64,000 nt of DNA from Octopus sinensis (lineage: Eukaryota): positions 3,534,001 through 3,598,000 of the forward strand of contig NC_043010.1 in the NCBI RefSeq assembly GCF_006345805.1, read 5' to 3'. This document shows, in pieces, positions 1 to 64,000 of the stretch (positions within the stretch are counted from its first letter, which is position 1; each line of letters starts with the position of its first letter). The position numbers and the translations under genes were made by a program. The notes beneath the pieces are model-generated. The model worked only from the letters and a program-made list of their open reading frames with translations, had not been told where the DNA came from and ran no database searches.

Positions 1-29
1 CTATTAACAAAGGCAAAATTCAACATGAA

Positions 30-440
30 CAAACAGGATAAAGCATTCACAGTATCCAAATGTAATGATAACAGATGTGCAACATATCAATGCATGCATA
101 CTGTTAGATCCATTAGAATAAAAAAAAAATGGACAGATTTTCGCAAATGCAGATATGAACTGCAAAAGTAGATATCTGATCTACTTCATTAAATGCCCGA
201 ATTGCGAGGAACTATATATAGGTGAGACAGGGAATGCATTATCAGAATGTTCAGAAGTCCACAGACAACAAATTCAGAAAACCAATGTTCACTAAATTCC
301 ATCGAGTGAACATATATAAAGATATGTGGTCAGAAAATGTTTCTCATTTTTCCTTTCCATGAACAACATGACAGAAGAGAGGTTAGAAGAAAGATAAAAA
401 AAAAGCGGTTTATGAAAATGTTCAAATCTGTTCTGTACAG
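30..440 (+). mobile_element. Decayed Penelope-like element: GIY-YIG endonuclease remnant
   Basis: From 155 it translates MNCKSRYLIYFIKCPNCEELYIGETGNALSECSEVHRQQI (LIY..CxxC..YIG..H). A Cys-rich segment SKCNDNRCATYQC lies upstream. Stops and frameshifts are present. Confidence 0.75.
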
Positions 441-824
441 AAACAACAACAATAATATAACAATCAGCTAATGATGTTGATTAAAAAATATCTCTAATGA
501 TTATAAATAAATGACAGACTATCAGTAAGCCTGGCAAACCATGATGTTTAAGCTGTATGTGGATTGGTCAAAACTGTATTCTAAAAATTCAGCTTGCTGG
601 AGCGTTCTAAGAGATACTACAGTTCTCAGGAACTAAACTGTCAGAAATATTTGAAATCTGATGATTACTCTATGTATGAAAGCACTAATTTAACTTTATG
701 AGCATTACAAAATATTTTTTTAATGTTAAAATACCATAATGAAACATGTGAAAACCAAATCATGTTTTAACTTTATTCAACTGATATACACATTCACACA
801 AATTTGAAAAAAATGTATGTATAT

Positions 825-829
825 ATATA

Positions 830-891
<62 letters not shown>

Positions 892-1030
892 GTATATATA
901 TGTGTGTGTGTGTGTGTGCAAATATATATGTGTGTGTGGTGTGTGTGTGTGTATATATATGTGTGTGTGTGTGTGTGCAAATATATATGTGTGTGTGTGT
1001 GTGTGCATGTATATATATATATATGTATAT
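825..1030. repeat. Compound (TA)n/(TG)n microsatellite
   Basis: Direct inspection. It accounts for the ORF calls at 760-1105. Confidence 0.95.
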
Positions 1031-1147
1031 ATCATCATCGTGACTGACCAGGCTATCAGATGTTGGTACACATCGCAGGTCACAATGCGCTTCACATTAT
1101 TTTAGCCTTCAAATGACACCACCCCGCAGGCTAAGCGAGCAGGCCAA
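1031..1147 (-). mobile_element. Isolated 3' tail of the SINE family seen complete at 32364-32638
   Basis: Reverse complement matches the tail ...ggcctgctcgcttagcc...gtgaccagcgatgtgtaacaa.atctgat...ggtcacg of that copy. Confidence 0.75.
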
Positions 1148-2092
1148 TATGTATATATACATGTGTGTATATATATATATATATATGTATATCTACTACA
1201 TACTACATATTTGGGAAATGCTGTCTGAGGGTGTGTTTGTGGAGATGTTAGCTAACTCTTCCTACATTGTTTTATTGATTTTGATGAAACTTGACACATG
1301 AGTAGAACTCATGTCTGGAAACCTCATGGCACACTCAGATTGTTGAAAATCTCGATAATATGACCCCTGGAAGGGATCCTTATATATTTCTAATATATCT
1401 CATTTTAACAGTCAAGGGAAATAATCCATTCATTTTCCTAAATCATTTGGTATAAATCAAATTGAGTATACTCATTTCTTATCCAGTACAACCCTTCAAC
1501 AAGTAAATGGTATTTTCCTAAACAATAGATCCACCTATTTCAGTTTGTGACTTATACACAAATATAGAAACACTAGCACCGCTAAGGGTAATATTCTTTG
1601 GGAAAGCAGAAAAGCCCTTTTCAGAGTTATTTACTTTGAACTGTTACTATCTCATATCTGATTAGCCTGTTATTACGTAACATGCTTCACAATTCCCGCT
1701 TAAATTCTATATACTCTAGGAACACATTACAAGCCTTTTAGGGGCTATTTTATTTGAATTCTTATTATCGGGTAACTAATTTCATGTTATTACATAACTT
1801 ACATCAATTATTGTGAATTCCTAAGAACAAGATCCTGTGTAAGACAGTTTGGTATTCACTGTAAATGCACAAAAAAAGTTTTAAGGGCTACATACTCTGT
1901 ATTGTTGTTATTGGATTAGTGAAGCAATTATGAGAAGGGAACCAAGGGATAATCCTGACTTTCTAGGGAATTATCGGGTATGTAGGCTAGTATATATATA
2001 TATATGTATATAATATATATATATAGATATATATGTATAATATATGTGTGTGTGTATATATGCGTTTATATATATGTATATATGTGTATATT

Positions 2093-2140
2093 TAAATCCT
2101 TAAAAGTGTTTTAGCCTGAAGGCCGCGGCCATGCTGGGAA
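2093..2140 (-). mobile_element. Very short 3' stub of the CR1-type LINE (TTTAAGGA tail)
   Basis: Homologous to the 3' end of the LINE at 30421-30480. Confidence 0.7.
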
Positions 2141-2386
2141 ATTCTGATACTGATGGTGTATCAAGAAAGAAAGCTTTATTCTTTACCTATAAAATCATAT
2201 TTTGCTGATTCAGACCATCACTAGTTTCTTTATATTCTATCCCACACCACCCAACCTCTCTCTATTAAACAAACATACACACTGTACTAAATTAGTTGTT
2301 GTAATGTTCAAATAATGGCTGCAAAATATTCAACATTTAAAGTAGATGAAAAAAGTTGAACAAGCACCTTTTAATTTGATCACCGT

Positions 2387-2459
2387 GTACATACATACAT
2401 ACATACATACATACATACACACATATACACATAAACACATAATACATACACTCATACAC

Positions 2460-2490
<31 letters not shown>

Positions 2491-2706
2491 TACATACATA
2501 CACACACACACACATACATACATACATACATACATACATACATACATACATACATACATACATACATACATACATACATGCATACATACATACATACATA
2601 CATACACACATATACACACACATAATACATACACTCATACACACATACATACATATACACATACATACATACATACATACATACGTACATACATACATAC
2701 ATACAT
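2387..2706. repeat. (TACA)n/(CA)n microsatellite with an internal higher-order duplication
   Basis: Direct inspection. The interrupting motif cataatacatacactcatacac occurs twice, about 180 bp apart. Confidence 0.9.
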
Positions 2707-4146
2707 AAATTGTTAGAGTCACACAGAGCTACAGAAAATACACTTTCCCTAAATTGATCTCAGACTCCATTCATATCCGTTTGCTAATTCCTAAAATTGG
2801 TAATCAAATTTTTAATTTTATAATGTATGCAATGTATCTAGGGTGCACATGAGAAATCTTATAAAACATAAAGTAAGGACTTTAATTAACCAATGCCAGG
2901 CCCATATCAAAGAGAGGCAAATATTATTAAACAATACTTCAGAAAGCTTGATTACCAACAATTATGATTTCTGACTTTGAAACCAGTTGTTTATTTTGAG
3001 AAGGTTATACATTGAACATCAATATACATACTTAAATCAATATGTATCTTAAATGAGATCTCTAAACATTGACTTCAGCAGATTGCTTTTATAAATATGT
3101 CAATTTTCTAAGCCTACTTTCATAGAATATTGTTCATCTACTTAGTGTTCTCTCATTACTACTTCAACAAATATGGTGAAGTATATGCTTCACTAAAGAT
3201 GTCTCATAAGTCTGAAATATGTTCAGCATTATCTCTCATAATTGCTGAAATTGTCAAAGAGTTATTAATCCTTGAACCAATACTATCTTTTCTGTGTAAC
3301 TTATTTTCCATACTTTATTAGATATGTTAAATCTAACTGAACCATATTGATTTGGGTTGTGAGTAATTTTAAAGCAACAAATATCGCAATGGACTTGTAG
3401 GTTGAATCTAGTTGCATTAGATATATACCCTAGTGGGGTATAAGCGTAGTGCTATATCAAATACAAAGTGTATTAATGTTAGGTACTCAGCTAATAAGAA
3501 TTTCAGTTTTTATATATTAGAGGGTTAAATGCTGTGCAGGCTGAATGAAAAACAGATAAGCAAAGAACTGGCCGATACCAATCATGCAAGTATGCAATAT
3601 TTTTGAGAATTGCTCAATTGATGGTAACTGTTTGGCCAAGTTCATAGCATACTCCACTAAAGCAGAAACAAACAAAAAGGAACCTAAAATGTAAATTGGG
3701 GCAACTGAACTGCCATTCAAAAATTGATTTTATAAGCACAATTTATTGGTCTGTGTGTGTGTATTTTATATATGTGTGTATGTATGCACAAGTGTATGTA
3801 TGTTCTATGTCTCTTTGTCTTTACATTATGTGCTAATTGTAAGCAATATCACTGTCATAAAAGCAGTGTCATTTGTTTACAACCTTCCATGAAAACATGT
3901 CCTACCTTTGTGCTGTTTTTGCTCACTGGATTAGAGGATATGTTACCTTTCTTGGAAGCAGGTGAGGGATGGTGACAGCAAGAATGTATGGTCACTGAAA
4001 AATTTACCTCAATAAATTATATCTGACTCATTACATAGAAATGAGGACATTAAAATGATTGTAGAAATTAGAGAAAGCATATTCAATATATGTTGTGGAG
4101 ATTGTTAATTTCTTTGAAGCAGATAACTGACTTCATTACTTTTCAG

Positions 4147-4206
4147 TTTTGGGGCAACAAAAACATGTCACCTGAAGAATTACATGCAGTGAGAAATTTT
4201 GAGTAG
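4147..4206 (+). CDS. Candidate small terminal exon of a plus-strand gene (frame uncertain; one frame reads FWGNKNMSPEELHAVRNFE*)
   Basis: Acceptor cttcattacttttcAG|, an upstream donor-like site GCAG|GTGAGG at 3961/3962, and about 1.8 kb of repeat-free AT-rich sequence downstream with several AATAAA. No protein recognised. Confidence 0.25.
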   Translation, partial: FWGNKNMSPEELHAVRNFE

Positions 4207-6579
4207 CAACGGAGTGAATTATAATTTTGTATGAATGTGTGTGTAATTTTATAATTTAAATTTTGTATGTTTTTAATTAGAAATTTGAAAAATTGTTTAT
4301 CCTAGTTTTAATATAGGCTACTAATTTATAACAAGATTTTCTCCTAAGGAAATAAAATATTTCTCAGCATATAATTTAAAATGAAAGCATTGCTTGTAAA
4401 TATTATGGATGTTAAGCTGAGAAGTAATGTTGTTGTTGATGAGTGTACTGACCTTCATGTATGACTCTACTACTATCAGATTTATGGAACTTACTTAAGA
4501 AATCAATGCTTTCCATTTGGATCTGTATACCGGATCCATTAGTGGCTAAAGGTAAAAGTGCTAGAAATGAAGTGGGAAAATGCTTGACAGTAATTTTTTA
4601 TCCCTTTAAGAGAAGCTCAGAGCAAAACATGTTAATTGTTACAAATGAAATTATATTTGTTTATCGTGAAAAATAACTGCATGTTTTTTATAAACCTTGC
4701 AAATGTCATTAATTAAATTGCAATAGAACCCTGTTGCTATTAATGACTATAACATTTCTCTATGTTCAAGTAGCTTCCCAGCTTACTGAACATTTCACTG
4801 GTCAATTATTTTGTTTAATTGCTGAAAAAAAAAACCCCATAAAAAATAGAAATGTATGAAGCAAAGATATCAAATCTTGGAAATTATCTTTTTGTATTTC
4901 ATTGGTAATGTATTTTATGCAAATGCAAAGTCTTTTAAAATGCTTTGTTGGATGTTATTTTTAGCTCAGTTAATCAGACATTGTTTTAGGGGTGGGAATA
5001 AGAGAATTTCAGTATAACTGTGGTTAGGTTTTTATTAAAATGTAAAATTAATCCATTTAGTAAATTACACAGGTTTTAACAATCTTGAATATGAACAATT
5101 TATTGTTTTTAAATTTGCTAGCCATTTGAATTAAACATTAAAAAACAATAAAATTAACCTCTCCTCCAAAACAAAGCTTTGTTTTTCTTGAATAAAAATG
5201 CAAATTATTGCATGAAAATAATGTAGTTTTAATAGCAGTTTATTTGATAAAAATAGTAAAGTATGTTGCATCTACTTTAGCCATATTATAATTTGAGGAA
5301 CATTACATATTTCTAAATATATCTTTGCACTGCTACAGACTAAAAGTAATCAAGATATTCAGGTATTTTTTATTTTATTTTATAGGATTTGCTTTCATTG
5401 GTTCTATAAAGTAACTTGAAATATATTAATCAATATTGATTGTAAATTGTGTAAATTTTATTTTTGTCTACCCTTCCATTTTGCTCTTGATATTGAGCAA
5501 AGTTTTATTTATAATGTATATAAAACAAATTGCGTCTAGACTACTGAGAGGTTTAATGAAAATTGTTTGCACAGTTTACGTTTAGTATTAATAAAAATGA
5601 AAATTATTTCACAATTTATATATTTGAAAATTGCTTTTCATAAAATATTTTAAATATATTTTTTGTTAATAAATTTTAAACAGTTGTGATGGAAGTTTTT
5701 GATTTTTGAATGTTGGTACTTTAAAAAAATATATAAATCAGGAGATTATAACTAAAACTTATACAGATTATAATCTCCTAATGTTCACTTAGACTATTTC
5801 TTATTCATAAATCCCCTGTGTTTCTATCTGTTCAACATTATCTTTTTACAGTATGGACATATGAAGTTAAAGAAAATTTTCATCTTATGTAATTTAAAAT
5901 AATCTGAAGAGAGTAACTTTTCATGCCACCGTTCATCAAAAACCCAACATTTTCTGTAAAATTTCATCTATTTGTCAGATATCTGTATTTCTTTCAACAA
6001 TAAGCTTATGAAGAATGTAATAATTCATTGTCTAAATGATCATCTCATGCACTATATAACCTATATTCTTCAGACCACTTGATATAAAAGATAAGATGTT
6101 GGGGCTCTAATTAGGTGCTGATATCTATCTATAGATATGCCTTTGACAAACCATACTCATACTTCTTGCTGTTAGACCCATACATTACATTTGATACAGT
6201 TGATCCTTGGGTTCCCTGTGGAAGACTTGTACTCTGTGTATAGTGGACATCCAAATATTTATATTTGGTTAAGATCAGAGCCTTTACTATGCAAAGAACC
6301 GATATGCAATACTGAGACCTGTCCATTACAACACATACTTTTGTCTTCTGACACTTTCCCTTGATAAACGGCTTTTTAATATGACAGTTAAAACAATTAT
6401 TGTACAATAACGCTATAGAGAAACAGAGCAATGATTTCTTTTTCAAAAATAAGCCTTATAAATAAGAACTTCCTTCCCTAACAAATATTATTCAAAACAC
6501 ACAAACGTATCAGTCCCTTAAATGCTGGATGTTTCTGTCCACACATAACCAATAGTCAGTCACTCTCCTCTACTTTTCC

Positions 6580-6740
6580 ATACAGGACAGTTAAATTCTT
6601 TATCCCTTGATAAAATCAAAATTTTTGTCAACTCCATGGTTTACAGAACTGACTACTGTAATTCCCTAGCTTTAGCAGATACACAACCTTCAAAACATGC
6701 ATTTGTATTATTGCTAACAGACTCTTCAACTTGAATACAT
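6580..6740 (+). mobile_element. Highly decayed L2/CR1-group LINE ORF2 fragment
   Basis: One frame reads KIFVNSMVYRTDYCNSL, resembling the LVHAFVTSRLDYCNSL motif. Confidence 0.4.
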
Positions 6741-9129
6741 CAAACACATTACTAAACTTAAACTGGTCACTAATGTATAAGATACTTTTCTCCTATTCCA
6801 TGTTTATTATTGCATGTGTTAAAATTATGGATATTCTCTTAATGTGTGTTAGAAAAGTGCATTGCACCCTTGTATCCATGAGAAACATCTCAAAGGTTGT
6901 GAACAAGAAGGGTATCCAACCATAAAACGTTACTTCAGGAAACCTAGCCAAATTATACTAGCATGGAAAAGTGAATGTAAAATTAGAAAGATGATGATTA
7001 CTATTATGACTCATTGCATCAAATGTTTCAGATGTTTTATAGGTGAAAGGAACTATATTTTTACCCTTTCAAATTGGTTGATGCATAAAATTTAGGAAAT
7101 TGGATGCTTTTTAACATATAGAGGTTAAATATATCAAACGATTAAGTAGATAATTTTCTAACTAAAAATAGACCACATAAAACTCACAGAGACAACAAAA
7201 TTTCATTTACGAATTAATATTCATTTTCAATTGCTAGTTGTATTTCATACTATAAAATTTCAGGAAATGATCTTGTTGACAAACATATTTTGAAAAATTT
7301 AGTTCAAACTTAGCCAGCTACCAAAGCATGGTGCATTTATCTTTACCATTAAGATTTTCACTTATTTATACATTACAGCTAATGGAATATATTTCTATCA
7401 AGATTTAAGATCCATTGAACTCCATATTTTAGGCTTTTACATGAAGTACAAACAGTTTTTGTTCATAAAAAGTAAAATGGACAACATCAAGAGCATATTA
7501 ACTGCATTTTTTTCCCTCTTTAAAGTAGGAAATTATGTGATAGCATTGCAATGGAAAAAAAAATCAAAAGAAATGTGGAGGATTGAGTTACCACTCCCAC
7601 ACATTAACTCGAAATAAATAAGTTGAAATACTTCAGAGAAATTTAAAGGAAATTGAAAGCTATTCCTTTTCCATGATTAAAAGCTGATCATGATACAAAA
7701 AATATTGCACAGTTGATAAATTGTCAATTTTATAGTAACGATGTATATTCATGATAAATATCGGTGTGATCAGGCCAATTTTCTTTACTTTTGTGGTTAA
7801 TTGTCCATGAACATGTGCTTAGTCTTATTGACTTTTGAGAGTTGTGATATTAATGCTGTTTCTCTTATGTAAAGAAAGAGAAAAGACCAAGAATCAAAAA
7901 TAGTTTGTTCAAAGTTTGCCATATATATTTATGTTCTGTTTGATCATAATTAATATATTTTAAGGAAGTATATCTTTTTAATGTCTTGAATATACTTAGT
8001 TCCTAATCACTTCGCTTTGTATGCATGTATCTGTAATAACCAAAAGTAGAAAGAAAATTTACTTTGCACAAATTATCATATAAATATACCTTTAAAGTTT
8101 ATAAATAATTGTTTATTTCTTTATGTGAAATAAAATTTTCAATTATATCGAGTTTTTATAGTTTCTTTACAATCCAATGAGTTAGAGTCACTTACCACAA
8201 GAAGGAGCAATTATACAATTATCTATTGTTTTGTTAATCTGTGAAAATTTTTTAATCATTAAGGATTCTAATTAACTTGCTTTAATATAATTGAAAGAAG
8301 TTTTTTTTTAATATATGTCAACAATAAGGGAATGGATTATGTCAGTAGCTTAAGAGGAATACATACATATATATATGTATATATATACTGGCTTCTACAT
8401 TCTTATTTTATACCAGCTTTGTTGTAATAGTTGAAGATTGTAGCTATGAGAATTTTGTTAACTTTCCATTTAATTTTGAAGTGTAAAACAAGAAAAAGTA
8501 GATATAGTGATCAAGTATCAGACGAGGAAAAAAAATTACAAACTGATTTTCATTTTAATATTGTAGATATTTTTGTATTAGTGAAATGGCTCGGTATGTT
8601 CATACTTTGTGAGTGAATATTCCCTGTAATTGTTCTGTTGTACTTCTAGACAGGCCACTTAATTCTAAATGCTTCTGTTCACCTATCTTAATAATATAAT
8701 ACTCTAAAATTCATCTGGAAATATTGTGTGATAAAGTGGAGTCCTATCTAGGGGAAGATTCATCTTTCAGCTATCTAATGTTACTGAATCAAGCAAAATT
8801 TTGCCTTTGAGACTTATAGCTTTCAGAGTCAATCAAACATAAAAAAGAATGAAATGTTTTACTCAGTAAGCATTACTATCAGGAACCTAAAATGATAGAC
8901 AAAAGTGTTCTCTTTAAGATGCTTCTGATTATATCTATGTGATGTATAACAATTGAACAGTCCATCTACTTGTCCTGTAAATGGTGAAGTTAGTTTAATA
9001 TAATGCTAAGATGTCAGACATAAACACAGTAAAAGCTACTTAAAGTTACCTTTTATAGCGATATTTACATAAAATAAATAAATCTCCATGATTATTTTAG
9101 CTTTCTGTACATAGGATTTTCAAAACAGG

Positions 9130-9268
9130 GTTCTCTCTCTTTTTATTTTTCTCTCTGTTTCTCTCTCCCTCTCCTCTCTCTTTTTCTCTCCATCTCCTCC
9201 CTCTCTCTATTTCTCTGTGTCTCTCTATTTCTCTCTCTTTATTTCTCTTTCTCTCTCTCTCTTACTCT
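9130..9268. repeat. Degenerate (CT)n tract
   Basis: Direct inspection. Confidence 0.85.
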
Positions 9269-11714
9269 TAATGTTTTTGTCAATAGAGCACTCCTTTAAC
9301 AGTCACATTATCTATCTCTAGTAAATATCCTTTTGAAACCTAGCAACATTGTTAGATGAAGAATAATAGAAAAAAGTATAAAAACTATTTGGAGAGATGA
9401 AGGGGATATATGCAAATGTTCTTGAGAGGTTAAATGGCTGTAAGCTGATGATACTTTCTCAAGATAAAGAGACAATAAACTGGAAAATAAGGAATCTATT
9501 TAGTGATGCTCCCAAGAGATAAGAAGTCTGTATAATGTTTTTAAAGGAGGTTATGAACTGATCATAGCATTCCTACTTCGATGGAGAATATGGATTAGAG
9601 TCAGAGAAACTATATTATGTTTGCTGCTAAAAAGAAAATGAGAATATTTTGGTATTAACATAGATGTAGGAATACTATTTTATGTTTAATTCCAGCTAGG
9701 TTTTAATTTTCTCCTGCTACCCATACATATTTGAAAAATTGATAGCAGTATTAGTGAAAAATGAAAGTGGAAGAATTTATTTTATGCACTTCCTAATATT
9801 AATCTTTTGTGGGGAAACTGCATTTCTTTAAATATAATCATGTTCAGCTTCTAATTTAAACAAAAATTAGATATTTTTAAACTCATTTATAAAAAAGCCT
9901 ATTTTCAGCAACCCAGCTGACAACAGATGTAAAATGGTTGTTAATCAGTAATCAACTTCTTGTGAACACCTACAAATGCTTTTATCTAAGATTAATTGAA
10001 AGATAAAAGAAGACTGTGAAATGCTTCATTAGTGCTATACAGTTAATTGGAATGTTTGCAATGGCATTTCTTTTCAGTTTAGTAGTTTGTTAATAGATGA
10101 TTAACGAATAAGTTGATTATGATCTTGACTAAGATTTTACAAGGAATGACATTCTTACTACTCTCCAGTGAAGGTGAGTAATGGAGCCACATCCATAACA
10201 AACATTTCTTGTTAAGACCTTGAGGCAAGATTTTTCTGTCTTCATAATGTTAGAAACAGTTGGATGCTAAAAATCTTTACAAGTAGCTTCTTTTGTGAAA
10301 GTAACATGTGATAAGTTGACAGTGTCTAACACAAGATGGGTTCGTCAATTCTAAAAGAATCTAATTATCGGGAATGTTATATCAACAAAGCATCTAATGA
10401 ATTCAAGACGGATATTGATTAAACTTGACGTGAATTCTATTGCTATCTTCACTTGTCTCTTATTATGGTACATAAAAATATTTTAAAGTTATTCATATCA
10501 ATGCATAATCAAAAAGGCTTAAATCTAAAAGGTCAGTAATAATTTACTGGGGAATTTTAACGGCTCTGCAAAGGAAGCTGTCACAATAAGAAGAAAATAT
10601 TTTATGCAATAAGGTGGAAAATTGTTTTTTTAATATTAAAAAACTCAGAAGAATAAACTTAATGATGAGTGAAATTATATTCAAATATAAAACTGCTGAG
10701 ATAATATATTTCTATATTTTCTCTGTAATTTCGAAATAAGTGAATCTCCATCTTGTGTGTATAGACATTCACATGCATCCACACTTAAGAATTCATATAA
10801 TAATGCATATTGATTGAATATTTGCCATTTAACAATTTAATTATCAATTTTAAAATAAAATACTTCACAAGAAAAAAGAGTCTTTGTATCTGTGTTCAAG
10901 AAATATTTTTAGAATGACGTTTTAATGACTTTGAAGTGCTCATATATCAGGAAGTATTTCACATCTCTGCTACCATTATCATATTCTTGATATATATATA
11001 TATCATATATATACACACATGAAAGAAGAGCATTGTAGCTTGAAGATTTGTATTAAGAAGTGAAGATGGAGAATCTTACAATGTGAAAAGCTTACTAATC
11101 TTACATATCAAATGCGTGTGTCAATCTGCATATATATATAACATATATAAAATTCCTTTTGGAATGGTGTCACCTGAAGCAGATAAAACTCTGAATAATC
11201 ATATGTAAAAGTTGGGTAAAAAATTCTTTGGACTGAAAAAATTGAAGGCTGCCCATGGGACATGAACCATATTTTCAGTAAATATGACAGAAGCCATCGA
11301 CTTTTTCTAACCAAAAGGTTTTTTGAACCTAATATTTACACACTATTATTTATAGCTTTGTCTGCTTTGAGTTTCACTGCTCCAACAAAGAATTATTTCA
11401 CTTCTCTTGGAATTTATAAATTCTTATGACATCAGCAAAACACACCCACACACATGTGTGGGTAAACAGTTTCTTTTTAATGGCTAGCATATAATATAGT
11501 TTCTCCAACTCTGAACCTTCAATATTATATATGGCTGTATATTTGAATGTATGCATGTATGCTTTTTTTTATTACTTAGCTATGGACAAAAGGTGGTGAG
11601 ACCCACACTTTATAGGCTTCTGTGACTAATAGAAGAAAAGGAAGAAGTTATCTTCAAACCAGAAACCAGGCCTGGATAACTACAACAAAACAAATTCGGC
11701 TAAAGTATCTGAGA

Positions 11715-11990
11715 ACCAGGTAGAAATGTTTAACTGGGTAACATATTAAGTCAACCTCTGAATTAGGCTAAAGTTGAATTTGAACTCAGAATACAAAGAA
11801 GCAGAATAAAAACTACAAGGCATCCTAGACAATGCCCTAACAATTCTGCCAGTCGACTACCTAGCCTGGTATTGTATTTATTGACCCAAGAGGGATGAAA
11901 GTTAGGGCTAGCCTTGACAGGATTTGAACTGAGAATACAAGAAGCCAGAATAAATACCACAATACATTTCATTTGCTGCTCTAATGATTG
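11715..11990 (-). mobile_element. Two degenerate tandem copies of SINE family B
   Basis: Contain gaatttgaactcagaa and tttattgaccc...ggatgaaag core remnants. Confidence 0.55.
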
Positions 11991-12012
11991 TTCTAATTTG
12001 CCCCTTACAATG

Positions 12013-12062
<50 letters not shown>

Positions 12063-12789
12063 TGCACATATGTTTATGTTAACAATCTCTCATGGAATTT
12101 TTATCTCTCCGAAGTAGTCGTATTTCAAGAAGCCAAAATGCCTATTGGTGGTATTAAAAGTAATTCAACTGGAGAGAGTGTGAAAACCTGTTGGGTTACT
12201 GCAAACATCTTCACTCATTTAGGTCAAAGAATTGGGAAAATTCCACATCTTTGTCTCAACTCATCAGGAAACTCAAGGATAAAAAATGTGAGTGTCCTCC
12301 TTAGAGCACTTTTAATAACGAAAGACACAAAAGATTTCAAAAAAATACACAAACTGGCTGGATTTGTCTAAGAGAAAGTATCTAGATATGAAAGCAACCA
12401 GTGATATTCCTAACCAGAGGATTGAGATATTATTTAATTGACATCATTTGAAGAGTTTGCTTCTAAATACTTGCAATCTCCAGGCTTACTGACGCAAATT
12501 GTTGCCTGTGGATTTAATGAGCTTTGCATATTACTTGTACTTGATGTCCAAGCACTTTGCTTAGATACTGTCCTTCATACTAGTGTAGTCTAGTTAAATT
12601 TTGATAGCAAAAATGTAACCTACATTGAGAATTGAGAATCAGCCTACCAAATGCTTTGGGGACGTTAGTTTCATCACCTATATAATAATTTCTGATTAAT
12701 CATGCATGGCATTTATATGTGTAGAAATTCAAGGTAGTAATATATCGTTATTTGATGTTCTACATGTTATTCACCCAATGTTTCATCAT

Positions 12790-12841
<52 letters not shown>

Positions 12842-12843
<2 letters not shown>

Positions 12844-13000
12844 CGGAGAGTTTACGAAGAAAACAAAAGACGAAGACAGGTGGTGTACAAAACAAACAGA
12901 TGTATTAGTATAACGCTCAGGAATAGGAAAAATCTTTTACATTTCGAGCCTACGCTCTTCTACAGAAAGGGACACAGAAGAAACAAGGAGAGAAAGAGTG
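12842..13000 (-). mobile_element. Short PLE-like repeat next to (TA)n with a degenerate hammerhead-like core
   Basis: Minus strand reads cttt-CTGTAGA-A-GAGC-gtag-GCTC-GAAA-t-GTA-aaag. Confidence 0.45.
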
Positions 13001-14134
13001 TATGTGTGTGTATATGAGTATGTATGTTTGTGTGTAATATTGGTGTATGTGTGCATGCGTTGTCTTGTTTTTCTTGTTACTTCTGGTGTTTGTACTGTTG
13101 TTAAGATGACTATAAATGATTATCTTGCTATGTACCAATGGATGAAGGTGCAGGTAGAGGTGCAGTAGTGGTTATTGGTGGCTGTAAGAATGGTAGTAAT
13201 AGTAACATTACAAATAGTGGAGTTTTTATGGATCAGTAGATGTCTAGTCAGAATATCATTATGATAGTTTTGTTAACATTTCTATGGTCAGATGTAAATT
13301 AAATTGGTCTTGTATTTTTGAAGTGATTCTGGAAAGAGTTTCAATATAAACTACAAGAACTTAAATCATTGCACATTGGTGGAAATAATGTGACACTAAA
13401 AGAAAGTCTGATGCTAATGTCTGCAAAGTTAGATACTATGAGAAAAATAATTCCAAAACTTTTAAGGTGTCCAAAATAAGAGGAAGTATAAAACATTTAG
13501 TTATTTATGTTCTTGGAAAAGTTGACATGGTTTGAGTTGGTTCACATTCAGTTACTGCCTTTCCAGAAGGATTGGGTGACCATGTATTACTTGTGCTTAC
13601 TATCTTTGGAATGGTTTCAATGGCATGATGCCTTTCTTAATACCAATTACTTTACCCAGTGTATTTGGTGCATTTTATTATGGCAGCAACTCTTGTGAGG
13701 TGCTTTGTACCCTTGAGACAAAGGAGTCTTCATTAATCTTTGCTGTCTCCTGTTCAGGAGTGTGTAGAAGATGAACTGAGTTAATTAGAAAGAGGCAAGA
13801 GTATGATGGAGGAAAACGGACTGGGAGTGTGAGTAGTGTGGAAGGAGAGGAAAAATTGGTTAGCTGTTTCCAGGGGTAACGGTAGTATGTGATAAATGTT
13901 AAAACTGAATTAGCTGGTGAGAGAAAATGTGAATGATGATGGTCAAGATGGTGATGGCAATAAGAAATTGACCTGCGGGAGAAGATGTTACAGGAGAATA
14001 GAAGGATATATACCTACATATCTAATGCAATCCATTATTACACATAGTAGTTGGAGAGAGTCATAGACAGAAATGGATGGTGATATACACAAATATACAG
14101 GCACTCACAGACATACATAAATATATGCTTATGT

Positions 14135-14312
14135 GAGGTGGTGAGCTGGAAGAAACATTAAAATGCTTAGCGGTATTTTGTCTGTTTTTACATTATGAGT
14201 TCAAATTCTGCCGAGGTCGACTTCGTCTTTCATCCTTTCAGGCTTGATAAATTAAGTACCAGTTTGTCCCTCCCCCAAAATTTTGGACCTTGTGCCTAGA
14301 GTAGAAAAGAAT
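14135..14312 (+). mobile_element. SINE family B (tRNA-like head; core GCCTTTCATCCTTTCGGGGTCGATAAATTAAGTACCAG)
   Basis: Matches multiple other copies in the window. Confidence 0.85.
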
Positions 14313-14761
14313 ATATGCCTGTGTGTGTGTGTGTGTGTATATATATTTTTTTTTTCTCACATACACGCACACTTACATATACATACAAACATTCATACTT
14401 ACATAGATATAAACTCCAAGGCAACAGACAGTTCTCTTTATTTTGGCACTAAATCTGTTGTCATTTCTATTACAAAAATTCAAAATGGAATAATGTGAAA
14501 TGAATTTCCTCTACTATTGAGTCATGTGTTGCAATTGGAGTGTTTTGCATTTGTAGTAAGATACACCAATTTAACCCATAACTTTTTGTAAATGGGCAAA
14601 AGGTCTATCTTAGAAATAATTTTTCTACTAATTAAGGATTGAATTTGACTAAAAGAAGTATTTTGGATGAAAGTTGCAAGTAGAAATACTGTTTCCCTTA
14701 CTCAAAGCACTTGCACCAATGGTTTCTGTGTCTCCCCAGTTCCACACAGTGAATGGAACAT

Positions 14762-14910
14762 ATCATCATCATCATCATCATCGTTTAGCGTCCGTTTTCC
14801 ATGCTAGCATGGGTTGGACGGTTCTACTGGGGTCTGTGAAGCCAGAAGGCTTCATCAGGCCCAGTCAAATCTGGCAGTGTTTCTACGGCTGGATGCCCTT
14901 CCTAACGCCA
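14762..14910 (-). mobile_element. 3' end of RTE-type LINE with (GAT)n tail
   Basis: Matches the 3' UTR of the RTE element at 19858-21097. Confidence 0.85.
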
Positions 14911-16304
14911 ATTAATAGTATTAATGAAAATGTCTCCTACAAAGGTGGTGTGAATAAAGGTGGAATAGTATATTAGATTTCAAAAGAAAACAAAAAATAT
15001 GGCAATTGGAGCTTCCCACTTACAAGATAATGTCCCGCTTGCATTTGTACTACCATCCTGGAGTTAGGTATGCTTGAATTGTCTCTATAAAAATCCATTC
15101 CATACATATTAAAATCTGCTATATCCTGACACTAATTTACACAGTGAAAGTTCTATGTTAATAGAAAACTGAGGAAAATTCAGACAGCCTTTGAGTGTCA
15201 TATATATACTATCAGTTACACAGCATGACAGCAAAAAATCAGTCAAGACAACAATATCACATGGATTGGTAATGCTCACTTCTTGATAACCTTCCTTGCA
15301 AGCCCAGAATTGCTGGGTTAGCACTCCTCAGCAAAAACTTGGAAGTGAAAAATTCTGCATATTACAAAAAAAATTGTACATGGGTATTTTGAACTTGTGG
15401 CTGTTACATAAAGTCACATTTCAAAGGTAATGCTTTTGAAATTGAAGAGGCAGCAGATAGCAGTGAAATATCTGATGAACAAAAGAGATAGTGAAGCTCT
15501 TAAACCCTTCAGAAGCTGCTAAAACTGTTGATTAGGTCAGATTTCTATAGAAGATATTACACATAATAAGCAGGTGTTCCACGATCTAGAGATCCTGGCT
15601 CCCATTGTAGCAAGATGTTGCAGAAGCAAAACAACTCTAAACAGAGTAAAAAGTGCTCTGGTATAAATATAGAGAATAACTCTGGGGTTAAATACACGCA
15701 TAACACCAGAATGAACATTAGTGGAACAATCTCATTAAAATTTCTATGAAGCCTAAGCATAATAGCCTTGATATAGATATCTGGTAACTGGGATAGAAAA
15801 GAATCCTCTTGTACAATCATAGAGGTTAGCTGTCCTGCATATGTGAATATTTCTTCTAAAATCAATGAGAAGGAGAGTATTTATGGCCAATTACTTTGCG
15901 ATCTGTAACTTCTCTACCTGAGCTATAAATTCACATTCATAATTATTCATGCACTTGACTGCATTTGACTATCTTGTGAAACGTTTAAGTGGCAGTATGA
16001 AGAAAAATAAGGTTTGCAAGTGAAGTAAAATAAAAAAAAAAGGAAGCAGGTAAAACACAATTCACAAAAAACACCCTGAAAACAGAAATATATAAATATA
16101 CAAAACTTTTCTGAAGTTTTGCATATCCAAATTTCCAGTGATTCAAGTAGGAATAGGACGATAATCACACGCACATACACACACACACACACACACACCA
16201 CACACACATGCACGCACGCATGCCTGCACACACAGACACACACACACACACACACACACAATATACACACATACAACAAACAATACACACACACAATGCA
16301 CACT

Positions 16305-16614
16305 GCATGGCAAGAAGCTTGCTTCCCAATCACATGGTTTCAGGTTCAGTCCCACTGCGTGACACTTTCAGTAAATTTGGTAGATGGAAAGAAGCTCAAC
16401 ATATGTATGTATGTATATATGTATGTATGTGTGTGTCTTTGTGTTTGTCCCCCACCACAACTTGACAACCAGTGTTGGTGTGCTTACATCCTTGTAAGTA
16501 CCATGCTTTAAAAAAAAAAGATATAAATACTAGGGCTGATTCATTTGACTAAAAGTTCTTCAATGTGGTACCCTAAAATGGCTGCAGTCTGATAAATAAG
16601 TAAAAGATAAAAGA
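16305..16614 (+). mobile_element. SINE family A, internally deleted copy
   Basis: Head ggttcagtcccactgcgtg, internal (TG)n and AAAGA tail, as in 21851-22247. Confidence 0.8.
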
Positions 16615-16619
16615 TGCAC

Positions 16620-16920
16620 ATGGCTTAGTGAGTTTGATTCTCAAACCTGGCTGTGTGTTGTGTTCTTGAGCAAGACACTTTATTTCACATTGCTCCAGTT
16701 CACTCAGATGTAGAAATGCGTTGTGACATCACTGGTGCCAAGCTGTATCGGCCTTTGCCTTTCTCTTGGATAATGTCATTGGTATAGAGATAGTAAGCTG
16801 GTATGCATGGGAGACTGCTGGGCTTCCATAAACAACCTTGATGAGACTTGTGCCTTGGAGGGTAACTTTCTAGGTGCAATCCCATTGTCCTTCATGATCA
16901 ACAGAGGTCTTTACCTTTTA
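16620..16920 (+). mobile_element. Older SINE family D (core ttgtgttcttgagcaagacacttta...tgctccagttcactcag)
   Basis: A related inverted copy is at 25370-25625. Confidence 0.6.
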
Positions 16921-17557
16921 CCCTTTTATACACACACACACACACACATTCACACACATATAGGTAGTATCAGAAGTTTCCATAGAAAGTTAGAATTGAA
17001 AGAGGAACACTCTATATAGTCAACAGAATTACTCTCAGAATTCCTCTCCACTTCAGACTGTTCCAGACATGATTATGGGGTTAAAAATTTTGTTCCTTAA
17101 CTACATGGTTTTTGGGTTTCAGTCAAATTATGCAGTACCTTAAGCATCCATCATAATAGGACTTTACAAAATACAAAATGGATCATGATACAAAATGATA
17201 GCGAGACATCTGTACATCAACAGATTTAAGTGACAAAAGTTTGTACCACACTTTTCCAAGTCTCTTGATTGCAATAGTAGGTTCTAGTAACAAGCATTGC
17301 AAGATGACTGGTACTATTTTCCCTGCAAGTTTTATGTCAGCGTCTCTTTCTCCAAGAAGAGCTGCCTTCTTCATGGCTTTGTCAGAAATAACAGTTTAAT
17401 ATCCTGGGTATGACATCAAACTGCATGCAGTGGTGAGGCTCCATCTCTTGAGTATTGAGTCATCTCTTAATTACCATTATTACCAGGCCTGTTCTGACCT
17501 GGAATGGTAGTACCTATCAGGATCCCATCTATGGGTTAAATAGATTTTCTAGGGGTA

Positions 17558-17867
17558 GTGATACCAGTGTCGGTGGCACATAAGAGAGCCATCCGAACGT
17601 GGCTGTTGCCAGTGCCGCCCCGACTGGCCTCCGTGCTGGTGGCACGTAAAAAGCACCATTCGATCATGGCCATTGCCAGCCCCGTCTGGCACCTGTGCAG
17701 GTGGCACGTAAAAAGCACCCACTACACTCATGGAGTGGTTGGCGTTAGGAAGGGCATCCAGTCGTAGAAACATTGCCAGATCAGACTGGGCCTGGTGCAG
17801 CCTTCTGGCTTCTCAGACCCCAGTTGAACCGTCCAACCCATGCTAGCATGGAGAGTGGACGTTAAAC

Positions 17868-17897
<30 letters not shown>
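17558..17897 (+). mobile_element. RTE-type LINE 3' UTR with internal ~60-70 bp tandem units and (GAT)n tail
   Basis: Repeated gtggcacgtaaaaagcacc units; ends gttaaacgatgatgat. Confidence 0.85.
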
Positions 17898-17899
<2 letters not shown>

Positions 17900-18333
17900 A
17901 CATATACCTTTCTTTTATCGTAAGGAATGACTTATTTCCTATGATGCTAACTTCATAAATTAACTACAATTACTCTGTCATTCATTTCCTTTCCACCTTC
18001 TCTTCATCTGTCTTTATGATCCAAAATAAGTGTGTCAAATCTCTCTCTTTCTCTCTGCCTCACTCTAAATGATGTGAAATGTAGCTGGAGAAACCAACCA
18101 ACCAACCAAGATTATATAGGCTATTATTACTTTGATACGTTGTATGCATGTGTGTTTATGTGTGTATGTAAACACTTGTCCAGGTATGCATGTATATTAA
18201 TAGATAGATAGACAGATACATATCTTTACATAGTTAATTTTTTACAGTTCTTACAATTTTACTGGAATATATTCTACTTTGTGTATGTACAAATACTCCC
18301 AATTTTACAAGACTATATATTAGTGTGTGTGTG

Positions 18334-18371
<38 letters not shown>

Positions 18372-19826
18372 CGTACACACACACACCTTGTAACACGTGA
18401 TATGTATGTTCACCATTAGCCTGATAAAAAGATAAGCATGCATACACATAAGATCTTTTAGTATATATTTATTTTTTTTTTGCGGGGGGGGGGGGACTGT
18501 ATAAAATAATGGCCTATTTTCTTTTTGTTTTTTATTTTTCCTTCCTACCAGGAAGAACAATACTCACTTTTGACGAAATTTTATAGCTCTGTCTGAATAA
18601 ATGAATTAAAGATGTTTATCTGATGGTTGAATATACTGAGTCGAATATAAATTAACTGCTTTCAGCTTTACTATTCTCCTATATTGGAAAAGGAACAAAG
18701 AATATTTGGCTATATTAGAATGTGATCATATAGCTTGCATTCAGAACCAGTCATGCAATGAACAATTTGAAACAGAATAGACAATCGAAGAGTTACAGAG
18801 GGACTGAATAACCTTACAAGTAATCCAATACAGAAAGCAGAGTAGAATTTTATGCTACAAAGACTGATTTATTTATTTATTTATTTTTAGCCAATGATTT
18901 ATATCTTTGGAAAGGAAAGACTTAAAGAAGGCTTTGTTGGAGTTAAAAAGAATAAATTGGTCAGTATTTCTTTACAGAGAACAAATTAGTCATTTTAGTA
19001 GCTTTTATTGCGATACACAAATTTGTATGGATTTCCACACTTGGGAAGTTAATTTAGTCTTTCCTATGAAACCCATGATGGTGTCAGTTCTGACTATAAA
19101 TTAATGAGTTCACTGAATATATTCATTAGGTATTAATTATATTTAATTTGGAGATCTTTGTCTTATGATCTGAGAAAATGATTAGACTTAAAACAGTTTC
19201 TTTTGTTAGTTCCATTTTCCATTAATCAAGTATTTATTATACAAATGACTGAAACATATTCAGTTTGATAATTGAAAGATTCAAAGTGTTTTAAGAGCAA
19301 CAGACATCAATTTAATGTCATAGAGTCACTTTACTAGTTTTAAATTAACTATTTTCCACATAGTAAATCAACTAATCTGAGTATTGAATCAAATTCCATT
19401 TGAACAGAAATTGAAATATTGCAGTCTATTTTTAATTTTGTAAGATGAAATGTTGCTTTTGAATAAAATCTTTAATGTTAAATTGATTTACTATGAAGGT
19501 TTTTCTACTTATAAAATTCTCTTTATTATTTCAGAAATCATAACAATTATAAAATTCAAAATTGAGTTGTTTCAAACTAGATGTATATGCAGTTAATCAA
19601 TGTGAAAGTTTGTTGAGAAAAAATTCTTTTAGTGTGTATATATGTGTGTGTCTGTCAGTGTATATATATATCTACACACACATGCACACAAATATAAAGG
19701 TTTATATGTACTTGTATGTATATGCACATATATATGTATGTGTATATATGTATATGCATGTATATATATATATGCATATGCATGTGTATATATGTGTGGA
19801 TATATATAGATATGCATGTGTATATG

Positions 19827-19857
<31 letters not shown>

Positions 19858-19861
<4 letters not shown>

Positions 19862-21097
19862 TCATCATCATCATCGTTGTGTAATGTCCGCTTTCAATGC
19901 TGGCATGGGTTGGATGGTTTGACTGGGGACTGGCAAGCCAGAAGGCTGTACCAGGCTCTAGTCTGAGCTGGCAAGGTTTCTACAGCTGGATGCCCTTCCT
20001 AATGCCAAGCACTCCGAGTGTATAGTGGGTGCTTTTTTGCGCTGCCACCGGCATGAGGGCCAGTCGGGCATTACTGGCATTGACCATGCTTGAACAGTGC
20101 TTTTTACATGCCACTGGCACAGGAGCCAGTCAGGTGGCACTAACAATGATCACACTTGAATGGTATTTTTATGTGCCAATCAGACGGTACTGTCATCAGA
20201 CATGACAATGACTTCATTTGACACAACAGGTCTTCGCAAGCACAGTTTATTGCCCTCTGATTGAAGGGTACTCTTAAATGTGCTGGTTATGCTGCACTGG
20301 CATAGGCCACGGTTACACTCCCACTTGGCTTGCCAGGTCTTCTTAAGCACAGCATATCTCCAAAGGTCTCGGTCTCTTGTCATTGCCTCTGTGAAGCCCA
20401 ATGTTTGATGGTCGTGCTTCACCACCTCATCGCAGGTCTTCCTGGGTCTAACCTCTTCCACAGGTTCCCTCTACTGCTAGGGTGTGACACTTTTTCATGC
20501 AGCTGTCTTCATACATTCACAACACATGGCCATACCAGTGCAGTCGTCTCTCTTGCACACCACATCTGATGCTTCTTAGATCTACCTTTTCTCTCAGTTA
20601 GTATTACAAATATAAACCATAAGATCATTTGCATCACAGAACTACAGTGGCCTGGTTCCCTCCTCATTGTGGGAAGCAAAACCATAGCCTCCATGGAAGC
20701 CCCCTGCATGTTGTCCAACATGCCCATTGAAGTTGCCAGCCACAAAGAGTAGGTCCCAGTCATTCGTTGACGAGATAGCCTGCAAGAGGGTGTCATAAAA
20801 TCGGTCTGGCTGAGGGGCATAGGCCGAGATAATGGTTGCTAACCATGTTGCAGCACTAATTTAATCCTAAGTATTCTATCAAAGACTCTGACCTTAATTA
20901 CCTTATCAACCCATCTCTCCACTAGAAGTATACCCACGTCCCCCGAACCTGTCAGTGTTCCCTGCCCAGAAAATTTTATACCTATGTCCTTTGAGAAACC
21001 TAGCAGAACTTCCTCTCCACCTTACTACTTGGATGCAGCACAAATCTACATGTCTCCATTCAAGCATCTCAACAATTTCACCAGACCTACCTTCCAG
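19858..21097 (-). mobile_element. RTE-clade LINE lacking the RT domain: AP-endonuclease part joined to ORF C-terminus and 3' UTR
   Basis: Decayed translations GRSGEIVEMLEWRHVDLCCIQVVRWRG, ISAYAPQ, FVAGNFNGHVG and NEEGTR are followed directly by IRCGVQERRLHWYGHV and RPRKTCDEVVKHD..MTRDRDLWRYAV. (GAT)n tail at 19858-19875. Confidence 0.85.
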
Positions 21098-21653
21098 TTT
21101 GCTCTTCATTCCATAGAAGAAAAAATTCAAATTGGACCATGTTAAGACCAAAAATTATTTACATCGAAAAGGTGCTTTTTTTCTATGAAAATCCTTATTT
21201 TTTACGATTTTTTGACTGCTGTGTCACTATTTTTTGGTTGTATTTCAACCAGAAAAATGTTCACTTAAAGAGAATAACAAGCTACATAATGCAAAATTTT
21301 TACTTTTCAAAAAAGATTGAAACTATGTCAAAACTTTGTTAATGCAACATCAAAGTCTGCCGTTTTAAGTGCAAACTAAAAAACAAACCCAATGTAACGC
21401 AAGGCTATACTGCTAGTATATATGTATATGTCATCGTTTAATGTCCATTTTCCATGCTGGTGTGGGTTATATGTATATATATATATGCATATCTATATAT
21501 ATATATATAATATATATATATATATATAGATATAGATAGATAGATAGATATGTATATATATGTATATATATATAGATAGATATGAATATATATATATATA
21601 GATAGATATGTATATATATATTATATAAATATATATATATATGTATATATATG

Positions 21654-21708
<55 letters not shown>

Positions 21709-22306
21709 TATATGTATATATGTATATATATGTATATGTATATATATATATATGTGTATATATGTATAGATGTGTATATATGTATATATAAATATATGGA
21801 TATGTATATATATGTATATATATATATAGATATATATGGATATGTATATAGGCGCAGGAGTACCTGTGTGGTAAATAGCTTGCTTACCAACCACATGGTT
21901 CCGGGTTCATTCCCACTGCGTGACACCTTGGGCAATTGTCTTCTACTACAACCTTGGGCCAACCAAAGCCTTGTGAGTGGATTTGGTAGACGGAAACTGA
22001 AAGATGCCCATCATATATATGTATATGTGGGTGTATATGTTTGTGTGTCTGTGTTTGTCCCGCAGCATTGCTTGACAACTGATGGTGGTGTGTTTACTTC
22101 CCCGTAACTTAGCAGTTCAGCAAAAGAGACCAATAGTATAAGAACTAGGCTTCTAAAGAATAAGTCCTGGGGTCGATTTGCTGGACTAAAAGTGGTGCTC
22201 CAACATGGCTGCAGTCAAATGACTGAAACAAGTAAAAGAGTAAAAGAATATATATATATATAGATATGTATGTATATATACATTTATATATAGATATGTA
22301 TATGTA

Positions 22307-22347
<41 letters not shown>

Positions 22348-22707
22348 GTTTCGATCCTTTAGAATTGAAAAGTAAACTTGGCCAAACTTGGCCCAAGGTT
22401 GTAGTAGAAGACAATTGCCCAAGGTGTCACGCAGTGGGAATGAACCCGGAACCATGTGGTTGGTAAGCAAGCTACTTACCACACAGGTACTCCTGCGCCT
22501 ATATACATATCCATATATATGTAGCTTGTTATTCTCTTTAAGTGAACATTTTTCTGGTTGAAATACACCGAAAAATGGCGACACAGCAGTCAAAAAATCG
22601 TAAAAAATAGGCATTTTCATAGAAGAAAAGCACCTTTTTGATGTAAATATTTTTTGGTGTTAACATGGTCCGATTTGAATTTTTTCTTCTACGGAGGGAA
22701 GAGCAAA
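21098..22707. repeat. Large nested inverted repeat (arms 21098-21287 / 22519-22707 and 21830-21962 / 22388-22520)
   Basis: Manual reverse-complement alignment: outer arms about 92-93% identical; inner arms differ at 1 of about 133 nt. Confidence 0.9.
21851..22247 (+). mobile_element. SINE family A, full length (tRNA-derived head, internal (TA/TG)n, (GTAAAAGA)n tail)
   Basis: GGCGCAGGAG...TGGTAA A-box-like and GGTTCATTCCC B-box-like motifs; several copies in the window. Confidence 0.9.
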
Positions 22708-25369
22708 GCATTCTTCTATCATACTCTCAATTTTGGTCAACATGTGCCGCAGGGTCTCGGAGGCAATAGTGTTAGTTGAAGGCTACCAAACTTGCCATAC
22801 ACAGACAACTTAAGCTTTATATATATAGAGAGATATGAAATATAGAGGTTTAGTTCACAAGTGATCTAAACGATCAGGTATGCTAGGACTCCAAAGTTAT
22901 ACCTGCGACGGTAGTTGTGGCACCATTGCAGATTTCCGATATAGCCAATAATTGTTAAAGAGGATAACAAACGTTAAGGCAAGGCAAACATCTTAAATCA
23001 TATACATTATTATTATTTGAAAAATGGCTGTTTCTGGGATCACCCAGAGTAAGGCATTTTCTGTCATCAGGGATAAATAGGGAAAATGACGACACATAGA
23101 ACAGGAGTAAAGGGATAAGGAGATGAATTAAGAGATGAAAAAGGCAGCATAAATGTCCACAGATCAACTTTAAGCTCTTGTAAAAATAAGTCCATAAGTC
23201 CTGAGGTGCAATTGTGTAAATCCGTGTGGTTTAAAGTCCTGATATTGTAAACATCCAGAAAAAAACACGTGAACATATCAACGTTCAATAAGAGAATGTT
23301 AGTTGGGTGGCTATTAAATGGTAAAAAGAAAGAAAAGTAAATAAATAGAAAGAGAGGTAGATAGAGTGAGAGGAGAAGTTAAGGATTGACTTTAAGGATG
23401 CAATAAGGTATATAAACATATAGTGTCTAAGAATATAGTGTACAAAGATAGCCAAGAAAATAAGAATGAGGAGGAGGCAGAGCAAGAGAAAATGAAAAAA
23501 TAAACATGAATATATATATATGTGTGTTTGTGTGTGTGTAGTAGCCTCATTTGATGCAAGTTGTATTTTGTCATTGATTTACATTAATATACTTGTGGAT
23601 ACAAAATATACTAAATATTTTAAAAGTAAGTTTTAAAGATTATAAAAATGTATTTCACCTTTGTCTTAGAAGAGCAGTAAATAATTCTGAACATTAAAAG
23701 CATGGTAACAGGTCTAAAATTTCAACTGCTTCAATTAAACATTAAAATGCATTAGGATAATACAGAATCATTTTTTTACAGTAGAAGAAAGAGTATGTTT
23801 CGTTGGGTTTTTAAGTTACAAGGCTGACAAAACTATTTGATAAATTTTTGGAATAATTTTAAAAGCTTGGACCTTCTATTTTATAACATATTAGGTTACA
23901 AGTAATTTATTTTTATGAAATACGAACACCTAGAATGAATACATGTGCTTTGTTAAGTGATTCAGTTTTATCAATGGCGTTTCTTGGATCAATAAAGAAT
24001 TTAATATATGAGTATAAAAACAATGATTTATACTCCTAAGCTACTAAGAGCTTATTTCAACCTTTCTGTTTGGAACATAGCATTGGTTTGGTATTCTATG
24101 TTTCTTTCATTGAAAATTAGACTTTGGCATCCATTTCAGAATTTGTATCAAGTCTATTTGAAATGATAGATAAAATCTAAAATAATTGTTGTAGTAGAAT
24201 AAATTTTATTTAAATCAAATGAATTTGCAATATATACATTTTTGTTTTTTCCATCAGTGGGAATAATATGAAGCCGCTAGTTGTCAAAAAACAAAAACAT
24301 ATGCCAAGATCAAGATGCAGTGCTTCATCATATACAAATGTTTATATTGAGATCTAAAAGTTAAGATGAAGCAGCATATATTAATATTAATATAGTGGAA
24401 ATAAAAGAAATGTGGTTTTGGTGCACATTGAAGAGAACTAGACACGATATTTTATGATATCTACTTCTGATTTCATGGTTTGGTGATAAAATCCTGAAAT
24501 TACTGGCTTTGTCTTTCCTGGGTTGGTGGCTAAAATATATTCAATATTCTGAAAAAATGTGTAACAGGACACAGTTTGAGACATTCTATTTGAATCACAT
24601 TCATACATTAATAATAATTAAGTTTCCACTACTCATATAACAGCTTCTACTCCTTAAAGATAGCTGGGCACATTTTTTCACTCAAGCATTTCCAACCCGC
24701 TTGTCTCTCCTACTCTCATCAGCCTTGTTATCTTTCCACCAAGTCCTGCAGTATTCACTCTGTCCAGTCCTTCCTCACTAGAACATCTTTCCTCTAGAGT
24801 CTCACAGACATTGTGAGAGTACATGTGAGAGCACACTGTCTTCTGCTGACCCAGCAAATCAAAAATTCAAATTAAAAAAAAAAAAAAGAACTGGAAGTTG
24901 TGAATTGATAACTGGTAAATTTAAGAAAAATGAACTCTATCAAAATGTAATATGTAAGGTATCATGAATCACTGTTAATTTTGTGAGAATGTGAGAATAT
25001 AAGAGTAATAGAGTGGGTATAAACATAGTAAATAGAAAGCTATATTTCATAACTTAAGTTTGCTTGAATATGAATTGTAGTTATTGTGGTTTGTATCTTC
25101 ATTAGTGCTAATTTCTTTTATATCTGTAAATCTGTAATATTTTGGAGTTTTCAAGTACTACATAACTTAAGTGTAATGATATCTGTAAAGCTATAATTAA
25201 ATTATGTAACTTAAAGAATATATTAAATGTTATAAAGTTAAATGGAATTGAAATATCAATCACTGCAAAAGTATAGTAACAATGGAGAGTTAATTTACTA
25301 TATAAATTTGTAGCTAGCCCTCATATGCAAGTATGTATGGTTTGGTTTCACTAATTGTTTTAGGTGCCA

Positions 25370-25625
25370 ACGTATCATCATCAAGCATTCGCACCCTCTT
25401 TGTCCTCTCACCCTTGACTCAGAGCAACATACTAGATATGAAAGCTGGAGGGAGAGAAGGTTGTATTTGTTGTCTGGCTGATACTCATTACTGTTGAGTA
25501 AACTGGAGTAATATGAAATGAAGAGTCTTGCTCAAGGATACAATGCACTGTCCAGTCTAAGAAGTGAACCCATAATCTTATGATTGTAAAGTAAACATCC
25601 TAACTACTGAGTCACACACTTGCAC
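25370..25625 (-). mobile_element. SINE family D, degenerate
   Basis: cttgctcaaggatacaatgc core and a tRNA-like head at the right end. Confidence 0.55.
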
Positions 25626-27050
25626 AATTTACCATATAGGGTTAAATTGTTTACTTTTGTTATCTCCTGTAATTCAAAATTAAGAGATGATTTAACTGTT
25701 GCAGTTACATCCCAGAGTCAAAGCATCACTGAAATTGTCTGCTTCCTTCAGTGTTGAGAAAATAGTGAACAGTGAGTGTAACAAATAAATAAGGTGTGGT
25801 GAGGGAGAGTGACATAAGGTTTAAGTTTTGAAATAAAGAAATGAGCAAATATTAAACTACTGTGAGTAGTTTATTTACTGCATGATAAACTTTATCCTTA
25901 TTAGATGATAGAAGACGTGAACAAATATTGTAAATGTTATACATGCACATACTTATAAATTCTGATGCTTAATATATAATATACAATTCTCAGAGATGTC
26001 CTACAGATAGACTGTAATCAGTTAATGAGAAAATTAATACAACCATCCTGAAATATGAAACATACAAATTCAATGGTTCCATATAGTGAAATTTTCATGG
26101 CAATATTATGTGTATGTATAGAAGTACATATTTGTAGTTGTGCAAATGTGTGAGTATATGCAAAACATGTGCACGTATGTGTGTGTGTGTGTGTGTGTGT
26201 ATGTACATACATATACATATATATATATGTATGTAAACATACATACATATATGTATATGTATGTGTATATATATATATTTGTATAAGTGCAAGCAGATAT
26301 AAGTGCATGCTTAGACACACACACACACACACACACACATTCAGGAAGTAAATCCACAGCCTAATGATTGTAAAGCAAACATCCTCACCACTGAGCCACA
26401 TGCTTTTACAATTTACCATACAGTGTCAGATTGTTTTCTTTTGCTATATCCAGTATATATCCAAAATTGAGAAATAATTTAACTGTTGCAGGTACATCCC
26501 AGAGTCAAAGCATCACTGAAATTGTCTGCTAGCTTCAGTGTTGAGAAAATGGCAAATAGTAAGTGTAACAAGTGGATAAGGTGTGGTGGGGGAGAGTAGC
26601 ATAAGGTTTAAGTTTTGAAATAAAGAAATGAGAAAATATTAAATTGCTGTGAGTAGATTATTTACTGCATGATAAACTTTTATCTTAATAAGCGTTTTCA
26701 AATATTGGATGATAGAAAATATGAATGAATGTTTTAAATGTTATATATGCACATACATACAAATTCTGTTGCATACTATACAATTCACAGTTATCAGACA
26801 TGACCTACTGATAGACTGAAAACTATTATCTTTTACATTATACTTTTTACTCACTTCAGTCATTAGACAACAGCCATTCTGGGACACCACCTTGAAGAAG
26901 AAGTTTTAGCTGAATGAATTGATCCCAGTAGTCTTTTTTTCTTAAGCCTGGTCCTTATTCTGTCTGTGCTTTTGCCGAACCACTAAGTTACAAGGACATA
27001 AACACACTAACATTGGTTAGCAAGTGGTGATAGGGATCACACATACAAAG

Positions 27051-27082
<32 letters not shown>

Positions 27083-27320
27083 TATATACATATATGACAA
27101 GCTTCTTTTCAGTTTCTGTCTACCAAATCTACTCACAAGGCTTTGGTTAGCCTGAGGCTATAGTAGAAGATACTTGCTCAAGGTGCCACACAGTAGGACT
27201 GAAACCAGAACCATATGATTGGGAGGCAGACATGTGCTTATTAATGAGAAAACTAATAAAATCATCCTGAAATATATACATACATGAAAACTTACACACC
27301 ATGCAGTGAAATTTTCTTGG
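25580..27320. repeat. Tandem segmental duplication (unit about 785 bp); second unit interrupted by a SINE A
   Basis: 25625-26110 aligns to 26410-26820 plus 27238-27320, about 80-90% identical by eye. Confidence 0.85.
26829..27230 (-). mobile_element. SINE family A, degenerate
   Basis: Reverse complement of the family A consensus seen at 21851-22247. Confidence 0.8.
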
Positions 27321-28844
27321 CTATACATGTAAGTTATGTTTGAATGCATACATGCATGTGTGTGTGCATTTATGTATGTATATAGGTATATATTTGTAGA
27401 TGTGTAAATCTGTATATATATATATATTTATATAGTATCCATGTATGTATATATATATATATATATATATCTTAATATTTGTACATGTGAGAATAGGGAA
27501 GCTTGCATCCATCCATATATATAAGCACAAATTTGTATATGTTTGAATGCACTATTTATTCATAAATATATATATGTATCTTATTTAAGTATGTGAGCTT
27601 TTTTTTTGTAGAGCTGAAAAATAATTGTAAAATGAAATTGAGTAAAAAAAACCACTGTAAAGGAATAAAAAAACCCTATACATTTCTATTTTAGGATACC
27701 TCTTATATAAACTATCATTAAAAGTTTATGCTATACATGAACTCATAAATGTAAAAAATATGTTTGTTTTTGAAGAAAAGTAATTTTTAAAAAAATATAT
27801 AAAAAAGATTAATAATAATGAAAGTAAATTTAGTCAGTCTCCTCTGTTTTAGTGCTTTACCATCATCCTTTTTCTCTTACTGTTAGTTAAATTTTTCTAT
27901 TTGTCTATTTGTACTAACAAAATAAATATGTAATTTGTTAATTTATAAATAGTAAAATAATCTGTGAAATAATTCTAATGTGGTAGACTATGAAAAAAGT
28001 CACAGAAAATTTCTATTTATAAATATGCTATTTTGTTACAGTATAATTATTTATATAAAATTAGTAGCTAATTTCGAATCATTTGAGACAGACAATAATA
28101 TTGATTTGCTTGTTCCACTATAAATCCATACATTCTTATCATTACTAAGTCAGTAAAAAGCTTTTGTGATACAACTAGGAGAAACTTATCGCTTTTCTCA
28201 GATCAGACAAATGCAGGTAAGTAATTTGTTAATGCAGGTAGGTAGATGAAAGTTACATACTTACACACAATAGTTTTAAGCTTTTACACAAACAATTCTA
28301 AGATACATGTTAATTTAATTGTGATTTTCTTATATAGTGGGAATAAGATTTGTTGAAGCAAATATTGAAAAAAAAAAAGAACATGTTTTTCTTTTACTAT
28401 ACTGATAGCTGTGTATATTCAAAGCTTCTCTTAACAAGAAATAGGTATGGAAAAGAAAAAGTAGAAGAAATAACTACTCACCAAGATAAGTAAATAGGTT
28501 CCAGTTTATCATTAGATGCGATGTGTATCCTGCTGTAGAATTGTATCGTTACTGCTGCTGTTGTGTGCTGGCAGTACTGTGTACTTTGGTCTGTGATATT
28601 GTATGGATGTATGAGAGAGAGATAGAGAGAGAGTGATAGAGAGGTCTGCAACCTATCAAGTGTGGTGTATGTAATATCTGCTACAGCCAATGACAAGCTG
28701 TTTATGGTTCCCATGGAAGGGAAACAAAAACTCTATTACTTTAGATTCTTGCTGCAAAGAAGTTAATAAAAGAATGAGTCACATATAATCCAATAAACAT
28801 TCATTTAAATGTATTTGTGTGTATGATTAAATGTTTGTGTAAAC

Positions 28845-29497
28845 ATGTGTATTTTATGTATATGTAGGTATATGTATACACACACGCACACAAACACACA
28901 CGCACCCACACATACACACACACAAACATATACCTATACAGACGTATATGTATATGTAATTATATGTATGTATATGTATGTGTATATATATATATTTATT
29001 TGTGTATATATGTCTAAGTATATATATGTATATAAATGTGTGTGCATATGTACATGTATATATATATCAGTATATGTATATATATTTATATGTACATATG
29101 TATGTATGTATGTAGGTATGTATATATATATATATTTGTTTGTATATGTGTATATATATGTATATATATATATGTATATGTTTGTATATATATGTATATG
29201 TATATATATATGTGTATATATATATGTATGTATATGTATATATGTATATATATGTATATGTATGTATAAATATGTATATATATGTGTATATATAAATATA
29301 TATATACATATATATGTAAGTATATATGTATATATATATATATACATATATATGTAAGTATATATGTATATGTATATATATATACATATATACTTACATA
29401 TATATGTATATATCTTTGCATATATGTGTATATATATATGTATTTTTAAATGATTATACAAATATATATGCATATATATATATATGTTTATACATAG

Positions 29498-29531
<34 letters not shown>

Positions 29532-30420
29532 ATATGTTTATATATACGTATTTACATATATATGTATATATATAAATACATATATATACATATATGTGTA
29601 TACATATATATATCTATATATATATGTTTATACGCATATATGTTTGTTTGTTCCTTTTCAAGCCATGCCTGGCTCATAGGGCCGGTTTTCCTTGGTGTAT
29701 AGGTTCTCCACCTGGATGGGACACAGGTCCATCGCAGGTGAACTGCAAGATGCAGGAGGAAAGAGTGAGTGAAAGTTGTGGTGAAAGAGTCAGCAGAAGT
29801 TCGCCATTACCTTCTGCCGGAGTCGCGTGGAGCTTAGGTGTTTCGCTGATAAACACGCACATCGTCCAGTCTGAGATTTGAATCCACAATCCCTTGACTG
29901 TGAGTCTGCTGCTCTTACCCCAAGGCCATGTGCCTCCACATATACCTATATATGTTATATATATGTATATTATATATATAACGTATATCTATCTATCTAT
30001 ATGTATATATAATTATATATATATGTATATATGTATATATATATATATGTATATATATATGTATATATGCATATATATGTATATATATATGCATATATAT
30101 GTATAATATATGTATATATATATGTATATATATGTATATATGTACATATATATGTATATATATATATGTATATATATATGTATCTATATATATATTATGT
30201 ATATATATATGCACACATATATGTATATTGTATAATATATATATGTATATATATATATATGTATATATATATGTATATAAATATGTATATATATATATGT
30301 ATATATATATATATGTATATATATATATGTATATATATATATTTATGTATATATATGTGTATATAATATATATATATGTATACATATATATGTATATATG
30401 TATAAGTATATATATATATA
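28845..30420. repeat. Very long degenerate (TA)n/(TATG)n microsatellite field split by a SINE
   Basis: Direct inspection. Confidence 0.95.
29641..29939 (-). mobile_element. SINE family C, tail variant 3
   Basis: Head GTGGAGGCACATGGCC..; core ctctttcaccacaactttc shared with 61288-61671. Confidence 0.8.
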
Positions 30421-30970
30421 AATCCTTAAATCCTTAAAAATGTTTTAGCCCAAAGGACGTGGCTATGCTGGGGCACCACCGCTGAATGAGCTACACTAAT
30501 GTGTGAATCCACCTCTGATACGTGGCACTTGGTCAACAAGGGAGTTCGATGCCGCTGCCCGCATCTGTGTCTCCTGTCGTGAGGTAGGTTCATGTGGGAC
30601 CCCTGACAGAAAGAGATCCAGTTTAATTTTAAAGAAACCTACATCCACACCATGCAAGTCTCTCAGGCATTTAGGGAGGATGTTAAAGAGCTGTGGTCCT
30701 CTGAAACCCAAGCTATTGCTGTATCTGGTCCTGTATTTTGATGGTGATGTTGGAATCTTTGGCACCATGCAGTGGCGCCCCGCTCTGTGGTTGGGGTAAC
30801 TTTGAATGCCAAAGTTTGGGACAAGACCCTCCAGGGTTTTCCAGATATATATTACCGCATATCTCTCCCACCTTCGCTCTAGGGAGAAGAGATTTTAATA
30901 CTTTCAGTCTTTCCCAGTAGCTGATATTTTGCATTGAGACGATCTTCTTTGTGTAGCTTCTTTGAATTGT
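30421..30970 (-). mobile_element. 5'-truncated CR1-group LINE: ORF2 C-terminus, 3' UTR and (TTTAAGGA)n tail
   Basis: IQRSYTKKIVSMQNISYWERLKVLK...(frameshift)...RGPQLFNILPKCLRDLHGVDVGFFKIKLDLFLSGVP..NSL, a typical CR1/L2 C-terminus. Confidence 0.85.
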
Positions 30971-31025
30971 ATATATATGTATATATATATATGTATAGGA
31001 AGGTTTGGAGATGATGTACAGGTAT

Positions 31026-31311
31026 TATATATTAGAAGAAATGAGGTAATCAGAAGATCGGATGGTTTATATTTACAGATATTTATTTGTATATTACATT
31101 TTTTATATATATATATATCATATCACTTAGATCATTAGCGCTTTCTCCCATTCTAGCGGGGTTTTCAAATTGATTTGAAAACCCCACTAGAATGGGAGAA
31201 AGCATTAATACATGATCTCAGTTATATGATATATATAAAAAATGTAATATACAAATAGCTGTAAATATAAACCATCCGATTTTCTGAGTACCTCATTTCT
31301 TCTAATATATA
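31026..31311. repeat. Fold-back palindrome, about 145-bp arms, 2-nt loop (31171-31172), imperfect
   Basis: Centre ggggttttcaaat-tg-atttgaaaacccc; arms pair out to the flanking (TA)n. Confidence 0.9.
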
Positions 31312-31341
31312 TATATATATATATGTGTGTATATATATATG

Positions 31342-31426
<85 letters not shown>

Positions 31427-31559
31427 GTATATATAATATATATATGTATATATATATATATGTAAATATATATATGTATATATATATATATATGTGTATA
31501 TATATATGTGTATATATATATATATGTGTATATATATATATATGTATATATATATATGT

Positions 31560-31766
31560 AAATGTAAAAAATACAAACTGGGACAAGAACGTGAAACATT
31601 TAGAAGACGATACAAAAAACACGGACAGGACATTCGAAGCCTTCAATCTTCAGTCAAGAACCGGACAATCTTCGCAATTTCGGCTGATTAATCTTGAGAT
31701 TGCTCCGATCTGGCCAGCCCCAAAGGAAAATCTAAGCCAAGCGCATTAGATTCCTTGGAAGAAAGA
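31560..31766. mobile_element. Short interspersed repeat embedded in (TA)n, possibly PLE-derived
   Basis: Complex 200-bp insert between TA arrays; minus strand has CTGAAGA...CTTCGAATGTC. Confidence 0.35.
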
Positions 31767-31885
31767 TATGTATATATATATATATATATGTATTTATATG
31801 TATATATATATGTATTTATATGTATATATATGTATTTATATATATGTAAATATGTATATATATAGTATATATATGTGTATATACA

Positions 31886-32237
31886 CTTTTACTCTTTTAT
31901 TTGTTCCAGTCATTTTATTGCGGCCATGCTGGAGCACTGCCTTTAGTTGAGAAAATTGACCCCAGGACTTATTCTTTGTAAGCCTAGTAGTTTTTCTATC
32001 AGTCTCTTTTGCCAAACCACTAAGTTACGGGGGACATAAACACACCAGCAGTGGGTGTCAAGTGATGTTGGGGGGGGGACAAACACAGACATATACACAC
32101 ATATGCACACATATATATATACATATATGCGACAGGCTTCTTTCAATTTCTCTCTATCAAATCCACTCACAATTCTCTTGTCGGCCAGAGGCTATAGTAG
32201 AAGACACTTGCCCAAGAAGCTACACAGTGGGACTGAA
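31886..32237 (-). mobile_element. SINE family A, 5'-truncated
   Basis: Matches family A body and tail. Confidence 0.85.
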
Positions 32238-32363
32238 TATGTATATGTATGTGTATATATATATGTATATATGTTTATATATATGTGTGTGTGTATATAT
32301 ATGTATATATGTATGCATGAGTGGAAAATAATAATATAATATGTTTTTGTATATATAGTTAGT

Positions 32364-32638
32364 GTGGAGGCGCAATGGCCTAGTGGTTAGGGCAGTGGAC
32401 TCGCAGTCGCAGGATCGCGGTTTCGATTCCCAGACCGGGCGTTGTGAGTGTTTATTGAGCGAAAACACCGGCAGGGGGTGGTGATCCCTGCTGTACTCTT
32501 TCACCACTCTTTCTTCTGTTGGCCTGCTCGCTTAGCCAGCGGGGTGGCGTCATTCGAAGGCTAAAACAATGGAAACGCATTGTGACCAGCGATGTGTAAC
32601 AATATCTGATGGTCTGGTCGGTCACGTGATCACGTGAT
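32364..32638 (+). mobile_element. SINE family C, tail variant 1 (tRNA-derived head)
   Basis: A box TGGCCTAGTGG; B-box-like GGTTTCGATTCC. Confidence 0.85.
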
Positions 32639-32796
32639 ATATATATATATATATATATATGTAAATATATGTATATATATATGTATATATGTGTATATAT
32701 ATACATATGTAAACATGTACATATATATATATATGTATATATATGTATGTGTATATGTATATGTATGTGTATATATATAAATATATATATATATAT

Positions 32797-32860
32797 ATTT
32801 GATTTTGATTTTGATTTTTTAGTTTCAGCTCATGAGCTGTGGCCATGCTGGGGCACCGCC
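32797..32860 (-). mobile_element. Short LINE/SINE 3' stub with (AAAATC)n tail
   Basis: Minus strand reads GGCGGTGCCCCAGCATGGCCA-CAGCTC-AT-GAGCTG-AAAC. Confidence 0.65.
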
Positions 32861-33499
32861 ATATATATACATATATTTATATGTATATATATATATATAC
32901 AGATATATTTATATATGTATGTATATATATGTATATATATGTATATATTTATATGTGTATGTATAGATGTATATATATATGTATGTATATATATGTATAT
33001 ATTTATATGTATATGTATAGATGTATATATATATATGTATATATATGTAGAGGTGTATGTATATATATGTATATATGCATTTGTATAGGAATATCTATAT
33101 TTATATATACATATATATATATATGTATCTATATATATATATATTTGTATATATGTATGTATTTCTATATATAGTTATATATGTGTGTGTGTATATATAT
33201 GTATATATATATTTGTGTGCATGTATATGTACATGTATATATGTGTATATATGTATATATACATACATATATATATATGTATATATATGTGTATATAGAT
33301 ATGTACACATATTTATGTAAACATATACATATGTATATATGTATATATATGTTCATATACATACGCATGTGTGTGTCTGTGTATGTATATATATATATGT
33401 ATGTATACATATGCACACATGTATATAGATGTTCACGACATACACATGTTTTTGTATTGAGTCACATGCATGTGTGTAGGTATGTTCTCTCAAAGGAAA

Positions 33500-36499
33500 T
33501 AGAAATTCTAATCTTAATAAAACAGTCAGTTTATCTTATTTTAACAATAAATTATTTTAGCATTTTTGAATATTTATAAGAACATTTTTGTGTATACAGA
33601 ATTAAAAATACATCTTGATTTTCCACTGGACTGTTGTAGAGACGAGAAAATGTACAGATCTATGTCTAAGAATAAAGATTGAATATTATGGGCAGAGGGG
33701 ATTATTGATTTTCTCATTTATAGATAAGACCACTCTTCTATCAGTTTTATTGACAGTATTCTTCTTATGAATGTTGTTAAAGATTCTTGAAAATTTAATC
33801 TAATTATTGTTTTATTTTAATATTCACAAGGTATGCAATGATGTAGTGATTGGGAAAAAATATGTATGTATTAGATCTTAGTTAACATTGTTTTAGAAAT
33901 GTGCTTTTTGAAACATTTTCAGAATTAGTATGTAGTATAATTAGTGTCCTTCTTGATTAAATAAATAAATATTGTTCAACTGGATTAGTGCCAATCAAGA
34001 ACCTTTACTTTGGAAGTTCATCTAAGAAGAACATGAAAGTTCAAAATATTGCATGCGAGTCCTGAGAAAATAAGTTTAATCTTTTTACAGTGCAATTTTA
34101 TGTTACAATAACACTATTGGATGTAATTTTGTTAATATTTTGGAAATCATAACCTTTGTGGGAAGTTGATCATCTTTCAAGGTGATTTTTTGTTAGACAA
34201 TTGTTTATTGAGACATAATCTGAAGACTGGTGGAAAATAGGAAAACAATTATGAAAGCTTGTAACCAATTGTGTTTGATTCTTTTAAAATTAATTATATC
34301 CATCTGATAAAAAAAAAATATATGAAAAGGTGATGTGAAGCAACAGCCATGGGCACTTCATAAACATATATTTTTTTAATGATGATAGTCACTGGCTTTG
34401 CTTTAGGCAAAAAACTTGTGATATTTTTAGTAACTAGCTACACAAAACATCATATGTTTAAATTAATTATTTTTGTACTTTTTCTCTGTTTCTCTTTCAA
34501 TCAAGAGTTCAAAGCAAACCTTGCAAATGAAGTACATTAAAAAAAATTCTTCTCAACAATAAATAGCAAATCTATAGGGTACTAAGCCTAACAGAATTTC
34601 TTACAGTTATCATATAGATTAGTCCAACTCTTATCTACTGGGTAAATTTGGTGATGAAAATATGCTAAAGTGATGAGGGTGATGACTGTGGTGATGATGG
34701 AAATAATAATGATGATATTTTTAGTTTATATTGTGAATTTATGAATTTAAATTATTTGATAAACCACATTAGAAAATATACAAGGAACTTTAATTATCCA
34801 GAGTTATATATATATATATATATATAAAATCTCATATATTTAAAGAAAATTGTTAAAATTAACATAATTTTATTTAGAATTTAAATTCGATCCTTAGGGG
34901 AATATCCAGTGTAACTTAGTTTCATACAAAAGAATTATCACAGTATGTGGTTTTATTTCAATCAGATCTCCACCTTTGAATTTAGTCTTTCCTTCAAAAC
35001 ACAGATATTGATGTGTATCACATGTGACCTAAGTCTATGAAGATCATCACTTCTTCCAGTTTCTCTTTATATTTGAGTAAGATGTTCAATGAAGGAGAAA
35101 GTCAGCCATTTTGAAATGTTGACTATCCACTAAAAAGAAAATATAACTTCAAGCTGCTCAATAAGAAAATCTAAATGAAAATCTGCCAGCTTAATTAATT
35201 TAGTATTCTTTATGATGGAAGACTGTAATAAGCAATTTAAAGAAAATATTTAGAAATGAATGTTAGGAAATAATTAACTAAGCTTCTTGATTTCAACAAT
35301 AATCTCTCAAAATAAAGTATTCAAATTTTCCTTTACAAAACTTATTACGTTTTGCTTATTAGAAGTATAGAGTTAGATGATACAATATTTGATGATTAAA
35401 CTTATTAACTCTGTTAATAAGTTATACATCTGTTAATAAGTAATACATCATGCCAGATGGTTGTGTTTCATTTTGTCAGTGTGATTATGTGCTAAAATCT
35501 ATGTGTATTTAAAAGAGTTTGATGAATATAATTTAGATAAACTGGAAATTTGAAATCAAGTAAAATGCATAAAATGGTACAACACAATTATGTATTGATT
35601 CCTTAAATTGAATAAGAATCATACATTGATTTCTCAAATTAAATCTTTAAAAAAATGTGTATTGATCTTTTAAAACTATGATATAAAATTCATGTGTGTA
35701 GGGTTAGGGAGAGTTATTCAACATACAAGCAGACATCAATATCGATTAAAAAACAGAAAATGAAGTACATAATTCCTCAAACATTAGTGTCTACTAAAAG
35801 GCTCATGATTGGCTGTAATTTAAAATTTTGGAATCCTCTGAATTTAGGGGAAAATGTATTTACCATTTTAAAAGGTGAATAATGATAGTAAAGGAAATAT
35901 TTACCTTAACCAAAGCAATGTAACCTGCTCAGTAAAGATTATTTTTGGTTGGACCAGCAACAGCAATATGATGCAAAATATTTTCTCTATCCAGCAGAAT
36001 ATTGGATTAAAAGTATTTTTGAAAACTTTTCCAAACAAAATTTATCTTTTTAGAAATTTACAATTGAGCAATATATTTCATTATAATTATTTGAATTTTC
36101 AGCATTAGCATCTAAAATTTAGCTATAAGTTTGTTATTGTAAGTCAGAATGAAGGTTATTTAAGGGATTACATTCAGTGACATCACAAGATAGTCCATCT
36201 AATATATTTATATATTAAACTAAACTTTAAAGGATATATATTTATGTATATATTAGTTATATATTATTACATAAGGTGTTTATTTTCCCTTGAATGTTAT
36301 AACAAGGAATAGTGGTAAAAGTGATCCATTCAGTTTAGAAATCCAATGCACAATGCGAAAATTGAAATGAGATGCCAATCCATTTTTTGCAAATAGATTA
36401 GTAATGAAATATTACAAAATTTCACATTGTTTAAAGATCACTTGAGAATGTCCAGTGATGGGATATCAGGATGTACTTGAAAATTATCTTCCAAAAGAT
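33500..36499 (-). other. Probable long AU-rich 3' UTR of the protocadherin-like gene
   Basis: About 3 kb with no recognisable SINE and almost no microsatellite, directly after the stop codon. Minus-strand AATAAA candidates (plus TTTATT) at about 36279, 34952, 34869, 34204 and 33746. The end point is not determinable. Confidence 0.45.
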
Positions 36500-36765
36500 T
36501 CATGAATAAGGTACTTTTGGTAAAGGTTTGGTGTATGAAGTGAAACTGTTCCTTGTTGGTAGATTCCAGGGTTGAGCTTGCAATAATTTAGGTTTGGTGT
36601 TATCTGCTTGTGTAGATTTTAAGTTTATTATATTATTGCCATGAGTAAAAAGACTAGGGTTAGGTTGATAGGAAGACCTAGGATTGGTACCTTTTGGTTT
36701 AATTAATGTCTGTGATAAGGATTTCCTGCCTGTGCTGGGTGTCTGTTCTTGAAGAGATTTCAGAC
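36500..36765 (-). CDS. Terminal coding exon of the same gene: (G)LKSLQEQTPSTGRKSLSQTLIKPKGTNPRSSYQPNPSLFTHGNNIINLKSTQADNTKPKLLQAQPWNLPTRNSFTSYTKPLPKVPYS*
   Basis: Acceptor tattcttctttattttcaccCAG|GT is phase 1, exactly matching the phase-1 end of exon 45307-45475. There are 87 further codons to TGA at 36502-36500. The peptide is S/T/P/K-rich and looks disordered. Confidence 0.7.
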
Positions 36766-37323
36766 CTGGGTGAAAATAAAGAAGAATATATATATTTGAT
36801 TGCATCTATTCATTTTGATAATTTGTGCAATCGACTTCTTCTTCCCTCCTTCTCTTTCTCCCTCTCTCTCTCACACACATACTCACACACTTCGCTTGGC
36901 ATAGCTTAATATATCTTTCATTTTCAAAAACCTTTGCAATCACTCTTCTGGAAAACAATCTGACAATGCCAGCTGTGAACACCTACCTATAATACTCTAC
37001 TCATTAATCCTCATCTTAGCTGTTATTTTAATTCCAAATGAGGAGCGATATCACTTTTATATTGTTGTAAAGGCAATCTATTTGTGTGCTAGTTTCACCA
37101 GAATAAATTATATATATATAGGAAAGAGAACAGTCTTTGCCTTGCAAAACAACCTCACTTCTGTTGCCATAAATGCAATTCTATAATCATTCTATCAAAG
37201 TGGTTGACAAGAGGGAAAGAAAGAATCTAACAATAAAATCTAAATTAAATATGCATTACAGAACAAACAAGTTGACAAACATTCACTCGTGCATTATATG
37301 TGTGTGTGTATTCATGTGCATAT

Positions 37324-37368
<45 letters not shown>

Positions 37369-37379
37369 CACAAATGAAA

Positions 37380-37772
37380 GAAAATGGAATTCATGAGATT
37401 TTTTATTAATTATAATGATCATTTCAACCCATCTTGCATCAGTCTCTCATGAGTGAGATATTGTAAAATTAGTTGTGGTGCATCCTTTGGTGCAGATGTG
37501 TCTCATCAGATGACTTTTCAAAAGATATCTCACTCAGTAAACTCAGTTTTGCCTGGTTCTAGTACAATGCATTATAATATTGTATTATAATAGAATCAAG
37601 CAAAACCATGTTTATTGAGCAAGGTACCTTTTGAAAAGTCACCTGACACGACACATCTTCACTGAAGGATGCTCCACAACCAGTTGCACAGCATCTCACT
37701 TGCGAGGGACTGATACAAGATGGATCAAAGTGATTGTTCTGATTAGTAAAGAATCTCATGAATTCCATTTTC
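37380..37772. repeat. Old fold-back element, about 190-bp arms, in the last intron
   Basis: Terminal 21 bp pair perfectly (gaaaatggaattcatgagatt / aatctcatgaattccattttc); inner arms pair imperfectly. Confidence 0.85.
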
Positions 37773-40092
37773 CGTTTCTCTCATTTCTTATATACTTATG
37801 AGACATAGAAGAATTCCTGAGGTAGATTGAGTGGTGTTTATATCTATGGCTACCTGATGTCATCAGGTAGCCATAGACTGCAAAAGTGCTTTAATTGGCA
37901 TACCACCAGGTGTGTAGCCAAGTTTTAAATAGCTACTTCTATATATGTGTGTGCATGTGTATGTATATATACATATATATATATATACATATATATATAT
38001 ACATACATACATACATACATACATACGTACGTACATAGAAAGTGAGAGAGAGAGAGAGAGAAAGAAAGAGGACACTTGTAGTGAACATGTCCACATGATT
38101 CGAGCAAGCCTCTAATTGGTAATTTGACCTACTAGAAATAGATGTTAAACATCCCTCAAATCACACCCTATCTTTAAAAAAGACACATTGAATAATATAG
38201 TATGAGGTGTACAATAAATGGAAAAAAGATGAGATTGTCATAGCTGGAATGCCTTTGATTGTAAGTCTGTTTATTGAAGGATGAACTGGTACTAAACAAC
38301 AACTCATATATTAACAAATACATTTGTACTCTTTGTTTCAGTCAGTTAGCATGCACTGGCTGTGACAGAAAAAAGTCAGGAACAAAGGCGCAAGTTAGTT
38401 TGTATTCTTTATGTCCCTTCTGAATTGTTAGTGGGTCTATGGATGGTTGAGTAAATATGGTATCAAATAACCAGCCAAGAGATCAACTGTTTGATTCCCA
38501 TGACCAACACTGCATTGTGCTCAAGGTCAAAACTTAAATCTCTCTAGTAACCTAGTCTTCCTAGTTCAGTTTAAATACCACTTTATAAGTTCAATTAATA
38601 ATCAATAATCAAAGTATCAGTGGCACTTTGGCATTGTATTGTTTCTCTGTGGAATTGGCTTAGCCAAGATGATTTGCTGAAGATAACAGTCCATAAAATA
38701 GAATCTTTAGCAGTGCATTCATGACTCTTTGGGTTGAGTGTTTCACCGTGAATACCACAATGGTGATAATACTATATGGTAGTCATGCATATGTATCCAA
38801 AGTGAAGTGGGAAGTGCCTTAAGCACTTAAAGAAGAGAATGGGAAAAGAATAGAGATGAAATTGTAATAAATGAGTTTAAGCATAAGTGACATATACACA
38901 TATTCAGAAGAATAAAAGAATCAGAAGGAACATAAGTGATAAGAATAGTTTTACCTACTGGGTTCTACTTTTTCTTAGATGCAGTTAAGATAATAACATA
39001 TAAAAAGTACATTTATAACTATAGAGTATATTTTTGTTATTTCAAAGTACACTGGATTTTAGCTGTGAATATAAGAGATATATATGTCAAAAAGATAAAA
39101 ACAACCCCCAAAAATACATTGATCAGATGGCATTGTGTGTTATGCAGCATGTCAGTAGTTAATATAATATATATGATTCTATTGAAATAAGTATAGCATC
39201 TGTTATGTTCTTCTTGATTTATCATAGGTTTAGTTTGTGTCATGTAGTAACTGTTAAAGCAATAATGTATGTATTACCAGGTGCCTGAAAATTATAAATC
39301 ATGTTATAAATATTATTGTCTGTAAGATAAAACGACTTACAAAATTAGAAATCTCAATGCTATAAGTAGCAATATAATGGTAAATAATACATTTTGAGAC
39401 AAAAGTTAAAGCAAACTAAGATTTGATCAGGAATATTTATAGCTAATAAATACTAATGGTAAACTGAAGTATTTATATATTTACCTGATTACACATGCCA
39501 TTACACTTGTCAGCATTATCTTAACAAAAGACAGAGGCAGCAGTACTCAAATGAAGGAAATTATAGACAGGTAATAAACAGAACAAGAAGCTGTATGGTA
39601 ACAGCAATAGCTTCACAAATAATCTTTATCATCTATTGGTCATGCAGAATTTGACAAAAGATAGCTGTAGGTGCTCTAATCAAATAAACAGTGTAGTATA
39701 TATGAATGTAAAGTAAATCTTGAGGATAAGAGTTAAACTCTTGAAATACAGATATTTTAGAAAATTGTTGCACAATTTCAGTAGTGCAATAAATATAGTT
39801 TATGCAGTTGGGAAACTTAATGATAAATCAAAAATAGTAGATGTGCTCATACTTCCAGCACAGCATAGTTCAGATAAGGGCTGTTCTCCATTTAAATCAA
39901 TCTCTCTCTCTCTCTCTCTCTTACACACACATATACACATATATATGTGAGAGGTATTGGTATCCAGAAGATCCAAGGTGGTGGGTAAGGCTATGTAAGT
40001 GCTATGGAAGGACCAAGGACCATAGTCAAACTCTCAGTTCGATAATAATATGAGTGAGGAGTCTAATGTGGGTCTTGTATGAGCATGTATAT

Positions 40093-40678
40093 GTTAAATA
40101 AAATGAGATCACAAAACCAAGGCTGCGTGGAATTTTCAGGACGTTTATAAAGAGAAAGTTAGTCTTACAGCTTTTTCTGGGATTTTAGGGTAATTTTTTA
40201 ATCAAAGATGATGTGAGATGGTTACATACAGAAAAGTAACAGAGTTCAATATAAGGAGTTATTTCCAAAAAGGTTGAAAATAAGACGATAAACGTAAAAA
40301 TATACGTCTACACACTTTCCATTTGTAATGACAAAATATGAAATTCTATCGGAATTTACATACCATGGACAAGAAACATTTCTACCACTTCTACAAACCA
40401 CTTTTCTTGGATAATGGAACTGCAGCTATAACATCCTACATATATTTTTATTTTTACTTTTATTCTCTTATTTTCCCTTTATACTTCTTATTTTCATCCT
40501 TTTCTGAAATAACTCCTTATATTGAATTCGACTATTTCTCTCTATGTAACCATTTCACGTGGTCTCTGATGAAGGGATATCCCTAAAATCCCAGAAACTG
40601 TTGTAAGACTAGCTTTCTCTTTATAAACTTCCTGAAAATTCCACACAGCCTTGGCTTTGTTGTCCCATTTTATTTAAC
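40093..40678 (+). mobile_element. PLE-type element with inverted terminal copy (arms 40093-40190 / 40581-40678)
   Basis: Reverse-complement match of the ~98-bp arms; hammerhead-like motif overlapping the right arm. Confidence 0.7.
40561..40610 (+). ncRNA. Minimal type I hammerhead-ribozyme-like motif
   Basis: GGTCT-CTGATGA-A-GGGAT-atccctaaa-ATCCC-A-GAAAC-tgtt-GTA-AGACT. Stems I, II and III are all formable; there are extra A residues flanking stem II. Confidence 0.55.
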
Positions 40679-41115
40679 ACACACACACACACACACACAC
40701 CAACAACAACAACAACAACAAAAACAACAACCCATGGAAGCATGGAAAAGCAGAAGTTTCATGATTATGATGATGATATTTATGGTATACATTTGCATTA
40801 ATGTCAATTTTAGTGATGGAAAAATTATTTTATTCTTAAAAACACATTTTATTTCAAACTGTAAGTGAAGGGTGGGGGGCAAACATAAAACCTCTCTGAA
40901 CTCTCATTTTTTTGTTTGTGTTGTATATCTGCATGTCTGCACATACTCATCAATGCATGCACATGCAGGTTGTCTCATAATAAGTAAGGTAGCATCTAAA
41001 CATGTTTTATATTTAAAAATCTGTCACACTGATGGATCAGGTATATGCTGTATATGGATCAGGTATATGCTGTGTGCAGAGTCTCATATACACAGAGATA
41101 TCCATATACTGCATA

Positions 41116-41513
41116 CTCTTTACTCTTTTACTTGTTTCAGTCATTTGACTGCGGCCATGCTGGAGCACCGCCTTTAGTCGAAAAAATCGACCCCGGGACT
41201 TATTCTTTGTAAGCCCAGTACTTATTCTATCGGTCTCTTTTTGCCGAACTGCTAGGTGACGGGAACGTAAACACACCAGCATCAGTTGTCAAGCAATGCT
41301 AGGGGGACAAACACACACACACAAACACACACACATATATATACATACATATATACGACGGGCTTCTTTCAGTTTCCGTCTACCAACTCACAAGGCATTG
41401 GTCAGCCCGGGGCTATAGCAGAAGACACTTGCCCAAGATGCCACGCAGTGGGACTGAACCTGCAACCATGTGGTTGGTTAGCAAGCTACTTACCACACAG
41501 CCACTCCTGCACC
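41116..41513 (-). mobile_element. SINE family A, full length
   Basis: Reverse complement of the family A consensus. Confidence 0.9.
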
Positions 41514-42165
41514 TATCATACTTACTTTTATCGTATTATTTAAAACTAGTTTTATCATCTAGAAAGGTCAAAAGGAAGAAAGTAGAATTGAATATTGTAT
41601 ACTAAATGAAAAAGTACAGTGTAATTTCTAGAAGACTGATAAAGAACTAGAGAGCTATAAATGCTGCAGATTTTTACCTACAACAAAAGGTGACTATGAA
41701 TCCGATGAGGATGTGGTTAGACATTACAGATGATAGCCAATGTGTATATGTAGAATAGGTGGCCATGCATTGATATGAACATGTAATGAAACTGGATAAA
41801 TTTTACTGAGTCATAGTGCTTTGAGTTATAATGGTAAAAAATTTATACTTAAAGAGGCAATGAAGTGAAGGTGTTTGATTAAAATGAAAGTCACCACCTT
41901 AGGACTGTTTTGGCTTTGATTTTTTGCTTTCTCTGCTAGAAAGAAGACCTGACTTTCTTTTCAAAATTTTTGTTTAAAATATGTACCTGGAAAAAATTTC
42001 TAATTTTTACATTTAAACAATATAAGTAAAAAAAGCATTGGGTCACTAGCAGTATTTAAAAAGTTCCATGTTTTAATTTCTTTTCTTATATCGAAAGGAC
42101 AGAAATTTATCATAGTAAAATATATTAATGCTTTTAAAAATTGCTGATACCGTTTGTTTAAATCT

Positions 42166-42199
<34 letters not shown>

Positions 42200-42238
42200 C
42201 TCTCTCTCTCTCTTCTCTCTCTCTCTCTCACACACACA

Positions 42239-42456
42239 CAAGGGGGTGCTGTAGAGTTCCTGGCTTTAAGGGTTTTGCAAAAGGCCTAGTTGCAGGCCCA
42301 ACCTTCTGAGTTCTTTTTACAGGGCTATGAAAAAATGAAGGACTACTGCAATAAGTGTGTGAATCTGAGAGGAGGATATGTTGAATAAAATTCTAATTAA
42401 CTGATCCTCCGGTATTTTCTTTTACTGAAAGCCAGGAATTTTTCAGTACCCGCTTG
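42239..42456 (+). mobile_element. Internally deleted mariner-type MITE
   Basis: TIRs caagggggtgctgtagagttcctggcttt / aaagccaggaatttttcagtacccgcttg. Internal remnant KDYCNKCVNLRGGYVE* resembles the mariner transposase C-terminus. Confidence 0.7.
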
Positions 42457-42542
42457 TGTGTGTGTACATACATATATACATCCAGGAGCTTTTCAACAGC
42501 CCCTTGTGTTTGTGTGCTTGTATATATATATATATATATTAT

Positions 42543-42596
<54 letters not shown>

Positions 42597-42893
42597 GCAA
42601 CCTTGGGACCAGAGGTGGTCCAGATTTCTGGACACAGAAAATATAAAATAAACAATGAAAAGTAAAGAACAAAATTGTATAACATATACAAGTTAATACA
42701 TTTCTAAAGCAAAATCTGTTTGATCTGGCTTTGTGTGACTCATACACCATGGGAACCAAAACAAAGTGGCCACTTGGCAAACTACTACAGCCCGCAAAAT
42801 TCGAAGCTAGCCAGTTTAAAAAATAGCTGGATTTCTGGATTCTGGATAAGAGATTTGGTACCTGTATGTATATATATGTATGCATGTATATAT

Positions 42894-43287
42894 GTGCTGG
42901 TGGCACATAAAAAGCACCATCCGAACGTGACCGATGCCAACCCTGCCTCGAATGGCTTCTGTGCCGGTGGCACATAAAAAGCACCATCTGAACGTGGCCG
43001 ATGCCAGCACCGCCTTGACTGGCTTCTGTGCTGTTGGCACATAAAAAATCACCAACCGATCGTGGCCGATGCCAGACCCCTCTGGCACCTGTGCAGGTGG
43101 CACGTAAAAAGCACCCACTACACTCGCGGAGTGGTTGGCGTTAGGAAGGGCATCCAGCTGTAGAAACACTGCCAGATCAGACTGGAGCCTGGGGCAGCCC
43201 CTGGCTCCCCAGACCCCGGTCGAACCATCCAACCCGTGCTAGCACGGAAAACGGACGTTAAACGATGATGATGATGATGATGATGAT
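42894..43287 (+). mobile_element. RTE-type LINE 3' UTR with four internal tandem units and (GAT)n tail
   Basis: Same family as 17558-17897. Confidence 0.85.
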
Positions 43288-45306
43288 ATATATATATATA
43301 TATATCCATTGTACCATGCTTTTTAGTGCTAAAGTTACTTACTCTTCGTTCAAACCCATGAAGAATAGATGTTTGGTTAAAAAAGTCAAGCATGATGAAA
43401 TGAAGCTAGATCACATATTGGACTTAAAATCTGATTTAGAACAGCATGAAAATAAATATCATGAGCCTAACAATTTATAATTTGACTGGAACTCAGTATA
43501 CATTATCCAATAAAGTTGATTGTTATTTTAACTATTGTGCTTTTATAGTGTGTTCCAAGGGTTTCTCTCGTCCTTCTAAAACTCTACAACCTTTCTTTAT
43601 CTATGGGCCTGGAAGCCTGCAACAGGAAGGCTACCACTCATATGTTGCCATTTACTTACTGCTTTCACTTCAGTCATCTTAAAATCATTAGAAACAATCA
43701 TTAGCAATAACCTTTTTCTTTTATTAATGTCTTTTTCCAATCATTGATAACCAGTTGGAACTACTTCACTTTTTTGTTACTCAGTGGTAGTTTCTAGTTC
43801 TTAATATTAGCAATAAGCAATGCTATTTGCAATCACTTGCAAATCTCTTAGCAAAGCTGCTCATGCGTAGGCTCCACCAGTTACTGTTTGCTTGAATGGA
43901 GTGCTTCTGATCAGATTGGTCCATTATAGTCCATGTCGACCTTATTCTACCAATCCAAGTGATTGATCTTCAAATCTTTGTTATTTTTAATCCTTTTCTA
44001 TATGAATAACCTACTTGCTGTTGCAACTAATCACAAACATTCGCATTTAAATGATACCATCTACATTTTTCTTTCAGTTGTCAATATTTTTCACTAATCC
44101 ATGAGGAATTTCACACTTTTCACCAAATCTAACATTCTCTATAAACTTCCTGGAAATGTTATTGACTATTTGGTCTTTTTCAATAGTCCCAAAGTCAGAT
44201 AATACATCTCTAAAATTTATCACTACCACTATATTTAGTCTATTACACTTTTGTTAATTTTTCCATAACAAATGGGTGCATTTAAGTCACACAATCTTTG
44301 TTGAGTCGCCATGGTAACTGGACATAATCTTTGGTGATGTTTCATGACAATATTTAGCTCCTATAATCTTTAATAACTTTCATAGCAACTAGGCACATTT
44401 AGGCTTTATGATCTTTGCTTGATTTCCATAGTAAGTAGACACTTATGTTCCACAATCTTTGGTAACAACCATGCATTTACAGTTCAGTTTTTACTTTCCA
44501 TGATAACTAGCTGTTTCACAAGGAATGAGTTATAAAGCTTTTGTTTCCTTTTCATGACCAAAGACCTCAAAATTGTAAATCAACCATTAGTTACATTTAG
44601 AACAAAAATAACGTATATGCCCAGATCTTTATGAAAATACCTGCTCCATGTTGCTGCCAAAGGAAGTCATTCACTTTATTAGCAAGTCTTTACCTTATAA
44701 GCATCAAGCCCTATCTTTTCTACGACTTTGAACATACTAGGAGTATATTTTTGTCACCTAAATTGACTTAATGCATATTCTCTTGCCTTTCTTCTCTTTC
44801 CGCGCTTCATACTCCAATATTACTTTATCTAATTCTTTTCTTGACTGCATCTCTGGAGTTCATTCCTACTCATCTATTTCCCTCCGTAACTAACCTACAT
44901 TTTTTTCAAACTGAATGTCAACCATGTTAAACTAATCCAGTTCCCATTACCCACCATAGTCAAGAATCTAATAATCTTTAAACATTAATCTTTAAACATT
45001 AATCTGAAAACACAACCTGTTCTCAGATTAATGATTAGATAAATTATTTGTATTAATAGTCTCTACATATTTTTGTTATCATCACAAATACACTTTAAGC
45101 ACTTTTATTTATGAATTGATATCAATTCAAATCTTTCTCAAGTTAATTTAGTTTTTCTTCCCATTTGATTGATAAAGAAAATATCTGTTATATATTGAGA
45201 TTGATTAAATCAACTATGACCCTGCTGTATAAAAGATAAAATCATTAATTAGTTTTGTTCTGCATTGAAACCAGTCAAAATTTCAAAGAAAATTTTCCTC
45301 ACTTAC

Positions 45307-45475
45307 CAGGTAAAGTTTCATAGTGAGCAGTACTTGCTTCACTGCAGCCATGTCCACTGTCAGTTACAGAAGACATCGTTGACATCTCACTGAAACGGTC
45401 AGGGGACATAACCATATGTTGTTGATCTTTACCAATAACACGGGTCACTGAGAAATCTGGAGGGTTACCTTGTAT
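45307..45475 (-). CDS. Internal coding exon (169 nt, phase 0 to phase 1) of a probable protocadherin cytoplasmic domain: IQGNPPDFSVTRVIGKDQQHMVMSPDRFSEMSTMSSVTDSGHGCSEASTAHYETLP-G
   Basis: On the minus strand, a long polypyrimidine tract ends ...ttgcaacttcaccAG|ATA and the exon ends at a consensus donor CTG|GTAAGT. The frame is open and non-repetitive. The SxxxDSGHGxSE motif resembles the conserved DSGxGxSE motif of delta-type protocadherin tails. Family assignment is from motif memory only. Confidence 0.7.
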
Positions 45476-46589
45476 CTGGTGAAGTTGCAAAAAAGAAAAA
45501 AAAGGAGAAAGGAAAAATAAACAAAAGTCTGAAAAAAATCTTTTCTATTTATATAATTTAAATGAGCATATTTAACTAAATAGCTACTTTCATTTTACTT
45601 TTATATTTTATATTTCAATAATTGCTGTCAAATACCATTATTTTTTTAAAGATAGCAACACAAAGGCAGAAAACTTATTTTACAAAAAGCAAAATTCAAA
45701 TTCAAGTGTTTTGAGAAAGAACTTTCCCAAAATATGTTTCTGCATTTTCACAAATGTTACAGTATATATTCTAACTTAATTCATTCCTTATGATAAACCC
45801 ATTTCTCAATTTATATTTCCAAAAGAAAAAAGACAAGCAAAAAATAGCATAAATGATAAATACATGCTGTTAATCATTTTTCAATTAGATTTCCTAAAAT
45901 GTTAATTTCTAGCTACTAGAAAAATGACCAAGTATCTTGGACTTATTTTTCAACTCATGGAAAAGGGATGCAAGCTGGTTTGAGTCTATCAAACTAACAA
46001 GCAGCAATGGAAATCCTTGAGAAGCTATAACAAAACAGTATATCATTCCATACTGGCTTAAATTCAGGTACAAATACTGTTTCTAAATTACTGCTGTTTA
46101 TGCAACAAGGTCCAGCTTTCAGATTGTTACAGTAGAACTGTTGATCCCAATTTCATTGCAGTCTCAAAATCTAGGCACAATCATTACTTGGCAATGGTGT
46201 TTCTAGCATAGCTGGTTACAACTTGTTTTGCAAAAACCATTTTAATTGCCAAGTAGGATTCTATGATGATCCTTCAGCACATCCTCAATTCAATTTGGGC
46301 TGCATGCAAAGCATAAGCTCCTTGTAATTTGTTGGAAATCCAAAAGCACAATTTGGGAGATTACAGCAGTCTGCCTTACCAGAAAAAAAAATAACAAGAT
46401 GCTGAACAGGAATACAGATTATATAGAACAGAAAATAGAAAATGGTACTAATGTGTGTCCAAACATTCAAACAGGTGACTAAAAGACAATGCATAATAAC
46501 TGACATAGGTAGTAAAGAGCTCTGGAAATCTGTACAATTGAAACAGAGGTGACATTATCTAGTTGACCCTCTACACAATTTCCTCACAA

Positions 46590-46920
46590 GTAAGACTCCT
46601 GATAGTCCCAAAGGGTGAGAAGAGCTTATTGCTGAATGCTATTCTGGCATTTTTACTGTGGAAATCTAAGTGTAACATCTTCACTGACATTCAATTCCCT
46701 ATCTCTGGTGTTGAAGGTGTTACTTATCTACTTCTCAAATATGGTAGCCTCTTTCTACTGCACTAGCTTTTACTCCTTTTCCAATTCTACCTTAATAACT
46801 GCATTACCTCAGAACAGTAGAAGATTGTCAGCATTAATCCCCTGTTCAAAAAGGGTGATCACACATCACCTGTCTGTTATTGTCAAACCAGTCTCACTAG
46901 CTATGTCACTAAGTTGAGGG
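46590..46920 (+). mobile_element. Decayed CR1-group RT fragment
   Basis: INPLFKKGDHTSPVCYCQTSLTSYVTKL resembles the PIFKKGD..NYRPISLTS motif. Confidence 0.55.
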
Positions 46921-47408
46921 AGCCCTGTGTCAGAGAAGCTGCCCAGAGATGTGCAGACAGATGAATTCTCTTTATCAGTCATTTACCATATAGCTTGAAC
47001 ATCTTGCTTCTCTGGGCATCATTATACTGAAGCTTTGACACTTAGCAGCTGACTTTGTAGCAGCCCACAAGACTATCCACCCTCTTTTCAGCAACAACTT
47101 GGGCCACCTTTTTGGATGTAATATTTCTACCAGCTGTGGATTAATTTATAATCTAAAAACCAGCTCAGCGCCCATGACTTTTAGAAACACTTTTTTGTAC
47201 TCAGAATTGTTAAGTATGGAATAAACTACCCACAGTGGCTGTCTGCTGTCAGAGCATTAGGATACTATCCTTCAAAAATTCCATGCTTCCTGATATTTGT
47301 CAAACTACTCTTGACACCCCTATACACCCCTTCCTTTTTATGGATCTTTTACTATTCATTTTGCTGTCCTTTTGTGCTTCATTCTGTTTACTAAATATAT
47401 ACTCTTGA

Positions 47409-47605
47409 TGTAAACACACCAGCATCGGTATATATACATATATACGACAGGCTTCTTTCAGTTTCCGTCTACCAAATCCACTCACAAGGCATTGGTCGGC
47501 CTGGGGCCATAGTAGAAGACACTTGCCCAAGATTCCACGCAGTGGGACTGAACCCGGAACCATGTGGTTGGTTAGCAAGCTACTTACCACACAGCCACTC
47601 CTGCA
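47409..47605 (-). mobile_element. 3'-truncated SINE A flanked by a 29-bp direct repeat
   Basis: cattctgtt(t/a)actaaatatatactcttga at 47380-47408 and 47606-47634. Confidence 0.85.
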
Positions 47606-47818
47606 CATTCTGTTAACTAAATATATACTCTTGACTATTGTTGCTGTCTTTCTTTACTTGCTGTTATTTTCTGTCCCCTCTTATACTTTTTCTTACAATA
47701 AGTTGTTGTGCATCTGTATACTGTATGCCCATAATTATTATTATTATTAAATATTTGTTAACTGACAACGAGAATCTCATGCTCTGAAATATTTGATTTT
47801 AACTTTTGATATATTTTA

Positions 47819-48006
47819 TTCGATTCACTTCAACATTTAAGTTTAAATTGTCAAAATATTTTCGTCGCTAAAATCCGTGACCTGTTCACTGACAAAAATC
47901 CGTGCTGCGAGAGATCGCAGCACGGATTTTTGTCAGTGAACAGGTCACGGATTTTAGCGACGAAAATATTTTGACAATTTAAACTTAAATGTTGAAGTGA
48001 ATCGAA
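47819..48006. repeat. Perfect palindrome: 92-bp arms, 4-nt loop (GAGA)
   Basis: Base-by-base reverse-complement check found no mismatch between 47819-47910 and 47915-48006. Confidence 0.97.
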
Positions 48007-48611
48007 CGGCTTTTGTGTGTTTCTTAAATGGCTTACAAACACCTTCCACGCTGCAATTGTTTCCGTTCCAGCACACGATCTCAGATCAAATCACTTGCTA
48101 TGCGAGTACATCTCCGTAATATATTTTATTATCTTTAACATTATTTCCTATTGTCATTAAGCAGCAATAGATAGAAACCCTTTCTAATACAGCAGTAATA
48201 GCACTTCAAGTTAGCAGCATATTCATTTGGTATATCTCAGTATTTGCAGCTTTTGCATGCATTTCTTTACTAATCCTTAACATTTGTCGTCAGTTTGGAA
48301 ATATTTACAAGGTTACAATTTGAGTCAACAGTTTTATATGCTAGACATTCAAAATGTAAGAGAAATGTGCTTTCTTTAAATTGCTGAAGTTTTGTTACTT
48401 TAACTGCAGGTTGATCTTTGCTATTTTGTGGAAATATGTTATTTACTAACTATGTGTAGCTGCACTAGGTTTTATTAAGGTAAAATCTTCATCAGTTCAT
48501 GCTTCCCAGGAATGCTATAATATTACCAAATTTCTGTTCCTTTTAGAAAATTATGTTATTTTGGTAGAGTTCAGTAATTTGACAAGGCAGTGACCAACAC
48601 CTTTGGCATTA

Positions 48612-48850
48612 TGTTACGCTTGAGAAGAAGACCAATCAAGCCAAGCAAAATTGCAGTTGTGACAGATACCAGTGTCATGCAAGTGGCATCCAAACTGGTG
48701 GTACATAAAAGCACCCATTACGCTCTCAGAGTGGTTGGCATTAGGAAAGGCATCCAGCTGTAGAAAACCATGCCAAATCAGGCTGGAGCATGGCACAGCC
48801 TTCCAGTGTGACAGCCCAGTCAAACCATTCAATTCATGCCAGCATGGACT
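48612..48850 (+). mobile_element. RTE-type LINE 3' fragment
   Basis: gtggtacataaaagcaccc...ggcatccagctgtagaaaac. Confidence 0.75.
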
Positions 48851-50252
48851 ATATGTTCTGTTAAGGTGACTTGTATATGTTATTGGCTGAGGTAAGGTAA
48901 TCCCAAAATGACTGCTGCTACTGCTGCTGCTGCTGCTGGATATGCTCAGATTTAATAGCCTTTATCAAGAATATCAATCAAGAGGTGAATGACATAAATG
49001 TAAAAGCAAATATGGCAAAATATGAGGTGTAGCTTTTCACCTTTTTAAACCACCCTATAAATTTAATGATAAAACATCTGTATGAATCACCCTCCACTTT
49101 ATTGTTTGAAGTCTTGGTTTCAGAAATGAGGAAGCACATGCGTGCATGCACACACATGCACGCATGCACACACACACATGCACACACACACACACATGCA
49201 CACACTCTCTCTCTCTCTTTCTTTCTCTCTCATCATCATCACCTGCCGATTGATAAATCTAAGCTAAAAAAATTATTATTTTGTTTGAATTAGCCCCAAA
49301 TCCTTAATGTATTTTGGTAGTATTAATAGTGTCAGACAAAATGCTTTGTAGAATGTACTTTTGGCCCTTTTCATTCTGAGTTTAAATCCTGTTGAGGTTG
49401 ACTTTGCACTTTGTCCTTCTGAAGTCAATGAAACAAAGTACCAGTCAAATACTGGGTTGATTTATTAGACTATATTATATTTTAGGCATTGTGTCTATGG
49501 TTGAAATCAATATATTCATAGCAGGATGATTTTTAAAGATAACCTCTTAAGTGTATTGAACAAAATAAAGTGAATTATATGAATTTTTCTTCAGTATAAC
49601 ATGAATTCAAATATTGCTTTCAGATAGAATATGTCCCTAGAATAAGTCAATTTATATTACCTACTAATAATATTCACATATATTTCAAAATTTGTCTGCT
49701 ATTCTTTAAAAGCATCGGCAATTTGCCTACAACTTGCCTAAAAATTACTTTCAAATACTTTTACCAAATCGTTTTCAATTATCTCTTATCCAGTACTACC
49801 AAGAAGTGGTTAGAAGAAAAGATACATAATAACTCTAAATTATAGGAATCTTTGCAAATGACTGTGACAAAGTCTCTTTCAGATTCAAACTTAAGAAACA
49901 AATTAAAAACATTTCTCTTTCTGATACAAAATACTATGTTCTAAAGCTAATTTTCTTATGCTTTGAATAGGTGACACTTTCTTTGACAATACTTTTGGAC
50001 ACTATACCAGTATTGAATGTGTGTGTGTATATATATGTATAAATATATAAATATGTATGCATATTTATACATACATATATATATCTTTACATATACAAAC
50101 ACACACACACACATATTAATCACATATATGCATATAAAGGTATATGCATATTTATACAAATATGCACACATGTATCCATCCATCTATCTATCTGTCTGTC
50201 TGCTTGCCTGCCTGTCTATCTTTCTATCTATCTATCTATCTATCTAGTTGCA

Positions 50253-50317
<65 letters not shown>

Positions 50318-51120
50318 ATATATATGCATATATAAATACACACATGCACATATAAATATAAATATATATATTGCATAACTTTTGTATGTATCATGAAATT
50401 AATGTTGTTAGTTTACCATAACGTTTGTAACAGTGATTTGACTTCTCTTTTCCTCAATTAAAATTATTGTTATACACCCAGTAAGACTACAATACACCTA
50501 TTTTGAAACACATGCTCTTCTAATAACTGACTGCAATATAGCCAATCATTCTTTGATTACTGAAAAGGGTGTACCTTTCACACAGCTATTAAAAGTCTTT
50601 GCTAGATAGGTCCTTCATGAAGTGTTACTGAGATCATTGCCTGGATTTCATTGTCCTCTGTCTTACACACGCACACATGCATGCACACACACATGCATGC
50701 ACACACACATGCATGCACACACACATGCATGCACACACACATGTATGTAAATGTATCTTTACATGCATCATCATCAATTAACATTTCTTTTCCATGCTGA
50801 CAGGTGTTGGGTGGTTTGTCAGTGACTGACAGGTCAGAGGCCATGTTCCATTGACAGCTTTGGCATAGCTTCTGCGGGTGGACATCCTTTATAATATAAA
50901 CTTCTTTATAGAGTATACTGGGTGATTTTTTTTCTTGTTTTTTTTTCTTTTGTGGCTTAAGCACTGGTGAGGTCCCCAAGTACATGTAACACAAGACCTT
51001 TCGACTAAGCTGGGTAGATATTGAGGGGTGCAAAATTATGAGGGATTGGAACATCTGTCTTGCTGAAGAGGTGAATACATGATGTACATATAAATATAAA
51101 TACATGTACATAAGCATATA

Positions 51121-51161
<41 letters not shown>

Positions 51162-51457
51162 TATATATGCATTCTCTTCCTGGGATGAAATATTGAAGGC
51201 TGATCTCAAGACACTGAGCCTTACGAAGGAGATGACAAAGGACTGTGATATCTGGTAGCTTGAGATACTCATGAAAATTTGTCCACCACTGCAGAACTGA
51301 TAACCTAAAACCAACTTGGTAATGCTTGTCTGTGAGGTCTCTTCCCCACCCCTCCTTCATCCTCTCTGCCCCATAAACCTTTTCTTCTCATATTTCATCC
51401 CATAACAACCATCTCCTCTCTATCACCTGAGAGCAGAATAGGCATATACTGCATACC

Positions 51458-51700
51458 TATTTCTTTACTACCCACAAGGGGCTAAACACAGAGGGGACAA
51501 ACAAGGACAGACAAACGAATTAAGTCGATTACATCGACCCCAGTGCATAACTGGTACTTATTTCATCGACCCCGAAAGGATGAAAGGCAAAGTCGACCTC
51601 GGCGGAATTTGAACTCAGAACATAACTGCAGACGAAATACTGGAAAGCATTTCGCCCGGCATGCTAACGTTTCTGCAATCATGCCGCTATTACTTTTCTC
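51458..51700 (-). mobile_element. SINE family B (tail variant 1) with perfect 20-bp TSD
   Basis: ataggcatatactgcatacc at 51438-51457 and 51701-51720. Confidence 0.9.
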
Positions 51701-52094
51701 ATAGGCATATACTGCATACCCCTCCACTGCTTTCTTGATTGCCTCTCCCCCCCCCCGCCTCGAACCACTTCCCTCATTTGCTACAGTCATTTCTGTCCTG
51801 CCCATTCACCCAGTCCAAACATCCATATCACTTCACCTATTCTCATCACACCAATGTCATTAGAAGGCATGTCCCAACACATCTTTACCATCATCCCTCC
51901 CACTATTGCTCTCTTTATCTTCCTCTTTGACTCACTCTGATTTTCTACTGGGGTATGCATGTGTCTACTCTACAAGACATCTATCTCTCTACTGCTATAC
52001 CTTTAATCTCTCAAATGGCATGAAGCCAGATCCCATTGATTACTCCTACCTTCTCCCAGTTGAGGTGATTTTGTTTTGCAAGGTATTCTTGGTG

Positions 52095-52300
52095 ATCCTG
52101 TCAGTGCAGGTATCACATGAAAAAACACCAGTGTTGGTGCCATGTAAAAAGCACCCCATACACTCTGCAAAGTGATTGACTTTGGGAAGAGCATCAAGCT
52201 GTACAAAACATGCTAAAACAGACAACAGAGCCTGGTACATCTTTTGGCCTTGCCAACTCCTGTTAAACCGTCTAACCCAGCATGGAAAAGCAGATGTTGA
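52095..52300 (+). mobile_element. RTE-type LINE 3' fragment, degenerate
   Basis: Family match to 17558-17897. Confidence 0.7.
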
Positions 52301-53801
52301 ATAATTATGATTGATATATAGATACAAACATACACACATATATCTGTACATGCATGTACATATACATGTATTTTTACACACAAACAGGCATATATACACA
52401 TACCTACATAAACGTGTATATATACATAGGTACATACAAATACATATATTTTTACACGTATATATGGCTTCTAGGAAGCCATAGGATGTTGTACAAGCAC
52501 TCAGCTCTGAGTGCACTACTTATAAAGGAAAGAGCTGTAAGCTAATGGCTTTTACAGAGCTCCTATTCTTTTCTCATTCATTAAATGATATATATATATT
52601 TATTAAGGCAGTACTTCAGCATGGCCGCAGTCAAATGAATAAAACAAGTAAAAGAGTAAAAGAATATATATATATATATATATATATTTGCTAGGAGACA
52701 CAAGCACTTACACATGTACACACGCAACTATAACTTCCACCTGCCAAATTCAATCACAATTCAGCTGGCTTGAGGCTATAGCAGAAGACACTTGCCCAAG
52801 GTGCCACGCAGTGGGACTGAACTCAAAGCCATGTAGCTGGGAAGCAAGCTTCCTAACCATACAGCCAAGCTTGCACCTACAAGTATGTATATATATATGA
52901 AGAAAGCATGCTGGGAGAATTGCTAGCATGCTGGGCAAAATGTTTTGTGGTTTTTCATCTGTCTTTATGTTCTGAGTTCTGCCAATTTTGGCTTTGCTTT
53001 TTATTCTTTTGGAGTCAATAAAATAAGTCTCAGTTGAGCACTGGGCCTAATGTAGCTGACTGACTTCCTTACCTCCCCCCCAAATTGCTGGCCTTGCCTC
53101 AAAATTTAAAACCTATATGTACATATATATATATAATCTCATTTAATGTATAAAGACATCAGCTACTGATAGTTTCATGCACTGGAGAGGCAAGTCTAAG
53201 CAAGATTTTATAGTACACCTTGTATCTCCAAGCAATGTTTAGGCTCTGAAGCACATGGTCTATTCAATTTACAAATCAGGACACTGGAACAAAAGTCACA
53301 ATAAAAAACATGAAGAAAGCTAGATGCAAAAACTTAGAAGGGTGAAAAAAATGGAAAAGGAAAATAAAGAAAATTAGTAATGCCCCCTTTGACCATAACA
53401 CCAAAATAAAGCTACTTAATGTAGAATAATTCAATGGAGAGAGTCCAAAATCTGTGAGACAGCTGCTCATTCCAAAGTGGGTAGTGTCTTACAATTCACC
53501 AAAAGAAATTTGTCCATAATTCAGTGTTTGCTGACAATTTCTCATCTGGAATTCTATAGTGTAGTGGAATTCTTAGATGTTAGAAGAATATGCAATCTTT
53601 CAGCTACACATAACATATAGCATGGATTTCTCCATGATTCTCCACTTGTACATATATATGTACGCATGTATGTATAGATATATACGCATATGTATTTATA
53701 CATGTATGTGTATATATTAAGTTGTCTGGAAAGTTCGGAGCATTATTTAATATGCAAAAAGGGATATAAATAATTGACCTTTCAATAAATTTCATTCAAT
53801 T

Positions 53802-54018
53802 AGGCAGTGGGCTGGTAGAAACATTAGCACGTTGGGCAAAATACTTAGCAGTATTTCATATGTCTTTATGTTCTGAGTTCAAAGTCTGCCGAGGTCGACT
53901 TTGCCTTTCATCCTTTTGGGGGTTGATAAATTAAGTACCAGTTGCATACTGGGGTTGATCTAATTGACAGGCCCTCTCCCTAAATATTTTGGGCCTTGTG
54001 CCTAGAGTAGAAAAGAAT
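53802..54018 (+). mobile_element. SINE family B (tail variant 2)
   Basis: Core and tail ggccttgtgcctagagtagaaaaga. Confidence 0.85.
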
Positions 54019-54729
54019 AAATTTTATTCAGTGAAATAATTTTCATTATTACTAATATCCCACTCTTGCTGATATTCCAAATTTACTTTCTTTGAACTTG
54101 GGGCTTCATGTAAAATTTCTTCATCTTAAAAATTATCAACATGGTATATTATTCAGACACTCATATATTATTTTTAAGACTTTGTGATATTTTTAAAAAA
54201 TGTATTTTGAGAAGTGAATTTATGGCTATTGCCCAGTAGGTATCAATAACACAAGCAGCAGCATTTTTGTTATTCTCTTAATAAAGTTGGTTCTCAAAGA
54301 TATTGGCTGTATTGAGCAGAAATGATTTGACTGTGCAGTCCACTGCACACTGCTGTAAGTTGTGTGTTGAGGACATAATGTCACAAAAAGAGGTAGTAAG
54401 TGGTGACTTCCTGTATATATGTAAGTAAATTTATTATTTAAGTTAGGCAGGTGTTCTCTGTTTATCTGAGATATACTCAGATAAACAGATAGAAAACTTG
54501 CACTAAATTTAGATAATGCTGTAATGATTTCTCACACAAAACTGTACCAATGCAACGTATTTGGTGCAGAAAAACATGCTAGAGTGACATAGCATGCACC
54601 TGCATTTATGAAAATACATTTAGAAGTAAAACTATCAATAATTCTCTAAACATCCAAGTGAATAAAGAAGTAATGAGACTAAAATATTAAAAATAAATGA
54701 AGGTTATAATTTTATAATTTAGCTTAGAG

Positions 54730-55052
54730 CAGTGGTTCTCAATTGGGGTCCATGTAATACTTGCGGGTCCATGCAAGCAAAATAGTAAATTGGGGATCCA
54801 CAGCAGTATTTTAAGGGTCCATGAAAAAAAAATGTTACTTTGGATGTATTTATTGGAAGAAATAGCTTGGTTTCTTTCTCTAACATTTTACATAATTCAA
54901 ACCAGAAAAGTTAATGTGTGAGAAACAAAAATAGTAATTTTGAAAGGAGAATCTATAAAACTAGCTTTTAAACATCGAATGGCTAAGGAGGTTGACCTGA
55001 ATAAAATAGTTATCAAAGAGGTCCATATGCAATAAGTGGTTGAGAACCATTA
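54730..55052. mobile_element. hAT-type MITE
   Basis: TIRs CAGTGGTTCTCAA / TTGAGAACCATTA; degenerate 8-bp TSD gcttagag / gctttgaa. Confidence 0.7.
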
Positions 55053-55054
55053 GC

Positions 55055-56805
55055 TTTGAACACAGAACATAAAGAAAGGCAAAGTACTGCTAAGCACTTC
55101 GTTTGGCATGTTAATGATTCTGGCAGCTCAATGCTTTAATTATGTTTTTACAGTTTTGACACAAGTCCAGCAATTTCAGGGCAGTGGCTTTAGTTGATTA
55201 CATCCACCTAACGACTCCAAAAAGATGAAAGGCAAAATTGACCTCAGCAGAATTTGAACTCAGAATGTAAAGATGGATGAAATGCCAGTAAGCATTTTGC
55301 CTGGCACAGTACTGATTCTGCCACCTTTGCCACCTTCACTGCCTCAATAATAATAATAATAATAATAATAATCCTTTCTACTATAGGTACAAGGACTGAA
55401 ATTTTTTGGAAGGGAAATAGTCAATTACATCGACCCCAGTGTTTCACTGGTACTTAATTTATTTACCCCGAAAAGATGAAAGGCAAAATCGACCTTGGAG
55501 GAATTTGGATTCAGAACCTAGTGGCTGATGAAATGCCACTACACATTTCACTTGGCATGCTAAGGAGTCTGCCAGCTCACCCCCTTCATAATAATAATGG
55601 TAATAATAACAATCCTTTCTACTGAAAGCATAAGGCCACAAAGTTAGGAGAAGGGATTAAGTCGATTACATTAACCCCCAATGTTTCACTGGTACTTTAT
55701 TTATCGACCTCCAAAAGGATGAAAGGTAAAGTCAACCTCGGCAGAATTTGAACTCAGAAGGTAGCATCAAACAAAATACCTATTTCTTTATTACCCACAA
55801 GGGGCTAAACATAGAGGGGACGAACAAGGACAGACATAGGTATTAAGTTGATTACATCGACCCCAGTGCGTCACTGGTACTTAATTTATCGACCCCGAAA
55901 GGATGAAAGGCAAAGTCGACCTCAGCGGAATTTGAACCCAGAACGTAGCGGCAGACGAAATACCATTAAGCATTTTGCCTGGCATGCTAATGATTCGTCA
56001 GCTTGCCACCTTAATAATTATGATAATAGTAATGGTTTCTAATATTATCATAGGGGCTGAAATGCAGGGTGTGGTTATCAATTAAAGCAAGTCCAGTACA
56101 TGATTGGTACTCTAACAATCCTGAAAAGATGTAAAGGAAAGTTGATCTTTGTAAGATTTGATTTCAGGGCAAAAAGGAATATAACTAAATACTATCAGAC
56201 ACTTTGTTTGAAGCTCTACTGATTCTGTTATTTGTCTGCCTTAAAAAAGGTAGTTATGATTTCTGAAATTAGCATAATGTGAGAGGAAGGTATAGTCAGT
56301 TAAACTCTGACTCCTGAAAAACAGGTACTTATTTAATCAATCTCATAGAAATGGAAGATAGAGTTAACCCCAGGGAATTTGAAACTGAAAATATAAAGGA
56401 ACTTCATTAAATATCATGAAGCACGCATTTTGTCAGTCAGAATAATTGATTAAATCGATTCCAGTACTTGAGTAGTAATTATTTTAATGATTCTGATTTG
56501 ATCTCAAAATATACAGAGATGTAACTAAATACTGCAAGGCATTATACTGATTTTGCTATCCTTAATTTCAAATAATGTTAGAAATTATTTCTAACATGAA
56601 AGGTAAAATCTTCTGCAGGATTTGGAATTATAATAATGATTTTTAACACAAGCAAAAGCCACAAATTTGGTGGGTAAGTTCAATACTTGACTAATACTTA
56701 TTTTATCTACCATTGCAGGATTTGAATGCAAAATGTTAAGTGTTACCATTGTAAAGTATCTTTATCCAATTCACTACCAACTAATTCTGCCAATTTGTTG
56801 CTTTA
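55055..56805 (-). repeat. Head-to-tail cluster of about 8-9 SINE B copies separated by (AAT)n
   Basis: Recurrent gatgaaaggcaaa..gacctc..gaatttgaactcagaa cores, all in the same orientation, with varying divergence. Confidence 0.85.
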
Positions 56806-58134
56806 ATAATAATGATGATTACTAACAAAATACTTAGGATTAGATGGAGAAAAATTAGAAATGCATGTTTCAGTAGCTTTAGAGAAATAGAATAACACAC
56901 CTGAATAAACTGAACTAAATACTTCAGCATCATAAATTGGAATTAAGTAAATTAATCATCCCTTTGCAGAATATATGTCATGCATGCAAGAAGAAAGATG
57001 TTTTGTTGAAGTGGAATTGTGATAAAGAAGAACAAGGATTATCAGCATGTTAAAGAAAGATGAAAATGTTTTATCATATTTTAGGAAATTACTAACTATA
57101 AATTATTTAGCTAAATATATTGAGAAAATGTTTATGGTAAAGATGCAATAACAGAAAAATACAAAAAAAAAAAAAAATCAGAATTGGAATATAAGAAAGA
57201 AAAACTCTAAAAGTGACTAAAGTAAAACTGAAAAAAAAAAAAATAGAAGGCTTGAAACTTTCAGAAAAAGAAAACAAAAAACAAAAATATGGTATGATGT
57301 TAGTTTCTGAGAATAGTAACTATAGCGACTAAGAAAAAGAAAAAAAGAAAAAAACTAGAAAACAAAGAAGTGGTTGATGTAATTTCAAATTATGAAGGTA
57401 ACATTAAGCATCAATAGAGTATCTCATCTCAGATTGACCAGTTTTTGTAAAGACTGGAGATATTCACAACAGCAACCAAAGAGATATTTGTATCCATTGC
57501 ATAATAAGCTATTTTAAAATCAAAACAGAAAGTATATATCCAACAATAGTAGAGCTACACTAGTTTTTCTACTACATGCCTGATAAAAAAGATGATAAAG
57601 ATATCAAGGCAAATGGATAAAATGAACTTAATAAAATATGGATAATCATAATGCAGACAATACTAAAAGTAACTGATGCACTTAGAATGATAAAAAAAAA
57701 GAGCACCTCAGTACATTATCAGGCTTCACAAAATTGTACACAATCTGAAAATAATTTGGCACTTAATATAATAGTTATAACTCTTGCAACAAAGAAAAGC
57801 ATCAATGTAAAATAGTACTTAAAACCATAAAAATATTGACAGCAACCCAACCATCACCACAACAACAAAGTAAGGCTATATACTTTTGTGGAAAAACTAA
57901 CTAATGTTACAAAGGAGATCTTTCATGGAACTATGGAAAAAAAATTACAATAACAGTACTGATAAAAGCATCTCACATAATCTATATAAAGCTTTGCATA
58001 AACTGATACATCAAATGCATTAATGCTAAGACAAAATACAGTGGGTACCAGAGGTACCAGAAGTTTGAGTTTAGTGGTTCTGGAACAAACTACATTGTTA
58101 TTATCAATAATTTAAATAATAATAATTATTATTT

Positions 58135-61100
58135 CAAATTTTTGCCACCAGGGTAGCTTGGAGGAGGTGGGGATGAGTTGGTTTTACTGGTACTTATTTT
58201 ATTGACTCCGAAGTGATGAATAGCAAAGTTGACCATGGCAGAATTTGAACTCAGAACGTAGCGACGAATTGAACTCGGAAATGCTGCTAAGCATTTCGTC
58301 CAGCATGCTAATGATTTCTGCTACCTCACTACCTTTAGATAAGAATGGTAATAATTTCTAATTTGGATTATAATGAAGTGCACAGGGCTGCATATTTTAG
58401 GAGGAATGGCACAGTTTATTGAATTTATCTTAGTACTTGACTCTTTTTTTATCTTATCAACTTAGTTTGGAAAGACAAATTCTGAAGCCAACTTCAAAAG
58501 GATTTGAACACAATATGTAAAGAAAATGCAACTAAATACTGAAAAGCATTTAATTCATTACATTACTGTTTTGCCATAAACTAACCTGTAAAATGATAAT
58601 TTCTTTAATAATAATAATGGTTTCAAATTTTGGCACAAGGCCAGCAGTTTTGGGGATGGGGTAGGTTGATTACATTGACCCCAGTGCTCAATTGCTACTT
58701 GTTTTATTGACCCTGAAAGGATGAAAGGCAATTTTGGCAGATTTTGAACTAAGAAAGTAAAAATCAATGATATACTGCTAAGCATTTTGCCTAGCTTGTT
58801 AACAATTCTGCCACCTTGCTGCCTCAATAATAATAATAATAATGATAATAATGGTTTGAAATTTTAGTTCAAGTCCAACAATTTCAAGGGAGGAGTAAAT
58901 CAATTACATCGATCCCAATATTTGACTGGTACTCATTTTGGTGCTATATCTTTTCGTCCAATGTCACTTCATCCACATCTTTTGGTCCAACCTCTATTTG
59001 TCTGATGATTTATTTTTGTCCAACATCTTTTTGTCTAATTTTAAATAAATTCTTTAGAACAGAGGGTGAAATATCTCTAATGAAATATTCACAGAACTAT
59101 AACGAGCCTCGTTATAGGATTGTTATTATCGTTCTTTTTCCTTCTCTGTGAACAGTTTTATTTTCTCTTTTTCCTTTCCTCTCCTAAGTATGGTGCCTTG
59201 AATAAAGAGTGCTGCAAATTTAGTGTACACATTTTTAATTTACCCATCCTAAAATGACAAAGTTCATAGTATCGACCAAAAGAAAAGAAAAGTAGTTGAT
59301 AAAAGTAATTACAGCTATGATTTTCATTCAAGCAATACAAAACTAGGAAAAGAATACTGGAGGTGTAAGAAAAGAAGGCTGTGTTCAGTGCGAATTCACA
59401 CAGTAATGGAAAACAATGAGACAAAAATTATTTCTTTTTCTAGTGAGCATCTTCATCTAGCTAATGTAGGTTCATTAAATGGTAGAAAAGCAGTCGCAGG
59501 AATAAAGCATGAAGCAGTGGAAAACATAGCAGCAAGTTCGTGTAGTATGATAGTGACTAAGTTTATGCAGCTAACAGAAAATACTTGCTCTCAACTTCCT
59601 TGTTTGCCTGTACTTTCAAGGACAATTCAAAGGTGCTGACAAAAAGATTCTGGATTTGCCGCTAATCCAGGGGCTAGAACTGGTTTTGAAATACGAGAAG
59701 AATATTGTACACTTGATAATGGTGCATTGTTTCTGAGACATGATTCAAGTATTGAGGATCAACAGCACATGCTAGTATGTGCATGAGAAAGTGCTCTTCA
59801 AGATATAGCAGCAAATCATCAGTGGTCATGTGATGGAACATTCAAAATTGTGCAAGTTAAAGGCAGCAGTTTTCCACAAGTCTTTGCATTACTGCCTAAT
59901 AAAACAAAGCAGACATGCAAATTATTTATCGAGCAATTGAAAATTATTATAACCTAATGCATATCTGCTTGATCTCGTGGCAGATTTCAAAGTTGCTGTT
60001 CATAAAGCATTTAATTCATCATTCCCTAATTCCCTATAGTGGCATGTTTGTTACATCTGAGCCAATCAGTATTTTGAAGAATTACAGATTTAGGTCTCAA
60101 AGGAAAATACAATAAAGACTCTGAATTCTCTCTTAAAATTCGATGTTTTTCAGTATTAGCCCTCCTACCTGTTGAAGATGTCGAAGAGGCTTATGAAGAA
60201 TTTATAGACAATGAAGAATTACCTGCTTAATTCATAGCTGACTTTGACTTGACTTACATAGGTGTTGTGAAAGGATGTGGTGCTAGACGAAGGAGAGAAC
60301 CACCTACATTCCCGATAGATGTATGGAATGTTAATTAGCGTATTCTTCAAGATCTTCCCAGAACAAATAATGCTGCTGAGAGGTTTCATTCTGTGATATA
60401 GCGTTTGGTGGGTGGAGCACATTTGAATATTTGGAAATTAATCAAAACTCTGAAGGAAGGGGGAGGGTTCATTCAAGGTAAAATGACTCAAATTCTTTGA
60501 GGAGATCTGTCAGATTCATATACACGATATTGAAGAATAAGTGAATGCCGCAAAAGATTGGTCATTGAATATGGGTCAACAAGAAAAATTGATTTTGTGA
60601 AGAGTGTGGCATATAATTTGCATCAATTTTAAGTGATCATAATAAATCATTAGTTATATCTTATTACTTTTTTAAAATACATTGTCCCATTGTATTTTAT
60701 TTGAATCCTATCAATAAAATTCTTAATGATTATTTGATTTTGCTGTTCACCTTGTTTTCTAAAGAGTTTATTTAAAATTGGACAAAAAAAAATCAACAGA
60801 CAAAAAGATATTGGACCAAAAGACGTGGGCGAAGTGATGTTGGACATAGTGACAGTGGATGAAAAGTCAGGTCATGCTCATTTTATTGACCCCTAACGGA
60901 TGAAAAGCAAAGTCAACCTTGGTGGGATTTGATCTCAGAATGTAAAGAGATGAAATACCACTAAACATTTTGTCCAGCTAACTATTATGGCAGCTCACTG
61001 CCTTAATAATACTAATAATGATAATAATAATGATATTGACAACCGCCATAAAATTTGGGGAGGTGTGTAGTCAAGTTTATTCATCCTGTACTTGTAATTT

Positions 61101-61180
61101 TATTCACCACATTCCTGTCCAAAAGAAAAACAAAGCTGACCCCTATGGAATTGGAATTCAAAATATTAAGATATTTAATT
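58135..61180 (-). repeat. Second same-orientation SINE B cluster (about 5 copies), one split by the MULE
   Basis: Cores at about 58200, 58480, 58700, 58910/60890 and 61120. Confidence 0.8.
58940..60876 (+). mobile_element. Decayed Mutator-like (MULE) DNA transposon, 1937 bp, with long TIRs and 8-bp TSD ctcatttt
   Basis: TSD at 58932-58939 and 60877-60884 splits a SINE B core. About 130-bp imperfect TIRs. Broken ORF contains EYWRCKKRRLCSVRIH (FLYWCH-like), WSCDGTFKIV, DFKVAVHKAF, PIDVWNV and PRTNNAAERFH. Confidence 0.9.
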
Positions 61181-61287
61181 AAATACTACAACACTACATT
61201 TTTTAAATATTCCACCACTTTTATCATGATAATATTGGGTTATTCCAGTAAATAAATTATAATATATATATAGATATATATATATTA

Positions 61288-61671
61288 GGAAGCACTCCGT
61301 CGGTTACGACGACGAGGGTTCCAGTTGATCCAAATCAACGGAACAGCCTGCTTGTGAAATTAACGTGTAAGTGGCTGAGCACTCCACAGACACGTGTACC
61401 CTTAACGTAGTTCTTGGGGATATTCAGCGTGACACAGAGAGTGACAAGGCCAGCCCTTTGAAATACAGGTACAACAGAAACAGGAAGTAAGAGTGAGAGA
61501 AAGTTGTGGTGAAAGAGTACAGCAGGGATCACCACCATCCCCTGCCGGAGCCTCGTGGAGCTTTTAGGTATTTTCGCTCAATAAACACTCACAACGCCCG
61601 GTCTGGGAATCGAAACCGAGATCCTACGACCGCGAGTCCACTGCCCTAACCACTGGGCCATTGCGCCTCCA
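61288..61671 (-). mobile_element. SINE family C, tail variant 2
   Basis: Head nearly identical to 32364-32460, but a different 3' half. Confidence 0.85.
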
Positions 61672-63004
61672 TATATATATATATATATATATAAAATGAA
61701 CATAGTTCAGTTTAGTAAAGCAGATGAAAAGATGCTGAATAACATAATAAAAATATACTATCTTTAAACAAGTAAATAATGGCGGGCTATTCACAAGAAA
61801 ATATGGAGGATGAAACATCAAAAGTATGGGAGATTTGTATGTTCTTAAAAACAAGAGTAGAGTGTCATATGACAATAAAAAGTTGCACTTGGCCACTAAC
61901 TTTGCAGATGGCAAGAAAAGAAAAAGCATGAAAAGATCCTACTCAATTTGAAATGGAAGAAAATCAAATTGTTTAGTGTTATATTAGGGTAAGTTTAGTG
62001 ACAGATAAGTAAGACTGAATGTGAAAAAACAAACTGGAAGGTACATGGAGGAAAATCTGAAGTGGAAACTGCAAAAGAGCACAGAAAAAGTACAAATTCA
62101 GCAGCTTAGCTATTAAATTCTGAAGGATGAAGAATGTAGCATTTAAAAAGAAATAGCTATTATATATATTAACTTTAGTGTGGAATCCTGTGACATTATT
62201 CTGGCTGTAGCATGACTTACATGCATGGTTGACTTTGTTTAAACAAGATCATAGAAGAAATTAAGACAGTTGAATATAATATTGGATTTATGCTAAGTTA
62301 TTCATGGAAAACAAAGAGAGAAAAATACACTAGTATTTACTGAATGTGTAAAATACTAACTAAAATATTGTTAAAAGACTCAACTGATATATGTCCTGAT
62401 AGTATGTTGAGAAAATGAATTAGGACGCATGAAATAAATTCTATGGTGTAAAATGAAATGGATGAGAAAAAACAAATTAGCGAACAAGGATGTTATCGTA
62501 CATACTAAATAATTGCTGCTAGAAGATCCATATTCTATTTTGGAAAATAAGTGCAGAAAAAGTTCACATGAATCATTGATGTGACTGGATTTAATAAGAA
62601 AATCTTTCAAGAAAGTGAAAACAGGAAATTACTAATACTTAACTTTTGAAATCCATGAAAGGAGATGATATATAATGAAGATTGCATCAGTTGTGTTCGT
62701 TTAACTAAATTGAGATATGGTTGAATTTGAAAGACGGGTCAGAAAAATGATTTAAGAGATTGTGACCAATGAAGTCTAGGAATATACAGAAAGCTACCAA
62801 ATAAATGGATGGGGAAAAAAAATTCGTGCAGGAGTGTGTGGACAAACTGAATAACCCTTACTCTGAATCTTAAAAAAACTTTAAAATAACCTGGCTTGAT
62901 GTGGGACTACAGCAATCAATAATATTTTTAAAGGATGGGAGCCAAAGTTGCCTTCATCCATTGTTGTTATAATAATGATGATGATGATGATAATAATGAT
63001 AAGA

Positions 63005-63165
63005 AGAATCCTTTCCACAAAAGGCACAAAGCCTGAAATTTTGGTGGGAGGGAACTAGTCGATTACATCGACCCCCAGTGTTTCACTACTACTCAATTTA
63101 TCCACCCTAAAAGGATGAAAGGCAAAGTCAACCCTGGCAGCATTTGAACTCAGAATGTGAAGACA
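63005..63165 (-). mobile_element. SINE family B between (AAT/GAT)n tracts
   Basis: Core and tail-2 match. Confidence 0.8.
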
Positions 63166-64000
63166 ATAATATTAATAATAATAATAATGATGATAATAAT
63201 AATAATAATAATTACCAATCCATTTAATTTGACACTGCACTGCTCAACTACACATTTATGTGTTAGTAATTGTCATTGGTGGAGTGGAAGAATCACAAGA
63301 ATATCAGACAAATACTTGCAGTATTTGTTCTAGTTCTTCACATTCTGAATTCAAACCATGTTGAGATTGATTGTGCCCTTCATCTGGAGTCAATAAAATA
63401 AGTATCAGTTAAGTATATATTTGACTGCTCTCTCCTCCAAAATTTGTAGTCTTCTGATTCTTGTGTTCCAAAGCATATGACACAATTCTGAGAAAATTGG
63501 TCTGTTACCAAGTTTTACAAATTTCAACCATAGGTAATTGACACACATCAAGAAGTATTCCCAAACTTTCTGCTTCTCATGAGGATTCTAACACCCCTTA
63601 ATGGGGGCCTGAACTCCCAAATTTTAGTAATTTTTTAATGATCCAAAACTAGGTCAAAGGTACTGAATGGATCTTTATTAAAATTTTGAAATTATATTCT
63701 ATGCATAAGGACAGATGTAATGCAGTATATCTTTGAAAGTGAGGGGAAATAAATGAGACCATAACCCTCACGAAAATTCATATACTTTTGCTGTTGATGA
63801 AATTTTAGCCATAATGAAGCAATATTTCTAAAATTTCAAATTCTTTGAAGTTAGTTACACTCTTTAATGGGGCTTAACACCCACAATTTAGTCGTTTTTT
63901 CCTAAGCCAAGACAAATACAATTGTACTCTTGGAAGCTGTAGGGTCACCCAAGCATAAAAGATGAGCATTATTTGTAATTCAGTGGTACAACAGTGTAAG

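What the first reader, a model, noticed from the sequence alone, without database searches (positions are those of the whole stretch)
36500..45475. Orphan two-exon protocadherin-like cytoplasmic tail, with no ectodomain exon in the 18.5 kb upstream: possible shared constant exons
Seen: two phase-compatible exons joined across an 8.5-kb intron encode a tail with SEMSTMSSVTDSGHGCSE, and no long ORF exists between 45476 and 64000. Established: vertebrate clustered Pcdh-alpha/gamma splice many variable exons to shared constant cytoplasmic exons, and octopus protocadherins are massively expanded in clusters. Inference: these exons may be an ordinary distant 3' end, or a constant region used by several upstream ectodomain exons.
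Basis: partly seen in the sequence, partly recalled or inferred. Interest (0 to 1): 0.7.

Follow-up and report, generated by a model that had tools for sequence, protein, structure and literature searches.

The report
Ordinary tail exons of octopus protocadherin
The two exons are real, but they are the private 3' end of an already annotated Octopus sinensis protocadherin gene whose large ectodomain exon lies 1.7 kb beyond the window edge, so they are not a shared constant region.

Summary
Minus-strand exon A (45475..45307) and exon B (36765..36500) have good splice sites and compatible phases. Joined across an 8,541-nt intron they give a 144-aa tail.

The tail is not orphan. The window is Octopus sinensis C14:3534001-3598000. 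A single 819-codon open frame lies 20.3 kb upstream of exon A, 1.7 kb past the window end. It encodes a signal peptide, cadherin repeats, a transmembrane segment and the juxtamembrane region. It ends in a phase-0 CAA|GTAAGT donor that fits exon A.

RefSeq XP_036365131.1 (protocadherin beta-15, 885 aa) already joins this exon to exon A and exon B; it matches my model for 882 residues. An Argonauta hians model (945 aa) has exactly the full structure.

The shared-constant-exon idea fails:
- The own genome holds about 96 paralogous copies of these tail exons, nearly all on C14 and arranged ectodomain exon, A, B, repeated.
- The next upstream ectodomain exon (92% identical) has its own A and B exons and is annotated with them.
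- A dense 9-kb tandem array also carries all three exons in each unit.
- Published work states that cephalopods duplicate whole protocadherin genes rather than splice to shared final exons.

Verdict: ordinary and already known, low interest. Minor extras are two octopod-conserved tail motifs and alternative 3' ends.

The parts
45307..45475 (-). Exon A, the penultimate coding exon of the long isoform (169 nt, phase 0 to 1). Encodes IQGNPPDFSVTRVIGKDQQHMVMSPDRFSEMSTMSSVTDSGHGCSEASTAHYETLPG.
   Evidence: Splice sites read directly. Present in XP_036365131.1. The core 38 aa are identical in three paralogues, and nucleotide similarity is confined to the exon or runs at most about 50 nt into the intron.
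36500..36765 (-). Exon B, the terminal coding exon of the long isoform (266 nt including the TGA stop at 36502..36500). Encodes ...TGRKSLSQTLIKPKGT...NNIINLKSTQADN...QPWNLPTRNSFTSYTKPLPKVPYS*.
   Evidence: Identical to O. bimaculoides XP_014786627.2 over 124 aa. 89% identical to the Argonauta hians orthologue. Paralogous copies keep the motifs.
36766..45306 (-). Intron 2 (8,541 nt, GT..AG), rich in microsatellites and dispersed repeats.
45476..64000 (-). The in-window part of intron 1. The whole intron is 20,265 nt and runs to window-equivalent 65740. Exon 1 lies outside the window at window-equivalent 68143 (ATG)..65741, which is C14:3602143..3599741. It encodes the signal peptide, cadherin repeats, transmembrane segment and juxtamembrane region, 801 codons in all.
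   Evidence: 819-aa open frame, CAA|GTAAGT phase-0 donor. Pfam Cadherin x5, Cadherin_2, Cadherin_CELSR2_9th. Joined to exon A in XP_036365131.1.
36686..36695 (-). Internal alternative donor inside exon B (AAAG|GTACCA; the last exon base is 36691, phase 1). The RefSeq 885-aa model uses it.
   Evidence: XP_036365131.1 leaves my model after ...TLIKPK. Sequence. The site is kept only in the closest paralogue.
28741..28751 (-). Coding start of alternative terminal exon C. The acceptor is ...CTTCTTTGCAG|CAAGAATCTAA, which gives ...ARI* after a phase-1 donor. The stop is at 28743..28741.
   Evidence: It is the only match in 36.7 kb to AG + the codons for (A)RI-stop, and it has an 80% pyrimidine tract. 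It explains the ARI end of XP_036365131.1 and of O. vulgaris CAI9732400.1, where exon A joins C directly.
36279..36284 (-). Candidate poly(A) signal AATAAA, 215 nt after the exon B stop. This is an inference only.

Best explanation
The two exons are the private 3' coding exons of one ordinary three-exon protocadherin gene in the giant tandem protocadherin cluster of Octopus sinensis chromosome-scale contig C14. The gene is RefSeq protocadherin beta-15, XP_036365131.1.

Exon 1 lies just outside the window. It encodes the signal peptide, the cadherin ectodomain, the transmembrane helix and 86 juxtamembrane residues, and it ends in a phase-0 donor. It is spliced across a 20.3-kb intron to exon A and then across an 8.5-kb intron to exon B. 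This gives a 945-aa type I membrane protein with a 231-aa cytoplasmic domain.

Every paralogue in the cluster carries its own copies of exons A and B. Diversity therefore comes from whole-gene duplication, with some gene conversion, and not from splicing variable exons to a constant region.

Inferred, not shown: the tail is a low-complexity, probably disordered signalling or trafficking tail. Its function would reside in two octopod-conserved linear motifs. The first is SPxRxSEMSTxxSxxDxxHGxSxxxTxxYExLP, which holds a Ser/Thr cluster and a YxxPhi-type Tyr. The second is the C-terminal PWNLPxRNSFTxxxKPLPxVP, which holds a class-I SH3-ligand consensus, KPLPKVP.

Alternative 3' ends (exon A or a shortened exon B joined to a downstream exon giving ...ARI*) would remove the C-terminal motif.
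For: - Splice sites and phases.
- An 819-aa ectodomain open frame 20.3 kb upstream, with cadherin Pfam domains.
- XP_036365131.1 is identical to my joined model over 882 residues and lies on a contig of 68,403,164 bp, the length of C14.
- Argonauta hians GAB1604328.1 (945 aa) is colinear with the full E1-A-B model at 88% identity.
- tblastn finds only two ectodomain exons in 264 kb, each followed by its own A and B exons.
- The upstream paralogue is annotated with its own tail (XP_029645592.1).
- The order E-A-B recurs along C14 from 0.5 to 9.8 Mb, and in every unit of a 9-kb tandem array.
- Paralogue similarity is confined to the exon or runs at most about 50 nt past it.
- dN/dS is 0.19-0.48 for exon A, 0.60 for exon B and 0.21 for the ectodomain exon.
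- Motif invariance across five octopod proteins.
- Motif scans.
- The literature states that cephalopods do not splice multiple first exons to shared final exons: PMC9068888.
Against: - I could inspect no RNA reads. The exon joins rest on RefSeq/GenBank gene models and on phase and conservation logic.
- The long 945-aa isoform is not itself among the O. sinensis models I retrieved. It is inferred from conservation of distal exon B and from the Argonauta model.
- The ectodomain-exon list from the whole-genome search is truncated (121 of 1,120 candidates scored), so the cluster-wide one-to-one pairing is a sample.
- The functional reading of the motifs is pattern matching from general knowledge and was not tested.
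Confidence: 0.93

Rival explanations
1. Shared constant exons. Several upstream ectodomain ('variable') exons would splice to exons A and B, as in vertebrate Pcdh-alpha/gamma.
For: Only the long introns (20.3 and 8.5 kb) and the head-to-tail cluster. No positive evidence was found.
Against: - One ectodomain exon per tail in 264 kb.
- The next upstream exon has its own A2 and B2 exons with their own stop, and RefSeq joins it to them.
- About 96 tail-exon copies, alternating with ectodomain exons.
- Each 9-kb array unit has E, A and B.
- PMC9068888 states that cephalopods do not use shared final exons.
Confidence: 0.03
2. A stand-alone small gene. The tail would be an independent 124-aa protein starting at the Met in exon A, as annotated in O. 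bimaculoides (uncharacterized protein LOC106880961, XP_014786627.2).
For: That RefSeq model exists. Several other octopod tails are likewise annotated as short 'uncharacterized' or 'hypothetical' proteins.
Against: - Exon A begins at a strong acceptor, not at a promoter-like start. Its frame is open from the acceptor, and the 20 residues before the Met are mostly conserved in the Argonauta full-length protein (16 of 20 identical).
- The phase matches the ectodomain donor.
- O. sinensis, O. vulgaris and A. hians models all join it to the ectodomain.
- The O. bimaculoides model sits on a 19.8-kb scaffold that could not contain exon 1.
- The short models look like gene models split at long introns.
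Confidence: 0.03
3. Chance open frames or decayed pseudo-exons in AT-rich, repeat-rich DNA.
For: The region holds 64 stop-to-stop frames of 50 aa or more in 10 kb, mostly microsatellite-driven. ORF length alone therefore means little.
Against: Exact protein matches, conservation to Argonauta at 87.5%, intact splice sites, exon-limited paralogue similarity and dN/dS below 1.
Confidence: 0.01

Closest known systems
Octopod clustered protocadherin genes (Albertin et al. 2015; Albertin et al. 2022, PMC9068888; Styfhals et al. 2019, PMC6339937). This locus is XP_036365131.1, protocadherin beta-15 [Octopus sinensis].
   Same: It is this family and this gene. It has a large single ectodomain/TM exon plus small 3' exons. 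It sits in a head-to-tail, same-strand multi-megabase array on one chromosome. Duplication is of whole genes, and there are signs of gene conversion (dS 0.016 in the middle of the ectodomain exon against about 0.32 at its 5' end).
   Different: Nothing essential differs. The retrieved RefSeq model for this gene uses a truncated 3' end (...KPK-ARI). The conserved full-length exon B reading (945 aa) is seen in the Argonauta model but was not retrieved for O. sinensis.
Vertebrate clustered Pcdh-alpha and Pcdh-gamma (variable exons spliced to three shared constant exons)
   Same: A large exon encodes the whole ectodomain, the TM segment and the proximal cytoplasmic part. The genes are arranged in tandem. 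The distal cytoplasmic tail is encoded by small downstream exons.
   Different: Here each ectodomain exon has its own downstream exons, each set with its own stop. The tail exons are multi-copy and diverge between paralogues (71-83% protein identity with the nearest one). No Pfam cytoplasmic-tail family matches the tail at E up to 10.
Vertebrate non-clustered delta-protocadherins
   Same: The gene plan is a big first exon plus a few small 3' exons. Isoforms share the ectodomain and differ in cytoplasmic ends (review PMC7339444). Here the E1-A-B, E1-A-Bshort-C and E1-A-C models do the same. A D-S-G-H-G string in the tail recalls DSG[HR]G strings printed for zebrafish and oyster protocadherin tails in the supplement of PMC6339937.
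   Different: There is no significant sequence similarity. phmmer of the tail against 1.84 billion representatives finds only octopod proteins. No WIRS or PP1 (RVxF-type) pattern is present. Earlier authors also found no CM1-3 motifs in octopus protocadherins. The DSGHG resemblance is a five-residue lead, not a demonstrated homology.

Membership tests
Protocadherin (cadherin superfamily, non-classical) | Multiple extracellular cadherin repeats after a signal peptide | tested here: met
   The joined 945-aa product matches Pfam Cadherin (5 stretches, E 1.6e-69), Cadherin_2 at residues 27-111 and Cadherin_CELSR2_9th. The N-terminal hydrophobic leader MLTEVSLLLLILETSLC was read directly.
Protocadherin (cadherin superfamily, non-classical) | A single transmembrane segment, followed by a cytoplasmic domain without the classical catenin-binding domain | tested here: met
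   The hydrophobic stretch INLMIIIVVAAVIVSVAIVVSVIVCVV is followed by HKRNQK. No cytoplasmic cadherin family appears among the Pfam hits at E up to 0.01, and the tail alone has no hit at E up to 10.
Protocadherin (cadherin superfamily, non-classical) | Whole ectodomain encoded by one large exon | tested here: met
   An uninterrupted 819-codon frame at C14:3599702-3602158.
Variable/constant-exon organisation (vertebrate Pcdh-alpha/gamma type) | Several tandem ectodomain exons lie upstream of one shared set of tail exons, with no tail exons of their own | tested here: not met
   The 264 kb examined contain 2 ectodomain exons and 2 complete tail sets in the order E2-A2-B2 ... E1-A1-B1. The E-A-B order recurs along the cluster and in each 9-kb array unit.
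Variable/constant-exon organisation (vertebrate Pcdh-alpha/gamma type) | The constant exons are single-copy within the cluster | tested here: not met
   About 96 matches to the A and B exons in the own genome, nearly all on the C14 minus strand.
Variable/constant-exon organisation (vertebrate Pcdh-alpha/gamma type) | Transcripts join different first exons to the same tail exons | not testable with these tools
   No RNA reads were available. The gene models retrieved join each ectodomain exon only to its own tail. PMC9068888 reports that cephalopods do not do this.
delta-protocadherin cytoplasmic motifs (CM1-3, WIRS) | A WIRS pattern (hydrophobic-x-T/S-F-x-x) or a PP1-binding [RK][VI]xF pattern in the tail | tested here: not met
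   A regex scan of the 231-aa cytoplasmic domain found none. The WIRS consensus comes from my own knowledge of Chen et al. 2014. The PP1 pattern is as listed in the PMC6339937 supplement.
delta-protocadherin cytoplasmic motifs (CM1-3, WIRS) | Sequence homology of the tail to CM1/CM2 | tested here: inconclusive
   phmmer finds only octopod relatives. Only a DSGHG string is shared with a zebrafish protocadherin tail printed in the PMC6339937 supplement. That is too short to test statistically.

The most novel reading that the evidence does not exclude
Besides its normal private use, the exon A acceptor might occasionally receive read-through transcripts from upstream paralogues. For example, the ectodomain exon at C14:3741299, 162 kb upstream, could skip its own tail. 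Octopus would then have a low-level, vertebrate-like variable-to-'constant' splicing layer on top of gene duplication. My evidence is structural and based on gene models, so it cannot exclude rare intergenic splicing. Very long fused gene models exist in this cluster, for example a 6,653-aa O. sinensis model, but they are more likely annotation artefacts.
Probability: 0.03. Interest if true: 0.75.

Novelty: already known. Interest (0 to 1): 0.1.

Why it matters
It matters little beyond housekeeping. The result shows that an apparently orphan protocadherin tail was a window-edge effect. It independently reproduces, at one locus and across the cluster, the published conclusion that octopus protocadherin diversity comes from whole-gene duplication and not from shared constant exons.

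Two small practical points follow:
1. Octopod annotations often split these tails off as stand-alone 'uncharacterized' proteins or truncate them. Protocadherin catalogues built on such annotations may therefore under-report the cytoplasmic domains.
2. The tails carry two strongly conserved, octopod-restricted linear motifs that are absent from the motif table I read (PMC6339937, Table S2). These are reasonable starting points for finding intracellular partners.

Tried and rejected
- **Pfam on the 144-aa tail:** no family at E up to 10.
- **The search for homologous proteins with the tail alone:** only the 124-aa O. bimaculoides model came back, because of the tool's length filter. I repeated the search with the full model and region 770-945.
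- **The look-up of encoding contigs for XP_036365131.1:** not on record. The gene range therefore had to be rebuilt from sequence.
- **Logan contigs as transcript evidence:** I hoped the short contigs carrying tail-like proteins were spliced transcripts. Their translations run through intronic polypyrimidine tracts, so they are genomic and give no splice evidence.
- **WIRS, PP1 and PDZ-ligand patterns:** absent.
- **O. bimaculoides alternative end (XP_052828549.1...ELHQ-MTQSQHG...):** it maps to two small segments inside intron 1, at window 63316-63372 and 61988-62077. In O. sinensis a phase-0 join at the nearest AG acceptor runs into a stop after 10 codons. I treat these as weak or cryptic exons, not part of the main finding.
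- **Structure prediction:** not attempted. The tail is low-complexity (S+P+T = 34%) and a fold search would be meaningless.
Full report
**Observation.**
On the minus strand, exon A runs 45475..45307 (169 nt). It is preceded by a long polypyrimidine tract and AG, and followed by GTAAGT. Exon B runs 36765..36500 (266 nt). It is preceded by TTTATTTTCACCCAG and ends in TGA. Exon A starts in phase 0 and ends in phase 1, and exon B completes the split glycine codon. The joined 435 nt give a 144-aa peptide containing SEMSTMSSVTDSGHGCSE. The intron is 8,541 nt. Between 45476 and 64000 there is no long non-repetitive open frame and no cadherin similarity.

**Where the window is.**
The tail matches 'uncharacterized protein LOC106880961 [Octopus bimaculoides]' (124 aa, starting at the Met inside exon A) at 100% identity. 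The own-genome search places the window at C14:3534001-3598000 of a 2.72-Gb assembly. C14 is 68,403,164 bp long. O. sinensis RefSeq proteins of this family are recorded on a contig of exactly that length. The window is therefore O. sinensis.

**The missing ectodomain.**
I fetched 200 kb upstream in the gene's sense (C14:3598001-3798000) and scanned it for open frames. A minus-strand frame of 819 codons lies at C14:3599702-3602158, which is window-equivalent 65702-68158 and only 1.7 kb beyond the window's last base. It encodes MSICENMLTEVSLLLLILETSLC..., the cadherin repeats, a transmembrane stretch and 86 juxtamembrane residues. It ends ...ELHQ at a CAA|GTAAGT donor in phase 0, which is the phase exon A needs. 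The joined product is 945 aa. It matches Pfam Cadherin (five stretches, E 1.6e-69), Cadherin_2 and Cadherin_CELSR2_9th.

**It is already annotated.**
I searched with the full model restricted to residues 770-945. This returned XP_036365131.1, 'protocadherin beta-15 [Octopus sinensis]' (885 aa). It is identical to my model for its first 882 residues, that is through exon 1, exon A and the first 75 nt of exon B, and then ends ARI. It also returned Argonauta hians GAB1604328.1 (945 aa). That protein is colinear with the full E1-A-B model at 88% identity overall and 87.5% in the tail.

The ARI end has a simple explanation. There is an internal donor in exon B (AAAG|GTACCA, last exon base 36691) and a downstream acceptor at 28752/28751 (CTTCTTTGCAG|CAAGAATCTAA). 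That acceptor is the only such site in 36.7 kb. The O. vulgaris model CAI9732400.1 (860 aa) joins exon A directly to the same ARI end.

The gene therefore has one ectodomain exon and alternative cytoplasmic ends.

**Testing the constant-exon idea.**
- tblastn of the ectodomain exon against the 264-kb stretch finds exactly two such exons: this gene's, and a 92%-identical paralogue at C14:3741263-3743743.
- That paralogue has its own exon A (3736750-3736923) and exon B (3734583-3734846), with intact frames and the same CCTG|GTAAGT donor. RefSeq XP_029645592.1 (942 aa) joins it to them.
- Genome-wide, the two tail exons have about 96 matches, nearly all on the C14 minus strand between 0.5 and 9.8 Mb.
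- When these are ordered together with the ectodomain-exon hits, the pattern along the strand is E, A, B repeated. Gaps are attributable to incomplete detection.
- In a dense 9-kb tandem array (C14:6.078-6.108 Mb) only exon A-like hits had passed the first search. A family-specific query then found E, A and B in every unit.
- Albertin et al. [quoted passage not shown]

The constant-region reading is therefore not supported. The exons are a distant but ordinary 3' end.

**Evidence that the exons are under selection.**
- Similarity between paralogous loci covers the exon alone for exon A against gene 3 (95% nt identity). It runs at most about 50 nt into the intron for exon A and exon B against gene 2.
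- The 38-aa core of exon A is identical in three paralogues, while synonymous sites differ. dN/dS is 0.19-0.48 for exon A, 0.60 for exon B and 0.21 for the ectodomain exon.
- In the ectodomain exon, dS drops to 0.016 for residues 400-500 against about 0.32 for residues 1-200. This fits the gene conversion described in PMC9068888.

**What the tail may do (inference).**
An alignment of five octopod cytoplasmic domains shows two invariant blocks: SPxRxSEMSTxxSxxDxxHGxSxxxTxxYExLP and PWNLPxRNSFTxx[TN]KPLPxVP. Pattern scans find no WIRS and no PP1 motif. They find one class-I SH3-ligand consensus (KPLPKVP) and one YxxPhi (YETL). The consensus definitions are from my general knowledge.

phmmer of the tail against 1.84 billion representative proteins finds 14 relatives. 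Of the ten I looked up by name, seven are from O. sinensis, O. vulgaris, O. bimaculoides or Argonauta hians and three are unnamed Logan contigs; four were not looked up. Several of the named ones are annotated as stand-alone 'uncharacterized' or 'hypothetical' proteins. Long introns evidently cause gene predictors to split the tail from its gene repeatedly. The O. bimaculoides 'orphan' model is one such case.

Earlier authors reported no vertebrate CM1-3 motifs in octopus protocadherins (PMC6339937). Their octopus motif table lists only EC, TM and PP1 patterns. A DSGHG string shared with a zebrafish protocadherin tail printed in their supplement is a lead only.

**Verdict.**
Its headline interpretation is refuted and its modest alternative is confirmed. 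The feature is an already annotated gene of a well-described family and is of low interest.

Noticed in passing
window 28741-28751 (-) and 36686-36695 (-): The same gene has alternative 3' ends. An internal donor in exon B, or the exon A donor, joins a downstream exon that adds only ...ARI*. This removes the conserved C-terminal PWNLP...KPLPKVP motif. It is annotated in O. sinensis (XP_036365131.1) and O. vulgaris (CAI9732400.1).
   Followed up: partly
window 63316-63372 (-) and 61988-62077 (-), inside intron 1: These segments are 87-95% identical at the protein level to the alternative C-terminal end of the O. bimaculoides orthologue model XP_052828549.1 (...ELHQ-MTQSQHGLNSECEELEQILQFPLQIF...). 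In O. sinensis a phase-0 join at the nearest acceptor hits a stop after 10 codons, so they are probably cryptic or non-conserved exons.
   Followed up: partly
window 59253-59639 (+), antisense within intron 1: A 128-aa open frame with a FLYWCH zinc-finger domain (Pfam PF04500, E 1.3e-8). It is probably a transposon-derived or domesticated fragment.
   Followed up: partly
window 30496-30894 (-): A 132-aa open frame (NLFSLERRWERYAVIYIWKTLEGLVPNFG...) that resembles, from memory, the C-terminal part of a non-LTR retrotransposon ORF2. It has no Pfam hit at E up to 0.01.
   Followed up: partly
window 42816-43238 (-), 48614-48961 (-), 52046-52519 (-), 19553-19966 (+); also the fetched upstream stretch (C14 3.70-3.78 Mb): A dispersed repeat recurs in the introns and the intergenic DNA. 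Its translation contains ...LDGLTGVW.ARG...QSDLAVFLQLDALPNANHS...GAFYVPP.... It accounts for the longest ORFs inside intron 2.
   Followed up: no
C14:3599741-3602143 versus C14:3741299-3743680 (outside the window): The two neighbouring ectodomain exons are nearly identical at synonymous sites in the middle (residues 400-500, dS 0.016). They diverge at the N-terminal EC1-2 (dS about 0.32, 83-86% aa identity). This suggests partial gene conversion with diversification of the N-terminal repeats.
   Followed up: partly
C14:5.91-6.22 Mb (outside the window); L031-L033: A dense tandem array with a period of about 9 kb. Each unit carries a complete three-exon protocadherin gene (E, A, B). The exon B of this subfamily has lost the WNLP motif (...SAFISNCKPLLPAVPK...). 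A near-identical copy of part of the array sits on the unplaced contig C10080.
   Followed up: partly
protein records P0030 (XP_029644520.2, 6,653 aa) and P0026 (CAI9732433.1, 1,785 aa): Very long 'protocadherin' or 'uncharacterized' models in O. sinensis and O. vulgaris fall in the same 90%-identity clusters as single-gene protocadherin models or tail fragments. They are probably fusions of adjacent tandem genes by the annotation pipelines. I did not inspect them.
   Followed up: no
protein P0033 (XP_029645594.1), paralogue at C14:3734583-3743743: Isoform X2 of the upstream paralogue skips its exon A and reads its exon B in a shifted frame (...EAYQ-ASNLLFKKIPLTQAGSPYHRQ*). This is an exon-skipping model that truncates the tail.
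   Followed up: partly
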